Part shown: one piece after another, positions 1 through 64,000 of the stretch
Layout: the number at the start of each line of letters is the position of its first letter
Position numbering within the stretch: position 1 is the first letter of the stretch
From: Gammaproteobacteria bacterium
GTDB lineage: Bacteria > Pseudomonadota > Gammaproteobacteria > Ga0077536
DNA length: 64,000 nucleotides
Direction of reading: 5' to 3'
Assembly: GCA_016209015.1 (NCBI GenBank)
Contig: JACQWY010000011.1
Coordinates: forward strand, 40,922 to 104,921
Notes under the pieces: generated by a model
The model's input: the letters and a program-made list of their open reading frames with translations, nothing else
What the model was told of the DNA's origin: nothing
Database searches by the model: none
Program-made: the position numbers and the translations under genes

Positions 1-635
1 GCGAACAGCCACGGCTGCTCCGCCTTGCGCTTCGCCTCGTACGCCCGGATCTCGTCGGCGTGCGTGAGCGTGATGCCGATGTCGTCGAGGCCGTTCAGCA
101 TGCGGTGCTTCAAGCTCGCCTCGTAGTCGAAGCGGAACACTTCGCCGCCCGGCGTCGTGACCGTCTGCGCGGCGAGATCGATCGTGAGTGCGTAGCCCTC
201 CTTCGCCTCGCATTCCGTGAACAGCTTGTCGACGGCCGCCGCCGGCAGCTTCACGAGCAGCAGCCCGTTCTTCGAGGAGTTGCTGTAGAAGATGTCGGCG
301 AAGCTCGGCGCGATGACGGCGCGGAAGCCGTAGTCGACGATCGCCCACGGCGCGTGCTCGCGCGAGGAGCCGCAGCCGAAGTTGTCGCGGGCGAGCAGGA
401 TTTGCGCGCCCCGGTAGCGCGGCTGATTCAGCACGAAGTCCTTGTTCAGCGGACGGCCCTCGTTCGGCTTGTCCGGGCCGCCCTGATCGAGATAGCGCCA
501 TTCGTCGAACAGATTCGGGCCGAAGCCCGAGCGCTTGATCGACTTCAGGAACTGCTTCGGGATGATCGCGTCCGTGTCGACGTTCGGGCGATCGATCGGC
601 GCCACGAGTCCCGTCAATTGCGTGAAAGCTTCCAT
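1..635 (-). CDS. leuD: 3-isopropylmalate dehydratase small subunit (runs off left edge)
   Basis: Not in the ORF track; manual translation from ATG at 635 gives [48 protein letters not shown]... ending ...EQPWLFA at the window edge; directly downstream of leuC. Confidence 0.96.
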
Positions 636-639
636 CGGT

Positions 640-2040
<1,401 letters not shown>

Positions 2041-2214
2041 GGTGCTGGACCGTCGTTCGTTGAAAAGGAGGCGGATTCTAGCATCCTTTGCCGGGCCCGT
2101 TCCCCCACCCGAAAAGGCAGCTCAGCGCGAGCTTTTTGACCTGGGTCGGTGGGCATTGACGACAGCCTGCTAAGATTCGCGGCATCGAATTTCCAATCCA
2201 ACGAGGTGAACGTC

Positions 2215-2727
2215 ATGCGTCCCAAGTCGAGGGTCTTTTTCCGCCGGCTCCTGTTGACGGGCGTCCTGCTGGCCGCGCCCGCCGCCCATGCCGATTTCAA
2301 CGACGGCATCGCTGCATTCGCGGCCGGCGACTACAACAAGGCCATGCAGGTATTCCAACCGCTCGCGACGACGTCGAACCACGCCTACGCGCAGTACTTT
2401 CTCGGGCGCATGTACCTCGAGGGCCGGGGCGTCGAGCGCGACCCGGCCGAAGCGGCGAAGTGGCTGCGCAAGGCCGCCGAGCAGAGCGTGAAGGAAGCGC
2501 AGTACCAGATGGGCAGCCTGTACGTGCGTGGCGAGGGCGTGCCGAAGGATATGGAGCAGGCCTATGCCTGGCTGAGCTGCGCGGCGCATCTCGGCAGCCC
2601 GCGTGCCCAGGAGGCGCTCGCGGGACTGGAGCTCAGCGCCGAGGAGAAGACCGCGGCGGACAAGCTCGCCGAGGAGCTCATCGCGAAGTACGGCAAGACG
2701 CCCGCCTCGACGAGCGTCACTCAGTAA
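2215..2727 (+). CDS. Sel1-like repeat (TPR) exported protein
   Basis: Signal peptide (LLLTGVLLAAPAAHA-D); Sel1 repeats AQYFLGRMYLEGRGV and AQYQMGSLYVRGEGVPKD; ATG 2215 preceded by GAGGTG RBS (ORF track starts at 2149). Confidence 0.88.
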   Translation: MRPKSRVFFRRLLLTGVLLAAPAAHADFNDGIAAFAAGDYNKAMQVFQPLATTSNHAYAQYFLGRMYLEGRGVERDPAEAAKWLRKAAEQSVKEAQYQMGSLYVRGEGVPKDMEQAYAWLSCAAHLGSPRAQEALAGLELSAEEKTAADKLAEELIAKYGKTPASTSVTQ

Positions 2728-2764
2728 TCGACCGGCCTGCCCTGGGCGCCGGCCCGGCCGGCGC

Positions 2765-3100
2765 TCAGACCCGGACGTCCACGTACATGCCCTTGTAGGC
2801 TGACGTGGCGGCCCCGCCCATGTTCTCGATCATCGCCGCGAGCAATGCCGACGGCCCCTGGCGGCGACTCTGCCATGCCGCCTCGGGCGAGGCATTCGGC
2901 GCGCTGCGCGCCTCGCCGTCCGCGAATCCCGTGTGGACGTCCGGCTCTCGCGCGGCCGCGCCCGTGGCGCGGCCGGCCTCGTCGGCCTGGGCCGGCCGCG
3001 TATAGGGCCCGCGCCGCGCACCCGCGATGCCCGGGCCGTCAGCCTGCCAGGTCGGCAGGCCGGCACTGTAGGGATAGACGCTGAGCGCACCGACGGCCAT
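2765..3100 (-). CDS. Small hypothetical protein, last gene of TPS locus 1
   Basis: ATG 6 nt after the sapC stop on the same strand; C-terminus AMIENMGGAATSAYKGMYVDVRV resembles the KG-x-x-VD-x-x-V ends of small YjfB-like proteins (recollection, unverified). Confidence 0.5.
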   Translation of the reverse strand: MAVGALSVYPYSAGLPTWQADGPGIAGARRGPYTRPAQADEAGRATGAAAREPDVHTGFADGEARSAPNASPEAAWQSRRQGPSALLAAMIENMGGAATSAYKGMYVDVRV

Positions 3101-3106
3101 GACGTG

Positions 3107-3853
3107 CTAGCCGCCCTCCGCTCGCGCGGGGCCCTGATTCGCCGCGAGCTTGTCGACGTTGGCGAGGGAATGCAGGTGCAGGTACAGCAACTCGAGATAC
3201 TCCTGGGCGACCAGTGCGTGGACCTGCGTCGCCGTGAGGGCCTTGATGCGGGCCCGTGTGGCGCACAGGAACCCGTTCAGGGCGAACGTCTCGCCATCCC
3301 CCAGCTTGACGGTCGCCTGCATCGGCTCGAGCAGGTCGGCAGCGACGACGGCGGCGCAGAAGGCAGCCGTCGCCTGGGTCTGGCGATGGTATTCCTCCAG
3401 GAATTCTAGGCACTGGCGCACGGCCGGGCCAGCCTCGCCGCGCTCGTCGAGCAGCTTCGCCCCTTCGGCGACGGTGTTGAAGCCCGAATAGGTCTCGTCG
3501 ATGCACACCGTGTAGCGGTCCGGCGCGGCGGCGTCGGGCACGGGCATGAAGGGATAGCGCCGCAGATAGGCGGGCAGGTATCGGCCGGTCCACCGGCCCT
3601 GGGCGTCCACGACCGCATTGCGGCCCGGCCGCAGACCCAGCAGCGCAACCGGGGCTACGGTACCGTCGTCGCGGCTCAGGAAGACGATCGGAAAGTCGCG
3701 GGCGGCGGGCGGGAATTCGATAGCAGCGAGCGGCAGGACCTGCGCCCCGGCCGCGAAGCGATAGCCGTGATCCGGATCGAGATACCACTCGCGATGCCGC
3801 GTCCGGTCGAGCGGCGTCAGATTGCGGTAGAGCGCCGGCAGCCCGGGCGCCAC
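3107..3853 (-). CDS. SapC family protein (copy 1)
   Basis: EFPPAARDFPIVF, PVALLGL, YLPAYLRRYPF, LYLHLHSLANV motifs typical of SapC; GTG start abuts the tpsA stop; no signal peptide. Confidence 0.88.
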   Translation of the reverse strand: MAPGLPALYRNLTPLDRTRHREWYLDPDHGYRFAAGAQVLPLAAIEFPPAARDFPIVFLSRDDGTVAPVALLGLRPGRNAVVDAQGRWTGRYLPAYLRRYPFMPVPDAAAPDRYTVCIDETYSGFNTVAEGAKLLDERGEAGPAVRQCLEFLEEYHRQTQATAAFCAAVVAADLLEPMQATVKLGDGETFALNGFLCATRARIKALTATQVHALVAQEYLELLYLHLHSLANVDKLAANQGPARAEGG

Positions 3854-3854
3854 G

Positions 3855-6800
3855 TCAGTAGCGCGCGTGGACCGCCGGCAGTAGGAGCTCGCCCTGCCAG
3901 CGCACGCGGCCCGTCGCGTCGATGGCGACCGCTCCGTGCGGCGTCGCGTCCGCGTTGTCGGCGAGGCTCAGTATGAACGAGTCGTCGATGTCCTCTTCGA
4001 GCTCCTCGAATTCGCCGGGCGCGGCCGCGGGCTTGCCGGCCGGCTTCGGCGCGGCCTTCGGGGCCGGCGCGGGCGTCGGCTTCGGGGCGGCCGGTGCGGG
4101 CACGGCGGGCTTCGCGGCCGGCGCGGGCTGGACCGGCGCGGCCTTCGGCTTGTCGTCGAACGTCTCGTCGAGCTCTTCGAATTCCGCCGGCTTCGCGGCT
4201 GGCGCGGCCGGCGCCGGAGCGGCCTTCGGCGCGGCCTGGGGCTGCGTCGCGGAGGGCTTCTCGACCTCTTCGAAATCCTCTTCCGGCGCGGGTTGATTCG
4301 CCGCGGGTGCGGGCGGTTTGCCCTTCGCGCCGCCGACGTCGAGGTCCTCGAAATCGTCCTTGCGCGATTCCTCCTGCGCCTCCTGGTAATCCTGGAGCTG
4401 CTTCTTGTAGCCCTCGAAGCTCGCGAGCTGCCGCTCGTATTCCGCGACGAGGTCCTTGCGTTCGCGACCGCCGCCGCGTTCCCCTTTGCCGCGCTGCTTG
4501 AGCACGTCCAGGCGCGCCTTCAGGCCCGCGATGAGCTTGTCGAGCTCTTCCATCGTCACGTTCGGCGCGCAGCCGTCCTTGTCCTCGCACTGGTCGAGCG
4601 AGAGCGCGATGCCGTTGCCGAGCACGCCGAAGAGCGTCAGATCCTGCTCGAACACGCCGACGTCGACGAACTGCACGTTCTGCAGACCGGTCAGCGCCGC
4701 CGCCGGGTTGCTGAACACGACCTGCACCGCCTGTACGCCGATGGGATTCGTCAACGAGGAGATGATCTTCAGGGCCGTCGGGTCGAACGTCTGGGAGGTC
4801 GCGTTCGAGGACGGATCGAAGGTCGGTTGCTGCACCGAGGACGAGACGGCGACGAGCACCGGTCCGCCGCCGAGGTCGAGACGGATGTTCTGGTTGTTCA
4901 CGATCGCGTTGTTCGCGATGAGCACCGCCTTGTCCGCCGTGATGCCGACCGTGCCCACGGTCGGGCCCGTGATGTCGCCCGAGGCGGAGCCCGTGCCCTG
5001 CGTATCGCCCACGGCGAGCATCGTGACCTGCCCGCCGGTCGCCGCGAGATCCGCGAGCAGATCGATGTTGCTCGCGAGCAGCGTCACGTCGCCGTGCGTC
5101 GCGAACGTGCTGCCGACGGTGATCCGATCCGCGTTGATCTCGTCGACCCGTGCATCCTCGGCCGGCCCCGTGCGCGGCGTCAGGATGCCGCCGACAATCA
5201 GATGACCGTGATAACCGGAGAAGGCCGTCGAGGAGAGGTGCCGGGCTGCAACCGTCGTGTCGATCAAGAGGTCCGTGCCGGCCGTCGGGTTGATGTCGAG
5301 ACTGCCGTTGCCGACCACCGAGCCCGCGAACGTCCAGGTGTTCGTGCTCGACTCGGCGAGCACGTCACCGGCGATGTCGGCATTGCCGTTGAATACGAGG
5401 TTGGCGCCGTGCAGATCGCCGTTGAACGTCGTGCTGCCTGAATACGTCTGCGAGCCCGTCGTCGTCACCGCGCCGATGACGGAATTCGCGCTCGCGATGT
5501 CGACGCTGCCCGCGGCGATCGCGCCGCCCACCGTGAAGCTGCCGGCGGGCGCCTGCGCGCTGAACGCGCCCGAGTGCGCATCGACCGCGCCGCCGAGCAC
5601 GATCGCACCGCCGCCGGTCGAGATCGTCGTCGTGCCGCTCGTCGTGAGCGCGCCGCCGAGCGTGAAGTTGCCGCCGCCCGTACTCGCGACGACCCCGGCG
5701 CTGCCCGTCAGCGCGCCGGTGATCGCCATGGGCGCCGCGGCGCTCGTGAGCGTCAGCGCGCCGCTGCTCGTGACGTTGCCGGCGATCGTGATTGCGCCGG
5801 CGGTGATCGACTGCACACCGGCCGTCACGACGTTGCCCTGCACGTTGAGCGCCGTGCCGCCGGTGTCGATGTTCGCGGTCGCGAGCGTGATCTGGGGCGC
5901 GGTGAACGTACCCGAGATGCCCGCGACGGCGCCGAAGGCCAGCGTCGCATTCGCGCCCTGCGCGGTGAGGTTCTGCACGTTCGTGAACGCGTTGCCGTTC
6001 ATCGTGCCGGCGTTCGCGCCGGTGATGTTCCAGCCGTTCACGATGCCGTTGCCGACGAGCTCGTTCGTGCCGGCGCCGCCGTCCATCGTGCCCGAAACGA
6101 GCACGCCCGCGCCGCTGATGACGTAGCGATCCGCGGCTGCGCCGCCGGTCAGGTTCTCGACCCCGGTGAACGCGAAGCTGTCGAGCGTGCCCTGGTTCGC
6201 CGCGGTGACGGTCCAGGTGTTCGCGACGTCGTCGGCGATCAGCGTGTCGGCGGCGGACGCGCTGCCGGTCAGCGCCTCGACGTTCGTCGTGCCGCCCGCG
6301 GTCGTCACGAGACTCGCCGTGTGGTTCTTCAAATCGACCGTGATCGGGCCGGCGAGCGCGCTGTAGTCGAGGCGATCCGTGCCGACGCCGCCATCGAGCG
6401 TCGCATAGCCCGCGGCGCCCGAGAACTGGAACGTGTCGTCGGCGCCGCCGCCGACGAGCTGCGAGACGTTCGTGAACGCCGAATTGCCGCCGATGTCGCC
6501 GGCGTTCGCGCCGTTGAGGTGCCAGGTGTTCGCGACGTCGCCGCCCTGGATCGTGTTCGTGCCGAGTCCGCCGTCGATCGCGCCCGCGAACGCCGAGGCA
6601 CCGACCACGACGAACGTATCGCCCGCGCTGCCGCCGGTGACGTTCATGATGCCGGAGAAGCTGCCGCCGAGTCCTGTCCCCGCCCCCGTGATCGTGCCCG
6701 AGGTGGCGCCCGTCAGCGTCCAGCTCGTCGCGACGTTGTCGCCGGTGATCGTATTCGTGCCGCCGCCGCCGTTGATGCTGCCCGTCAGCCGGCCGCCGGC

Positions 6801-9800
6801 GGTAAAGACGAAATCGTCGTTCGCGCTGCCGCCCTGCAGGTTGCCGACGTTCGTGAACGTCGCATTGTTTATCCCGACCACGATCTGGAACGTGTTCAGA
6901 CCGTTGATGGTCCAGGTCGCGTTCGAGTTCGGGCCGATGATCGTGCTGAGCGAATTGTTCGTGACGTAGACGTCGATGCCGGTGAAGCCCGGCCCGGTCG
7001 CGCCGACGAGCGGGCTCAGATCGCCCTGATCGAGCGTCGCGAGATTCGTGATCGTGAGCGAGACCGCGCTCGTCGAAGCGGACCAGTCGAGCGTGTCGTT
7101 GCCGGCCGCGCCGCCGTTGACGCTGCCCGTGATGCGCGCGTCCGCGCTGAAGACGAAGCTGTCGTTGCCCGTGCCGCCGACGAGATTGCCGGTCAGCACC
7201 GTGCCCGTGCCCCCGATGTTGAACGTGTCGTTGCCGTTGCCGCCGCTGAGATTGCCGGTGTGATTGCCGGTGACGTCGAACGTATCGTCGGCTGCACTGC
7301 CGGTCAGGTTCTCTATCGCCGAGAACGCGAGCGTTCGCAGGCCGACCGTGAAGCTCTCGCTGCCGCCCACCGCCCACGTCGCCGTCGCGACGCCGCCGTT
7401 CGTGAGCGTGTCCGTGCCGGCGCTGCCGACCGCGACGTCGATGTTGTCGAAGCCGGTCGCGAGGAAGTGCTCGGTGCCCTGCACGCCGTCGACCGTGCCC
7501 GATCCAGTCACGGTGAGCGAGGCGACGCCCGCGTTGCCCGCGAAGCTGAGCGTATCCGCGCCGCTGCTGCCGTCGACGTGGCCGATCGTGCCTGCCGCGT
7601 TGCGCGTGACGACGAAGCTGTCCGCGTCCGTGCCGCCGACGAGCGTCGGAAAGTCCGCGAACGTCAGCGTGCCGGCCCCGCTCGCCAGCGTGCCGCCGTT
7701 CGCGGCATTGATCGTCCAGGTATTCGTCGCGTTCGGACCGGTGAGTTGTCCCGCCGCGCCCGTCCTGTTCGCGATGGACTCGATCCCGCTGAAGCCGGCG
7801 GCGATGCTCGCCTCCGTGCCGCTCGCCCCCGTCGCATCGAGGGCGGTGACGACTACCGTCCGTCCCGTGGCGAACGCACTCCAGTCGAGCGTGTCGGTGC
7901 CGCTGCCGCCCGCGACCGCGCCGGTCTGGGAGCCGGTCGTGAACGCGAACGTATCGGCGTTCGTGCCGCCCGCGAGGTTCGCGAAGTTCGTGTAGGCCAT
8001 CGTGCGCCCGCCGCTCGTCACCGAGCCCGTGTCCGCGCCGCTGATCGTCCAGGCGTTCACGAGGTTCGCGCCCGTGAGCGTGCCGGGGAAGGCGCCCGGG
8101 TTCACGAGCGCGGTGATGTCGTCGAAGCCGCCGCCGATGCCCGTCACCGTACCCTGGAAACCGACCGTCGTGCCGAGCGCGGTCAGCGTCACGTCGTGCG
8201 CGGCACCGGACGTCGACCAATCGATCGTGTTCGCGCCGGCGCCGCCGTCGATGTTGCCGGTGAAGCTCGCATTCGGCGTGAAGGTGTCGACGACGCCGCC
8301 GCCGAGCAGCGTCTGGATGCCCGAAAAATTCGTCGTGAGGCCGCCCACGGTGATCGAGCCGCCGGTCGCGGAATCGAGCGTCCAGGTGTTCGCGGCCGCA
8401 GCAGCACCGGTCACTTTGTTCGTGCCGCCGCCACCGATGATGCTGCCGGCGATCTGGCCGCCGCTCGAGAAGCGGAAGTCGTCGTTGCTCGTGCCGCCGA
8501 CGACCAGGAAATTGTTGAACGTGTTCTCGTTGCCGGTCGTCGGTCCGAACGTGCCCGAGTTGACGCCGGTGATCTTCCAGATCGTGCTCGCCTGCGTGCC
8601 GGCGTCGGGGCCGTAGATCGCGCCGAGGCCGTTGCCGGTGACGGTCTGGACGTTCGTGAAGGTCGGGACGAGATCGACGTCCGGGGGCGAGGCGATCAGG
8701 GCCTCGTCGAGGATCGAGCCCGAATTCGCCGCGCCGCCGACCGTGTACTTCAGCGCGAGTGTCGAGCCGCTGAAGTCGATCACGTTCACGCCCGCGCCGC
8801 CGCCGCCGTCGACGCTGCCCGAGATCCGGCCGTGCACGGCGCCTGCGCTCGTGAACACGAAGCTGTCGGCGCCCGTGCCCCCGGTCAGGCTGCCGAAGTT
8901 CGTGAACGTCATCCCGCCGTTCACGTCGCCGAGGTCGAGATCGCTGACGTTGAACGTCGTGCCGGTATTGCTCGCGACGAGCGTGTTCGTGCTGGCCGTG
9001 CCGGCGGCATCGACGCTGCTCAGGTTCGAGACGAGCGCGAGATTGAAGGTGACGCCCGAGGCCGCGAAGTGCACGGCGTTCGTACCGCCCGCGCCGCCGT
9101 CGACCGTGGTGGTTCCGAGCGAGGTGACGCCGATGGGGAAATCGAAGGTGTCGTTGCCGGCGTTGCCGACGAGATTGCCGATGCCGGTGAACGTCGCCGT
9201 GCCGCCGAGCGTCGCGACGCTGCCGTCCGTCGCGTTCGTCATCGTCCAGGTATTCGCCGCGTTGTCGGCCGTCAGGGTATTGCCGCTCGCCGTGCCGCCG
9301 CCGCTCAGGCTGCCGGAGATCATGCCGCCGCCGGTGAACGCGAAGGCATCCGTAGCGGTGCCGCCGGTCAGCGTCTTGAACTCCGAGAACGCGACCGAGC
9401 CGCCGCCACTCGCGAGCGTTCCGGAATTCGCGCCGGTCACGGACCAGGTGCTCGCGGCATTCGGACCGGTGAGCTGTCCCGGCGCGCCGGTCTTGCCGAT
9501 CAGGGTTTCGACGTTCGCGAAACCGCCGATGACGCTGCCGGCCTCGAGGCCGTCCGCGCCATTCGCGTCGAGCGCCGTGATGGAGACGTCGCGCGTCGTC
9601 CCGTAGTTGCTCCAGTTGATGGTGTCCGAGCCGCCGGCGCCGTCGATGGCGACGACCGTGAACGCGCCCGCCGCGAACACGAACGCATCGGCGTTCGTCC
9701 CGCCCTGCAGGCCCTCGAAGCTCGAGAACGTCACCGTGCCGCCGGCATTGACGACGTTGCCGGAGTTGTTGCCGGTGATATTGAACGTGTTCGCCACATT

Positions 9801-12800
9801 CTTGCCGACGAGCGTGTCGGCTCCCGCGCTGCCGGTCACGTCCTGAATGTTCGTCAGACTGCCGAGGTCGACGGCGATCGGGGTCGGCGACGCGGAGAAG
9901 TCGTAGTGGTTCGTGCCGGCGCCGCCGTCGGCCGTGCCCGTGATGCGGCCGGTGCCGGTGAAGGAGAACGTGTCGTTGCCGCCGCCCGCGGTGACGTTCT
10001 GCATATTGCTGAAGGCGAGCGGTGTCGCGGTGTTCACGCTGCCTGCGTCGTCCGTTCCCGCGATCGTGAACGTGAGGTCCGCGACCGCCGCCGCGAGGCT
10101 CAGCGTGTTCGTCACGCCGCCGCCCGTGCCACCCTGCAACGACCCCACGCCCGTGAAGCTCACGGGTCCGACGCTGATCGTGCCGCTGCCGCCGCCGGCG
10201 GCGACCGAATACACCGCGCTCGAGTTCGGACCGACGAGCGTCGTGTTCGCGCCGTTGCCGGTGAGCGCGTTGATGTTGCCGATCGAGCCGCCGACGCTCG
10301 TCGCCGTACCGGCCGCGAGGTTCACGTTGAGCGTCGTCGCGGGCGCGACGAGCGAATAATCGAGCGTGTTCGTGCCGCCCGCGCCGCCATTGATGTTGCC
10401 GGTGACCGAGCCGCCGTTGAACTGGAAGCTGTCGGTCGTATTGCCGCCTGTCAGCGACGAGAAGGCGGTGAACGAGAGCCCGTTCAAGGTCCCGGCATTG
10501 CTCGCGGTCAGTATCCAGGCATTGACGGTGTCGTCGCCGCTGAGCGTGTTCGTCCCGGTGCCGCCGGCCAGGCTGCCGCTGAGCGAGCCGCCGCCGCTGA
10601 ACGTCACGGCGTCCGTGCTCGTGCCGCCCGTCAGCGTCCCGAAGTTCGTGAAGGCGAGCGTGCCGCCGCCGCTCGTGAGCGAGCCGCCGTCCGCGGCGTT
10701 GACGGCCCAGGTGTTCGCCTGGTTCGCCGCAGTGAGGATGCCGCCCGCTGCGCTCGTCACGCTGTCGATGCCGCTGAACGTGCCGGTGAGGCTGCTGCTC
10801 GCGCTCGTGTCCGTGCCCGTTGCGCCGGTCGCGTCCATCGCGGAGAGCACGAGCGTGCGCGCGCTGCCGAAAGCCGCCCAGTTGATGACGTCGTTGCCGG
10901 CGTTGCCCTGGATGGAGCCGACCTGGAAGGCACCGGTGAACGTGAACGTATCCGCGTTCGCGCCGCCGATCAGCGTCTGAATATTCGTGAACGTCGTCGT
11001 CAACCCGCCGGTCGTCAGGCTGCCGGCATTCGCACCCGTGATCGAGAACGTCCCCGCCGCAACGGTGGTCAGCGTATTGACGCCCGTGCTGCCGTCGATG
11101 CCGGTCCCGCCCGTCAGGCGCCCGCCGCTGTTGACGGTGAAGTTGTCGATCTGATCCCCGCCGACGACTTGCGCGGCCGCGAACGACGTGCCGTTCAGCG
11201 TGAAGACGTCGACACCGGTGACGACCCAGTTGTTCGTCTGGCCGTTCGGTGCGGTGATCGTCGCGATGCCGGTGACGCTCTCGATGTTGTCGTAGTCGTC
11301 CACTCCGCCGACGATGGGGTCCGGCACGCCGGAGACGTCGCCCTTACCCGAACCGCCTTTGGGCGAGACGTCGACCGAGGTCGCGTAGCCCGAGAAGCTC
11401 AGGGCGTCGCTGGCGCCGGCACCGTCGACCATGCCGGTGAGCACCGCAGCTCCGGAAAAATTGAATGTGTCGGCGCCCGAACCACCCGTGAGATTGCCAC
11501 TGTGGTTTTGCGAGACGTTGAACGTATCACCGCCCGTGCCCGCCGTCAGGTTCTCGAGCGCCGAGTATGTGAGCGTGCGCCCGCCGCTGACGTAAGTCTT
11601 CGAGGCGCCGAGATTCCAGGTGGAAGCCGTGTTGCGGCCGGTCAGCGTGTCGGTCGCCGAACCGCCGACGAGCACGTCGATGTCGTCGAACGCCGTCACC
11701 GCCGCTTCCGCGCCCTGGAAGCCGTGGCTCGTACCGAGCGTCGCGGCAATCGTGATGCTGCGCGCCGTGCCGAACGCGGCGAAGCTGAGCGTGTCCGAAC
11801 CGCCGCTGCCGCCGTCGATCGAAGCCGCGGTCACGCCGCTCGCGAGCACGAAGCTGTCGTTGCCCGCGCCGCCGGTGAGCGTGCCCGTGACGCTCTGGTT
11901 GATGTTGAACGTGTCGCCGGCGCCGCCCGCCGCGAGGTTCTCGAACGCCGAGAACGTGAGCGTGTTCGTGCTGACGTAGGTCTTCGTCACACCGATGTTC
12001 CACACTGCCGCGAGCGCCGCTGCACCGGTCAGGGTATCGGTCGCGGAGCCGCCGGTGAGCACATCGATGTCGTCGAAGGCCGTCACGGCCGCTTCCGAAC
12101 CCTTGAAGCCGTGCGACGTGCCGAGTGCGCTCAGCGTCACGTTGCGCGCGGTGTTGTACGCCGCGAAGCTCAACGTATCCGTGCCGCCGCTGCCGCCGTC
12201 GATCGTGCCGGTCACGGTGCGCGTGTTCGCGAAGACGAAATCGTCCGAGCCCGCGCCGCCGGTGAGGTTGCCGGTGTGGTTGACGTTGATGTTGAACGTG
12301 TCGCCGAGGCCGCCCGCATTCAGGTTTTCGATCGCCGAGAACGTCAGCGTGTTCGTACTGACGTAGGTCCGCGTGCCGGCGATGTTCCAGACGCCCGCCG
12401 CCGCGGCGAGGCCGGCCAGGCTGTCCGTGCCCGTACCGCCGGTGAGGGCGTCGATGTTGTCGAAGCCGTTCGCGCCGCCGCCGTTGATCGCGGCCTCGTG
12501 GCCCTTGAAGCCGCGCGTCGTGCCGAGGCCGTCGAGGACGAAGGCGCGGGCCGTCGTATAGGCCGAGAAATCCAGCGTGTTCGTGCCGGAGTTCGCGCCG
12601 GCATCGATCGTTCCGGCGAGTGTGGCGCCGTCGGCGAACACGAACGTGTCCGCGCCCGTGCCACCGACGAGGTTCTCGATGCCCGCGAACGTGAGCGTGT
12701 TCGTGCTCACGTAGGTGTTCGCGCCGAGGTTCCAGGTCGAGGTCGCGTTGAGGCCGGTCAGGGTATCGGTCGCCGAGCCGCCGACGACCCGCGTGATGTT

Positions 12801-15800
12801 GTCGAACGTGCCGCTGATCGCCGCATTCGTGCCCGAGAAACCGTGGGCCGCGCCGACGCCGTTCAGTACCACGTTGCGCGCGGTGGTGTAGCCGGAGAAG
12901 CTCAGCGTGTCGAGCCCCGCGGTGCCGCCCTCGAGCGCGCCCGTGAGCACGACGGCGTCGCCGAAAACGAAGCTGTCCGCGCCCGTGCCGCCGTGGAGAC
13001 CGACGGTGTGGTTCGTGTTGATGTTGAACGTGTCGCCGCCGTCGCCGGCGATGAGGTTCTGGAAGTTCGTGAGCGTCAGCGAGTTCGCGCCGTCCGTGTA
13101 GACGTCGGACGCGCCGAGGTTCCAGGTCGCCGTGGCCGCGGCGCCTTTGAACTGGTTGCCGCCGCCGAGGTGGCCGACCAGCGCGGTGATGTTCGTGAAG
13201 CCGTCCGCGGCGCCCGCTTTCAGCACGCTGACGTGGCCGCGGAAGCCGTGCGCGCCGCCCGTACCGTCGAGCGCGATGTCGGTCGCGGCGGTCGCACCGT
13301 TGAAATCGAGCGTATCCGTGCCGGCGGAGCCGCCGTCGATCGTGCCGCTGAGCGCGGACGTACTGACGAAGGCGAACGTGTCGCTGCCGGCACCGCCGGC
13401 GAGGCTGCCCGTGAAATCCGCGTCGATGTCGAACGTGTCGCCGCCGCTGCCGGCGCGCAGCGTCTCGAAGGCGCTGAACCCCAGCACGTTCGTGCTGGTG
13501 TAGCTGAGCCCGCTGAGCGACCAGGTGCCGGCCGAGTTGATGCCCGTGAGCGTATCCGAGCCGGTACCGCCCGTGATCGTGTCGATGTTGTCGAAGCCGT
13601 TCGCGGCACCGCCGTTGAGCGCCGCTTCGTGACCCTTGAAGCCGCGATTGGTACCGACTGCATCGAGCGTGACGCTGCGCGCGGTGGTATAAGCGGCGAA
13701 GCTCAACGAGTTCGCGGAGGCGCCGCCACCACCGGCGATCGTGCCGGACAGCGTGGCGCCGTCGCTGAACACGAAGCTGTCCGCGGCCGTGCCGCCGCGC
13801 AGACTGAAGGCACCGCTCAGCGTCGCCGTGGCGCCGACAGAGATCGTAACGGCATCGGCGCCGGTGATCCCCCAGGTCGTCGCATTGTTCGGACCGACCA
13901 CCGTGCCGCCACCGGTGATCGTATCCGCGACGGTCACGCCGCTCGCGAGATTGAACGTCGTACCCGCCGCACCGGTGAGCGTGCTGCCTGCGGCGAGGCT
14001 GACGTTGATGCGCACGAGATCCGTGCCACCGCCGGTCGAGACCGTCGCTCCGGGATCGACGTTCAGATTGAACGTGTCGTTGCCGCCGCCGCCCGCGAGG
14101 TGCTGCACCGAGGTGTAATTCGCGGCGAACGGACCGGAGATGGCACCGGCGCCCGCGCCGCTCGTCGTGAACGTCGCGCCGCCCGACGGGCCGTTGATCG
14201 TGTCCGAACCGGCGCCGCCCGTGATCGAGACGTCGGTCGAGGTGTTGATCGTTACGGCGTTGAACGACAGCGCACCGGCGACGGTCTGGCCGAATTTGAG
14301 CTCGAGGTACGGGGACCCCGGCGCGAAGCTGCCGTCCTGAGCCGCGATGTTCCCCGCGAGCGAGAGGTTTTGTCCGGCCGAGAGCGTGAGCTTCGTCGGC
14401 GCGTTCCAGGTGATGTCGATCGCGCCCGACGAGCTGTCGAAAGTGATGTCCGACGGCCCGGCCGCGCCATCGACCTCGGTGTCGATGACGAGAGCGCCGG
14501 TATTCGTGAGGAAATCCGTGATGTCGGCATCGACCAGAACGTCCGTTCCCACGCTCGCGCCCAGCGCGCCATGCTTGATCGTCACCGTGCCCGGGTCGAA
14601 CAACAACGTGCCCCACCGGCCGTTCGGTGCGCGCAGATCCGCATGGCCGCCGATCTGCAGATGATGTCCCGAGACTTCCGCGAAGCCGCCGTTCCCTGCT
14701 TCTGCCGCGCCGCGCGCTTCGATCGATCCGAGGAACGTCGTCAGCCCGTTCGACCAGACGATGATCTTGCCGCCGTCGCCGGTGCCGGTCGCGCTCGCGG
14801 TGATGCTCGCGTCCCTGCCGAGTGTGGTCGTCCCGGCATTGCGCACGCCGGGGTTCGCGCCGGCACGATCGCCGCCGACGAGCGCGGCGCCGCCGCCGGC
14901 GGGGCCGGAGACGTCGATGCGTGCCTGATCGGCGAGCTCGACCGTCGTGCCGAGCACTTTCACTTCACCACCCGTGCCGCCGGAGCCCCCGGCCGCCCTG
15001 ACGACGCCGCCGCCGGCGAGCGTCGTCCTGCCGTCGGCATTCAGCTCGATGGCACCGCCATTGCCGCTGCCGGCCGCCGCAGCGTCGAGCGTGCCGGTGT
15101 TGAGGACGGATGCCTCCGGGCCGGTGGCGACGAGACGGATCACGCCGCCGCTGTTGTCGACGCGCGCGGCGCGGATGACGCCGGCGTTGTTCACGGCGCG
15201 CGAGAAGACGTCGGCCGCGGCCTTCGCCTCGATCATCACCGCGCCGCCGTCGGCGCTCACGCTGCCGGAGTTCGAAATCGCGCTGTCGAGCGCCTGGGCG
15301 TTGTCGAGCACGCCTTCGTCGACCGTGAAGCGCACGAGGCCGTCGCCGTCGAAGTCGAGCGTGACCTTGTTGCCCGCGGCGAGATTGACGCGCCCCGCGG
15401 TCGCGACGATCACGCCCTCGTTGCGCACGGCCTTGCCGGCGAGCGTCACGTCGCCGCCGGTCGCCGCCGCGATGAGGCCCTGGTTCACGACCACGCCGTC
15501 GGCGCCGTCGAGGCCTTCGAGATGGAGCCTGCCGGCCATGAAATCATCGACCTTCGCCTGCAGGCCGGCGGCGACGAGGCTGCCGACGTTGACCTGCGCG
15601 CCCGTTCCGAAGACGACGCCGTTCGGGTTCATGAGCAGCACGCGGCCGTTCGCGTTGAGTCGGCCGAAGATCTGGCTCGGGTTCTGATCGAAGATGCGAT
15701 TCAGCGCCTGGGCGTTGCGACCCGGCTGCCGGAACTCGACGAGCTCGTTCGATTTGACGTTGAACGACTGCCAGTCGATGGCGAGATTCGCGGACTGCTG

Positions 15801-16025
15801 GGTGATGCGTGTCGTGAGCGCGTCAGGTGCGCTGATCTGACCCTGGCCGGCCACGACCTGGCCGCCCTGCGGTGCGGCGAACACCTCGCTCGCCGCCACA
15901 CCGAGCAGGAGCGCGAGACGGATCTGGCGCGCGAGCGGCTTCAAGCTGCGACCGTGGGCCGGCGAATGGGCTGTCGCTGCCGTGCCGTCGTAGCGGCCGG
16001 CTGCTTTCTCAACGGGCGTCTTCAT
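3855..16025 (-). CDS. Giant filamentous-haemagglutinin-like TpsA exoprotein (4056 aa)
   Basis: Long signal peptide ending VFA-APQGGQVVAG; TPS domain (IDWQSFNV, NRI, GRLNANGRVLLMNPNGVVFG); ~3000 aa of Gly/Thr/Asn/Ala beta-repeats with GGxGxDxF/L nonapeptides; charged C-terminal region; directly downstream of tpsB. Confidence 0.93.
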   Translation of the reverse strand: MKTPVEKAAGRYDGTAATAHSPAHGRSLKPLARQIRLALLLGVAASEVFAAPQGGQVVAGQGQISAPDALTTRITQQSANLAIDWQSFNVKSNELVEFRQPGRNAQALNRIFDQNPSQIFGRLNANGRVLLMNPNGVVFGTGAQVNVGSLVAAGLQAKVDDFMAGRLHLEGLDGADGVVVNQGLIAAATGGDVTLAGKAVRNEGVIVATAGRVNLAAGNKVTLDFDGDGLVRFTVDEGVLDNAQALDSAISNSGSVSADGGAVMIEAKAAADVFSRAVNNAGVIRAARVDNSGGVIRLVATGPEASVLNTGTLDAAAAGSGNGGAIELNADGRTTLAGGGVVRAAGGSGGTGGEVKVLGTTVELADQARIDVSGPAGGGAALVGGDRAGANPGVRNAGTTTLGRDASITASATGTGDGGKIIVWSNGLTTFLGSIEARGAAEAGNGGFAEVSGHHLQIGGHADLRAPNGRWGTLLFDPGTVTIKHGALGASVGTDVLVDADITDFLTNTGALVIDTEVDGAAGPSDITFDSSSGAIDITWNAPTKLTLSAGQNLSLAGNIAAQDGSFAPGSPYLELKFGQTVAGALSFNAVTINTSTDVSITGGAGSDTINGPSGGATFTTSGAGAGAISGPFAANYTSVQHLAGGGGNDTFNLNVDPGATVSTGGGTDLVRINVSLAAGSTLTGAAGTTFNLASGVTVADTITGGGTVVGPNNATTWGITGADAVTISVGATATLSGAFSLRGGTAADSFVFSDGATLSGTIAGGGGASANSLSFAAYTTARSVTLDAVGTNRGFKGHEAALNGGAANGFDNIDTITGGTGSDTLTGINSAGTWSLSGLSYTSTNVLGFSAFETLRAGSGGDTFDIDADFTGSLAGGAGSDTFAFVSTSALSGTIDGGSAGTDTLDFNGATAATDIALDGTGGAHGFRGHVSVLKAGAADGFTNITALVGHLGGGNQFKGAAATATWNLGASDVYTDGANSLTLTNFQNLIAGDGGDTFNINTNHTVGLHGGTGADSFVFGDAVVLTGALEGGTAGLDTLSFSGYTTARNVVLNGVGAAHGFSGTNAAISGTFDNITRVVGGSATDTLTGLNATSTWNLGANTYVSTNTLTFAGIENLVGGTGADTFVFADGATLAGTIDAGANSGTNTLDFSAYTTARAFVLDGLGTTRGFKGHEAAINGGGANGFDNIDALTGGTGTDSLAGLAAAAGVWNIAGTRTYVSTNTLTFSAIENLNAGGLGDTFNINVNHTGNLTGGAGSDDFVFANTRTVTGTIDGGSGGTDTLSFAAYNTARNVTLSALGTSHGFKGSEAAVTAFDDIDVLTGGSATDTLTGAAALAAVWNIGVTKTYVSTNTLTFSAFENLAAGGAGDTFNINQSVTGTLTGGAGNDSFVLASGVTAASIDGGSGGSDTLSFAAFGTARSITIAATLGTSHGFQGAEAAVTAFDDIDVLVGGSATDTLTGRNTASTWNLGASKTYVSGGRTLTYSALENLTAGTGGDTFNVSQNHSGNLTGGSGADTFNFSGAAVLTGMVDGAGASDALSFSGYATSVDVSPKGGSGKGDVSGVPDPIVGGVDDYDNIESVTGIATITAPNGQTNNWVVTGVDVFTLNGTSFAAAQVVGGDQIDNFTVNSGGRLTGGTGIDGSTGVNTLTTVAAGTFSITGANAGSLTTGGLTTTFTNIQTLIGGANADTFTFTGAFQVGSIQGNAGNDVINWAAFGSARTLVLSAMDATGATGTDTSASSSLTGTFSGIDSVTSAAGGILTAANQANTWAVNAADGGSLTSGGGTLAFTNFGTLTGGTSTDAVTFSGGGSLSGSLAGGTGTNTLSGDDTVNAWILTASNAGTLNGLSFTAFSSLTGGNTTDSFQFNGGSVTGNINGGAGGTNTLDYSLVAPATTLNVNLAAGTATSVGGSIGNINALTGNGANTTLVGPNSSAVYSVAAGGGSGTISVGPVSFTGVGSLQGGTGGGVTNTLSLAAAVADLTFTIAGTDDAGSVNTATPLAFSNMQNVTAGGGNDTFSFTGTGRITGTADGGAGTNHYDFSASPTPIAVDLGSLTNIQDVTGSAGADTLVGKNVANTFNITGNNSGNVVNAGGTVTFSSFEGLQGGTNADAFVFAAGAFTVVAIDGAGGSDTINWSNYGTTRDVSITALDANGADGLEAGSVIGGFANVETLIGKTGAPGQLTGPNAASTWSVTGANSGTLASGGGSVAFSEFKTLTGGTATDAFAFTGGGMISGSLSGGGTASGNTLTADNAANTWTMTNATDGSVATLGGTATFTGIGNLVGNAGNDTFDFPIGVTSLGTTTVDGGAGGTNAVHFAASGVTFNLALVSNLSSVDAAGTASTNTLVASNTGTTFNVSDLDLGDVNGGMTFTNFGSLTGGTGADSFVFTSAGAVHGRISGSVDGGGGAGVNVIDFSGSTLALKYTVGGAANSGSILDEALIASPPDVDLVPTFTNVQTVTGNGLGAIYGPDAGTQASTIWKITGVNSGTFGPTTGNENTFNNFLVVGGTSNDDFRFSSGGQIAGSIIGGGGTNKVTGAAAAANTWTLDSATGGSITVGGLTTNFSGIQTLLGGGVVDTFTPNASFTGNIDGGAGANTIDWSTSGAAHDVTLTALGTTVGFQGTVTGIGGGFDDITALVNPGAFPGTLTGANLVNAWTISGADTGSVTSGGRTMAYTNFANLAGGTNADTFAFTTGSQTGAVAGGSGTDTLDWSAFATGRTVVVTALDATGASGTEASIAAGFSGIESIANRTGAAGQLTGPNATNTWTINAANGGTLASGAGTLTFADFPTLVGGTDADSFVVTRNAAGTIGHVDGSSGADTLSFAGNAGVASLTVTGSGTVDGVQGTEHFLATGFDNIDVAVGSAGTDTLTNGGVATATWAVGGSESFTVGLRTLAFSAIENLTGSAADDTFDVTGNHTGNLSGGNGNDTFNIGGTGTVLTGNLVGGTGNDSFVFSADARITGSVNGGAAGNDTLDWSASTSAVSLTITNLATLDQGDLSPLVGATGPGFTGIDVYVTNNSLSTIIGPNSNATWTINGLNTFQIVVGINNATFTNVGNLQGGSANDDFVFTAGGRLTGSINGGGGTNTITGDNVATSWTLTGATSGTITGAGTGLGGSFSGIMNVTGGSAGDTFVVVGASAFAGAIDGGLGTNTIQGGDVANTWHLNGANAGDIGGNSAFTNVSQLVGGGADDTFQFSGAAGYATLDGGVGTDRLDYSALAGPITVDLKNHTASLVTTAGGTTNVEALTGSASAADTLIADDVANTWTVTAANQGTLDSFAFTGVENLTGGAAADRYVISGAGVLVSGTMDGGAGTNELVGNGIVNGWNITGANAGTMNGNAFTNVQNLTAQGANATLAFGAVAGISGTFTAPQITLATANIDTGGTALNVQGNVVTAGVQSITAGAITIAGNVTSSGALTLTSAAAPMAITGALTGSAGVVASTGGGNFTLGGALTTSGTTTISTGGGAIVLGGAVDAHSGAFSAQAPAGSFTVGGAIAAGSVDIASANSVIGAVTTTGSQTYSGSTTFNGDLHGANLVFNGNADIAGDVLAESSTNTWTFAGSVVGNGSLDINPTAGTDLLIDTTVAARHLSSTAFSGYHGHLIVGGILTPRTGPAEDARVDEINADRITVGSTFATHGDVTLLASNIDLLADLAATGGQVTMLAVGDTQGTGSASGDITGPTVGTVGITADKAVLIANNAIVNNQNIRLDLGGGPVLVAVSSSVQQPTFDPSSNATSQTFDPTALKIISSLTNPIGVQAVQVVFSNPAAALTGLQNVQFVDVGVFEQDLTLFGVLGNGIALSLDQCEDKDGCAPNVTMEELDKLIAGLKARLDVLKQRGKGERGGGRERKDLVAEYERQLASFEGYKKQLQDYQEAQEESRKDDFEDLDVGGAKGKPPAPAANQPAPEEDFEEVEKPSATQPQAAPKAAPAPAAPAAKPAEFEELDETFDDKPKAAPVQPAPAAKPAVPAPAAPKPTPAPAPKAAPKPAGKPAAAPGEFEELEEDIDDSFILSLADNADATPHGAVAIDATGRVRWQGELLLPAVHARY

Positions 16026-16067
16026 CGCGGGTCTCGCTACGCGGCAGCGCTCGCTGCGGGCGGGTCG

Positions 16068-16111
16068 ATGGTAGTGCGGGCATTGGTCCGTCGTCCATGA
16101 GTTGTTTCACA
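16068..16111 (-). promoter_or_regulatory. Candidate CRP/Vfr-type site plus -10 element upstream of giant tpsA
   Basis: CATGA-N6-TCACA at 16096-16111 (8/10 to TGTGA-N6-TCACA); minus-strand TACCAT at 16073-16068; site centre about -42.5 from the inferred +1. Confidence 0.35.
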
Positions 16112-16126
16112 CGCGGGCGGCGGAGG

Positions 16127-17944
16127 TCAGAAGTAGAAATTCAGGTCGAGCCAGTACACGGGGCGGCGGCCGTTCGTCGGTCGCGGACCACCGACCGGCG
16201 TCGCCACGCTGAGCTTCGAGGAGAAGACCTTCGGGTTGTTGAAGGAAATGGCTCCGCCGAGGCCGCGGTAAGTTTCGCTCGCGCGCTCCGTCGGCAATGG
16301 ATCGTTGATGCGGCCGGTCGCGATGTCGAAGAAGAACGAGACCTGCAGGAGCTCGCCCCAGGTGCGGTTGCTGAACGCCGGTTTGTCGGCGATTCCGGGG
16401 GCGTTGATGATCCATTCGATCGATCCGAACAGCGCCTTGTCGAACAGACGCTCCGTCGGCTGGTAGGCGCGGACATTCGTCGGGCCGCCGACCGAATACT
16501 GCTCGAGCGGCACGAGCAGATCCTCGGACCACTGCATTTCCGTGCGGAACAGCAGCGAGTGATTCTTCAGCTTGTCGCTGAGCGGCGTGAGGCTCTGCAG
16601 ACGCGAATAGCTCGCGAACATTTTGTCGAAGCTGCCCTGCGCGTACTGGCGGCTGCCGCCCTGGCGGCTCGGCTTCACACTGCCCGGGTTCTTGCCCATC
16701 GAGCCGAACAGATCGTTGAAGCCGTGCGTGTATTCGACGAGGCCCGAATTCAGGCCCGCGAAGCGCGAATCGACGGAGTCGTAATCGACGCCGAACAGCA
16801 TGCTCGAGAGATCGTCCTTCGACTGCTCGCGCTGGCGGATGTCGGTCACGGCCTGCGCGCGTTCGACTTCGAAACGGCCCGTCAGATTGCGCTGCCGGCT
16901 GCGCAGGAAGGCGTCTGCGAACGTGACGTTGAACGTCTGCGTCTGGCTCGCGATGTTGCGGTCCCGGAACGCGCCGCCGACGTCGAACTCGTTCTTGTCG
17001 TAGTGCACGCGCATCGAGGCGTCGTCGAGAAACGGCGCCCGGCTCCAGTAGAGCGGACGCTCGTAATCGAGTCCCCAGAAGAGCGAATTCGAGGGCGCGA
17101 CGGAATGCTGGAAGGAGCCGGTCAGCTTGTCGGCGGCGCCGGTGACGTCGTTCACGGCGAGTTCGGTGCGATAGCGCCGCGTGCCGGTCTCCTTGATGCC
17201 GTGATTGTCGTAGCGGACGCTGCCTTCGAAGCGCTTCTCCTTCTGGACCTTGATCACCATGTCCGCGGTGCCGACTTCCTGCCCCGGCTGGAAGACGCCG
17301 AACAGCGAGAGTCCGGGATAGGCGTTCAACTGGAGCAGCGCGGACTCGATCTGCTCCTTCGTCACGGGCTGGCCCACGAGCCCGGCGAACGGCCGCTCGA
17401 GCACTTCGGGTTTGTAGATTTTCTGGCCCTCGGTCATGACGCGGCCGAGCGCGCCTTCCAGGATTTGGATGCGGATGCGGCCGCCCTCGACGGTCTGCAC
17501 GGGCACGAAGGCCTGCGCGAGGATGAGGCCGTGCGCACGATAGAACTTCGTGATGTCGTCGGCGATTTCCTGGAGGCGGCCGACCGTCAGCCCCTCGGGA
17601 TGCGCGGCGAGCTGCTGCTGTGCGATCGCCTCGAGATCCTTGACGTACAGGCCGCGCTTCGGGCGGTCCGTGGCGCCGACGATTTCGAAGGCGGTGACTT
17701 TGATCTTCTCGCCGGCATCGACCTCGAGCGGCCGATCCGGCACGGCAGGGACGACGAACGCGGGTGCGGCGGGCGGCTGCGGCAGCGTCTGCCGTTCCTG
17801 ACCCGGGCGCTGTGCGCCGGGCTTCGCGGCATCGGGAACGGTCTGGGCTCGCGCGCCGAGGCACGCCCCGAACAACAGGACGCCTGCGATGCAAGCGCTG
17901 CGGCGCCGGACCCGGTTTGTCCCCCCGGTTTTGTTCAGGACCAC
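16127..17944 (-). CDS. TpsB (ShlB/FhaC/HecB family) outer-membrane transporter, locus 1
   Basis: Signal peptide, two POTRA-like segments (YRAHGLILAQAFVP-Q...G-I-I-ILEG), VGGPTNVRAY loop-6 motif, C-terminal LNFYF; GTG 17944 with GGGGGA RBS preferred over the ORF-track start 18025. Confidence 0.93.
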   Translation of the reverse strand: MVLNKTGGTNRVRRRSACIAGVLLFGACLGARAQTVPDAAKPGAQRPGQERQTLPQPPAAPAFVVPAVPDRPLEVDAGEKIKVTAFEIVGATDRPKRGLYVKDLEAIAQQQLAAHPEGLTVGRLQEIADDITKFYRAHGLILAQAFVPVQTVEGGRIRIQILEGALGRVMTEGQKIYKPEVLERPFAGLVGQPVTKEQIESALLQLNAYPGLSLFGVFQPGQEVGTADMVIKVQKEKRFEGSVRYDNHGIKETGTRRYRTELAVNDVTGAADKLTGSFQHSVAPSNSLFWGLDYERPLYWSRAPFLDDASMRVHYDKNEFDVGGAFRDRNIASQTQTFNVTFADAFLRSRQRNLTGRFEVERAQAVTDIRQREQSKDDLSSMLFGVDYDSVDSRFAGLNSGLVEYTHGFNDLFGSMGKNPGSVKPSRQGGSRQYAQGSFDKMFASYSRLQSLTPLSDKLKNHSLLFRTEMQWSEDLLVPLEQYSVGGPTNVRAYQPTERLFDKALFGSIEWIINAPGIADKPAFSNRTWGELLQVSFFFDIATGRINDPLPTERASETYRGLGGAISFNNPKVFSSKLSVATPVGGPRPTNGRRPVYWLDLNFYF

Positions 17945-18015
17945 TCTTCCCCCACTTACGCCGATACCGGCTCCGTACCCGGCGCGCGGACTTCGCGCCC
18001 CGGCCGCCGCTCGGC

Positions 18016-18044
18016 AGTATATCAATGCCCTCAGCGGGGCACAA
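18016..18044 (-). promoter_or_regulatory. Sigma70-like promoter for tpsB1
   Basis: Minus strand TTGTGC-N17-TATACT in an AT-rich gap. Confidence 0.5.
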
Positions 18045-18099
18045 TAAAACTTCCCTGAGGAATTAGTCGTTTAGGGCTTGGTCTTTGCGCAGATCCTGA

Positions 18100-19194
18100 T
18101 TAGTTCGCCGACGCTTCCCCCGCAGGCTTCGCGGCCGCTTTCGGATCCGGCGCCGCAGCGTCGCCGGCGGCCGGCACGACTTGGCCGAAATCCGCCTGCG
18201 CGAGCGACTTCCGCCAGCTCGCGAGCGCCGTGGCGTCGACGCTGACGGGATAGGTCTGGGCGACCTTATCCACGGCGGCCTGGCGGATCTTCAATGCCGC
18301 CTCGCGCTTGAGCTGGGCGACCACGCGGGGCCGGGCCTCCTCGAGCCCGAGGCTCGTGCCGGGCACCGTCTCGCCGCGTTTCAGCACATGGAAGCCGGCC
18401 GGGGTCCGGACCGGCCCGACGATGTCGCCCGCGTCCGCCTTCTGGACGGCTTCCCGCACCGGGGGCAGCAGCTCGTCGCGGCGCAAGAGTCCCATGTAAC
18501 CGCCGTTCAGCCGGCTCTCGTTGTGGCGGGAGTACTTGAGCGCCTGGGCTGCGATGTCCGACTTGCCCTTGCGCAGCGCCTCCGCGACCTGGGTGGCGAG
18601 CGCCTTGGCGGCAGCCTGTTCGGACTTCGTCGCGGACTCGTCGGCCGGGATGAACACCTGCCACAGATGCACGCGGTCCGGGATCCTGAAGGCCTCGGGA
18701 TTCTTGTCATAGAACTCCTGGATCTGGGCATCGCTCGGGAACTTCGGGTCGAGGTTGCGCCGGACGATGTCCGCCATGTAGGCCTCGACGAGCGCCTTCT
18801 GGCTCGCGCGCTGCATCAGCAGCCGGACCGGCTCGTTGCGCTCGACGTCGTTGGCGTAGGCGGCGGCGAGCACGGACTGGTTCTTCGCCTCCTGCTGCAC
18901 GAACTGACTGAACTTCTCGTCCGAGGCGAGCAGAAAGTCGCGGCTCGGCTTGTCGAGGAGCGCGAGCAGCTTCTGCAGCGCCTCGAGCTCTATCGATTTC
19001 ACCGGGACCGGTTTCGCGGGATCGGGGGCAACGGGCGGCGGTGCTGCCGCGGTCGTAGCGCCGGCGGCTGCCCCGGCAAGCGGATCGGCAGCGGCTTTAC
19101 GGGCGTTCGTATCGTACCAGCGCGCACCGGTCGCTCCCGCCAGGACCAACAGCGCCGCGACGAGCAGCGCGCTCAACAGCCTCAACACATTCAA
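18100..19194 (-). CDS. Membrane-anchored parvulin/PpiC-type peptidyl-prolyl isomerase (SurA/PrsA-like)
   Basis: N-terminal hydrophobic anchor; rotamase domain (VHLWQVFIP...ALKYS...GGYMG...GPVRTPAGFHVLK); TTG start. Confidence 0.87.
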   Translation of the reverse strand: MNVLRLLSALLVAALLVLAGATGARWYDTNARKAAADPLAGAAAGATTAAAPPPVAPDPAKPVPVKSIELEALQKLLALLDKPSRDFLLASDEKFSQFVQQEAKNQSVLAAAYANDVERNEPVRLLMQRASQKALVEAYMADIVRRNLDPKFPSDAQIQEFYDKNPEAFRIPDRVHLWQVFIPADESATKSEQAAAKALATQVAEALRKGKSDIAAQALKYSRHNESRLNGGYMGLLRRDELLPPVREAVQKADAGDIVGPVRTPAGFHVLKRGETVPGTSLGLEEARPRVVAQLKREAALKIRQAAVDKVAQTYPVSVDATALASWRKSLAQADFGQVVPAAGDAAAPDPKAAAKPAGEASAN

Positions 19195-19442
19195 ATCGGG
19201 TCTCCTGATCGATTGCCGCCGTGCCGACGGCGCAGCGCGTGCGGGCAGGCCGGCGCGGCCGGCGCCGCGGGCCGTCGGCCGGCGCTTCGCGGCGCGGAAG
19301 GCGCTCTTCTACTCATGGAAAATTTCGCTTAAAGTATAACCACTTCCGTAGCGAAGTTCGTATGCCATCGTATCACCTGGATGTAATACATGCCCCTGAC
19401 GAGGACCTCCAGTTGAGCAATCTTTCCGGGACCGTTTGAAAG

Positions 19443-20342
19443 ATGGCTCCCCAGACCCGCAATCTCGCCATCCTGTTCGCGGACATCAGCGGCAGCACGC
19501 GCCTGTACGAGCTGCTCGGCGACGTGGCGGCGCGCGCCAAGGTCGCGAGCTGCCTCGACCAGCTCACCGAAGTGATCAAGCGCCATCGGGGCACCGTCAT
19601 CAAGACCATCGGCGACGAGGTGATGTGCACGTTTCCCGACGCCGAGACCGCGGCCACCGCGGCGTGCGAGATGCACGAGACCATCGAGGACGACGCCACC
19701 GAGCAGACCGCCGCCGGACCCATCTCGCTCGCGATCCGTGTGGGTATGCATTACGGACCGGCGATCCTCGAGTCGGGCGACGTCTTCGGCGACGCGGTGA
19801 ACGTCGCCGCCCGCATGGCCTCCATGGCGAAAGCCGGACAGATCATCACGACCCAGACCGCCGTCGAGACGATGTCCCCCATCCTGCGCGCCAGCACCCG
19901 CTTCATCGACCGCGCGCCCGTGAAGGGCAAGAAGGAGACGATGGACATCTTCGAGGTGATCTGGCAGCAGGAAGACGTCACGCGAATGTCCACCGGCATC
20001 ATCGCGAAGCCGGAAATCGCCGCTCGCATGCGTCTGACGCATCACGGCGCCACGATCACGATGGGCAGCGAGCGCGCGCAGGTCGTGCTCGGCCGCAGCA
20101 AGACGGCCGACATGACGGTCGATGAAGTCCTCGCCTCCCGCCAGCACGTCCGCATCGAGTTCCGCCGGGGCAAGTTCTTCATCATCGATCAGAGTACGAA
20201 CGGCACGTACGTCAAACACTCGGGCAACGAGGCATTCCTGCGGCGCGAGGAGATGCCGCTGACGGGCAGCGGCATGATCAGCCTCGGCCGGCCGTTCAGC
20301 GAGAATCCGCAGGAAGTCGTACACTTCAGCGCCGAACCTTGA
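19443..20342 (+). CDS. Class III adenylate cyclase fused to a C-terminal FHA domain
   Basis: ILFADISGST, IKTIGDEVM, DVFGDAVNVAARM cyclase motifs; FHA motifs LGR, SRQH, STNGTYV. Confidence 0.92.
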   Translation: MAPQTRNLAILFADISGSTRLYELLGDVAARAKVASCLDQLTEVIKRHRGTVIKTIGDEVMCTFPDAETAATAACEMHETIEDDATEQTAAGPISLAIRVGMHYGPAILESGDVFGDAVNVAARMASMAKAGQIITTQTAVETMSPILRASTRFIDRAPVKGKKETMDIFEVIWQQEDVTRMSTGIIAKPEIAARMRLTHHGATITMGSERAQVVLGRSKTADMTVDEVLASRQHVRIEFRRGKFFIIDQSTNGTYVKHSGNEAFLRREEMPLTGSGMISLGRPFSENPQEVVHFSAEP

Positions 20343-20487
20343 ACGCCGCCATAGTCGGGACCGTACGCTGCGACGGGCCGGCCGCCGACTCATGGGCGAC
20401 CGGCGCCGACGCCTCACGAAATGATTCATTCGTCACCTCCGGGCGCGGGCCGGCGGGGCGGCAGTCGGGACGCGTTGGGGACCAGCA

Positions 20488-21219
20488 TTGAACAGCCACT
20501 CCGAGCCTCAGTTTTCCTGGCGGTCCTACGCCGTCTCTCACGTGGGCAAGGTGCGCAAGCTCAACGAGGATGCCTGTCTCGATCGCCCCGAGGTCGGCCT
20601 GTGGGCGATCGCCGACGGCATGGGCGGACACTCGGCCGGCGATCTCGCGAGCCAGCTCGTCATCAACGTGCTCTCGAAGATCAAGCCGCACGCCGAGCTC
20701 TCGTCGCTCGTCGATTTCGTCGAGCACGGCATCATCTCGGCGAACACCCGCCTGTTCGATCTCGCGGCAGCGAGCAATCAGACGATCGGCAGCACCGTCG
20801 TCACGCTGCTCTGCGCGCAGGGTCATTGCGTCTACATGTGGGCCGGCGACAGCCGGCTCTATCGCCTGCGCGGCGGCAGGCTGCAGCAGCTCACGACGGA
20901 TCATTCGCAGGTCGAGCTCTACGTCCAGCAGGGTCTCATCCGGCGCGAGGACGCCTCCGCCCACCCCGCCGGCAATCTCGTGACGCGGGCGGTGGGCGCG
21001 TCCGGCGAATTGCACCTCGATCTGGACATCGGGAGGCTGGCGGCCGGCGACCGCTTCCTGCTCTGTTCCGACGGGCTCATCCGCCACGTCACGTTCGAGG
21101 AAATCGAGAGCTCGCTCGGCGAACCGAGCGCCGAGCTCGCGGCCGAGCGGCTGCTCGGCATGACGCTCAGTCGCGGCGCGGTCGACAACGTTTCGATCTG
21201 CGTCGTCGAAGTGGTATGA
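20488..21219 (+). CDS. PP2C/PPM-family Ser/Thr phosphatase (PppA/Stp1-like)
   Basis: GKVRKLNED, ADGMGGHSAG, AGDSRLY, TTDHS, LLCSDGL, DNV motifs intact; TTG start. Confidence 0.93.
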   Translation: MNSHSEPQFSWRSYAVSHVGKVRKLNEDACLDRPEVGLWAIADGMGGHSAGDLASQLVINVLSKIKPHAELSSLVDFVEHGIISANTRLFDLAAASNQTIGSTVVTLLCAQGHCVYMWAGDSRLYRLRGGRLQQLTTDHSQVELYVQQGLIRREDASAHPAGNLVTRAVGASGELHLDLDIGRLAAGDRFLLCSDGLIRHVTFEEIESSLGEPSAELAAERLLGMTLSRGAVDNVSICVVEVV

Positions 21220-21306
21220 AAGCAGGAGGCACCGGTCTGCGCGCGCCACGACGCGCGGGATCCTCGGTCCGGGGACGGCACACAACTTTTTCCAAGGTAA
21301 ACGCGC

Positions 21307-24300
21307 GTGGCTGATTTCAAGACTGCCCTGGCGGCGTTGACGCGGGGCGAGGTCGCATTCGAGACCTTCATCGACAACATCGCAAAGCTCCTGGAGACGC
21401 GGCCGCAAGCCGCAGTTCAGGTGATGAATCAACTGCGCGAGGCCTATGGCGAGGACGTGATCGACGCGGCCACCTACGCGCGCCTGAAGCGCAGCGTGGC
21501 CGAGCTCGCGGCGCCGTCGCCGGATGACGACGCGCGCACCGAGACCGGCGCGCGGACCGTCTACGAGCCGCTCGCGGAGTCCGAGGCGAAGACCGTCTTC
21601 GCCGGCGACGAGGCGACGAGCGGCTACGAGATCGATCGCGACGGCGCGACCCAGCTCCTCGGCGACGTCGACCACGACGCACCGACCGCGTTGCACACCG
21701 TGCGCACCTCGCCGCCCGAGGCGTCGGGCCTCGACTTCGACATCACCGGCGACAGCCAGCCGAGCACGGGCTCTTCCTGGGATTCCTCGCTGCCGACGAT
21801 GCCGCCGCGCGCGGAGCTCAAAATCGCGCCCGGCACGGTGCTGAAGGAACGCTTCCAGCTCGACGAGGTACTCGGCGTCGGCGGTATGGGTACCGTGTAC
21901 AAGGGCCGCGACCTCATCAAGGTCGAGGCGCGCGACAAGAATCCCTACGTCGCCTTGAAAGTGCTGAACGAGGACTTCAAGAAGCACCCGGACGCGTTCA
22001 TCGCGCTCCAGCGCGAAGCGAGCCGCCAGCAGAAGCTCGCGCATCCGAACATCGCGACGGTCTACGATTTCGATCGCACCGGCGGCGGCACCGTCTTCCT
22101 GACGATGGAAATGCTCGTCGGCACGCCGCTCAACAATTACATCAAGAAGGACGTGAAGGCGCGCGGCGGTCTGCCGTTCGCGGAAGCCTTCCCGATGATC
22201 CAGGGCCTCGGCAACGCACTCGTCTACGCCCACGAACGCAACATCGTCCATTCCGACTTCAAACCCGGGAACTGCTTCCTGACGAAAGACGGCACGATGA
22301 AGGTGCTCGACTTCGGCATCGCGCGCGCAGTGAAAAATCCCGGCCAGGGCGAGGGCGAGAAGACGCTGTTCGACCCGGGCAAGCTCGGCGCGCTGACGCC
22401 GGCCTACGCGAGCGCCGAGATGCTGGAGGGTCAGGAACCCGATCCGCGGGACGACATCTATGCGCTCGCCTGCGTCGCCTACGAGCTGCTGACGGGACGG
22501 CATCCGTTCAACAAGCTGCCCGCGAACAGCGCGCGCGACAACAAGCTCGTGCCGCAGCCCGTGAAGGGTCTGAAGCGCAAGCAGCAACGCGGCCTGATGC
22601 GCGGCCTGGCCTTCGATCGCAAGAATCGCAGCCAGAGCGTCGCGGAATTCCTCGAAGAGCTCGAGGGCCGGACGTCGCCGTTCAGGAATCCGTTCATCAT
22701 GGTGCCCGCGGCCGTCGTGCTGCTCGCCGTCGCCGGCGTCTATCCGACCCTGAACGTCCTGCACCAGCGCGACATCGCGGGTCGCATCGCACTCGCGAAG
22801 ACGGGCGATGCGGCGACGATCGATCGGGTGCTGACCGGCCTCGCCACGCTCGACAATCCGGCCGATCGCGACCAGGTGCTCGTCGCGGCGCGCGAGGAAA
22901 TCTTCAAGTACTACCAGGCCAGGATCAACGAACGGATCGACACCGAGCACAAGCAATACGACTTCGCCGGCGCCCGCGCGCTGATCGAGAGGATCTCCGC
23001 CTTCGACGTCTACAAGGACTCGGCCCAGGTGAAGGCGATGAAGCAGCAGATCGACGACAGCGAGAACGTGCTGCTCGCGCTGCAGACCGAGCAGTTCAAT
23101 ACGGCGCTCGAGCAGGAAGCGCTGCTGCCGACCGCCGGCGGGACGAACGTGCTCGGCGTGATCGAGACCGTGGCGAAATTCGCGCCCGATGCCGCGAAGC
23201 AACTGAAGAAGCGTCTGTCCGGCCCCTATTCAGCCGCGATCACGAAGGCGATCGCCGACAAGGACTTCGAGCGCGCGAAGACGCTGGGCACCACCGGTAT
23301 CGGTCTCCTGCCCGACAGCAGGAACCTGCGCAACCTCATGGACAAGGTCGGCAGCGAGCAGGAACGCTACGAGCTCGCCGCGCAGATCCTCGGCCTGACG
23401 GGCCGCATCCAGGCCGCGCTCGACGGCTACAAGGCGCTCGACGCCCTGCGCGACGTGCGCAGCGACGTCGTGGAGCTCGCGAAGATCGATCCCGGCAATC
23501 ATCTACTCGAGGAGATCGCGAAGAAGATCGGCGCGGGCGTCGACAAGGACCTCAAGGATCTGCAGGCTTCGCACGCCTGGGGCCGCAGTCTCGTCGTGCA
23601 GCAGGAGTACGCGCCGATGTTGCGCGCGGTCGGGCTGCAGGACGCCGCGCTCGCCGCGGCGAAGCTGCGCGACGAATTCACGGGCGAGGTCGGCAAGCGC
23701 GCGGGCGCGGTCCTGCAGGCCGTCGCCGGAGACGCGATCGCACCGCCCGCGAGCCCGAACGCCGTCGACGGCCTGAAGGAGCTCGCCGCGATCGCGCCCG
23801 AGGACAACCGCACGCTGCAGGTCCGCGACGTCGTCGCGCACGCCCTGCTGCGCAGCGCACGCCTCGCCCGCGCGAAAGGCGACGAAGCGCATGTCGCGCC
23901 CCGTCTGCAGCTCGCCGCGGCGCAGTCGCCGAGCCCGGCGGTCGCGAAGCTCATCGGCGATGCCGCCCAACCCGCGGCGGCCGCGACACCGGATCACGCG
24001 GCCTTCCAGACCGCGCTCGCCGCGCTCGGCAACGACCCCGCGAAGCTCCCCGCCATCCTCGCCGCGCTCGATGCGCTCGAAGCCGCGAAGCCCGATGCGC
24101 CCGAGCTCGCGACGGCCCGCGACGCCACCGCCACGGCGGCGGCCGCGCTCGCCGACGAGCTCGGCAAGGCGGGAAAATGGGACGACGCGCTCGCCGCGGC
24201 CTGGTCTGCTGCGGCACTCGCCCCGGCCGCGCCCGGCTTCGGCGACAGGCTCGCCGCGCTCGACACGAGCCGCCTGCAGGCGCGCGCGGAAGCCGAACGC

Positions 24301-26178
24301 AAGCTCGTCGCCGACAGCAAGCAGGCCGTCGAACAACTGCTCGCCGCACCGAGCGCGGATCGCGAGTGGAACTCGAAGGTCCAGCAGCGCATGGCGGACG
24401 TCCTGGGCCTCGCGGATCCCAAGGATCCCTGGCTCGCCGAGTACCGCGGCAAGCTCGCCGCGGTCTACGTCGAGAAGGCGAAGGGCATGCGCGAAGCCGA
24501 GCGTTTCGCCGAGGGCGGCAGCCTTCTCGAGCGCGCCGCGCGCTATGCCCCGGATCTTCCCGCGCTCGCCGCGGAACGCCAGGCGCTCGCCGCGGCGAAC
24601 GAAGCGTTCGAGAAAGAACAGCGCGAGCAGGAACTCGCCGCCCGGATCGAAGGTTTCAAGCAGACGTTCGCGACGCAGGCGAAGGCGAACGACGTCGTCG
24701 GCGCCGCGAAGACGCTCGAGCAGATCACGGCCGAAGTCGGCGGCGACGACGCCTTCGTCGCGACCGAGGCCCCGCAAGTGCTCGGCAAGGCCTATCTCCG
24801 TCTCGCGGTCAGCAAGGCCGAGGCGCAGGATTTCGCGGCCGCGCTGAAATTCGCGAAAGCGGGCCTGAAGCTGCAGCCGAAGGATCAGGAACTGCGTCTC
24901 GCCGTGAAGGACTACACCGTGAGCGGCAACACGCAGGACCTCGGCAATACGTTCGCGCGCAATCCGAACTTCGACGTCGCCGAGGTGCTCGACAAGATCG
25001 CCGAGGTGCAGACGCTCGATCCGAAGGTCTACGGCGAGCAGGAAGCGGCCTGGGCGAAAGCCGTCGCCGCGCGTCTGAATGCGCCCGAGGAGAACGCGGA
25101 TGCCGAAGCCGCGAAGAAGCTGCTGCAGCACGCGAAGGAAGTCTTCGCCGGCAACCAGCTCATCGCCGCGCTCGAGCCCGTGCCCCTCTTATCCGCGCCG
25201 ACGCCCGAAATTGCGGCGATCGAGAAGGCGATCAACGCCGCGCTGTTGACGCAGGCGCGCGATCTCATCACCGCCGCGGCCGCGAAGAACCCGGACAGCG
25301 CGGACGTCGTACGGCTCAAGGGCCTCTACAACGGCCGTCTGAAGCAGGTGAAGTCGCTCTACGAGGATTACAAGACGGCGTTCACGGCGAAGGATTACGA
25401 GAAGGCGAATCAGATCCTCGACAAGGCCCTCGGCATCTGGGCCGACAGCGCGACGTTCAAGAAGGAGAAGTCCCGCGTGGTGGCGGCGCTCAAGCCCGGG
25501 GCCTCGGTGCAGGAGGAGACGAACCTGCTGCCGCCGCCGCCGTCGAAGAGCCCGTGCACGGATCAGCTCGCGGGCCACGGCAAGCGCAAGCAGGGCACGT
25601 GCTTCGACATGATCGACCAGACCGCGCGCGGTCCGCTGATGGTCGTCGTGCCGGGCGGCGGCGCCGCCGCGCACGCGTTCGCCATCGGGCGCTACGAAGT
25701 GTCAGTCGGCGACTACAACGCCTACTGCCAGCTCTCGGGCAAGTGCCAGCCCGTCGCGGGCAGCGATCCGGATCTGCCGGTCACGAACATCACGCTCGAG
25801 CAGGCGAATGCCTACGCGACCTGGCTGTCCGCGCGCACCGGCAAGACGTATCGGCTGCCGACGGTGCAGGAATGGAGCTATGCCGCCGAGGCGGCGGGCG
25901 ATCAGCCGCAGAAGGACTACAACTGCCGCGTCGAGCAGGGCGGTCAGATCATGAAGGGCCAGTCCGCAATGGACGTGAACAGCGGCAAGCCGAACGGCTG
26001 GGGGCTCTACAACTACGTGGGCAACGTCCAGGAATGGGTCAAGAGCGGCGGCGGGGTGGTCGTGCGCGGTGGCGCGTTCGAGGACACGTTCAGCAAGTGC
26101 AACATCAATCTCGAAAAGCCGCACGACGGCAAGGCCGACAACGTCACCGGCTTCCGGCTCGTCCTGGATCTCGGTTGA
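21307..26178 (+). CDS. Membrane Ser/Thr (Hanks) kinase with long helical/TPR-like region and C-terminal FGE-sulfatase-like domain
   Basis: LGVGGMGTVYKG, VALKVL, HSDFKPGN, DFGIARA, TPAYAS-E, DIYALAC; one TM (FIMVPAAVVLLAVAGVY); C-terminal YEVSVGDYNAYC, YRLPTVQEWSYAA, GNVQEW, VRGG, GFRLV. Confidence 0.92.
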   Translation: MADFKTALAALTRGEVAFETFIDNIAKLLETRPQAAVQVMNQLREAYGEDVIDAATYARLKRSVAELAAPSPDDDARTETGARTVYEPLAESEAKTVFAGDEATSGYEIDRDGATQLLGDVDHDAPTALHTVRTSPPEASGLDFDITGDSQPSTGSSWDSSLPTMPPRAELKIAPGTVLKERFQLDEVLGVGGMGTVYKGRDLIKVEARDKNPYVALKVLNEDFKKHPDAFIALQREASRQQKLAHPNIATVYDFDRTGGGTVFLTMEMLVGTPLNNYIKKDVKARGGLPFAEAFPMIQGLGNALVYAHERNIVHSDFKPGNCFLTKDGTMKVLDFGIARAVKNPGQGEGEKTLFDPGKLGALTPAYASAEMLEGQEPDPRDDIYALACVAYELLTGRHPFNKLPANSARDNKLVPQPVKGLKRKQQRGLMRGLAFDRKNRSQSVAEFLEELEGRTSPFRNPFIMVPAAVVLLAVAGVYPTLNVLHQRDIAGRIALAKTGDAATIDRVLTGLATLDNPADRDQVLVAAREEIFKYYQARINERIDTEHKQYDFAGARALIERISAFDVYKDSAQVKAMKQQIDDSENVLLALQTEQFNTALEQEALLPTAGGTNVLGVIETVAKFAPDAAKQLKKRLSGPYSAAITKAIADKDFERAKTLGTTGIGLLPDSRNLRNLMDKVGSEQERYELAAQILGLTGRIQAALDGYKALDALRDVRSDVVELAKIDPGNHLLEEIAKKIGAGVDKDLKDLQASHAWGRSLVVQQEYAPMLRAVGLQDAALAAAKLRDEFTGEVGKRAGAVLQAVAGDAIAPPASPNAVDGLKELAAIAPEDNRTLQVRDVVAHALLRSARLARAKGDEAHVAPRLQLAAAQSPSPAVAKLIGDAAQPAAAATPDHAAFQTALAALGNDPAKLPAILAALDALEAAKPDAPELATARDATATAAAALADELGKAGKWDDALAAAWSAAALAPAAPGFGDRLAALDTSRLQARAEAERKLVADSKQAVEQLLAAPSADREWNSKVQQRMADVLGLADPKDPWLAEYRGKLAAVYVEKAKGMREAERFAEGGSLLERAARYAPDLPALAAERQALAAANEAFEKEQREQELAARIEGFKQTFATQAKANDVVGAAKTLEQITAEVGGDDAFVATEAPQVLGKAYLRLAVSKAEAQDFAAALKFAKAGLKLQPKDQELRLAVKDYTVSGNTQDLGNTFARNPNFDVAEVLDKIAEVQTLDPKVYGEQEAAWAKAVAARLNAPEENADAEAAKKLLQHAKEVFAGNQLIAALEPVPLLSAPTPEIAAIEKAINAALLTQARDLITAAAAKNPDSADVVRLKGLYNGRLKQVKSLYEDYKTAFTAKDYEKANQILDKALGIWADSATFKKEKSRVVAALKPGASVQEETNLLPPPPSKSPCTDQLAGHGKRKQGTCFDMIDQTARGPLMVVVPGGGAAAHAFAIGRYEVSVGDYNAYCQLSGKCQPVAGSDPDLPVTNITLEQANAYATWLSARTGKTYRLPTVQEWSYAAEAAGDQPQKDYNCRVEQGGQIMKGQSAMDVNSGKPNGWGLYNYVGNVQEWVKSGGGVVVRGGAFEDTFSKCNINLEKPHDGKADNVTGFRLVLDLG

Positions 26179-26229
26179 GCCGCGACGGATGGGGAAACGT
26201 GTGACCGCGACTGGGGACGGCATCACGAC

Positions 26230-27930
26230 ATGCAGACGCTGAGAGCGCTCGCCGCGGATTATGCGGAAGGCCGGATCGATCGCAAGACGTTCATCACCGA
26301 GCGACGCCGCCTCATCGACGGCATCGTCGCCGGCGAGATCCCGTTGCCCGAGGAAGCGCCGCCCGCCGCGCCACCGCCGCAGGCCGAGGGCGACGAGGAC
26401 ATCACCGTCGACGTCGCGGAGCAGTCTGCGGAGCCGGTCCCCGCGGCCGCGCCCACGGCCGTCGCGCCCCGCAAGTCGGGACGCGGCGCCGGCATCGCCG
26501 TCGCGCTCGGGATCGCGGCCGCGCTGGCCTTCGGCGCAAAGCAGTTCCTGGCCCCGACGACACCCGCCACGACGGCGGCGCCCGCGACGAACGTGGCCGC
26601 GCAGCCTTCGCTCGTCGCCCGCTTCATCGCCGGGAACCACTGGGACGAAACGGCGCTGCTGAAATTCACCGAGCAATGGCAGGCGCTGCCCGAGGCGGAA
26701 CGCAAGAGCCTGCGCGGCACGCCGGCGATGAGCCAGTTGAGCGATCTCCTGCAGACGCGCTTCAACGAGGCGCGCGCGCTGCTCGAGCTCGGCGATCGCG
26801 ACGGAGCGCTCGCGACCCAGCGCCGTCTGCTCGAGCTCGCGCAGGCGCTCGAGATCAGCAATGAGCGGATCGACCGCATGGCGGCCGAATGGCGGGTCGC
26901 GATCGCGAGTCCGGTGAAGCCTGGCGCCGCGAAGCCGGTCGCGGCCGCGACGGCGCCCGCTCCCGCTGCCACCGCGCCCACGGTCGCGGACGCACCGGCT
27001 GCGGCAGCGCCCGCGGAGGCCGTCCCGGATGCGGCCCCCGCGCCGACGGCCGCCACGCCCGTGGAAGCTCCGCCTCCCGTAGCGGCCCCGTCGGAAGCAT
27101 CCAAGGCGCTCGAGCCCAAGCCGGCCGCCACGGAGCAGGCAGCGCCGGAATCCGCCGCCGAGGGCCCGTCGTCTCCCGGCTGCAGTGCCGCGCTCGCGAC
27201 GCAGCGCCGTCCGTATTGCCGCGACAAGCTCGGCAACGGCACGGGTGGACCGCTGCTCGCCGTCGTGCCGCACGGCGCCTACACCATGGGCGGGCGGCGG
27301 CCCGAGGAGGCGCCGCGCCATCGCGTCGACGTCGCCCGGGCTTTTGCGATGAGCGTCTTCGAGGTGAGCACGGCGGATTTCGCGGCGTTCTGCAAGGCTG
27401 CGGGCGCGGGTTGCCCCGCCCAACCCTGGAACGAAGCGCGTCTGCCCGCCGTCAACGTGCCGTGGAAGCTCGCCGCAGCCTACGCCGAGTGGCTGTCGGC
27501 CCAGACGCATGCGCACTACCGCCTGCCCAGCGAGGCCGAATGGGAATACGCGGCGCGCGCCGGCACGGACACCGAATACCCGTTCGGGGACGAGCTCCTG
27601 CCGACCCATGCGCGCTTCAGCTTCCAGGGCCCGCAGACGATGCCGCTCGCGGCCGACGATCGTTCCGTCAATAAGAACCGCTTCCGTCTGTATCATATGG
27701 TCGGCAACGTGCGCGAATGGGTCGCGGACGCCTGGAACGCCGGTTACGTCGGTGCGAGTGAAGAGGCGACGGCCCGCACCGCGCCGGAATCCGGACCGCA
27801 CGTCGTACGCGGCGGGTCGTATGCCGATCCCGCGGAACGCCTGCGCTCCGCGGCGCGCGGTCCGGGCGCGGACGAGGGCGACGCGTTCACGGGCATCCGC
27901 CTCGTCCGCGACTTGCAGACAGCTCCCTAG
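26230..27930 (+). CDS. Membrane protein with Pro/Ala linker and C-terminal FGE-sulfatase (SUMF1/EgtB/PvdO-like) domain
   Basis: TM GAGIAVALGIAAALAFG; YRLPSEAEWEYAARAGT, LYHMVGNVREWV, VVRGGSY, GIRLVRD. Confidence 0.88.
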   Translation: MQTLRALAADYAEGRIDRKTFITERRRLIDGIVAGEIPLPEEAPPAAPPPQAEGDEDITVDVAEQSAEPVPAAAPTAVAPRKSGRGAGIAVALGIAAALAFGAKQFLAPTTPATTAAPATNVAAQPSLVARFIAGNHWDETALLKFTEQWQALPEAERKSLRGTPAMSQLSDLLQTRFNEARALLELGDRDGALATQRRLLELAQALEISNERIDRMAAEWRVAIASPVKPGAAKPVAAATAPAPAATAPTVADAPAAAAPAEAVPDAAPAPTAATPVEAPPPVAAPSEASKALEPKPAATEQAAPESAAEGPSSPGCSAALATQRRPYCRDKLGNGTGGPLLAVVPHGAYTMGGRRPEEAPRHRVDVARAFAMSVFEVSTADFAAFCKAAGAGCPAQPWNEARLPAVNVPWKLAAAYAEWLSAQTHAHYRLPSEAEWEYAARAGTDTEYPFGDELLPTHARFSFQGPQTMPLAADDRSVNKNRFRLYHMVGNVREWVADAWNAGYVGASEEATARTAPESGPHVVRGGSYADPAERLRSAARGPGADEGDAFTGIRLVRDLQTAP

Positions 27931-28004
27931 CGCAGCAGTGCGCTGCCGGCGCGCCGTCGTTCGCGGCGCGTGCCTCATCTCATCGACCAGCGGATTACGA
28001 TTCG

Positions 28005-28703
28005 ATGTTGAACCTCGACGAAACCGAAATCGCGAAATTCAGAGACCTCGCCGCAGCGTGGTGGGACGAGCGCGGTGCGAGCCGCACGCTTCACGACATC
28101 AACCCCGCGCGCACGCAGTTCGTCGCCGCGCGCTGCGATCTCAAGGGCACGCGCGTGCTCGACGTAGGCTGCGGCGGCGGCATCTTCAGCGAGGCGCTGG
28201 CGCGTGAAGGCGCCGTCGTCACCGGCATCGATGCCGGCGTGGAAGTGATCCGCATCGCCACCGGGCACGCCCACGAGAGCGGGCTGGCGATCGACTACTG
28301 CGCCGTGACGGCCGAGGAATTCGCGCGCGAGCGCGCCGGCGAATTCGCCGTCGTCACCTGCATGGAGCTGCTCGAGCACGTGCCCGATCCCGAAAGTCTG
28401 CTCGTCGCCTGTCACGAACTGCTCGCGCCCGGCGGCCAGCTCTTCGTCTCGACGCTGAACCGCACCGCGGCGGCCTGGCTCGGCGCCGTCGTCGGCGCGG
28501 AATACCTCGCCGGCCTGCTGCCGCGCGGCACGCACGATTATTCGAAATTCATCCGCCCCGCGGAGCTCGCGCGCTGGCTGCGCGGCTGCGGCTTCGAAGT
28601 CCGTGAGATCGCCGGTATGCAGTACAACCCGCTCACGCGCGGCGCGCGCATCGGCGGCTCGACGCGCGTGAACTATCTGCTGCACGCCGTGCGCCCGGCA
28701 TGA
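28005..28703 (+). CDS. ubiG: Ubiquinone biosynthesis O-methyltransferase
   Basis: EIAKF...WWD, LHDINP-R, VLDVGCGGGI, TCMELLEHVPDP, STLNR, LPRGTHDYSKFIRP-EL. Confidence 0.96.
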   Translation: MLNLDETEIAKFRDLAAAWWDERGASRTLHDINPARTQFVAARCDLKGTRVLDVGCGGGIFSEALAREGAVVTGIDAGVEVIRIATGHAHESGLAIDYCAVTAEEFARERAGEFAVVTCMELLEHVPDPESLLVACHELLAPGGQLFVSTLNRTAAAWLGAVVGAEYLAGLLPRGTHDYSKFIRPAELARWLRGCGFEVREIAGMQYNPLTRGARIGGSTRVNYLLHAVRPA

Positions 28704-29374
28704 GCTCCCCGCGTCCTGACGTCACGCACGTCCTGTTCGATCTCGACGGCACGCTGCTCGATACCGCGCCCGATCTCGCCTACGCGCTGAATGCGCTATG
28801 CGGGCGTCACGGCCGTTCCGCGCTGCCCTACGAGACGATCCGGCCGCAGGTCTCGCACGGCGGTGCGGCGCTCGTGCGCCTCGGCTTCGGCATCGACGAT
28901 CATGCGCCCGGATTCGAGGCGCTGCGCCGCGAGCTGCTCGACCTCTATCACGCGAACGTCGCGCGCGCGAGCCGGCTCTTCGACGGCATGGACGCACTGC
29001 TCGAGACGATCGAACGCGCGGGCCTCGTCTGGGGCATCGTGACGAACAAGCCGGGCTGGCTCACCGCGCCGCTGCTCGATGCCCTCGGCCTCGAATCGCG
29101 GCCGGCCTGCGTGGTGAGCGGCGACACGCTGCCGCAGCGCAAGCCGCATCCCGCGCCCCTGCTGCATGCCGCGGCCTGCATGGACGGTGCGCCCGCGCGC
29201 TGTCTCTACATCGGCGACGCCGCACGCGACATCGAAGCCGGTCACGCCGCCGGCATGATCACCATGGCCGCGCTCTACGGCTACATCCCCGCGGACGAGG
29301 ATCCCCTGAGCTGGAACGCGACGGCCTACGTCGCGACCCCGCCCGACATCGGCCGCTGGCTCGCGCTCGCCTGA
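28700..29374 (+). CDS. HAD phosphatase (phosphoglycolate phosphatase Gph / MurNAc-6-P phosphatase MupP-like)
   Basis: LFDLDGTLLDTAPDL, IVTNKP, KPHPAPL, YIGDAARDIEAG; ATGA overlap with ubiG, an arrangement also seen for Pseudomonas ubiG-mupP. Confidence 0.9.
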   Translation: MSSPRPDVTHVLFDLDGTLLDTAPDLAYALNALCGRHGRSALPYETIRPQVSHGGAALVRLGFGIDDHAPGFEALRRELLDLYHANVARASRLFDGMDALLETIERAGLVWGIVTNKPGWLTAPLLDALGLESRPACVVSGDTLPQRKPHPAPLLHAAACMDGAPARCLYIGDAARDIEAGHAAGMITMAALYGYIPADEDPLSWNATAYVATPPDIGRWLALA

Positions 29375-29376
29375 GC

Positions 29377-30183
29377 ATGCGCGCGAGCGAGGAATTCGCG
29401 CCCGCGCCGGGCTCGGACACGCATTACGCCCTGCTGTACGTACCCGACGCGCTGCGCGTGCGGCTCGCGCTCGTCGAAGCGTTCCGCGCCCGGATCGTCA
29501 GCGTGCCGCTGCTTGCGAGCGATCCGGTCGTGACGATGGCGAAGCTCACGTGGTGGGGCGAAGAGCTCGGCCGCCTCGCCGCGGGCGGCCCGCGTCATGC
29601 GTTGACCCAGGGCCTCGCCCCGCTCGTCTCCGAAGACGCGACGTTGCTGCCTGCGCTCGACGCGCTCGTCGCCGGCATCGCAGGCGGGCTGCACGGGGCC
29701 GGTCATGCGGACGATGCGGAGCGCCACGCGGCGTTCGATGCTGCGCACGGCGCGCTGTGGGAGTACGTCGCGCGCCGCTGCGGCGCGGCGGATGCAAACG
29801 CGGCACGCCACCTCGGCGTGCGGCTCGAAATCGCCTACGCGCTGCGGGATCTGCGCCGCCAGGTCGAAGCGGGCAGCGTGCCCGTGCCGCGTGACCGCCT
29901 CACCGCGGCCGCCGTCGTGACGTTCGCGGGCGGCGCGGACGCGCCGCTCGCGCGTGCCGTCGCCGCCGATCTCGCGGCGTGCCGCGCGGCGATCACGAAT
30001 GCGCTCGCGGCCCTGCCGCGTGCGGATCGCCGCCGGCTGCTGCCGCTCGTCACACTCGCGCGCATCACGCTCGCGCTGCTCGCGGAGATCGAGCGCGACG
30101 GCTGTCAGGTCTGGGATCGCCGCCTCGAGCTCCCGCCGCTGCGCAAGCTCTGGCTCGCCTGGCGGACGCGTTTCATCGGCTGA
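29377..30183 (+). CDS. Squalene/phytoene synthase (HpnD)-fold protein, catalytic motifs degenerate
   Basis: ATG 29377 inside ORF 28798..30183; GSDTHYALLYVP, KLTWWGEEL, LP-LRKLWLAW match HpnD-like scaffolds, but DDxxD is absent. Confidence 0.75.
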   Translation: MRASEEFAPAPGSDTHYALLYVPDALRVRLALVEAFRARIVSVPLLASDPVVTMAKLTWWGEELGRLAAGGPRHALTQGLAPLVSEDATLLPALDALVAGIAGGLHGAGHADDAERHAAFDAAHGALWEYVARRCGAADANAARHLGVRLEIAYALRDLRRQVEAGSVPVPRDRLTAAAVVTFAGGADAPLARAVAADLAACRAAITNALAALPRADRRRLLPLVTLARITLALLAEIERDGCQVWDRRLELPPLRKLWLAWRTRFIG

Positions 30184-30610
30184 GCGGCGCGGGCGGGTGC
30201 AGGAGGCGCACGCGCAGCCGCCTGAAGATTGCGGGATCGGTATTGTCGGTCGCGAGCGCGAGATGCAGGCGTCTGCCCTCTGTCTCGACGACGAGCACGG
30301 TGAGCCAGGCCGTGACGAGGCGCTCCGAAGCGAGCGTCGCGGCGCGCGGACTGGAGGTCCGGGCGAGGATCGCGAGCGTGCCGTCCGCGCGCAGCAACAG
30401 CGCTGCGTAATCGCGATGCAGCTGCCTGCGCTGACGATGAAAGTGCACGAGGCTCGCGAGGATCGCGAGGACGAACGCGAGCTTCATCCAGAGCGTCGTC
30501 ACGCCGAGCGCCGCGAGGGCGACGGCACAGACATGCGCGATCGTCACGTCGCGACCGATCCGGCGCGACGGCGCAAGCGAAATATGCAGCGGGGCAGCCA
30601 GCGGATTCAT
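30173..30610 (-). CDS. YgfX/CptA-family inner-membrane protein
   Basis: ATG 30610; L-PS at the N-terminus, two TM helices, LVTAWLTVL, D-TD-AIFRRLRVRL C-terminus characteristic of YgfX. Confidence 0.75.
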   Translation of the reverse strand: MNPLAAPLHISLAPSRRIGRDVTIAHVCAVALAALGVTTLWMKLAFVLAILASLVHFHRQRRQLHRDYAALLLRADGTLAILARTSSPRAATLASERLVTAWLTVLVVETEGRRLHLALATDNTDPAIFRRLRVRLLHPPAPLSR

Positions 30611-30764
30611 GCGCGTCACCTCGTCCCTGATGTGTGCGCTCTGCTTGAAATTAGGTAGGCGAGACAAGATACTAAGGCCTGTTCGCCGTGCGGCAAAGCA
30701 GTGCCCTGAGGCGCATCGACGGCACCGGCAGCGGTGCGTCAATACCGGAAACCGTCCACGCAGC

Positions 30765-30932
30765 ATGACTGAGCAACGAGAAACTGTTCCCCCGCACGCC
30801 GACGGCACAACGCCGCCAGCCAAGACTGAGCAGCAACCGCTCCGCAAGGTGAAAGAGATCGGCGGGCCGCGTGGCCCGGAGCCGACACGCTACGGAGACT
30901 GGGAACGCAAAGGCCGCTGCATCGACTTCTAG
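30765..30932 (+). CDS. DUF1674 protein (SDH assembly factor 4 / Sdh8 homolog)
   Basis: KEIGGPRGPEPTRYGDWERKGRCIDF signature; ATG 30765; upstream of sdhC. Confidence 0.92.
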   Translation: MTEQRETVPPHADGTTPPAKTEQQPLRKVKEIGGPRGPEPTRYGDWERKGRCIDF

Positions 30933-31139
30933 CGTATAAGACAGAGAGGTCCTGGGAGACCACAGGACCAGGCGGACCGGAACGGGTGTGGGTTCCGGTT
31001 CTGTGCATTTCGGCGTCGTGCGGCTGCCGGAGGCAGGCCGTGTACCGCGATTCCGGAGCCGGGCGACGTTACGTCGGGCTCTGCCGTCACGGGACCAGCA
31101 TTCACTCCGGCCGTTAGTCACGACCAGCTAATGGGATGA

Positions 31140-31541
31140 ATGAATGACATGACTAGCAGACCCTTGTCTCCGCATCTCCAGGTGTACCGTTGGCAGCTCC
31201 CCATGGCGATGTCGATCTTCCATCGCATGACCGGAGTGGCGCTCGCCGTCGGTTCGCTGGTGCTCCTCTACTGGCTCGTCGCCGCCGCGAGCGGCCCCGA
31301 AGCGTATGCGCGGGCGCAGGGCCTGCTCGGTTCTGTCGTTGCGAAGCTGCTGCTGGCCGGCTGGACCTGGGCGTTCTTCTACCACCTCTGCAACGGCGTG
31401 CGGCACCTGTTCTGGGACGCCGGCAAGGGCTTCGAGATCAAGCGGGCCTACGCCTCGGGCTATGCCGTCATCGGCTGCTCGTTCGTGCTCACCGCGCTGG
31501 TCTGGGCCTGCGTCTTTGCGCAGTCGGGAGGTGCCCGATGA
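31140..31541 (+). CDS. sdhC: Succinate dehydrogenase cytochrome b556 subunit
   Basis: RPLSPHLQVYR, SIFHRMTG, YHLCNGVRHLFWD; start may be 31149. Confidence 0.96.
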   Translation: MNDMTSRPLSPHLQVYRWQLPMAMSIFHRMTGVALAVGSLVLLYWLVAAASGPEAYARAQGLLGSVVAKLLLAGWTWAFFYHLCNGVRHLFWDAGKGFEIKRAYASGYAVIGCSFVLTALVWACVFAQSGGAR

Positions 31542-31921
31542 GTCTGCGTTCCCCGCTCGGCCGCGTGCGCGGCCTCGGCTCCGCGAAGTCGGGCCTGAGT
31601 CACTGGCGCTGGCAGCGCATCACCGCGCTCGCACTCATCCCGCTCGGGCTCTGGTTCGTATACATCCTGCTCGAGCTGATGAACGCCGATCATGCGCAGG
31701 TCGTCGCGTTCTTCCGCTCGCCCTGCCCGGCGGCGCTCGCGATCGGCCTCGTGGTCGCGCTGTTCTATCACATGAAGCTCGGCCTGCAGGTCGTCGTGGA
31801 GGACTACGTCCATGGCCACGTCGCGCAGGTCGCGTTGCAGGTCGCGCTCCGGCTCGGCACGGCGCTCGGCGCGCTGCTGGCGCTCGTGTCCATCCTCAAA
31901 CTGTCGTTGGGATCCGCATAA
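31538..31921 (+). CDS. sdhD: Succinate dehydrogenase membrane anchor
   Basis: [42 protein letters not shown]; ATGA overlap with sdhC. Confidence 0.96.
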
Positions 31922-31922
31922 C

Positions 31923-33713
31923 ATGTCGCAAAGCTACAAGCTCATCGAACACAAATATGACGTCGTGGTCGTCGGTGCCGGCGGGGCTGGCCTGCGCGCG
32001 ACGTTCGGCATGGCGGCGGAAGGTCTCGCGACGGCGTGCATCACGAAAGTCTTCCCGACGCGCAGCCACACGGTCGCCGCACAGGGCGGCATGAGCGCCG
32101 CGCTCGGCAACATGGGCCCGGACGACTGGCGCTGGCACATGTACGACACCATCAAGGGCTCGGACTGGCTCGGCGATCAGGACGCGATCGAATACATGTG
32201 CCGCGAGGCCATGCCGGCAGTGATCGAGCTCGAGCATTACGGTGTGCCGTTCTCGCGCACCGAGGACGGCCGCATCTACCAGCGTCCGTTCGGCGGTATG
32301 ACGACGAACTTCGGCGAAGGCACGGCCCAGCGCACCTGCGCCGCGGCCGACCGCACCGGTCACGCGATCCTGCACACGCTCTACCAGCAGTCGCTGAAGC
32401 ACAAAGCCGTGTTCATGATCGAATACTTCGCGCTCGATCTCGTGATGGATCACGATGGCGTGTGCCGCGGCGTGCTGGCGTGGAAGCTCGATGACGGCAC
32501 GCTCCACCTGTTCCGCGCACACTCCGTCGTGCTCGCGACCGGCGGCTACGGCCGCGCCTACTTCTCGTGCACCTCGGCGCATACCTGCACGGGCGACGGC
32601 AACGCGATGGTGCTGCGCGCCGGCCTGCCGCTGCAGGACATGGAGTTCATCCAGTTCCACCCGACCGGCATCTACGGCGCCGGCTGCCTCATCACCGAAG
32701 GCGTACGCGGCGAGGGTGGCTATCTCACGAACAGCGCGGGCGAACGCTTCATGGAGCGCTACGCGCCGAACGCGAAGGATCTCGCCTCGCGTGACGTCGT
32801 GTCGCGCTCGATGACGGTCGAAATCCGCGAAGGCCGCGGCGTGGGCCCGCACAAGGATCATATCCACCTCCATCTCGAGCACCTCGGCCCCGAGGTCATC
32901 GAGGAACGACTGCCGGGTATCGCAGAGTCGGCGATGATCTTCGCCGGGGTCGACGTTTCGAAAGAGCCGATTCCGGTACTGCCGACCGTGCACTACAACA
33001 TGGGAGGCATCCCGACGAACTATCACGGGCAGGTGGTGACGAAGCGCGACGGCAATCCGGATACCGAAGTGCCGGGCCTCATGGCGATCGGCGAAGCGGC
33101 CTGCGTGTCCGTGCACGGCGCGAACCGGCTCGGCTCGAACTCGCTTCTCGACATCGTCGTGTTCGGCCGCGCCGCAGCGCGGCGCTGCGGGAAGGATATC
33201 AAGCCCGGCAGCTCGCATCCGAATCTGCCGCAGGAGGCCGTCGATCGCATCCTCGATCGCTTCGATCGCCTGCGCCACGCGAACGGCAGCGAGCCGACCG
33301 CGAAAATCCGCATGGCCATGCAACGGACCATGCAGAACCATGCGGCGGTGTTCCGCACCGGTGAAGTGCTGCAGGAAGGCATTACGATGCTGAAAGACGT
33401 GTGGGCGTCCTTCGAGAAGGTCAAAGTCTCGGACCGTTCGCTCATCTGGAACACCGATCTCGTCGAGACGCTGGAGCTCGAGAACCTGCTCGGCAATGCG
33501 ATGGTGAGCATCACGGGCGCCGAGAACCGCAAGGAGAGCCGCGGCGCCCATGCCCGCGAGGACTATCCCGATCGCGATGACGTGAACTGGCACAAGCACA
33601 CGCTCGCGTGGGCCGATGCGGCCGGCAACGTCAAATTCGATTATCGTCCGGTGCACATGTACACCCTGACGAGCGACGTGGACGTCGTGCCGCTGAAGAA
33701 GCGCACGTACTGA
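31923..33713 (+). CDS. sdhA: Succinate dehydrogenase flavoprotein
   Basis: [57 protein letters not shown]; ATG 31923. Confidence 0.98.
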
Positions 33714-33741
33714 TCGACCGCGGCCAGAAGAGGTAACGACA

Positions 33742-34524
33742 GTGGCGGAATTCAGCCTTCCCAAGAACTCCCAGGTCCAAGCCGGCAAGACCTTCCCCGC
33801 GCCGGCAGGCGCGAAACGGGTCAAGAAGTTCCAGCTCTACCGCTGGGATCCGGATACCGACGCGAACCCGCGCGTGGACACCTACGAGATCGATCTCGAC
33901 AAGTGCGGACCGATGGTGCTCGACGCCATCATCTACATCAAGAACGAGATCGATCCGACGATTGCCTTCCGCCGCTCCTGCCGCGAAGGCGTGTGCGGCT
34001 CCTGCGCGATGAACATCGACGGCACGAACACGCTGGCCTGCACCAAGGCCACTTCGGCGATCGCCGGCGACGTGAAGATCTATCCGCTGCCGCACATGGC
34101 GGTGCAGAAGGATCTCGTCCCGGATATGACCCATTTCTTCGCGCAGTATGCTTCCATCGAGCCGTGGCTGCAGACCGAATCCGCGCCGCCGCCGGACAAG
34201 GAGCGCCTGCAGTCGAAAGAGGAGCGCGACAAGCTCGACGGCCTCTACGAGTGCATCCTCTGCGCGTGCTGCTCGACGAGCTGCCCGAGCTACTGGTGGA
34301 ACAGCGATCGCTATCTCGGCCCGGCGATCCTGCTGCAGGCACGGCGCTGGCTCGCGGACAGCCGCGACGAGGCGACGGGCGAACGTCTCGACGCACTCGA
34401 GGATCCGTTCCGGCTCTATCGCTGCCACACGATCATGAACTGCACGAACACCTGCCCGAAGGGTCTGAATCCCGCGCAGGCGATCGCCGAGATCAAGAAG
34501 ATGCTGCTGGAGCGCAGCCTCTGA
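33742..34524 (+). CDS. sdhB: Succinate dehydrogenase iron-sulfur subunit
   Basis: [33 protein letters not shown]. Confidence 0.98.
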
Positions 34525-34537
34525 GCACGGCACGGGG

Positions 34538-34804
34538 GTGGCGGTGGCTGTCGATCCGGATCTGAACCGCACGCTCTGGCGCTGCCGGCGCGGCATGCGG
34601 GAGCTGGACATGCTCCTGCATCGCTACGCCGAGAAGTACTATCCCGCGATGGACGCCGCCGACCGCGCGACATTCGAGCGCTTCCTCGAAGCGCAGGACG
34701 CGGACATCTACGCCTGGTTCATCGGGCGCGAAGCTCCGCCCGATGCGCCGCTCGCCGCGCTCGTCGGACGCATCGTCGCCTCACGTCCCGAGCTCGCCGA
34801 CTGA
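34538..34804 (+). CDS. sdhE: FAD assembly factor SdhE (SDHAF2/Sdh5/YgfY)
   Basis: WRCRRGMRELDMLL (RGxxE motif), D-DIYAWF. Confidence 0.95.
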   Translation: MAVAVDPDLNRTLWRCRRGMRELDMLLHRYAEKYYPAMDAADRATFERFLEAQDADIYAWFIGREAPPDAPLAALVGRIVASRPELAD

Positions 34805-34823
34805 CGCGCCCGAGGAGGCCGCC

Positions 34824-35807
34824 ATGAGTACGCCGCAGCCTTCCGCCGTTTCCCTGCCTGCGTGGGAGCCCGCCGTCGCGCTCGACGCGCCGGCCTCGGC
34901 GCGGCTCGCCGCCGGAACGTTCAAGGCCGCCTTGCCCACGCTCGCGGTGGTACGCGTGACCGGCACCGACGCGCGGACTTTCCTGCACGGCCAGTTCGCC
35001 GCGGACGTGAAGGGACTCGCCGCCGGCCAGAGCGTACTCTCCGCCTGGTGCAGCGCGCAGGGCCGCGTGCTGTTCCTGCCGCGGATCTGCGCCCTCGATG
35101 ATCACTTCGATATCCTCGTGTCGCGCGTGCAGACCGCGAAGTTCGTGCAGCGGCTGCGCATGTTCGTGCTGCGCGCCCAGGTCGCGATCACCGAAACCGC
35201 CGACTGCGTGTTCGGATTCGCGGCCGCGGACGAGGCAGGCCTGCCCGCGCCCGGGGCGCTCGCGGCGACGGCGGACACGATCGTGCTCAGAAGCGCCGCG
35301 ACACGGCCGCGCTGTCTCGTGTACGGCACGGCAGACGCGATTGCGCGCGCCTGGGACGCCCGTCCCGAGCCGGCCGCGCAGACCGCGGCCTGGACGCTGC
35401 TCGACATCGACGACGGCATCCCGGACTTCGATCCGGCGCTTGCCGATCAACTGCTGCCGCAGAACCTGAATCTCGACGCCGGTCCCGGCATCAGCTTCAC
35501 GAAGGGCTGCTATCCGGGCCAGGAAGTCATCGCTCGCCTGAAATATCGCGGCCAGGTGAAGAGCAGGCTCATGCGCGGCACGCTCGGCCCGGGTCCGGAT
35601 GTACCGCCCGGCACGAAGCTCTACGCGCCGGACGACGCGTCGGGCAAGACGCTCGGCACGGTGATCGCGACCGCCCCCGATGCCGCGGGTGGCCGCGCCG
35701 TGCTCGCGGTCGTCGACATCGAACGCGGCGGTGCTGCGCCCGTCGCGCTCGGCGCGCCGGGCGGCGAGCGATTGCGCTTCGCGCCCGCGCCGGGCTGGCC
35801 GGCCTGA
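34824..35807 (+). CDS. ygfZ: Folate-binding Fe-S cluster maturation protein YgfZ
   Basis: G-DARTFLHGQF, LPQNLNL, FTKGCYPGQEVIAR signature; ATG 34824 after GAGGAG. Confidence 0.94.
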   Translation: MSTPQPSAVSLPAWEPAVALDAPASARLAAGTFKAALPTLAVVRVTGTDARTFLHGQFAADVKGLAAGQSVLSAWCSAQGRVLFLPRICALDDHFDILVSRVQTAKFVQRLRMFVLRAQVAITETADCVFGFAAADEAGLPAPGALAATADTIVLRSAATRPRCLVYGTADAIARAWDARPEPAAQTAAWTLLDIDDGIPDFDPALADQLLPQNLNLDAGPGISFTKGCYPGQEVIARLKYRGQVKSRLMRGTLGPGPDVPPGTKLYAPDDASGKTLGTVIATAPDAAGGRAVLAVVDIERGGAAPVALGAPGGERLRFAPAPGWPA

Positions 35808-36796
35808 CGCGAACGCAGTCACCCCCCTTCCGGCCGGCCTGGTGGCTGCAGGGACCGCATCTCCAGACCCTGTGGCCCGCGCTCGCGCGCCGGCAGCGCC
35901 TCGTCGGCCCGCGCTTCGAGACGTTCGAGCTCCCGGACGGCGACTTCCTCGATCTGTGCTGGTACGGCCCCGAGACAGGGCCGCTCGTCGTCGTCCTGCA
36001 CGGTCTCGAGGGGAGCTGGCGTTCGCCGTATGCCATGGGGCTGCTCGCCAGCCTCGCGGCCCGCGGTTGCGGCGCGGTCGTCGCGCAGTTCCGCGGCTGC
36101 AGCGGGCGACCGAACCGGCTCGCGCGCAGTTATCACTCCGGCGACACCGGCGATCTGCGGGCCGTGCTCGCGGCGCTCGTGCAGCGCCATCCCGGCCGCA
36201 TGCTCGGCGCGGCCGGCTTCTCGCTCGGCGGCAACGTGCTGCTCAAGTATCTCGGCGAATGCGGCGAGGCCACCCCGCTCGCGGCCGCCGTCGCGGTCTC
36301 CGTGCCCTTCGAGCTCGCACGCGGCGCGGCACGCCTGAACAGCGGCTTCTCGCGCCTCTATCAATGGCATCTCGTGGCGAGCCTGCGGGCGAAAGCCCGT
36401 GCGAAATTCGCGACGCGCGAGGGCTGTCCGGTGCCGCTCGCGGCGCTCGACGGTCTGCGCGACTTCTGGACGTTCGACGACCGGGTCACCGCCCCGCTCC
36501 ACGGCTTCCGCGACGTGCATGACTACTACGCGCGGTCGAGCTGCCGCCAGTTCCTGCCGCGCATCCGCGTGCCGACGCTCGTCGTTCACGCCGTCGACGA
36601 TCCCTTCCTGTCCAGCGCTGCGATCCCGACCGCGGCCGAGCTGCCGCCGGCCGTCACGCTCGAGCTCCATCCGCACGGCGGGCACGTCGGCTTCGTCGCC
36701 GGTCGCTGGCCGTGGCGGGCGGAATACTGGCTCGAGCAGCGCATCGCCGGCGAGCTCGTCGAACGTCTGCGTGTCACGTCCGACGAGGTAGAATGA
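35804..36796 (+). CDS. YheT-like alpha/beta hydrolase (start codon uncertain)
   Basis: In-frame upstream of ATG 36035: FRPAWWLQGPHLQTLWP, ELPDGDFLDL, VLHGLEGS; then GFSLGGN nucleophile, DDPF, GGHVGF; no in-frame ATG/GTG/TTG before the conserved N-terminus, CTG at 35804. Confidence 0.88.
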   Translation: MTRTQSPPFRPAWWLQGPHLQTLWPALARRQRLVGPRFETFELPDGDFLDLCWYGPETGPLVVVLHGLEGSWRSPYAMGLLASLAARGCGAVVAQFRGCSGRPNRLARSYHSGDTGDLRAVLAALVQRHPGRMLGAAGFSLGGNVLLKYLGECGEATPLAAAVAVSVPFELARGAARLNSGFSRLYQWHLVASLRAKARAKFATREGCPVPLAALDGLRDFWTFDDRVTAPLHGFRDVHDYYARSSCRQFLPRIRVPTLVVHAVDDPFLSSAAIPTAAELPPAVTLELHPHGGHVGFVAGRWPWRAEYWLEQRIAGELVERLRVTSDEVE

Positions 36797-36821
36797 GACT
36801 CCTCAACGGAGTTCTCCCGGC

Positions 36822-37334
36822 ATGCTCTCCAGAATCCTCGGTACCCGCTGGATCTACGCCGCCATCGCGTTCGGCTGCATCACCCTGCTCGCCATGGGCT
36901 ATTACATCCAGTTCGTCGAGCACATCGAGCCCTGCCCGATGTGCATCTTCCAGCGGCTCTGCTATTTCGCGGTGATCGCGGTCGGGCTCGTCGCGACGCT
37001 GCACGGTCCGCGTGGCGGCTGGCATGGCCTCTACTGCGGTCTCCTGTTCCTCGCCGCGGCGACCGGCGCCGGCATCGCCGGCCGTCAGACCTGGCTCCAG
37101 CACCTGCCGGCCGACAAGGTGCCGGAATGCGGACCGGGCCTGAACTTCATGCTCGAAATGTATCCGCTAGCCGAAGTGATCAAGAAGGCGCTGAAGGGCA
37201 CGGGCGATTGCGCGAAAGTCGACTGGACGCTGCTCGGCTTCTCGATCGCGGAATGGTCGCTGCTCTGCTTCAGCATGATCCTCGTCGTCGCGGGGCTGCA
37301 GCTTCGCGCCGCTTTGCGAGGCGATCGTGGCTGA
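36822..37334 (+). CDS. dsbB: Disulfide bond formation protein DsbB
   Basis: PCPMCIFQR, AGRQTWLQHLP, CGPGL, GTGDCAKVDWTLLG-S-AEW. Confidence 0.94.
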   Translation: MLSRILGTRWIYAAIAFGCITLLAMGYYIQFVEHIEPCPMCIFQRLCYFAVIAVGLVATLHGPRGGWHGLYCGLLFLAAATGAGIAGRQTWLQHLPADKVPECGPGLNFMLEMYPLAEVIKKALKGTGDCAKVDWTLLGFSIAEWSLLCFSMILVVAGLQLRAALRGDRG

Positions 37335-37836
37335 GCGGCTCGCGCTCGTACTCGCCACGCTCCTCGTGCTGCTCAGACCCGCATTCGCCGCGGGCGGCGG
37401 CGAGTTCTCCTACATGACGTTGAACGGTGTGAAAGCGGCCGCGGTCGCGATCCAGGGCATCGAACCGGGCTTCGCCCGTTACGGCCTCACGCTGCCGCCG
37501 CTGCAGGCCGCGGTCGAGAGCCAGCTCCGTCAGAGCGGGATCGAGATCGTGTCCTACGAGGACGCGGTGCGCCGGCCGGACGCCGCTCTCGTGCAGGTGA
37601 AGTTCCGCACGAACCAGAGCGAATACCAGTTCTACTTCTACAACCTCGCGCTCGAAGTCCGCGAGAAGATCCCGCTCGGCAACGCCGCCGGCGGCTTCGT
37701 GTCCGTGCTCATCTGGTCGGACGCGCAACAGGGCAGCGTGCAGCCGACCGACCTGCCACGGATCACGAAAGTCGTCGACGACGTCGTCGCCGTGTTCGTG
37801 CGCGAGTACCAGGCCCAGAACGCCGTCAAACGCTGA
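37327..37836 (+). CDS. Hypothetical exported protein
   Basis: GTG start overlapping the dsbB end; signal peptide ending PAFA; normal-composition 169-aa ORF. Confidence 0.7.
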   Translation: MAERLALVLATLLVLLRPAFAAGGGEFSYMTLNGVKAAAVAIQGIEPGFARYGLTLPPLQAAVESQLRQSGIEIVSYEDAVRRPDAALVQVKFRTNQSEYQFYFYNLALEVREKIPLGNAAGGFVSVLIWSDAQQGSVQPTDLPRITKVVDDVVAVFVREYQAQNAVKR

Positions 37837-40126
37837 CCGCGCCCGGCTCGCGAGCCGTCTGCGCAATTTGCGCGTCGACGACCGCGAGCGCGCTCATGTT
37901 GATCACGCGCCGCACGGATGCCGACGGCGTCAGCACGTGCGCAGTCTGCCGGAGCCCCATGAGTATCGGCCCGACCACGACGCCGTCGCCGAGCACCGTC
38001 AGCAGATGCATGGCGATGTTCGCCGCGTCGAGGCCGGGCATGACGAGCACGTTCGCCGCGCCGCTGAGCGTCGAATCCGGCAGCGCCGCCTCGCGCAGCG
38101 CCGGCAGCAGCGCGGCGTCGGCCTGCATCTCGCCGTCGACCTCGAGCCCGGGCCGGCGCGCGCGGATGAGGGCGAGCGCCTCGCGCATGCGCAGCGCCGA
38201 ATCCTCGTTGCTCGTGCCGAAGTTCGAATGCGACAGGAGCGCGAGCCGCGGCGTTAGCCCGAAGCGTTGCACGCGATCCGCCGTGTGAATCGCGGTATCG
38301 GCAATTTGCGCGGCACTCGGGTTCGCGTGGACCTGTGTGTCGCACATGAAATACGTGCCCTTCTTCATCACGAGCACGCTGTAGGTCGCGGGTGCGAGGT
38401 GTCCGGTGTCGACACCGAGCACTTCCGTCAGGTGCCGCAGATGATCGTGATAAGCCCCGCTCACGCCGCACAGCATCGCGTCCGCCTCGCCCTTCTGCAG
38501 CAGCAGCGCGGCGATGACGGTCGCGTTCGTGCGCAGCATCGTGCGCGCCTGCTGGAGCGTGACGCCGCGCCGGGACATCAGCGCGTGATAGGACGCCGAA
38601 TACTCCCGGAAGCGGTGGTCGCTCTCCGGATTGACGACCGTGAAGTCCTCGTCCGGCGTGAGCCGGAGCCCGAGCTGCGCGATGCGCTGGGCGATGACGG
38701 CCGGCCGGCCGACGAGGATCGGCCGCGCGAGGCGATCGTCGACGACCGACTGCACTGCGCGCAGCACGACCGGCTCCTCGCCGTCGGCGTAGACGAGCCG
38801 TTTGCGGTCCGTGCGCGCGCGGTCGAAGATCGGCCGCATCAGCAGCATCGACTGGAAGACGAATCTCGTGAGTTGTTCGCGATAAGCATCGAGATCGGCG
38901 ATCGGCCGCGTCGCGACGCCGCTCTCCATCGCGGCCTTCGCGATCGCCGGCGCGAGCGTCGTGATGAGGCGAGGATCGAAGGGCTTAGGAATGATGTACT
39001 CGCGCCCGAACGACAGACTCTCGCCGCCGTAGGCCGCGAGCACGACGTCCGAGGCTTCCTGCATCGTGAGCTCGGCGAGCGCGCGCACGCAGGCGGCCTT
39101 CATTTGCTGCGTGATCGTCGTCGCGCCGGCGTCGAGCGCGCCGCGGAACATGTACGGGAAGCACAGCACGTTGTTCACCTGGTTCGGATAGTCCGAACGT
39201 CCCGTCGCGACGATCGCGTCCGGGCGCGCGGCGAGCGCCTCCTCGGGCAGGATTTCCGGCGTCGGATTCGCGAGCGCGAGGATGATGGGCTGCGCCGCCA
39301 TCGTCGCGACCATCGCCCCGGTGAGCACGCCGGGGCCCGACAGCCCGAGGAAGACGTCCGCGCCGACGATCGCCTCGGCGAGCGTGCGCGCCGTGGTGTC
39401 CTGGGCGTAGACCGCCTTGTGCTCCTCCATGTGATGTGGCCGGCCGCGGTAGATGACGCCCGCGCGATCGACGGCCGTGACGTTGCCGCGCGTGAGGCCG
39501 AGCGTCTCGAGGAGACTGAGGCACGCGAGTGCCGCGGCGCCCGCGCCGGAGACCACGAGGCGCACTTCGTCCATGCGTTTGCCGACGAGCTTCAGCGCGT
39601 TCAGGATCGCCGCCGAGGCGATAATCGCCGTGCCGTGCTGATCGTCGTGGAAGACCGGGATGCCGCAGCGCTCGCGGAGCTTCTCCTCGACGTAGAAGCA
39701 CTCCGGGGCCTTGATGTCCTCGAGGTTGATGCCCCCGAACGTCGGCGCGAGGCTCGCGATGATTTCGACGAGCTTGTCCGGGTCCTTCTCGGCGATCTCG
39801 ATGTCGAACACGTCGATGCCCGAGAATTTCTTGAAGAGCACCGCCTTGCCTTCCATCACCGGCTTGCCGGCGAGCGGACCGATGTCGCCGAGACCGAGCA
39901 CCGCCGTGCCGTTCGTGATCACGGCGACGAGGTTCGCGCGGTTCGTGTAGTCCGCGACCTTCAGCGGATCGGCGGCGATCTCCTCGCAGGGCGCGGCGAC
40001 GCCGGGCGAATAGGCGAGCGCGAGATCGCGCTGCGTCGCGAGCGGCTTCGTGGCGGCGATTTCGACTTTGCCGGGCCGCGGTACGCGGTGGTATTCGAGT
40101 GCGTGTTTGACGAGTTGTTCGTCCAT
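37826..40126 (-). CDS. maeB: NADP-dependent malic enzyme with phosphotransacetylase-like domain
   Basis: [52 protein letters not shown]-terminal PTA-like region. Confidence 0.97.
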
Positions 40127-40299
40127 GAGGGAGTCCTCGGGCGGCGCTGCTGGCGCCGCCCTTGCCGGTCGATGTTCACGGAATGGTTCGAATCTTCATA
40201 GGATGCCGACGAAGGAGGGGCGGCGATCGCGGTATTCGGCCCTTGCTCGGCGTCGCGAGCCCTTCGATGATCGCTCTGCAAGCCGGGGTATGACCCGCA

Positions 40300-40367
40300 T
40301 GGATAACTCGCTGACGCGAGTTATCCACACGCGTCAGACCCCGGCACCACACGCGTCAGACCCCGGC
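40300..40367. repeat. REP-like perfect hairpin followed by a 21-bp direct repeat
   Basis: TGGATAACTCGC-TGAC-GCGAGTTATCCA (40300-40327); CCACACGCGTCAGACCCCGGC at 40325-40345 and 40347-40367. Confidence 0.75.
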
Positions 40368-40380
40368 CCCCTGCGCCTGC

Positions 40381-41742
40381 TCAAAACGGCATGCGCGGCG
40401 GCATCTGGCCCTTCATGCCGCGGATGAGATTCTTCAGGCCGCCCTTCTTCGAGACTTTCTTCATCATCTTCTGCATCTGATCGAACTGCTTCAGCAGCCG
40501 GTTGATGTCCTGCACCTGCGTGCCGGAGCCCGTCGCGATGCGGCGCTTGCGCGAGGCCTTGATGATCGCCGGAAAGCGGCGCTCCTGCGGCGTCATCGAA
40601 TCGATGATCGCGGCGAGGCGGGTCAGCTCCTTGTCGTTGACGCGGCTCTTGACGTGATCGGGGAGCTCGGCCGTGCCCGGCAGTTTGCCCATGAGCGCGG
40701 CGAGGCCGCCCATGTTCTTCATCTGGTCGAGCTGTTCGCGGAAGTCGAGGAGATCGAAACCCTTGCCCTTGGAGAGCTTCTCGGCGACCTTCGCCGCCTT
40801 CTCCTTGTCGACCTTCTGCTCGACTTCCTCGATGAGCGTCAATACGTCGCCCATGCCGAGGATGCGCGAGGCCATGCGATCCGGATGGAAGGGTTCGAGC
40901 GCGTGTGTCTTCTCGCCGACGCCGATGAACTTGATCGGCTTGCCGGTGACATGGCGCACCGACAGCGCGGCGCCGCCGCGGGCATCGCCATCGGTCTTTG
41001 TGAGTACCACACCGCTGAGCGGCAGCGCCTCGTTGAACGCGCGCGCCGTGTTCACCGCGTCCTGACCCATCATGGAGTCGATGACGAACAGCGTTTCCTT
41101 GGGATTCAGCGCGGTGTGGAGGTCCTTGATCTCCTGCATCATCTCGTCGTCGATGTGCAGGCGTCCCGCGGTATCGACGATGAGGACGTCCTTGAACTGA
41201 CGGCGCGCCTGGTCGAGCGCAGACAGCGCGATGTCGCGCGGCTTCGCGTTCGCGGCACTCGGGTAGAACTCGACGCCGATCTCCTCGGCGAGCACGCGCA
41301 ACTGCTCGATGGCCGCGGGACGATAGACGTCGCAGCTCACGACCGCGACGCTCTTCCTCTCGTTCTCCTTGAGGCGCTTGGCGAGCTTCGCGGCACTCGT
41401 CGTCTTGCCCGAGCCCTGGAGGCCGGCCAGCAGGATCACGACCGGCGGCTGGGCCGCGTAGTCGATGCCGACACCGCTCTCGCCCATCAGCAGCGTGAGC
41501 TCGTCGCGCACCACGCGGATGAGCGCCTGCCCGGGCGTCAGATTGCCGATGACGTCCTGACCGAGCGCCTTCGCCCGCACGCCGTCCATGAACGCTCGCA
41601 CGACCGGCAGCGCGACGTCGGCTTCGAGCAGCGCCATGCGCACTTCGCGCAGCGTGGCGTCGATGTTCTCTTCGGTGAGCCGCGCCTGACCGCGCAGCTT
41701 CTTGACGACCGCTGTCAGGCGGTCACTGAGATTCTCAAACAT
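40381..41742 (-). CDS. ffh: Signal recognition particle protein
   Basis: MFENLSDRL, GLQGSGKTT, DTAGR, TKTDGDARGGAALS, RMASRILGMGD, M domain. Confidence 0.98.
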   Translation of the reverse strand: MFENLSDRLTAVVKKLRGQARLTEENIDATLREVRMALLEADVALPVVRAFMDGVRAKALGQDVIGNLTPGQALIRVVRDELTLLMGESGVGIDYAAQPPVVILLAGLQGSGKTTSAAKLAKRLKENERKSVAVVSCDVYRPAAIEQLRVLAEEIGVEFYPSAANAKPRDIALSALDQARRQFKDVLIVDTAGRLHIDDEMMQEIKDLHTALNPKETLFVIDSMMGQDAVNTARAFNEALPLSGVVLTKTDGDARGGAALSVRHVTGKPIKFIGVGEKTHALEPFHPDRMASRILGMGDVLTLIEEVEQKVDKEKAAKVAEKLSKGKGFDLLDFREQLDQMKNMGGLAALMGKLPGTAELPDHVKSRVNDKELTRLAAIIDSMTPQERRFPAIIKASRKRRIATGSGTQVQDINRLLKQFDQMQKMMKKVSKKGGLKNLIRGMKGQMPPRMPF

Positions 41743-41771
41743 GGTTCGTATGCTTCACTCGTTGCGGTCGC

Positions 41772-42860
41772 TCACCAGCCTTCCATGACTTCCTCGAACG
41801 GAAAGCGCAGACCGACCGTGTTCCACACCTCGGCGACGCGCTTCACGACCGGCTCGGCCTTGCGGAACCACTCGGGGTGCCGCGCGTGATTGTCGAAGAC
41901 CTCGAAGGACTCCGGCTTCGGATCGCGATGCCCGAAGCGGTAGTAGAAGGACTTCACGAGATCCTCCATGCGCTCCTTGCCATAGGCGACGATGATGATG
42001 TCGCGGCTCGCGGAGAGACCGGTCGTCGCGACGTAATAGTGGTATTGCTCCCAATAGCGCAGGTAGGCGTCGAAGTAATCGGTGTTCGCGATCTCTTCCG
42101 GGTCGACGCCCGTGTACACGAGGTCGCGCCGCGCCCACTCTTCTATGTTGCCGCGGACCGCGAACTTGCCGTTCGCCGGCCAGCCGCCGGATTTCTCGTA
42201 GGTGGAGATGCACGACGTGACGGGATGGCGGACGGTCAGTATGTTCTCGACGGCGTGCCCGAGGATGCGATGGAAGAAGCCGCCGGCGTAAGTCCCCTTC
42301 GTGAGCTTCTTCGGCACGACGATCTTGCCGGAATGCGGTTTGTTCTTCCCGAAGTAGAGCTCGACCATCGTCAGGTACTCGGCCATCGTCTGCAGGCTCG
42401 TCGTCCAGGAGTTCACGCCGCGATCGAACGTGAACGGTCCGGCTTCGGGGAACCCGTCGTGCGCGATTACGTTCGGCACGCGGTCGGGGTGGAAGCCGAG
42501 CGCCCGGTAGATCTCCTTCGTCAGATACGAGCCGCCGTTGCGCGGCACGCCGATGATGTTGATGAAATGGAAACGAAGCTGGATATCCTTGATGAGCTCG
42601 ACGTCGCCGGTCATGAGCGCGACGAGGAGCTGATAGGCGCGGCCGATCGCCTGCTGGCCGACGGCGTTCGAGAGCACGAGCGTCGCGTTGTCGGTCGCGC
42701 TGCGCACGAGGCGGGCCTGTTCGTTCGTCAGCGCCTCGGAGAGCTGATCGCCCCACACCGCGCCTTCGAAGGGCACCTCGGCGACGATGTGGTAGAGAAA
42801 ATCAATGAAAACGGGCGATACGGGCAGCTCCCGATCGCTCAGCTTGATCTCGACACCCAT
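41772..42860 (-). CDS. PAPS-dependent sulfotransferase-fold protein
   Basis: 5'-PSB-like IIGVPRNGGSYL and 3'-PB-like TVRHPVTSCIS motifs; ~95-aa helical N-terminal extension; no signal peptide. Confidence 0.72.
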   Translation of the reverse strand: MGVEIKLSDRELPVSPVFIDFLYHIVAEVPFEGAVWGDQLSEALTNEQARLVRSATDNATLVLSNAVGQQAIGRAYQLLVALMTGDVELIKDIQLRFHFINIIGVPRNGGSYLTKEIYRALGFHPDRVPNVIAHDGFPEAGPFTFDRGVNSWTTSLQTMAEYLTMVELYFGKNKPHSGKIVVPKKLTKGTYAGGFFHRILGHAVENILTVRHPVTSCISTYEKSGGWPANGKFAVRGNIEEWARRDLVYTGVDPEEIANTDYFDAYLRYWEQYHYYVATTGLSASRDIIIVAYGKERMEDLVKSFYYRFGHRDPKPESFEVFDNHARHPEWFRKAEPVVKRVAEVWNTVGLRFPFEEVMEGW

Positions 42861-42941
42861 GGGGAATCCTGGTTCCGGATTGAGGCTGCATGGTAAGAGG
42901 GACGCCCGGGCGGTTCAAGCGAACCGGGACGTCGCGCGCGC

Positions 42942-43676
42942 CTAACTCCTTGAACGCGCGGCCTCGCGATCCAGCAGCGCCGCGAAGTTGTCGAGCGACA
43001 TCAAGTGCGCATAGAGACGCGCGAGCCAGCCGCGCGTCATCAACTCGCGAAGGTTCGCCACCGGCAGCTCGTTCAGCTTCACTTCGGCGACGCGCAGCAT
43101 CCCGGTGAGGCGTTTGCGCGGCGCGGCGTTGGGATTGATGTCCGCTTCGAAAGGCTCGAGCAGGCCGAGGTCGTCTATCAGCTTCGCGAATTCGTTCGTC
43201 TGCTCGCGCGCCGCGTCGAAATCCTCGATGAGACGCCGCAGCGGGTCCCACGCCGGTGTCGGCTCGCCTCGCGCGTCGAGGAGCACGGGCGCGGCGTGCT
43301 GATCGAGACCGCTCTCTTCGACGAGTATCAGCGACTGCGCACGTCCTTCCGGGTCCGTGACGCGAGCGGTGTGGAACGGATAGCGCCGCACGTAGGCCGG
43401 ACAATACGCTTCGGGCACCCACCGGCCCTCCTGCACGAACAAATTCACGCCCGGCTCGAGCCCGGTCAGCACTACGGGCTGCGGCAGGTTCGCCTCGTCG
43501 CGCGCGAAGACGATGGGGTAGGAGCGCGCGGCCGGCACGAATTCCGGCACGGTCAGGTAGAACGAGTGAAGTGTCGCGGCGAAACTCTGCGCGCCGGCAT
43601 GGATACCGCGCAGGCGATGTTTCGTCTTGTCGAATGGGGCGACCGCCCGGTAGCCCGGCGGTGCGGGGATCGCCAT
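42942..43676 (-). CDS. SapC family protein (copy 2)
   Basis: EFVPAARSYPIVF, PVVLTGL, YCPAYVRRYPF, LYAHLMSLDNF. Confidence 0.88.
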   Translation of the reverse strand: MAIPAPPGYRAVAPFDKTKHRLRGIHAGAQSFAATLHSFYLTVPEFVPAARSYPIVFARDEANLPQPVVLTGLEPGVNLFVQEGRWVPEAYCPAYVRRYPFHTARVTDPEGRAQSLILVEESGLDQHAAPVLLDARGEPTPAWDPLRRLIEDFDAAREQTNEFAKLIDDLGLLEPFEADINPNAAPRKRLTGMLRVAEVKLNELPVANLRELMTRGWLARLYAHLMSLDNFAALLDREAARSRS

Positions 43677-43689
43677 CGTCGGCCGTGGC

Positions 43690-44391
43690 TTACTGGCAGT
43701 CCTGCGGATTCGCGGCGGGCGTCGGATCGTGCGTGACCGGATTTCCCGAGCCGAGCGTGACGTTCGTCGGCGGGCCGCCGCGCTGGTCGACGAAGCCCCC
43801 CATGCCCTGCTCGAAGCCGAGCCTGCCGCCCTGCAGACCCGTCACGTCGATGCTGCCCTGGTGCACCTTGAAGTAGAGGCCCGGCTTCGGCTTGATGCCC
43901 ATGTCCGGGCAGCCGTCGGTGCAGTCGATCGCCTCGACGTCCGTGCCGCGGATCCCGATTGTCGCCACCGCCGTGCGATAACGGATTCCGGCGTGATTGC
44001 GCTGACCGATCAAACCGGTCACGGCCCGGAAGCCGCCCTTCAGCAGATTGAAGAAGCCGCGACTCTCGTTCGCGTTGTCGCTCAGCTTGTAGTCCTCGAT
44101 CTGGAAACGCGTGCTCGGACGCAGCACGATGAAGCTGCCGTCGGAGAGCTTCATGCGCATGAAGCTGTTCGTCGCAGTCACGACCGTATCGCCCGTGTTG
44201 ACGGGATGACCCTGCTGGAGATTGCGGATGTCGCCTTCCGAGGTCGCGGCCTGCGCCTTCCCGGTCAGTGTCACGACTTCGCCGGCCTTGTCGACCGCGT
44301 AGACCGCGGGCAGCGCGCCCATGATTCCGGCAAAGAGCAGGGCCCCGAGGCCTCCCGCGACGGTCTTGCGTCTGGCGCCTGCGTTCATCAT
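43690..44391 (-). CDS. Stand-alone FecR-domain exported protein
   Basis: Signal/anchor helix; GDTVVT, LSDGS-IVLRPST, LLKGGFRAVTG, T-VATIGIRGT; ATG 44391 overlaps the tpsA2 TGA (ATGA coupling); ORF track starts 44397. Confidence 0.88.
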   Translation of the reverse strand: MMNAGARRKTVAGGLGALLFAGIMGALPAVYAVDKAGEVVTLTGKAQAATSEGDIRNLQQGHPVNTGDTVVTATNSFMRMKLSDGSFIVLRPSTRFQIEDYKLSDNANESRGFFNLLKGGFRAVTGLIGQRNHAGIRYRTAVATIGIRGTDVEAIDCTDGCPDMGIKPKPGLYFKVHQGSIDVTGLQGGRLGFEQGMGGFVDQRGGPPTNVTLGSGNPVTHDPTPAANPQDCQ

Positions 44392-47300
44392 TGGCATAGC
44401 TGACCCTTGTTCGATTGTTGCGTGATTAGCCCGTCGCCACCACCGCCTTCGCCTTCTTCGCCCGTGTCGACGTTGTTGCGCCGCTCGTCATCTTCCGTCG
44501 TCGTGTCGTCGCTGAATTCATCCACGACCGGTGCCTTGAAGACCTCGGTGACCGGCGCGAGCAGGAGCTCGAGATCCGCGATGAAGCCCGTCGACAACAC
44601 GTTCTTGATGCCGCTGACGCCGCCGGTCGTCGCGAAGAGGATGTTCTGATCGCCGATATCGAACGCGCCACCCGAGCCGATCGTGATCTTGCCCGTCTGC
44701 TTGCCCCCCGGCAGCGACAGGCCGCCGATCAGGATCGTCGTGCCCGGCAGGGTCTTGAAGTTCGTATCGGCGTAGAAGCCGGTACCGGCCATGCCGGAAA
44801 CGTACGTGCCCTCGACCGCGATGGGATTCGTGTGGGTGTAGGCCGCGTACTGCGCGATGAAGCTCACCTTGGTCGGGTTGATGCTCTGGACTGGCCCGGT
44901 CAGTACCGGCCCATCCGACTGGAACACCACATACGGCGTATCCGGATCGTCGAATTTGAGGCCGCCGGAGGCGCCGCTGTGACCGAAGCCCGAGGCGCCA
45001 ATCATGATGCCGCCCTGCGCGCGGAACACCGCGTTAGGACCCACCCCGACCTTGCCCTGGTACTCCGGCACCGGGAGATGCTGGCCGTCGGGACGCACTG
45101 CGAGCGACAACGCCTTGATCGTCAGCTCGTCACCGAGCTTCGCCGGCAGCGGCACGTCACCGATCAAGACGGAACCCGGGATGAACAATCCGCCGTTGTT
45201 GACCTCGACGTAGAGGTTCTTCGCGGCGAAATCGCCGACGATGAGCGTGTTGCCGCCGAAGCCGAATTTAGTCTCGCCCAGCATGGCGGTACCGGAGCTC
45301 GAACCGCGGGCCGAGCTGCCCAGGCCGATGCTCGAGGGCAAGGCGAACTGAGAGCTCAGGTAGAGGACGGTCTGGCCCGCGTACGTCCGATTGTCTATCG
45401 CGACGGCCGGTGCGAATGTGCCGGGCACGGCGAAATTGATCATCGGTGCGTTCGTCTGCACGCTGACCGGCCCACCGCCGTCGTCGCCGATGAACACTTC
45501 CGTGTTCGCGATGAGAATGCCGGCGCCGATGGTCTGGATGCCGCCTGCGCCACCGTTCCGAACCTGCACGTATCCGGAGGAGCCGCCGACGGCGGCAACC
45601 GGCCCGCCGATCGTGATCGCCCCGGCCGAGGTGTTGCGGATGCGGACGCCCGCGAAGCTCGGCCCGGTCGCGACGATCGTTCCGGCAACCGAGACACCGC
45701 TCTGGCCGAGGATATCGACCGCCGCACCGCTGTAGCTGGAACCGCCGTAACTCGTGCTACCGAGGTAACCGGACCCCGTCCCGCGCACGGAAATGCCGCT
45801 CTTCACCGCGACCGTCGCGCCCCTGAGTTGAACGAGCGCGTTCGAACTCGCTGCGGACGCCGTGATCGCGCCGTTGACAGCAATCGAGCCCGTGGCGCTG
45901 ACGCGGATAATCTGCTGCCACTTCCCGACCGCACTCATCGCGCCGCCGACCGTGATGTTGCCGCCGGAGCTGTCGTTGTAGAGGCTGATCCATCCGCTGC
46001 CGCCGGTGTTGGCCACGCTGAGGTTGCCGCCGATGGCGATGTTGCCCGCGCCCTGGTTCTTCACGTAGATGGAAGAGCTCGAGCTCGCGGCGGTCGCGGT
46101 CATGTTGCCGCTGACGTTGATGCCTCCACCGTTCCAGTTCTCGATGTCGATCCAGGCTCCGGAGTCCCCACCGGTCACGGTGACGCTGCCGTTGACGTTG
46201 ATCGCTCCCCCGCCCGAATTGTGTACGTACACCGAGCCGCTCGCGGAAGAGGAGGCTCCGCCGTTCGCCGTGAGATTGCCGTTGATCGCGATGCCGCCGC
46301 CGTTCGCGGAGTTGCCGATATCGATCGAGGCGTCGCCGCGCGTGGCCGTTGCCAGCACATTGCCGGTGATCTGCACGTTGCCGGTCGAGAAATTGTGCGC
46401 GGAGATGCTGGCCGAACCGCCGGTCGCCGTGATGTTGCCGTTGACGACGAGACCGTTCTGAGCGTTCAGATCGATGCTGGCACTGCCATAGGACGCGGCG
46501 GTTGCCACGGTGATGGCGCCGTTCAGGTTCAGGCTCGTGCCGTCCATGCGCAGCCGCGCGTCCCCCGAAGCCTGCACGGTGCGAACCGTGATGGCACCAC
46601 TCGTCACGACCGGGCCCGACGATGCGTTGAAACGCAATCCCGCCCCGTACGATCCCGTGACCGACACCGCGCCGGTGACACCGATGTGCGTCGCGGCCTG
46701 TATGTTCAGCATCGCGCCGCCGAAATACGCGCCGCTGTTCGAGCCACCGCTGAAGCCGCTGAGCGTGGCACCTTGCGCGACGTCTACGGAATTGCCGGAG
46801 AGGCTCACAAGCGAGTAAACGCCCGTGTTCGGAATGGCGATCGCGCTGATCGGACCGGCCACCGTCAGATGAGCACCAGTGGCGGCGATATCCGCCTTCA
46901 ACGCGCCGCTGCCCGTGAGCGTCAGCGAGCCCATCGTGACGTCGCCGTGGGCCGTGACCTGCACGCGGTTCGCGCTCACGTTGCCGAGTTGCACGACACC
47001 GGCGGTGCTGCCGGCCTGGGCGTTGAGCTGCCCCCTGAGCGCGATGTTCACGCCGGCGAGGTGGATATCGCCCGCGGCCGTGGGGAGAAACGTCGGGACA
47101 CCGCTGCACACACCGAAGGAGCACGCCCCGGAATAGTTGCCGATGCCGAGCCTCAGGTTGCCCGCGAGGCTGCCCGACGTCGCATCGACGGTCATCGGGC
47201 CGGCCGCGAAGATTTCGTTCGTCGCGATGAGGCTGACGTTCACACCTGATTTGAGCTGGTTCTCGATGAAGCTCTTGCCGACGGTCGTGAAGCTCGAGGC

Positions 47301-48554
47301 GAGGCTGCCGCTGCCGTTGCCGTACGACGGATTCGAGGCGTCATTCAGGATCTTCAAACGCGCCGGATCGATGAAGAGCTGGCCGCCCTTGCCGAGCTCG
47401 ACCTTGCCGCGCAGCGCGATGCTCTGGTGACCGCTGACCTCGACCGCGCCGCCAGTGCCGCCCTGGTCGCCACCGGTCGCGACGATGGTCGCGCCGGCCG
47501 CGAAATTCAGATGCCCGTCCGCGATCACGCGGACCGCGCCCCCGTTACCCGCAGCATCGCCGCTCGCATCGATCGTGGACTGCGGTGCGAGCGTCACGTC
47601 GTGGTCGCTGACTACGACGGCCTTGCCGCCGCTCTGGCCCTGCTCGCCCGCGACGTCGATCGTGCCGGCATTGACGACGTTGCCGCCACCCGCGGCGAGC
47701 ACGATCTCGCCCTCGTGTTCCTGGATGGAGCGCGCACGCATGAGCCCTTCGTTGTTCACCGCCGCCGCGGCGAGGCCGTCCGCGACTTTCGCCGTCATCA
47801 CCACGCGGCCGCCGTCGGCGACGATCTGGCCCGCGTTCTTCACGCCCGCGAGGGCGGAGACGGTCTTCTCGTCGACTGCGATGTTGACGAGGCCGTCCTG
47901 GTTGATGTCGAGCGTGATCTTGTTGCCGGAGGCGAGCGCGACGGTGCCGAGCTTCGCGCTGATGAGGCCGCTGTTGTCGGCGCGGTCGCCGAGCAGCGCG
48001 ACGAAACCGTCCGCGCCGTTCGTCGAAATCCGTCCTTCGTTCACCACGGAAGCACCGTCCGGACTGTTCGCGGTCTTCGTGAACACGTAACGGCCGTTCA
48101 TGAAATCGTCGTCGCGGATGTCCAGCACGCTCGCGGCGATCGCACCGACGTCCACCTGCGCGCCGGGTGCGAAATACACGCCGCGCGGGTTGACCAGGAA
48201 CACCCTGCCGTTCGCCTCGAGGCGGCCGAAGATGCTCGACATGTCGGGGCCGACGACGCGGTTCAGAATCGCGGCGTTCGTACCCGGCTGCACGAACTTC
48301 ACGTATTCGTTGCCGGCGATGGAGAACGACTGCCAGTTCATCACCGCCTGCTGGCTCGTCTGGGTGACGACGGTCGAGCCCGCATCCGGGCGTGCGACCG
48401 TGGCTGCACCGCCGAGGAGCTGCTCGCCGGCCGGACCGGCCAGCGCGAGACCCGGCAGCGCAGCGAGTGCGCCGTAGCCCAGCGCTATGCTCGTGCGGCT
48501 GCGAATGCCCGCCGCGATCGGCTTGAGAAAGAATTCCTGAGACGTGGCTGTCAT
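44388..48554 (-). CDS. Filamentous-haemagglutinin-like TpsA exoprotein (1388 aa)
   Basis: Signal peptide ending ALA-GP; TPS domain (MNWQSFSI, ILNRV, GRLEANGRVFLVNPRGVYF); Gly/Ser/Asn-rich beta-helix passenger; acidic tail ending GQLCQ. Confidence 0.93.
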   Translation of the reverse strand: MTATSQEFFLKPIAAGIRSRTSIALGYGALAALPGLALAGPAGEQLLGGAATVARPDAGSTVVTQTSQQAVMNWQSFSIAGNEYVKFVQPGTNAAILNRVVGPDMSSIFGRLEANGRVFLVNPRGVYFAPGAQVDVGAIAASVLDIRDDDFMNGRYVFTKTANSPDGASVVNEGRISTNGADGFVALLGDRADNSGLISAKLGTVALASGNKITLDINQDGLVNIAVDEKTVSALAGVKNAGQIVADGGRVVMTAKVADGLAAAAVNNEGLMRARSIQEHEGEIVLAAGGGNVVNAGTIDVAGEQGQSGGKAVVVSDHDVTLAPQSTIDASGDAAGNGGAVRVIADGHLNFAAGATIVATGGDQGGTGGAVEVSGHQSIALRGKVELGKGGQLFIDPARLKILNDASNPSYGNGSGSLASSFTTVGKSFIENQLKSGVNVSLIATNEIFAAGPMTVDATSGSLAGNLRLGIGNYSGACSFGVCSGVPTFLPTAAGDIHLAGVNIALRGQLNAQAGSTAGVVQLGNVSANRVQVTAHGDVTMGSLTLTGSGALKADIAATGAHLTVAGPISAIAIPNTGVYSLVSLSGNSVDVAQGATLSGFSGGSNSGAYFGGAMLNIQAATHIGVTGAVSVTGSYGAGLRFNASSGPVVTSGAITVRTVQASGDARLRMDGTSLNLNGAITVATAASYGSASIDLNAQNGLVVNGNITATGGSASISAHNFSTGNVQITGNVLATATRGDASIDIGNSANGGGIAINGNLTANGGASSSASGSVYVHNSGGGAINVNGSVTVTGGDSGAWIDIENWNGGGINVSGNMTATAASSSSSIYVKNQGAGNIAIGGNLSVANTGGSGWISLYNDSSGGNITVGGAMSAVGKWQQIIRVSATGSIAVNGAITASAASSNALVQLRGATVAVKSGISVRGTGSGYLGSTSYGGSSYSGAAVDILGQSGVSVAGTIVATGPSFAGVRIRNTSAGAITIGGPVAAVGGSSGYVQVRNGGAGGIQTIGAGILIANTEVFIGDDGGGPVSVQTNAPMINFAVPGTFAPAVAIDNRTYAGQTVLYLSSQFALPSSIGLGSSARGSSSGTAMLGETKFGFGGNTLIVGDFAAKNLYVEVNNGGLFIPGSVLIGDVPLPAKLGDELTIKALSLAVRPDGQHLPVPEYQGKVGVGPNAVFRAQGGIMIGASGFGHSGASGGLKFDDPDTPYVVFQSDGPVLTGPVQSINPTKVSFIAQYAAYTHTNPIAVEGTYVSGMAGTGFYADTNFKTLPGTTILIGGLSLPGGKQTGKITIGSGGAFDIGDQNILFATTGGVSGIKNVLSTGFIADLELLLAPVTEVFKAPVVDEFSDDTTTEDDERRNNVDTGEEGEGGGGDGLITQQSNKGQLCQ

Positions 48555-48681
48555 GTTGGATCACCCGCGGCGCGCGAGGACGCGCCTGATTCCTGCGTGA
48601 GTTCTCGTAATCCTAGTCGTGCCCGATCCAGAACGGCTGCGAATTACTTCACGCCCGGTCCCCCCGTTTCGGCACCTTTTA

Positions 48682-50358
48682 TCAATAGTTTGCAGAAAAG
48701 CCCGCCCACACGCGCGCACCGCCCTCGCCATCGGTCGAATCGTAAGCGCCGAGCGGATGCGAAACCGAAACGTCGACGTCGAAGTAGCGGGTCGCGTGCG
48801 CCAGGATCCCGAAGCCGATCCCGGTCAGCGACTGGGTGTGATGAACGCCGAGCTTCTCGTATTCCTTCGTGAACACGCGGCCGTGATCGATGAACACTTT
48901 CGCGGTGGTGTCGAACATCTTCCACTCCGGCAGCGGATGCTGCAGCTCGGCACTCAGGAAGTAGCCGTCGTCGCCACTGAGCTCGGAGGACGGGAACGCA
49001 CGGACGCTGGTCGGGCCGCCGAGACGGAAGCGCTCGGTGTCGACGAGCGGCTTCGCGGAGGCGACGCCCGTCGCGCGGAGTGCGACGGAGAGCTCGTGGT
49101 AGACCTTGCGGAAGTGACTCAGGTCGATCTGGAATTTCGCCGCCTCGGCGTTGTTCTCGGCCTTGCCGCTGGCCGGCGTGTTCGCATCGAAGTTCGACGA
49201 GAACGAGAAATTCGCGGTGCTGAAGCTCGAATCCGGATGGATGTAAGTGACGAGGGCGGTCAGCACGCCGACGCCGATGTCCTCGCCGGACCGCGTGCCC
49301 GTGCCGCGCTCGAACTGCCGCGTCACGGTGCGATCGAAGCCGAGCCCCATGTACAGATTGAGATTCTTCGAGCGGATGAACGGGTGCAGCACGTTGATCC
49401 CGAAGTTGTCACCTTCGCCATCGAGATCCAGCGAGGAGAACGCCGCCGGCAGACGATTGCGATCGACGTTGTAGTCGTAGCGCGCGAAATAGGCCGAAAC
49501 GCGCGTGCCCTGGTTCGTAATCGGCAGACTGTAGCGGAAACGGCCGTAGTGGAGCAGGCCGCGTTCGGCCATGACGCCCGACATCTCGAGCTTGTCACCG
49601 CGCCCCGTCAGGCCGTTCAGCGCGAGATCGGCCTCGGTGCGCCACTCGCCGATCGACGAGCGGCCGTAGTTGTTCAGGCGCAGCGCGGCATCGACCAGCT
49701 TCTCGGCGGATTGCACCGTGATGTCCGAGGTGCCGTATTCGTCGCCGGGCTGAATGACGCTCCTGGCGGAATAGCCCGGGAGATCGTTCAGCACGAGCAG
49801 CTGGCGCTCGAGCGCGGAGTCGCGGACCACTTCGCCGGACTTCAGGCTCGTCATGTTCCAGCGCAGGAAGTTCTCGTTGTAGCGGCGCTCGCCTTCGACG
49901 TTGATCTTGCCGATGCGGCCCTCGATCACTTCGAGCTTGATCGTGCCGGAAGCGACTTTCTGCGCCGGCACGTTCGCGCTTGCGACAGTGAAGCCGTGGG
50001 TGCGGTAATAGCGCGTGACGAGATCGGCGACGTCGTAGATTTCGAGCAGGGTGAGCTGCTTGCCCTCGTAGGGCGCGACGACCTGGTGGAGCTCGTCGCC
50101 CGAGATGGCACTGTTGCCCGTGATCTCGAACCGTTCGACGAGCACCTGCTTGCCGCCGGCGGGAACGCCCGCGCCGGCCTGCGGCGCGGCGGGCGCCTTC
50201 GGCAGGAGATCGGCGGGCGTCTTCGGCAATTCCTGGCGGGGACGCAGGGGTTCTTGCACGGTACCGGGCGTCGGTACGGCTTGGCCGTAGGCCGCGCAGG
50301 CGGTGGTGCAGGCGATTACGGCGGACAGGAGCCGCAGGGGCGTCGGGGCGCTTCTCAC
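48682..50358 (-). CDS. TpsB (ShlB/FhaC/HecB family) outer-membrane transporter, locus 2
   Basis: Signal peptide (AYG-Q), POTRA segments, LGGPTSVRAF loop-6 motif, C-terminal FSANY; GTG 50358 preferred because TTG 50394 lies at the predicted transcription start. Confidence 0.93.
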   Translation of the reverse strand: MRSAPTPLRLLSAVIACTTACAAYGQAVPTPGTVQEPLRPRQELPKTPADLLPKAPAAPQAGAGVPAGGKQVLVERFEITGNSAISGDELHQVVAPYEGKQLTLLEIYDVADLVTRYYRTHGFTVASANVPAQKVASGTIKLEVIEGRIGKINVEGERRYNENFLRWNMTSLKSGEVVRDSALERQLLVLNDLPGYSARSVIQPGDEYGTSDITVQSAEKLVDAALRLNNYGRSSIGEWRTEADLALNGLTGRGDKLEMSGVMAERGLLHYGRFRYSLPITNQGTRVSAYFARYDYNVDRNRLPAAFSSLDLDGEGDNFGINVLHPFIRSKNLNLYMGLGFDRTVTRQFERGTGTRSGEDIGVGVLTALVTYIHPDSSFSTANFSFSSNFDANTPASGKAENNAEAAKFQIDLSHFRKVYHELSVALRATGVASAKPLVDTERFRLGGPTSVRAFPSSELSGDDGYFLSAELQHPLPEWKMFDTTAKVFIDHGRVFTKEYEKLGVHHTQSLTGIGFGILAHATRYFDVDVSVSHPLGAYDSTDGEGGARVWAGFSANY

Positions 50359-50384
50359 ACTATTTAATCTCACAGCCGTATGGG

Positions 50385-50427
50385 AATCTTCCAAGGAAGA
50401 TTATAAACACGATATAAGGGATTGCAA
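50385..50427 (-). promoter_or_regulatory. Sigma70-like promoter with overlapping palindromic operator candidate
   Basis: Minus strand TTGCAA-N16-TATAAT (50427-50400); AATCTTCC-AA-GGAAGATT perfect 8-bp inverted repeat at 50385-50402. Confidence 0.6.
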
Positions 50428-50449
50428 ATTAAGCTTTTTTAGGGGGGCT

Positions 50450-51667
50450 TCAGTGCCCCTCCCCGATCCGGGCCGCTCGAGGCTCCAAGCAGCGCCGGAA
50501 GGAATCATACATTGCATGCAGGGTCTCCGTCCCGGCTTGCGCAGCGTACTTCGCGGCGAAGCGGCCGGCCGCCTCGCGAAACGCCGGCGCCGCGAGCAAG
50601 GCGGCGATTTTCCCGGGGATGTCGCCGGGCGCGAGCCGCGGCGCGGCGAGCCCCGCGCCATATTCCTCGAGCCGGCGCGCCGTCAGGAATTTCTCCAGGT
50701 TGTACGGCACGGCGAGCTGCGGCGTTCCGGCCTTGAGCCCGGACACGAGCGTGTTCAGGTTCGCGTTCGTGATCATGAGCGCGCTCTCGGCCGCGGCCCG
50801 CGGGACGTCGACGGGTTCGGACATCAGCTCCAGGGCCGGCAGCCGCGACCGCGCTCCGAGCGCGCCGCGATCGAGTCCCGGCGAGAAGAGGCAGACCCGC
50901 GCGCCTATCCCGGACAGCCCGGCCAGGATTTCGTCGAGCAGTATGCCGGGCTCGAGATAGGCGAAGACCGCCGGTCCCGCCCCGGCAGGCCAGCGCGGGG
51001 CCGCCCCGAACGCGGCATCTGCGTAAGTCCCGGCGTGCAGGACGCCGGGCCGCTCGGGATAGGGATCGAACTCCGGGACAGTCATCAGCACCTGCGGTGC
51101 CGCATAGAGATCGGCGAGGGCGGCGAGTGGCGCGGCATCGATTCCGGCGAGGGCCTCGTTCATGTTCGCGACGACCCGGTCCTCGGCCTCGAGCTGGCGG
51201 GCACGGTCGTGCGGCAGCCAGTAGCGGAGCGGGGGAACGGGGCGCAGCAGCGGCGGCGAATAGAAGCCGCTGCCGCAGACGATCGTGGGCACGCCGAGGG
51301 CGCGGCCCGCCATGAGCGCACTCGGGCTGAAGTCGGAGAAAATCGCGTCCGGTGCACGGGCGCGGAGCAGATCGCGCCAAGCGCGGGTCCGCACGGCGAG
51401 CGCCGCGCCGTCATCGAACCCGCAGTTCAGCAGGATCTCGGCGAACGTATACGGCAGCCGGATCCGACGCGCGGGCGGCGTCTCGCCCAACGGCGCCGCG
51501 AGAATTTCTGGCGCGTCGGCGCCGAACACGGCCGCGGCACGTTGCGGCGCCCGGGCCACGTAGACGACGCGATGGCCTTCCCCGCGCAGCTTCGCGACGA
51601 GCTCGCGATAGCGCAGGACGTGGCCGTAACCGGTGCCGTACTCCCAGCAGATGCAGATCGTCGCCAT
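50450..51667 (-). CDS. GT-B fold glycosyltransferase (GT1/GT28-like)
   Basis: ICICWEYGTGYGH N-terminal motif, DFSPSA, GTPQLAVPYNLEK UDP-sugar-binding region; ATG 51667 preferred over 51721. Confidence 0.85.
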   Translation of the reverse strand: MATICICWEYGTGYGHVLRYRELVAKLRGEGHRVVYVARAPQRAAAVFGADAPEILAAPLGETPPARRIRLPYTFAEILLNCGFDDGAALAVRTRAWRDLLRARAPDAIFSDFSPSALMAGRALGVPTIVCGSGFYSPPLLRPVPPLRYWLPHDRARQLEAEDRVVANMNEALAGIDAAPLAALADLYAAPQVLMTVPEFDPYPERPGVLHAGTYADAAFGAAPRWPAGAGPAVFAYLEPGILLDEILAGLSGIGARVCLFSPGLDRGALGARSRLPALELMSEPVDVPRAAAESALMITNANLNTLVSGLKAGTPQLAVPYNLEKFLTARRLEEYGAGLAAPRLAPGDIPGKIAALLAAPAFREAAGRFAAKYAAQAGTETLHAMYDSFRRCLEPRAARIGEGH

Positions 51668-51771
51668 CGTCCTCCCGGACCGCTGCGGAGACCGGGCGAG
51701 CCCGGCCCCCTTGCGCTTCATTCGCCCGGCGAATTATGCAATCATGCGGCGCACAGCACACCGATCCGCCT

Positions 51772-52578
51772 ATGGAAATTTCCTTGCTCGGTCTCCTCGC
51801 CATCATCGCGTACCTGGCGGCCGCCGTGCGCATCGCTGGCGGACGTCATGCCCTATCCGTGCTCGGTCTCGATGCTCGCCAGCAGGGGCTCGCGCTCGCC
51901 GGAATCGCCGTACTCATGCACGCCGTCGTGCTCTATCCGAGCACGCTCGTCGGCACGGGCGTCAACCTCGGCGTCTTCAACGCAGGCTCGCTCGTCGCAT
52001 GGTGCGTGACGGTGAGCGTCGTGGTCCTCGCACTCGTCAAACCGATCGAGAGTCTGGCCGTCGTGATCCTGCCGGTCGCGGCCGCAGCGATAGCGCTGAC
52101 ACTGATGTTCCCGGGCGCGCGGCTCATCACCTCGCACGTCGCGGTGGGACTCGAGCTGCACATCGCGCTCTCGATCGTCGCCTACAGTTTCTTCGTCATC
52201 GCGACCATCCAGGCCCTCTTCCTCGCGTTCGCCGAGCGCAAGCTGCGCCAACGCCACCCGATCCTGAATTTCCTGCCGCCGCTGCCCACGATGGAATCCG
52301 TGATGTTCCAGCTCACCGGGCTCGCGTTCGTGCTGCTGACGATCGCGCTCGCGCTCGGCACGCTCTACATCGTGAACGTCCGCACCCAGCACCTCGGACA
52401 CAAGATCACCTTCTCGCTGCTCGCCTGGCTCGTCTTCGCGGTCCTCGTCACCGGGCGCTGGCGCTATGGCTGGCGGGGGCGCCACGCGGTCAAATACGTC
52501 GTCACCGGCTTCGTTCTGCTCGCGATCGGTTTCTTCGGCACGAAAGTCGTCCTCGAACTGATTCTCCACCGGGCCTGA
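51772..52578 (+). CDS. ypjD: Inner-membrane cytochrome c assembly-family protein (YpjD/CcsA-like)
   Basis: Eight TM-like helices, LHIALSIVAY, LPPLPTME, HKITFSLLAW, GRWRYGWRG; ATG 51772. Confidence 0.88.
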   Translation: MEISLLGLLAIIAYLAAAVRIAGGRHALSVLGLDARQQGLALAGIAVLMHAVVLYPSTLVGTGVNLGVFNAGSLVAWCVTVSVVVLALVKPIESLAVVILPVAAAAIALTLMFPGARLITSHVAVGLELHIALSIVAYSFFVIATIQALFLAFAERKLRQRHPILNFLPPLPTMESVMFQLTGLAFVLLTIALALGTLYIVNVRTQHLGHKITFSLLAWLVFAVLVTGRWRYGWRGRHAVKYVVTGFVLLAIGFFGTKVVLELILHRA

Positions 52579-53892
52579 ATGATTCCGGACGACCCGGTGT
52601 TACTGCTCGTCGGCACCCTGGTCGGGATGATCGTCGGCGCGGCCTACTTCGCCGGCACCGAGACCGCGCTCATGGCACTCAACCGCTACCGCCTGCGCCA
52701 CCTCGCCGATCGCGGCCACCCGGGTGCGAAGCGCGCGTCCAAACTCCTGGAGCGGCCGGATCGGCTGATCGGCTTCATCCTGCTCGGCAACACGTTCGTG
52801 AACATCGTCGCGACCCAGATCGCGACCATCGTGACGCTCGAGGCGTACGGCGAGCACGGCCTCATCGTGGTGACCGCCGTGCTCACCGTCCTGCTCCTCG
52901 TCTTCGGCGAAATCCTGCCGAAGACTTTCGCCGCGCTGAATCCCGAGCGTGTCGCGTTCCCGTCGAGCTGGCTCCTGCTGCCGCTCATGTGGCTCTGCCA
53001 TCCGATCACCGCGACGCTGAATGCGGCGACGAATGCGATTCTGAAACTCTTCCGCACCGAGCCGCGCGGCAGCGGCGCGGAGGCGTTGAACCGCGAGGAG
53101 CTGCGCACCGTCGTGAAGGAAGCCGGCGCCATGATTCCCGAGAAGCACCGCGACATGCTGTTCGGCATTCTCGATCTCGAGAAGGCGAACGTGCAGGACA
53201 TCATGATCCCCCGCGGCGAGATCGTCGCCATCGATCTCGACGAGGACTGGGTCGACGTGGTCGATCAGATCGTCGCCTGCCGCCATACCCGCGTGCCCTG
53301 CTACCGCGGCAGCATGGACAACGTCATCGGCATCCTGCACATGCGCAATCTCGCCCGCCTGATGCGTGACGACGACGGCTTCGGTCGCGAAGACTTGGTC
53401 TCGATCCTGGCCGAGCCCTACTACGTACCGCTCAAGACCGACCTCAACACCCAGCTCATCAACTTCCAGGTGCAGCGTCAGCGCATGGGTCTCGTCGTCG
53501 ACGAATATGGCGACATCGAAGGGCTCGTGACGATCGACGATCTGCTGGAAGAGGTCGTCGGCGAATTCACCACCGTGCCGCAGTTCAATACCCGGGGCAT
53601 CGTGCCGCAGGCCGACGGCAGCTTCCTCGTCGACGGCTCGGCCTATGTTCGCGAGCTGAATCGGGGCTATGGCTGGAGTTTTCCGGACGAAGGGCCGAAA
53701 ACCCTGAACGGGCTGATCATGGACGCCCTGGAGGACATCCCGGAGACCGGGACGAGCCTGCGCATCGGCGGCTACACGATCGAAATCGTGCACAGCACCG
53801 GGCATTCGGTGCGAACGGCGCGGGTGTTCCCGCCCCACGTGGAACCCGGCGCGCCCGGCGGAGAGGAAGCACATGACGAAACCAGAGACTGA
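52579..53892 (+). CDS. HlyC/CorC (CNNM/DUF21-CBS-CorC) transporter, YfjD/CorB-like
   Basis: ETALMALNRYRL, ILLGNTFVNI, FGEILPKT, IMIPR, VVDEYGDIEGLVT-DDLLEE-VGEF, KTLNGLI. Confidence 0.93.
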   Translation: MIPDDPVLLLVGTLVGMIVGAAYFAGTETALMALNRYRLRHLADRGHPGAKRASKLLERPDRLIGFILLGNTFVNIVATQIATIVTLEAYGEHGLIVVTAVLTVLLLVFGEILPKTFAALNPERVAFPSSWLLLPLMWLCHPITATLNAATNAILKLFRTEPRGSGAEALNREELRTVVKEAGAMIPEKHRDMLFGILDLEKANVQDIMIPRGEIVAIDLDEDWVDVVDQIVACRHTRVPCYRGSMDNVIGILHMRNLARLMRDDDGFGREDLVSILAEPYYVPLKTDLNTQLINFQVQRQRMGLVVDEYGDIEGLVTIDDLLEEVVGEFTTVPQFNTRGIVPQADGSFLVDGSAYVRELNRGYGWSFPDEGPKTLNGLIMDALEDIPETGTSLRIGGYTIEIVHSTGHSVRTARVFPPHVEPGAPGGEEAHDETRD

Positions 53893-54241
53893 ACAACGCC
53901 GCTTCCATCGCCTGTGGGCGGATGGCACGGCAGTCCTGACGGTGAACGGCACGGAGCATCGCGCCCCGCTCGTCGATCTCTCACTGAAGGGCGTATTGAT
54001 CAGGAAGCCCGCAGATCTCGCGCTCGCGGCGGACGCACCCGTCACGCTCGTCGTCCTGCTCGGTGAGGGCGGACCGCGCATCGCGATGGAAGGCCGTGTC
54101 GCGCACGTCGAGGCCGAGACCATCGGCATCTGCTGGCAGCAGATCGACCTCGACAGCATTTCCGAGCTGCGCCGCTTCGTGGAACTCAACCTCGGCGATT
54201 CCGACGTGTTGAATCGGGAGCTGAGCCAGCTCTTCACGTGA
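53873..54241 (+). CDS. Single-domain PilZ c-di-GMP receptor (MapZ/PA4608-like)
   Basis: RRFHR (RxxxR) and DLSLKG (DxSxxG) motifs, LRRFVELNLGD...L-REL tail; next to radA as in Pseudomonas. Confidence 0.9.
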   Translation: MTKPETEQRRFHRLWADGTAVLTVNGTEHRAPLVDLSLKGVLIRKPADLALAADAPVTLVVLLGEGGPRIAMEGRVAHVEAETIGICWQQIDLDSISELRRFVELNLGDSDVLNRELSQLFT

Positions 54242-54384
54242 GCTCCGGACCGGGTGTCCGAGGCTCGGATGCGGGTCTGATTCTTCCAAAGCGCATGTCG
54301 AAGGGATCCTCGGCGCATCGCGTCGATTCCGCGCTCGATGCGCCTCCATCGCCGGCACCTCGTGTAGGTCCTGCGCCTGTCTAA

Positions 54385-54536
54385 GGAAGCTCTGAACAAG
54401 TTCAGAGCTTCCTGCGGCACATGGACGTGCCGCCGTGAACAGTGGCGTAAGCCTTTGTTCACGTAAGGTCGGTAAGAACCACGCTTCTTGCCGACCGTGC
54501 TCTGAAAAGTCCAGGATGGACTTATTCAGAGCTTCC
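54385..54536. mobile_element. IS5-family-derived MITE (152 bp, non-autonomous)
   Basis: 16-bp imperfect TIRs GGAAGCTCTGAACAAG / (rc) GGAAGCTCTGAATAAG; flanked by direct repeat CTAA (54381-54384, 54537-54540); internal hairpins; no transposase. Confidence 0.8.
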
Positions 54537-55892
54537 CTAAATCAGGTCCAACGCCTCGGCCAAGCGGCTCACCGGAATCACCTCGATGTCGCGCGCGCCG
54601 CCCTTGGGCGCATTCGCCTTCGGGACGATGGCCCGTTTGAAGCCGTGCTTCGCCGCTTCCTTCAAACGCTCGGGCCCGGCCTGCACGGGCCGGATTTCGC
54701 CGGCGAGCCCGATTTCGCCGAACGCGACGAGATCCTGCGCGACCGGCCGATCGCGCAGGCTCGATATCACCGCGAGGAGGGTCGCGAGATCCGCGCCCGT
54801 CTCCGTGACCCTGACCCCGCCGACGATGTTCGCGAAGACGTCGCTGCCGCCGGTCGCCACGCCGCCATGTCGATGCAACACCGCGAGCAGCATCGCCAGA
54901 CGATTGTGCTCGAGCCCGACGGTCACGCGCCGCGGATTCGCGAGCACGCTCTGATCGACGAGCGCCTGGACCTCCACGAGCAGCGGCCGCGTGCCCTCGC
55001 GCGTGACCATCACGACGCTGCCCGGCACCGGCTGCTCGTGGCGCGAGAGCAGCATCGCGGAGGGATTCGTCACCTCTTTCAGACCGCGATCCGTCATCGC
55101 GAAGACGCCGAGCTCGTTGACCGCGCCGAAACGATTCTTGAACGCCCTGACGAGACGATACCGCCCGCCCTGCTCGCCCTCGAAATAGAGCACGGCATCG
55201 ACCATATGCTCGAGCACGCGCGGCCCGGCGAGCGCGCCCTCCTTCGTGACGTGGCCGATGAGGTAGACCGCGGTCCGTGAGTTCTTCGCGAAGCGCACGA
55301 GCTGCGCCGCGCACTCGCGCACCTGCGCGATGCTGCCCGGCGCCGATTGCATGGCGGAGGAATACACGGTCTGGATGGAATCGATGACGAGGATCCCGGG
55401 TTGCTCGGCACGCGCGAGCGCGAGGATGCGATCGATGTCGGTGTCCGTCAGCACCCGCAGACCCGCCCCGGGCAGCGCGAGCCGCGACGCACGCATCGCG
55501 ATCTGCGCGGAGGATTCCTCGCCGCTGACGTAGAGCGATTTCACGCGGTCCTGGACGAGCGCGAGGCTCTGCAGCAGCAGCGTCGACTTGCCGATTCCGG
55601 GGTCGCCGCCGAGCAGAACGATGGAGCCGGCGACGAGCCCGCCCCCGAGCACGCGATCGAGCTCGCCGATGCCGGTGGCGTAACGCGCCTCGGCTTCCGG
55701 GCGCACTTCGCCGAGCGTGACGATGCGCGGCGCCTCGCCGCTGTAGGAAGCGTGGCGCGATTTAGCGGCGGCGGTATCCGCGACGAGCGTCTCGACGAGC
55801 GTGTTCCACTGCCCGCAGTCCGGACACTGGCCCGCCCATTTCGACTGCGCCGCACCGCACTGTTCGCACTGGTACTGGCGCTTCGTCTTCAT
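54537..55892 (-). CDS. radA: DNA repair protein RadA/Sms
   Basis: CEQCG...WAGQCPDCGQW zinc finger, GDPGIGKSTLL, KNRFG, Lon-like C-terminus; ATG 55892. Confidence 0.97.
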   Translation of the reverse strand: MKTKRQYQCEQCGAAQSKWAGQCPDCGQWNTLVETLVADTAAAKSRHASYSGEAPRIVTLGEVRPEAEARYATGIGELDRVLGGGLVAGSIVLLGGDPGIGKSTLLLQSLALVQDRVKSLYVSGEESSAQIAMRASRLALPGAGLRVLTDTDIDRILALARAEQPGILVIDSIQTVYSSAMQSAPGSIAQVRECAAQLVRFAKNSRTAVYLIGHVTKEGALAGPRVLEHMVDAVLYFEGEQGGRYRLVRAFKNRFGAVNELGVFAMTDRGLKEVTNPSAMLLSRHEQPVPGSVVMVTREGTRPLLVEVQALVDQSVLANPRRVTVGLEHNRLAMLLAVLHRHGGVATGGSDVFANIVGGVRVTETGADLATLLAVISSLRDRPVAQDLVAFGEIGLAGEIRPVQAGPERLKEAAKHGFKRAIVPKANAPKGGARDIEVIPVSRLAEALDLI

Positions 55893-56956
55893 CCCTGCGT
55901 CTCGACGAACTGCGCGCGCATGCGCATCCGGCAGAGGAGCTCGTAGGGAATCGTGCCCGCGCTCCGCGCGACGTCCTCGACCGGCAGCGCCGGTCCCCAC
56001 AGCGTCACCGGATCGCCGACGCGCGCCTCCGGCACCGGTCGCAGATCCACGGTCAGCATGTCCATCGAGGCGTGTCCGAGCACTTGCGTGCGCACACCGT
56101 TCACGAGCACCGGCGTGCCCGTGCCCGCGTGGCGCGGATAGCCGTCGCCGTAGCCGAACGCGACGACACCGATCGGCATGTCCCCGGGACAGCGGAACGC
56201 CTGGCCGTATCCGACGCCGCCGCCGGCCGCGACGCGCTTCACCGCGATGAGCGCGGAAGTGCAGGTGAGCACGGGCTTCAGGCCGAGATCGGCGCCGCTG
56301 GAATCCGCGAACGGCGAGACGCCGTAGAGCATGATGCCGGGCCGCACCCAGTCTCCGTGTGCGTCGGGGCGATTCAGGATCGCGCTCGAGTTCGCGACGC
56401 AGATCTCGCCGCGACGGCCTTCCATCGCGACGCGGAACGCGGCGAGCTGGCGCTCGATGCTCGGGTCGCCCGGAATGTGCGCGCTCGCGAAGTGGGTCAT
56501 ATAGCGAATGACGCGATCCGGCCGCGCGAGCGCCTCGAAGACACGCCCGAGCTCGTGCGGCGCGAAGCCGAGTCGGTGCATGCCGGTATCGATCTTGATC
56601 CAGGCGGGGATCGGCTCGGGCACGGCGGCGAGCATCGCGATCTGCTCGTCGTTGTGAACCACGGTTTCGAGGCCGTGGGCGACGATTTCGGGGATTTCGG
56701 CGGCTTCGAACGGACCGTCGAGCAGCACGATGGGCTGGCGGACATCGGCGGCGCGGATGCGGATCGCCTCTTCCACCGAGGCGACGCCGAACGCATCGGC
56801 CGCGGTGAGCGCGCGCGCCATGCGCGCAACGCCGTGTCCGTAGCCGTCCGCTTTCACGATCGCGAGGATGCGGCGCCCCGGCGTCGCGCGCCGCACGAGG
56901 TCCAGATTCCAGCGGGCAGCGTCGGCGTCGATCAGGGCCCGGGCGGGCCGCGTCAT
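55889..56956 (-). CDS. alr: Alanine racemase
   Basis: IVKADGYGHG PLP-Lys, KIDTGMHRLG, WVRPGIMLYG, GYGDGYPR, GTIPYELL; ATG 56956 inside ORF 55889..58105. Confidence 0.96.
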   Translation of the reverse strand: MTRPARALIDADAARWNLDLVRRATPGRRILAIVKADGYGHGVARMARALTAADAFGVASVEEAIRIRAADVRQPIVLLDGPFEAAEIPEIVAHGLETVVHNDEQIAMLAAVPEPIPAWIKIDTGMHRLGFAPHELGRVFEALARPDRVIRYMTHFASAHIPGDPSIERQLAAFRVAMEGRRGEICVANSSAILNRPDAHGDWVRPGIMLYGVSPFADSSGADLGLKPVLTCTSALIAVKRVAAGGGVGYGQAFRCPGDMPIGVVAFGYGDGYPRHAGTGTPVLVNGVRTQVLGHASMDMLTVDLRPVPEARVGDPVTLWGPALPVEDVARSAGTIPYELLCRMRMRAQFVETQG

Positions 56957-58356
56957 GCGCGTCCCTCGAGCGAGCCGTAGCTGTCGTGAGCGAGGTTCTC
57001 GAAGCGCGTGTACTCGCCGAAGAAGCGCAGCTTGCGCACGCCGATCGGTCCGTTGCGCTGCTTGCCGATGATGATTTCCGCGATGCCCTTGTCGGTGCTG
57101 TCCTCGTTGTAGACCTCGTCGCGGTAGATGAACATGATCACATCCGCGTCCTGCTCGATCGCGCCCGACTCGCGGAGATCGGACATCACGGGCCGCTTGT
57201 CGCCGCGCTGCTCGAGACTGCGGTTGAGCTGCGAGAGTGCGATCACCGGGACATTCAACTCCTTGGCAAGCGCCTTCAGCGAGCGGGAGATCTCCGAGAT
57301 TTCCGTCGCCCGGTTCTCGCTCGTGCCGTGCACGTGCATGAGCTGCAGGTAGTCGATCACGACCATGCCGAGGCCGTGCTCGCGGGCGAGGCGTCGACAG
57401 CGCGCCCGCAGATCGCCCGGCGTCAGCGCCGGCGTGTCGTCGATGTAGAGCTTCACTTCCGAGAGATGGCCGACGGCGTGCGTCAGGCGCGGCCAGTCGT
57501 CGTCGCCGAGCTTGCCAGTGCGCAGCTTGTGCTGATCGATGCGGCCGAGCGAGGACAGGAGACGCATCGCGAGCTGCTCGCTCGGCATTTCCATGCTGAA
57601 GATCGCGACCGGCGTGTCGGCGTGCAACGCCGCATTCTGCGCGAGATTCAGCGCGAATGCGGTCTTGCCCATCGAGGGACGACCGGCAACGATGACGAGA
57701 TCGGAAGGCTGCAGCCCCGAGGTCATGTCGTCGAGCTCGGCGTAGCCCGTCGGCACGCCCGTGATCGGGCTGTCGCGCTGGTGGAGCTGATCGATGCGAT
57801 CGAGCGCGGCGACGAGCAGTTGCTTGATCGGCTGGAAGCCCTTGCGGCCGCGCGATTCGCGCTCGGCGATCTGGAAGACGACGCGCTCGGCATCGTCGAG
57901 GAGCTCGAGCGCGGATCGCCCCTCGGTACGGAACGCGCTCTCCGCGATGTCGGTGCCGGCGCGGATGAGGCTGCGGAGCACCGCACGCTCGCGCACGATG
58001 TCGGCGTAAGCGCCGATGTTCGCGGCGGTCGGCGTATTGTCGGCGAGCTGGGCGAGATATTGCAGACCGCCTGCCGCGGCGAGCTGCCCGTTCATCTCGA
58101 GCCATTCGGCGAGCGTGACGATGTCGTAGGGCTTGCCGGCATTCGCGAGCGCTTCGACGCCGCGGAAGATCGAGGCGTGATCGCGGCGATAGAAATCCTG
58201 ATCGGTGAGCTTCTCCGAGATCTGCAGCCAGGCCTCGTTGTCGAGCATGAGCCCGCCGAGCACGGACTGCTCGGCCTCGACGGAATGCGGCGGAACGCGC
58301 AGCCCCTCGGTCGCGCGATCCGGCGACGGGCTGCGGAAAGGATTCTCCGCGGCCAT
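56953..58356 (-). CDS. dnaB: Replicative DNA helicase
   Basis: PPHSVEAEQSVLG, AGRPSMGKT, IDYLQLM, LSQLNR, SDLRESGAIEQDAD. Confidence 0.98.
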   Translation of the reverse strand: MAAENPFRSPSPDRATEGLRVPPHSVEAEQSVLGGLMLDNEAWLQISEKLTDQDFYRRDHASIFRGVEALANAGKPYDIVTLAEWLEMNGQLAAAGGLQYLAQLADNTPTAANIGAYADIVRERAVLRSLIRAGTDIAESAFRTEGRSALELLDDAERVVFQIAERESRGRKGFQPIKQLLVAALDRIDQLHQRDSPITGVPTGYAELDDMTSGLQPSDLVIVAGRPSMGKTAFALNLAQNAALHADTPVAIFSMEMPSEQLAMRLLSSLGRIDQHKLRTGKLGDDDWPRLTHAVGHLSEVKLYIDDTPALTPGDLRARCRRLAREHGLGMVVIDYLQLMHVHGTSENRATEISEISRSLKALAKELNVPVIALSQLNRSLEQRGDKRPVMSDLRESGAIEQDADVIMFIYRDEVYNEDSTDKGIAEIIIGKQRNGPIGVRKLRFFGEYTRFENLAHDSYGSLEGRA

Positions 58357-58422
58357 CAGCGGCGCTGACGGACGACAGCGCGGCAGGCGCGCACCGGACG
58401 GTGCGTGCCGCCGGTCACTGCC

Positions 58423-58908
58423 TTATTCCTCGTCCGCGGCAGCGGGCGGGGCGGCCGGCGCGTCCTCCGAGACGACCACGACCGTGACGGTCGCGTTGAC
58501 GTCGGCATGCAGGTGCACGTCCACGCTGTGCCGGCCGAGCATGCGGATCGGGCCGTTCGCGAGGCGCACTTCGCGCTTCTCGACCGTCTGACCGAGCGCG
58601 GCGAGCGCGTCCGCGATCTCGCCCGTGCCGACCGAGCCGTAGAGCCGGCCTTCGGCGCCGGACTTCGCGGCGATCGTCACCTCGAGATCGGCGAGCTGCG
58701 CGGCGCGCGCTTCAGCGGCCGACAGCACGTCCTGGTGGGCTTTCTCCAGATCGGCGCGCTGTGCCTCGAACTTCGCGATGTTGTCCGCCGTCGCGGGTAC
58801 CGCCTTCTTCAGCGGGATGAGGTAATTGCGACCGAACCCCGAACGCACGCGCACCTTGTCGCCGAGCTTGCCGAGATTGTGGATCTTTTCGAGCAGGATC
58901 ACTTCCAT
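58423..58908 (-). CDS. rplI: 50S ribosomal protein L9
   Basis: [32 protein letters not shown]. Confidence 0.97.
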
Positions 58909-58956
58909 CGTCGTTTCCTTCAGTCAAAACCTGTGCGGGTGGCCCTGCGCCAGCCG

Positions 58957-59877
58957 CTATTCATGGCCCGGCTGCCGTCCGCGCGGCGGTCCGAGCTTGC
59001 GAAAATCCGCGAGCATGTCGGCGATGCCGACGATTGCCAGTACCGCGCCGGTGAGCAGCGTGGCGAGTGCCAGCAGCACATACAGCATGCCCAGCCAGGC
59101 CGCCCGCCACCTCAGAGCGTAAGCCCGCGCATGCGTCACCGCGAGGCCCTGGAAGGCGAACATCGACACCAGCAGCAGGACGCCGTCGTTCGCGAGTCCG
59201 GCATAGCTGCCCCGCGCCATCTGCAGCATCGCCGCTATCGCGACGAGCGCGGCGACCGGTGACACCGCCCGCGGCAGCCGCAGCGCGTGAAATTCGCCGC
59301 GGAAGCCACCCGGGTTGTACAAAGCCGCCTGCCACCACCGCGCCGTCAACAGCGTACCGGCGAGCAGCGCCATCACCATCACAATCGCCGATTCGTGCAT
59401 CACGCCCGCGAACACCGCGAGCTGCTGCTCGTCGAACAGCGTACCGCCCTGCGCCTTCAGATGCGCGTTCACCGCATCGAGCTGGCCGCGCCAATACGCG
59501 ACGACATCCGGATGCGTCGCGCGCATCGCGACCGCGTAGCAGGCCACGGCACAGGCATTCACGCCGATCGCGCGTCCCTGGTCCGCGGTCCGGCGCAGCA
59601 CGATTGCGCCACACCACACCCCGGCCCAGTAGATCGGCAGCGTCAGCGCCGGTCCGAGGCTCATGGCCTGGGTGAGCTTCACCCAGACGCTCAACACCGC
59701 GGCCGGCAGCAGCACCAGGAGACCCGGTACCGCGCCGTGGCGCAGCGTCGCCAGCGCTCCGATCGCCCCGCTCACGAGCAGGAACGGCGGGAACACCGAG
59801 GCCATGAGCGCGAAGCCCGCCGCATAGAGTCGCGCGGCCCAGGGGCTGCGCATCGCGGCGGCGGCTAGCGAACGCAT
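58957..59877 (-). CDS. DUF2232/YybS-like membrane protein
   Basis: Multi-TM; ARWWQAALYNPGGFRGEFHALRL; conserved position between rpsR and rplI. Confidence 0.85.
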   Translation of the reverse strand: MRSLAAAAMRSPWAARLYAAGFALMASVFPPFLLVSGAIGALATLRHGAVPGLLVLLPAAVLSVWVKLTQAMSLGPALTLPIYWAGVWCGAIVLRRTADQGRAIGVNACAVACYAVAMRATHPDVVAYWRGQLDAVNAHLKAQGGTLFDEQQLAVFAGVMHESAIVMVMALLAGTLLTARWWQAALYNPGGFRGEFHALRLPRAVSPVAALVAIAAMLQMARGSYAGLANDGVLLLVSMFAFQGLAVTHARAYALRWRAAWLGMLYVLLALATLLTGAVLAIVGIADMLADFRKLGPPRGRQPGHE

Positions 59878-59962
59878 CGCCCGGCCTCCTCTCTCGTCTC
59901 AGACTGGCGCCGTTCGCGGCCGCGCCAGGGCTTGCCGCCGGCCGTTCCGGCCGGACGCACGA

Positions 59963-60199
59963 TCAATGCGAATCGCAGAAAGGCAGGAGCGCGAGGAAGC
60001 GCGCCCGCTTGACCGCCGTCGAGAGCTGGCGCTGGTAGCGCGCCTTCGTGCCGGAAATCCGGCTCGGGACGATCTTGCCGTTCTCGGAAATGTAGGCCTT
60101 GAGCGTGTTGAGATCCTTGTAGTCGATTTCCTCGACGCCTTCGGCCGTGAACTTGCAATAACGGCGGCGGCGGAAATGCCGGGGGGAGCTGCTGCGCAT
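59963..60199 (-). CDS. rpsR: 30S ribosomal protein S18
   Basis: IDYKD...[34 protein letters not shown]. Confidence 0.97.
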
Positions 60200-60205
60200 C
60201 GGGTC

Positions 60206-60637
60206 TTACTCCGCGTTTGCGGCCTCGGCGGCCGGCTCGATGGATTCGGATTTGTCGGCGGCGGCCTGCGCGGCGGCATTGCGCGCGCGGCGCTCGCCTT
60301 CACGCTCTTCCTGCTCGTCCTTGGCCTTGGCCATGATGGACGGCTCGACGACCGCCTTGTCGCGGCTGATGACGAGGTGACGGAGCACGGCGTCGTTGAA
60401 GCGGAACGCGCTCGTCAGCTCGGTCAGCACCGGCGCGTTGCACTCGATGTTCATGAGCACGTAGTGCGCCTTGTGGACCTTGTTGATGGGATAGGCGAGC
60501 TGGCGACGGCCCCAGTCTTCGAGGCGGTGGATCGCGCCGCCGCCGGTTTCGATCATCGAGCGGTAGCGCTCGACCATCGCGTTGACTTGTTCGCTCTGGT
60601 CAGGATGGACCAGAAACACGACTTCGTAGTGTCTCAA
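60206..60637 (-). CDS. rpsF: 30S ribosomal protein S6
   Basis: [39 protein letters not shown]; TTG 60637 with GGGAG RBS. Confidence 0.97.
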
Positions 60638-60643
60638 GTGGTA

Positions 60644-60690
60644 TCTCCCCACGGTTTAAGCTTCCCGACGTCGCGGTGAAGCAAGGAGTG
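60644..60690 (-). promoter_or_regulatory. Probable S6:S18 autoregulatory leader RNA
   Basis: Minus strand CTCCTTGCTTC...GAAGCTTAAACCGTGGGGAG: anti-SD stem, inner stem and CCG motif immediately before the rpsF RBS. Confidence 0.5.
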
Positions 60691-60765
60691 ATGATTTGGG
60701 TCCCTGGAAGGGAGGCGTATTCTAGGCGCCCCCGCCCGCCCTGTAAAGGAAGGGAATTCCGGGGC

Positions 60766-61518
60766 TTACGCCCCCCGCCCCGCGAGCTGGCGGCGGGCTT
60801 CGAAGAGGCAGACCGCGGCCGCCGTCGAGAGGTTCAGGCTCGCCACGCGGCCATGCATCGGGATGCTGACGAGGCCGTCGCAGTGCTCGCGGGTCAGGCG
60901 CCGGAGGCCCCGGCCTTCGCCCCCGAACACGAGCGCGAGCGGCCTGGCGAGGTCGGCCGTATACAGGGTGTCCGGCGCGTCGTGGCTCGCGCCGACGACC
61001 CAGAGCCCCGCTTTCTTCACGTCCTCGAGCGCCCGCGCGAGGTTCGTCACGGCGACGAGCGGCACGGAATCGACCGCCCCGCTCGCGACTTTCGCGACCG
61101 TCGGGCTCAGGCTCGCGCTGCGGTCGCGGGTAACGATGACGGCCCGGGCCCCGGCACCGTCCGCGACGCGCAGACATGCGCCGAGATTGTGCGGGTCCTG
61201 GATCTGGTCGAGCACGAGCACGAGCGGGTTCGCGGCCGGGTCGAGCGTCGCGAGCAGATCGGGCAGCTCCTGTCCCGCCGGCAGGCGCCGGCGCAGCAGC
61301 ACGCCCTGGTGCAGGGCATTCCCGGACAGGCGATCGAGCGTCGCCCGGTTCACGCGCTGCGGCTTCACTCCCGCGCCGCGCGCGAGCGCGACGAGGCCGT
61401 CCGCCTCTTCGTCCTGGAGGTCGTCGCGCACCCACAGTTCGAGCGCATCGCCCGGCGCGAGCCGGAGCGCGGCCTCGACGGTGTGCAGCCCCCACACCAG
61501 GATCGGTTTCGCGGACAT
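60766..61518 (-). CDS. rlmB: 23S rRNA (Gm2251) 2'-O-methyltransferase
   Basis: G-HTVEAAL, LDQIQDPHNLGAC-R, GGEGRGLRRLT, SLNLS SPOUT motifs; ATG 61518. Confidence 0.95.
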   Translation of the reverse strand: MSAKPILVWGLHTVEAALRLAPGDALELWVRDDLQDEEADGLVALARGAGVKPQRVNRATLDRLSGNALHQGVLLRRRLPAGQELPDLLATLDPAANPLVLVLDQIQDPHNLGACLRVADGAGARAVIVTRDRSASLSPTVAKVASGAVDSVPLVAVTNLARALEDVKKAGLWVVGASHDAPDTLYTADLARPLALVFGGEGRGLRRLTREHCDGLVSIPMHGRVASLNLSTAAAVCLFEARRQLAGRGA

Positions 61519-61520
61519 GC

Positions 61521-63710
61521 TCAGCGCCGCGACTTGCGGCGGGGCGCACCTGCCGCGGTCTCGGCGAGGACGTAGTCGATCTGCCGATCGTCGAGACTCA
61601 CACGCGCGACGCGCACGGTGAGCTTCTGGCCGACCCGGTACTCGCGCTTCGAGCTCCGGCCGCGCAGGCGATGGCCGATGGCGTCGAACTGGTAGTAGTC
61701 CTCCGGCAGCGCGGTGACGTGAACGAGCCCTTCGACGAACAACTCGTCGAGCTGCACGAAGAGCCCGAACGAGGTCACGCTGCTGACGATGCCGGGGAAG
61801 GATGCGCCGACCTTGTCGAGCATGTATTCGCATTTCAGCCAGGACACCGCGTCGCGCGTCGCCTCGTCCGCGCGTCGTTCCGTGTGCGAGCAGTGCTCGC
61901 CGAGCGCCACGCCCTCCGCCGCTTCGTCCTCGCGCTTCGGCACGCGCGCGATCTGGGCCTTGATCGCGCGATGCACGACGAGATCGGGATAGCGCCGGAT
62001 GGGCGAAGTGAAATGCGCGTAAGCCGCGAGCGCGAGCCCGAAGTGACCGACGTTCTCGGGGCTGTAGACGGCGAGCTTGAGACTCCGCAGCAGCACGGTC
62101 TCGATGAGATGGCGATCGGGACGATCCGCGGCCTGCTTCAGCACTTCCGCGAAGTGGATCGCCACCGGCCGCTCGCCGCCGCCGAGGTGCATGCCGAGCT
62201 CGCCGAGGAACTGCCTGAGCGCCTCGACGCGCTGCGCATCCGGGCCGTCGTGAATGCGGAAGAGGCCGGGCCGGCGGTGCTTGATCAGGAATTCCGCGGC
62301 CGCGACGTTCGCCGCGACCATGCACTCCTCGATGAGCCGGTGCGCGTCGTTGCGCGTCTGCTGCTCGATGCGCTCGATCTTGCGCTCGGCGTTGAAGACG
62401 AAGCGCGGCTCGACGGTGTCGATGTCGAGTGCGCCGCGCTCGTCGCGCCGCGTGCGAAGCTGCTGGTAGAGGCCGTAGAGCGCCATGACGTGGGCGCGGA
62501 TCGAGCCGCGCGGCGACTCTTCCGGATTCGCGATCCAGCCGCCGACCTCGGCATAGGTGAGCCGCGCGTGCGAACGGATCACGGCGTCGTAGAAGCGCGC
62601 GCGCTTCGTGTTGCCCTCCGCATCGAAGCCGAGCTCGCAGACGAGCGCGAGCCTGTCGACTTCGGGATTGAGGGAGCAGATGCCGTTCGAGAGCACCTCG
62701 GGCAGCATCGGGATGACGCGGTCGGGGAAGTACACGGAGGTGCCGCGCTCGCGCGCCGCGGCGTCGAGCACCGTGCCCGGCCGGACGTAGTGCGCGACGT
62801 CCGCGATCGCGACGTAGAGCGTCGCGCCTTCGCGGCCCGGCTTGCAGTACACCGCGTCGTCGAAATCGCGCGCGTCGACGCCGTCGATGGTCACGAACGG
62901 CAGATCGCGCAGATCCTTCCGGCCTTCGATCGCGGATTCGACGACCTGCGAGGGGACTTTCGCGAGCTCGGGCTCGAGATCCTCCGGCCACTGCACGGGC
63001 AGCCCGTGGGTGCGGATCGCGATGTCGACTTCCATGCCCGGCGCCATGTGATCGCCGAGCACTTCGACGACGCGGCCGAGCGGCTGGTAGCGCGCGTCGG
63101 GCTGCTGCTCGATGCGCGCGATGACGATCTGGCCCGATTCCGCGCCGGTCTCGAGACCGTTCGCGATCAGGATGTCCTGATTGATATTGCGATTGTCGGG
63201 GACGACGAACCCGACGCCGCCCTCGCGGAAGTAGCGTCCGACGACCTCGGTGTTCGCGCGCTCCAGCACCTCGACCACGTTGCCGTAGGGCCGCTGGCGG
63301 TCGTCGACGCCGGCAATGCGCACGAGCACGCGATCGCCGTGCAGCACGCGCCGTGCCTCACGATGCGCGACGTAGACGTCGTCGCCGCCCTGGTCGGGAC
63401 GCACGAACGCGAAGCCATCCGGATGGCCGAGCACGCGGCCGGGAATGAGCTCCATGCGCTCGGTGAGGCCGAAGCGATTGCTGCGCGTCTCGATGAGCTG
63501 GCCGTCGCGGACCATGGCATAGAGGCGGCGCGTGAGCCCGTTCAGGGCCTCGCCGCCGTCGACCTCGAGGCCGCGGGCAATGGCTTTGATGGCGCACGGC
63601 GCGCCTTCGGCCTCCAGGTATTTCAGGATCGCTTCGCGGGAAGGGATTTCGACGGCGTACTCGGGGGTTGCGCGCGTTGTGTCGTAGTGTCTCTGGTTGC
63701 GTCGCCTCAT
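61521..63710 (-). CDS. rnr: Ribonuclease R
   Basis: GHPDGFAFV, TIDGVDARDFDDAV, IADVAHYV, AHFTSPIRRYPDL, S1 domain; ATG 63710 (the ORF-track extension crosses the tRNA). Confidence 0.97.
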   Translation of the reverse strand: MRRRNQRHYDTTRATPEYAVEIPSREAILKYLEAEGAPCAIKAIARGLEVDGGEALNGLTRRLYAMVRDGQLIETRSNRFGLTERMELIPGRVLGHPDGFAFVRPDQGGDDVYVAHREARRVLHGDRVLVRIAGVDDRQRPYGNVVEVLERANTEVVGRYFREGGVGFVVPDNRNINQDILIANGLETGAESGQIVIARIEQQPDARYQPLGRVVEVLGDHMAPGMEVDIAIRTHGLPVQWPEDLEPELAKVPSQVVESAIEGRKDLRDLPFVTIDGVDARDFDDAVYCKPGREGATLYVAIADVAHYVRPGTVLDAAARERGTSVYFPDRVIPMLPEVLSNGICSLNPEVDRLALVCELGFDAEGNTKRARFYDAVIRSHARLTYAEVGGWIANPEESPRGSIRAHVMALYGLYQQLRTRRDERGALDIDTVEPRFVFNAERKIERIEQQTRNDAHRLIEECMVAANVAAAEFLIKHRRPGLFRIHDGPDAQRVEALRQFLGELGMHLGGGERPVAIHFAEVLKQAADRPDRHLIETVLLRSLKLAVYSPENVGHFGLALAAYAHFTSPIRRYPDLVVHRAIKAQIARVPKREDEAAEGVALGEHCSHTERRADEATRDAVSWLKCEYMLDKVGASFPGIVSSVTSFGLFVQLDELFVEGLVHVTALPEDYYQFDAIGHRLRGRSSKREYRVGQKLTVRVARVSLDDRQIDYVLAETAAGAPRRKSRR

Positions 63711-63750
63711 TGACTCGCTCAGGTGGGTTCGGTAGATTTCGCGTCCCGCT

Positions 63751-63835
63751 GCCGAGATGGCGGAATTGGTAGACGCGCTGGTTTCAGGTACCAGTGGAGA
63801 GATCCGTGGAGGTTCGAGTCCTCTTCTCGGCACCA
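63751..63835 (+). tRNA. tRNA-Leu (CAG)
   Basis: GCCGAGA...TCTCGGC-A-CCA acceptor stem, D-loop GGCGGAATTGGTAGACGC, anticodon arm CTGGT-TTCAGGT-ACCAG, long variable arm, GGTTCGAGTCC T-loop; 85 nt. Confidence 0.97.
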
Positions 63836-64000
63836 AGCTGAAGACCGTATCGTCCCACAGCGGACGCACGATAGGAAGCGCACCGACCGCGACCGGAGCC
63901 GCTCCGACACGCGACTGGCCCGCGCCGCAGGCGGAGTAAGCCGTTCGCATCATGATTCCGATGTCCGTCGTCCGGACTTCGCCACGCGCTCCGGCGCGAC

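What the first reader, a model, noticed from the sequence alone, without database searches (positions are those of the whole stretch)
43690..44402. TpsA2 and the translationally coupled FecR protein both end in ...C-Q-stop with an odd Cys count
Seen: TpsA2 ends GQLCQ and the FecR protein ends PQDCQ. Each has three Cys by my reading: one close pair (CSFGVC; CTDGC) plus the penultimate Cys, leaving one unpaired in each. The genes overlap by ATGA, implying roughly 1:1 synthesis. Inference: an intermolecular disulfide could tether the exoprotein's periplasmic tail to the FecR-like protein, a two-protein version of the HMW1/CdrA cysteine hook.
Basis: partly seen in the sequence, partly recalled or inferred. 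Interest (0 to 1): 0.7.

Follow-up and report, generated by a model that had tools for sequence, protein, structure and literature searches.

The report
Cysteine-tipped adhesin and its periplasmic partner
A secreted surface fibre protein and a small periplasmic protein encoded right after it each end in one strictly conserved, unpaired cysteine, which suggests an undescribed way of leashing such fibres to the cell by a disulfide to a separate "stopper" protein.

Summary
TpsA2 (44388-48554, minus strand) ends GQLCQ and has Cys at 478, 483 and 1387. The overlapping FecR-domain gene (43690-44397) ends PQDCQ and has Cys at 159, 163 and 234.

This is not chance:
- In 54 loci where both tails can be read, both proteins carry a Cys in their last 7 residues. 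This holds across gene-order changes and down to about 35% identity.
- In 108 of 110 complete TpsA relatives with a terminal Cys, every other Cys sits in a close pair. In 40 of them the terminal Cys is the only one.
- Mature TpsB has no Cys.
- Three TpsAs without a FecR gene also lack the terminal Cys: the window's own TpsA1 and two sister loci nested among Cys-tailed relatives.
- FecR-domain proteins without a terminal Cys never sit next to a TpsA.

The FecR-like protein resembles the LapA/MpIBP periplasmic plug, but so do its Cys-less relatives.

Best reading (about 0.55): a tail-to-tail disulfide makes the FecR-like protein a separate stopper that holds TpsA in its TpsB pore. The bond is inferred, not shown. 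I found no paper describing it, although earlier notes in this scan reached the same reading.

The parts
48682..50394 (-). tpsB2: outer-membrane transporter (POTRA_2 + ShlB barrel). Its only two Cys (29, 33) lie in the signal peptide, so the mature protein has none. The exact start codon is uncertain.
   Evidence: Pfam PF03865 and PF08479. N-terminus ...AVIACTTACAAYGQ|AVPTPG; 17 of 18 orthologues have no Cys after the cleavage site (L024 has one, at 126).
44388..48554 (-). tpsA2: 1388-aa exoprotein with a TPS domain, beta-helix repeats, a disordered acidic/Gly tail and a penultimate Cys.
47655..48377 (-). TPS secretion domain of TpsA2 (residues 60-300).
   Evidence: PF05860, E=2.7e-32.
47106..47123 (-). 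Close Cys pair CSFGVC (C478/C483), probably a small internal loop. The pair is present in many orthologues and absent in others.
44391..44558 (-). Tail of TpsA2, residues 1333-1388: APVTEVFKAPVVDEFSDDTTTEDDERRNNVDTGEEGEGGGGDGLITQQSNKGQLCQ. It is predicted to be disordered and is proposed to thread the TpsB pore.
   Evidence: AF2 model of the last 300 aa: residues 1-241 have pLDDT mostly >90, residues 245-300 <50. Alignment A2.
44394..44396 (-). Codon of TpsA2 Cys1387, the lone unpaired terminal Cys.
   Evidence: It is one of only 4 invariant columns in the last 300 residues of 24 orthologues.
43690..44397 (-). FecR-domain gene (235 aa from ATG 44397; 233 aa if it starts at 44391). It encodes a soluble periplasmic protein, the proposed trans-acting stopper.
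44296..44397 (-). Signal peptide of the FecR-like protein (residues 1-34, ...ALPAVYA|VD). There is no lipobox and no transmembrane anti-sigma part.
   Evidence: Direct reading of the sequence. The helix at residues 16-26 is the only helix before the beta domains.
43927..44286 (-). Beta-sandwich region (residues 38-157). It is related to the LapA retention module (residues 38-103) and matches the FecR domain (residues 70-157). It contains the invariant IGIRG|T motif.
   Evidence: NF033682, E=3.8e-8, 33.6 bits, below the cut-off of 50. PF04773. Top Foldseek hit is 5ix9. Invariant columns.
43909..43923 (-). Close Cys pair CTDGC (C159/C163). It is conserved in at least 90% of homologues but missing in P0107 and P0110, which keep the terminal Cys.
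43693..43758 (-). Pro-rich tail of the FecR-like protein, TLGSGNPVTHDPTPAANPQDCQ, modelled with low confidence. Cys234 is at 43696-43698.
   Evidence: pLDDT is 61 and 53 in the last two blocks. C234 is invariant.
42942..43676 (-). sapC-family gene, the conserved downstream neighbour. It is kept in loci that lack FecR, so it is not part of the Cys pair.
   Evidence: PF07277. Synteny; L085 and L092.
3855..16025 (-). In-window control, tpsA1 (4056 aa). Its Cys occur only at 3813/3819, it ends ...AVHARY with no terminal Cys, and there is no FecR gene. It is flanked by tpsB1 (16127-18025) and a SapC gene (3107-3853).

Best explanation
This is a three-gene type Vb (two-partner) secretion module.

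Proposed mechanism:
1. TpsB exports TpsA2 N-terminus first.
2. The last ~56 residues of TpsA2 are a disordered acidic, Gly-rich tail. This tail stays threaded through or below the TpsB pore, so its penultimate Cys1387 is in the periplasm.
3. The FecR-domain protein is a soluble periplasmic beta-sandwich protein with a flexible Pro-rich tail ending in Cys234.
4. The periplasmic oxidising machinery joins the two terminal cysteines.
5. The folded ~21-kDa FecR-like protein is too large for the pore, so it acts as a separate stopper that keeps TpsA2 on the cell surface.

This would be the two-chain equivalent of the intramolecular C-terminal disulfide loop of HMW1, HxuA and CdrA, and of the N-terminal retention module of LapA-type adhesins.

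Shown here: the gene arrangement, the domains, the cysteine pattern, its conservation and its co-loss. Inferred: the topology of the tail, the disulfide bond and the retention function.
For: 1. Both terminal Cys are present in all 54 loci with readable tails. These include loci with a different gene order (tpsB - tandem-FecR - tpsA: L052, L053, L062, L063, L071) and distant pairs (L038, L069, L070, L081-L084, L089).
2. The flanking tail sequence turns over (GQMCE, MECSA, KRCN, VDCD, PVCI) while the Cys stays.
3. The Cys are unpaired. In 108 of 110 complete TpsA relatives with a terminal Cys, all other Cys lie in pairs no more than 12 residues apart. In 40 the terminal Cys is the only Cys. 107 of 121 FecR relatives have exactly 3 mature Cys, and P0110 has only the terminal one.
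4. No other partner is encoded in the conserved core, because mature TpsB has no Cys.
5. Co-loss: L085 (P0220) and L092 have tpsB-tpsA-sapC with no FecR gene and no terminal Cys. They are sisters nested inside a well-supported clade of Cys-tailed TpsAs.
6. The window's own TpsA1 likewise has neither a FecR gene nor a terminal Cys.
7. Apparent exceptions P0170 and P0184 are broken genes, and their real C-terminal pieces end in Cys.
8. The 23 FecR-domain proteins with a readable C-terminus that lack a terminal Cys have no TpsA within 10 kb.
9. Background rate: only 8 of 150 TpsA1-type representatives have a Cys in the last 8 residues.
10. The structure fits. The TpsA tail (residues 245-300 of the last 300) is disordered, and the FecR tail is modelled with low confidence.
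11. The best PDB fold match of the FecR-like model is the periplasmic plug RIN of MpIBP (5ix9; TM 0.85 on the target, rmsd 2.0), and NF033682 retention_LapA matches all 33 family members.
12. Precedent: HMW1 and HxuA lock their C-terminus in TpsB with a disulfide loop (PMC5422565). CdrA uses a cysteine hook (10.1101/198937). RIN is too large to pass TolC (PMC5550230).
Against: - No direct evidence of a bond. A multimer prediction was not possible with these tools.
- The terminal-Cys FecR proteins form a single clade (96% support), so the association with TpsA is statistically one origin plus one loss.
- The resemblance to the LapA retention module is shared by FecR-domain proteins that have no terminal Cys and no TpsA, so it does not discriminate.
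- A subgroup of partners ends GCPDCG[SQ] and could close its own disulfide.
- Four Oceanococcus loci (L036, L042, L059, L076) have a Cys-tailed FecR next to an uncharacterised barrel but no TpsA within 10 kb.
- Acidic residues next to both Cys would raise the thiol pKa.
- Homodimers cannot be excluded.
Confidence: 0.55

Rival explanations
1. The two tails are covalently linked, but the purpose is signalling or regulated release rather than a permanent anchor. The FecR-fold protein would be a transducer or holdase leashed to the surface fibre. The link could be resolved by a second Cys (the CPxC variants), by reduction, or by FecR-type G|T self-cleavage. It could also report to a periplasmic sensor.
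For: - L084 has tpsB-tpsA-FecR followed by a CHASE2 guanylate cyclase.
- FecR-domain proteins are known neighbours of CHASE2 sensors (PMC5192318).
- The IGIRGT motif is invariant and sits in a low-confidence loop of the model.
- A subgroup ends GCPDCG, like a CxxC redox motif.
Against: - Most loci, including this window, have no sensor gene in the operon.
- The protein has no transmembrane or cytoplasmic part that could pass a signal.
- Self-cleavage is untested.
Confidence: 0.17
2. There is no heterodimer. Each terminal Cys forms a homodimer (TpsA-TpsA, FecR-FecR) or binds a metal or another unlinked partner. The FecR-like protein would serve TpsA non-covalently, for example as a periplasmic chaperone or POTRA-docking factor.
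For: - Sequence alone cannot tell hetero- from homodimers.
- Oceanococcus FecR proteins keep the terminal Cys without a neighbouring TpsA.
- In the CPxC subgroup the FecR partner could be self-satisfied.
Against: - Loss of the FecR gene coincides with loss of the TpsA Cys.
- Both Cys sit on long flexible tails at the extreme ends, which suits a tail-to-tail link.
- Genomes with two such systems encode a dedicated Cys-tailed partner for each (L002 with L052, L015 with L053).
Confidence: 0.15
3. The terminal Cys are sites of a shared modification (lipid, thioester or other), or free thiols with a catalytic or sensing role. They would not be disulfide partners.
For: Both Cys share a near-terminal position, often preceded by an acidic residue. 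Cytoplasmic modifying enzymes (a GT-B-like glycosyltransferase and a conserved 362-aa protein) are syntenic in many loci.
Against: The loci with the alternative gene order keep the two Cys but have none of those enzymes. No known bacterial sorting or lipidation signal looks like these tails. The periplasm is oxidising, so free thiols on flexible tails are unlikely to persist.
Confidence: 0.05
4. Phylogenetic inertia: both Cys were inherited from one ancestor and carry no function.
For: The terminal Cys has a single origin on the FecR tree.
Against: The Cys is one of only 4 invariant columns in the last 300 residues of TpsA at 29% mean identity. The neighbouring residues and tail lengths vary freely. 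TpsA passengers are otherwise depleted of Cys (PMC5422565).
Confidence: 0.03

Closest known systems
HMW1/HMW1B and HxuA/HxuB of Haemophilus influenzae (C-terminal anchor of TpsA)
   Same: Both are TPS exoproteins kept on the cell. The extreme C-terminus is thought to stay periplasmic, and a disulfide creates something too bulky for the TpsB pore (PMC5422565).
   Different: In HMW1 and HxuA the disulfide is intramolecular, between two Cys in the last ~20-66 residues of one chain. Here the tail has a single Cys, the next Cys is 900 residues away, and the proposed partner Cys is on a separate, dedicated periplasmic protein.
CdrA/CdrB of Pseudomonas aeruginosa ('cysteine hook' plus LapG site)
   Same: A TpsA adhesin is anchored through its TpsB pore by C-terminal cysteines.
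   Different: The CdrA hook is intramolecular, and release is by LapG cleavage at a TAAG motif. By eye, the TpsA2 tail printed has no AAG motif, and no LapG or LapD gene is in the operon.
Retention module of LapA / RIN domain of MpIBP (type I secreted giant adhesins; PDB 5ix9; NCBIfam NF033682)
   Same: It is a small periplasmic beta-sandwich that plugs an outer-membrane pore and is followed by a flexible Gly-rich linker through the pore. It is the best fold match of the FecR-like model, and there is a sub-threshold sequence match over residues 38-103.
   Different: In LapA and MpIBP the plug is the N-terminus of the adhesin itself and the pore is TolC-like. Here it would be a separate protein attached by a disulfide to the C-terminus of a TpsA, at a TpsB pore. 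The HMM score is below the family cut-off, and the similarity extends to Cys-less FecR proteins.
FecR/PupR-type anti-sigma regulators of cell-surface signalling
   Same: They share the FecR domain (PF04773) and the conserved G-T motif. PupR CCSSD is the second fold match.
   Different: The protein has no cytoplasmic anti-sigma domain and no transmembrane helix. There is no ECF sigma or TonB-dependent transducer in the operon. The neighbours are tpsA and sapC.
FhaB prodomain of Bordetella (my own knowledge)
   Same: The C-terminal part of a TpsA is held in the periplasm and controls retention and release.
   Different: The prodomain is ~1200 residues of the same chain and is removed by proteolysis. 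No disulfide or third protein is involved.

Membership tests
Two-partner (type Vb) secretion system | Exoprotein with an N-terminal TPS domain | tested here: met
   PF05860, 113 bits against a cut-off of 33.5, residues 60-300.
Two-partner (type Vb) secretion system | Adjacent Omp85-type transporter with POTRA_2 and a ShlB barrel | tested here: met
   PF03865 and PF08479 in 48682-50394. The same order is found in 18 or more orthologous loci.
HMW1/HxuA/CdrA-type C-terminal anchor (cysteine hook) | Two Cys in the C-terminal anchor region of the TpsA that form an intramolecular loop | tested here: not met
   The tail has one Cys (1387). The next Cys are at 478 and 483. In 40 relatives the terminal Cys is the only Cys.
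HMW1/HxuA/CdrA-type C-terminal anchor (cysteine hook) | C-terminus stays periplasmic and the exoprotein is retained on the cell | not testable with these tools
   Only a disordered 56-residue tail is predicted. Topology needs experiment.
CdrA/LapA LapG-controlled adhesins | LapG dialanine (TAAG-type) site next to the retention element, and LapG/LapD genes | tested here: not met
   Checked by eye only, with no motif search: the TpsA2 tail printed has no AAG motif. None of the 15 window ORFs scanned against Pfam (37.8-63.9 kb) is named as a LapG- or LapD-type protein.
LapA-type retention module (NF033682) | HMM score above the curated cut-off | tested here: not met
   33.6 bits against a cut-off of 50. 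All 33 family members match below the cut-off.
LapA-type retention module (NF033682) | RIN-like beta-sandwich fold | tested here: inconclusive
   Top Foldseek hit 5ix9: E=1.2e-3, TM 0.85 on the target, 75 columns. The same sequence similarity is present in Cys-less FecR proteins.
FecR-type anti-sigma factor (cell-surface signalling) | FecR periplasmic domain | tested here: met
   PF04773, 36 bits against a cut-off of 24.
FecR-type anti-sigma factor (cell-surface signalling) | N-terminal cytoplasmic anti-sigma domain plus transmembrane helix, with ECF sigma and TonB-dependent transducer as partners | tested here: not met
   There is only a cleavable signal peptide before the beta domains. The neighbours are tpsA and sapC.

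The most novel reading that the evidence does not exclude
A widespread, undescribed 'three-partner' class of type Vb secretion. The exoprotein would be covalently leashed through the TpsB pore, tail to tail, to a dedicated periplasmic FecR/retention-module-fold protein. The leash would be switchable by redox (CPxC variants), by FecR-type G|T self-cleavage, or by coupling to CHASE2 sensors. Surface display, release and perhaps signalling of giant adhesins would then be controlled from the periplasm.
Probability: 0.17. Interest if true: 0.85.

Novelty: new variant of a known kind. Interest (0 to 1): 0.7.

Why it matters
Two-partner secretion is taught as a two-protein pathway. Retention of its adhesins is known only from intramolecular C-terminal loops (HMW1, HxuA, CdrA) or from a long prodomain (FhaB).

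A conserved third protein that captures the exoprotein's last cysteine would add a covalent, possibly reversible, anchoring principle. It would also link the FecR fold and the LapA retention-module fold to a common job at outer-membrane pores.

The family is large: 553 FecR-type and 688 TpsA-type clusters at the thresholds used. It occurs in many uncultured Gammaproteobacteria and some Betaproteobacteria.

The idea can be tested directly with two point mutants and a non-reducing gel.

Tried and rejected
- TpsB as the disulfide partner: rejected, because mature TpsB has no Cys.
- Intramolecular pairing of the terminal Cys: rejected for the 40 TpsA relatives and one FecR relative in which it is the only Cys.
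- TpsA hits that seemed to lack a terminal Cys: P0170 has a frameshift and P0184 an ISL3 insertion. Six others (P0175, P0178, P0189, P0214, P0217, P0239) are labelled partial in their records, and P0225 looks truncated but was not checked. These are not true exceptions.
- Correlated-evolution test on the FecR tree: no power, because there is only one independent contrast.
- The retention_LapA match as specific evidence: weakened, because Cys-less FecR proteins match it too.
- Fold search with the TpsA C-terminal domain: no meaningful PDB match.
- Literature searches for FecR with two-partner secretion, filamentous haemagglutinin, intermolecular disulfide or CHASE2/POTRA: no description of this pairing.
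- SapC, the GT-B-like glycosyltransferase and the conserved 362-aa protein as parts of the Cys system: rejected. They are absent from the loci with the alternative gene order, and SapC persists where FecR is lost.
P0230 could not be located.
Full report
**What is there.** On the minus strand the window carries these genes in order:
- tpsB2 (48682-50394; POTRA_2 + ShlB)
- tpsA2 (44388-48554; 1388 aa; TPS domain, 113 bits)
- a FecR-domain gene (43690-44397; 235 aa; PF04773, 36 bits)
- sapC (42942-43676)
- a conserved 362-aa gene
- ffh

TpsA2 has three Cys: 478 and 483 (CSFGVC) and 1387 (...GQLCQ*). The FecR-like protein has a signal peptide (...AVYA|VD) and three Cys: 159 and 163 (CTDGC) and 234 (...PQDCQ*). 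The tpsA stop overlaps the third Met codon of the FecR frame as ATGA. The first ATG, 6 nt further upstream, has an AAGGG Shine-Dalgarno at 6 nt, so the overlap may be 10 nt instead. Only the start codon is ambiguous.

**Conservation in the FecR-like protein.**
- A search found 553 relatives.
- All 121 sequences inspected end in a Cys followed by 0-3 residues, and 107 have exactly three mature Cys.
- In an alignment of 33 sequences at 39-68% identity, C234 is invariant and C159/C163 are at least 90% conserved.
- P0107 and P0110 have lost the CxxxC pair but keep the terminal Cys. Mature P0110 has no other Cys.

**Conservation in TpsA.**
- Of 119 relatives, 106 have a Cys in the last 6 residues and three more have it at -7.
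- Of the ten others, six are labelled partial in their records (P0175, P0178, P0189, P0214, P0217, P0239), one (P0225) looks truncated but was not checked, and two are broken genes. P0170 has a frameshift and P0184 an ISL3 insertion, and their real C-terminal pieces end MECSA and VLCK. One, P0220, is a true exception, discussed below.
- Among 110 complete relatives with the terminal Cys, 108 have an odd number of mature Cys, with all the others in pairs no more than 12 residues apart. In 40 the terminal Cys is the only Cys in a protein of 1100-2000 residues.
- In an alignment of the last 300 residues of 24 orthologues (mean identity 29%), only four columns are invariant. One is this Cys.

**The two Cys travel together.** I fetched 80 genomic loci with the FecR alignment and 12 more from TpsA hits and a metagenome scan.
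- In all 54 loci where both tails can be read, both proteins carry the terminal Cys.
- These include the syntenic GT-tpsB-tpsA-fecR-sapC-362aa-ffh group.
- They also include a second architecture, tpsB - tandem FecR (450-790 aa, ending ECTVQ, EQCD or DECTE) - tpsA (2000-2600 aa, ending KRCN, QECGI, VDCD or NECSI). Further gene orders occur in L038, L045, L069 and L070.
- Several MAGs hold one system of each architecture, each with its own Cys-tailed partner (L002 with L052, L015 with L053, L001 with L054).
- The 23 FecR-domain proteins with a readable C-terminus that lack a terminal Cys have no TPS-domain ORF within 10 kb on either strand.
- Mature TpsB has no Cys. The window's C29 and C33 lie in the signal peptide, and 17 of 18 orthologues also have none after the cleavage site (L024 has one).

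**Co-loss and controls.**
- P0220 (L085) is an intact 1376-aa TpsA ending ...GSRSGP whose only Cys are a close pair. Its locus is tpsB-tpsA-sapC-360aa, with 25 bp between tpsA and sapC and no FecR gene.
- L092 from a metagenome is the same: TpsA ends ...HDGSEL, is followed by sapC, and has no FecR.
- On a TPS-domain tree these two are nearest neighbours. They are nested in a 97%-supported clade whose 50 other members all have the terminal Cys.
- The window itself gives a control. TpsA1 (3855-16025, 4056 aa) has its own TpsB and a SapC neighbour but no FecR gene. It has Cys only at 3813/3819 and ends ...AVHARY.
- Among the 150 closest 50%-identity representatives of the TpsA1 type, only 8 have a Cys in the last 8 residues.

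**Limits of the comparative evidence.**
- On the FecR-domain tree, the terminal-Cys proteins are one side of a single 96%-supported branch. Gain of the Cys and association with TpsA therefore count as one event, and a paired-contrast test has no power.
- The case rests on the depth and strictness of conservation, one co-loss lineage, the in-genome control and the lack of any other Cys partner.
- Four Oceanococcus loci have a Cys-tailed FecR beside an uncharacterised barrel but no TpsA nearby.
- A subgroup of FecR partners ends GCPDCG[SQ], with two terminal Cys, while their TpsAs keep one unpaired terminal Cys.

**Structure.**
- The AF2 model of the FecR-like protein has mean pLDDT 84. It shows beta domains over residues 37-126 and 138-213, a low-confidence Pro-rich tail, and a dip at 148-151, just before the invariant G151-T152.
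- Its best PDB match is 5ix9, the RIN domain of the MpIBP ice adhesin (E=1.2e-3, TM 0.85 on the target, rmsd 2.0 over 75 columns). The next match is the PupR C-terminal signalling domain.
- RIN is the periplasmic beta-sandwich proposed to plug the TolC-like pore because it is too large to pass (PMC5550230). It served as the template for the LapA retention module (10.1101/198937).
- Independently, NCBIfam NF033682 (retention_LapA) matches residues 38-103 at E=3.8e-8 and matches all 33 family members, always below the curated cut-off.
- Cys-less FecR proteins from TpsA-free loci match it as well. The similarity is therefore a property of this whole FecR clade and supports plausibility only.
- The AF2 model of the last 300 residues of TpsA2 is well folded to residue 241 and disordered from 245 to the end. 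This gives a ~56-residue acidic, Gly-rich tail, long enough to cross a barrel.

**Mechanism proposed.**
1. TpsA2 is exported through TpsB.
2. Its disordered tail remains in or below the pore.
3. Cys1387 is oxidised to Cys234 of the periplasmic FecR-like protein.
4. The folded partner cannot pass the pore, so the fibre stays tethered.

The cysteine pattern and its evolution are shown. The topology, the bond and the function are inferred.

Known relatives of the idea are the intramolecular disulfide anchors of HMW1 and HxuA (PMC5422565), the CdrA cysteine hook and the LapA/MpIBP retention module. The differences are that here the plug would be a separate gene product, joined covalently, and acting at the C-terminus of a TpsA.

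I give this reading about 0.55. The rivals:
- The same link used for signalling or regulated release, 0.17. L084 has a CHASE2 cyclase after the FecR gene, and FecR-CHASE2 pairing is known (PMC5192318).
- Homodimers or a non-covalent role, 0.15.
- A shared modification, 0.05.
- Inertia, 0.03.

**Novelty.** Six of the seven full-text searches were aimed at this pairing, and none found a paper linking a FecR-domain protein to a TpsA through terminal cysteines (only retrieved the CdrA comparison papers). Earlier notes of this scan reached the same reading in other genomes. Those are leads, not evidence. They do show that the pattern recurs and that this window is another member, of the short single-FecR, tpsA-then-fecR form. 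What this window adds is an internal FecR-less control, a co-loss clade, the demonstration that TpsB has no Cys, and the CPxC variant.

Noticed in passing
window 3107-19194 (-): A second TPS locus with the order PPIase-domain gene (18100-19194), tpsB1 (16127-18025), tpsA1 (3855-16025, 4056 aa) and a SapC-family gene (3107-3853). A SapC gene follows both TPS loci of the window, and it persists in loci that lack FecR. SapC may therefore be a general, unexplained TPS companion in this lineage.
   Followed up: partly
window 43942-43956 (-), FecR-like residues 148-152: The motif IGIRG|T is invariant in 33 homologues and lies in the only internal low-confidence loop of the model. From my own knowledge, it corresponds to the Gly-Thr self-cleavage site of FecR-type anti-sigma factors. 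Whether this soluble protein cleaves itself was not tested.
   Followed up: no
L012 5639-6334, L015 9929-10600; proteins P0036, P0038, P0049, P0051, P0052, P0062: A subgroup of FecR partners ends GCP[DT]CG[SQ], a CxxC-like pair at the very end, instead of a single Cys. Their TpsAs still end in one unpaired Cys (KGKVCSN, KGKVCE). This could be a resolving cysteine for a reversible link.
   Followed up: partly
L084 2982-14664: The gene order is tpsB - tpsA (2264 aa, ends QQVVCK) - FecR (ends AIQC) - CHASE2 guanylate cyclase. The Cys-tailed pair sits directly beside a periplasmic-sensor cyclase.
   Followed up: no
L039 8591-11626 and similar loci (L044, L049, L050, L057, L060, L065-L068, L072-L079): The Cys-less sister clade of long FecR-domain proteins (450-2300 aa) is preceded by an outer-membrane barrel with N-terminal TPR repeats. 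That barrel gives weak, sub-threshold matches to Slam-type (TPR_Slam, BBP2_2) families. FecR/retention-module-like domains thus recur beside different outer-membrane translocators.
   Followed up: partly
L036, L042 (8314-10702), L059, L076: Oceanococcus loci have a ~557-aa barrel with no Pfam match followed by a 234-aa FecR protein ending QTCE or QTCN. No TPS-domain gene lies within 10 kb, and a two-component system lies upstream. The partner of this terminal Cys is unknown.
   Followed up: partly
L087 6001-11860; L086 4648-8141; L056 3883-11393: Natural disruptions of tpsA: an ISL3 transposase inserted in L087 and frameshifts in L086 and L056. The FecR gene downstream is intact in each.
   Followed up: yes
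window 41772-42860 (-): The 362-aa protein between sapC and ffh has no Pfam or NCBIfam match, yet it is extremely conserved in the related loci (phmmer E around 1e-190 to 1e-210). These include the FecR-less locus L085, where a 360-aa gene occupies the same place.
   Followed up: no
L003, L005, L014, L015, L004, L016, L070 (record titles): Several MAG records carrying this gammaproteobacterial synteny are titled Klebsiella pneumoniae, Hydrogenophaga intermedia or Bordetella parapertussis. The titles look unreliable as taxonomy.
   Followed up: no
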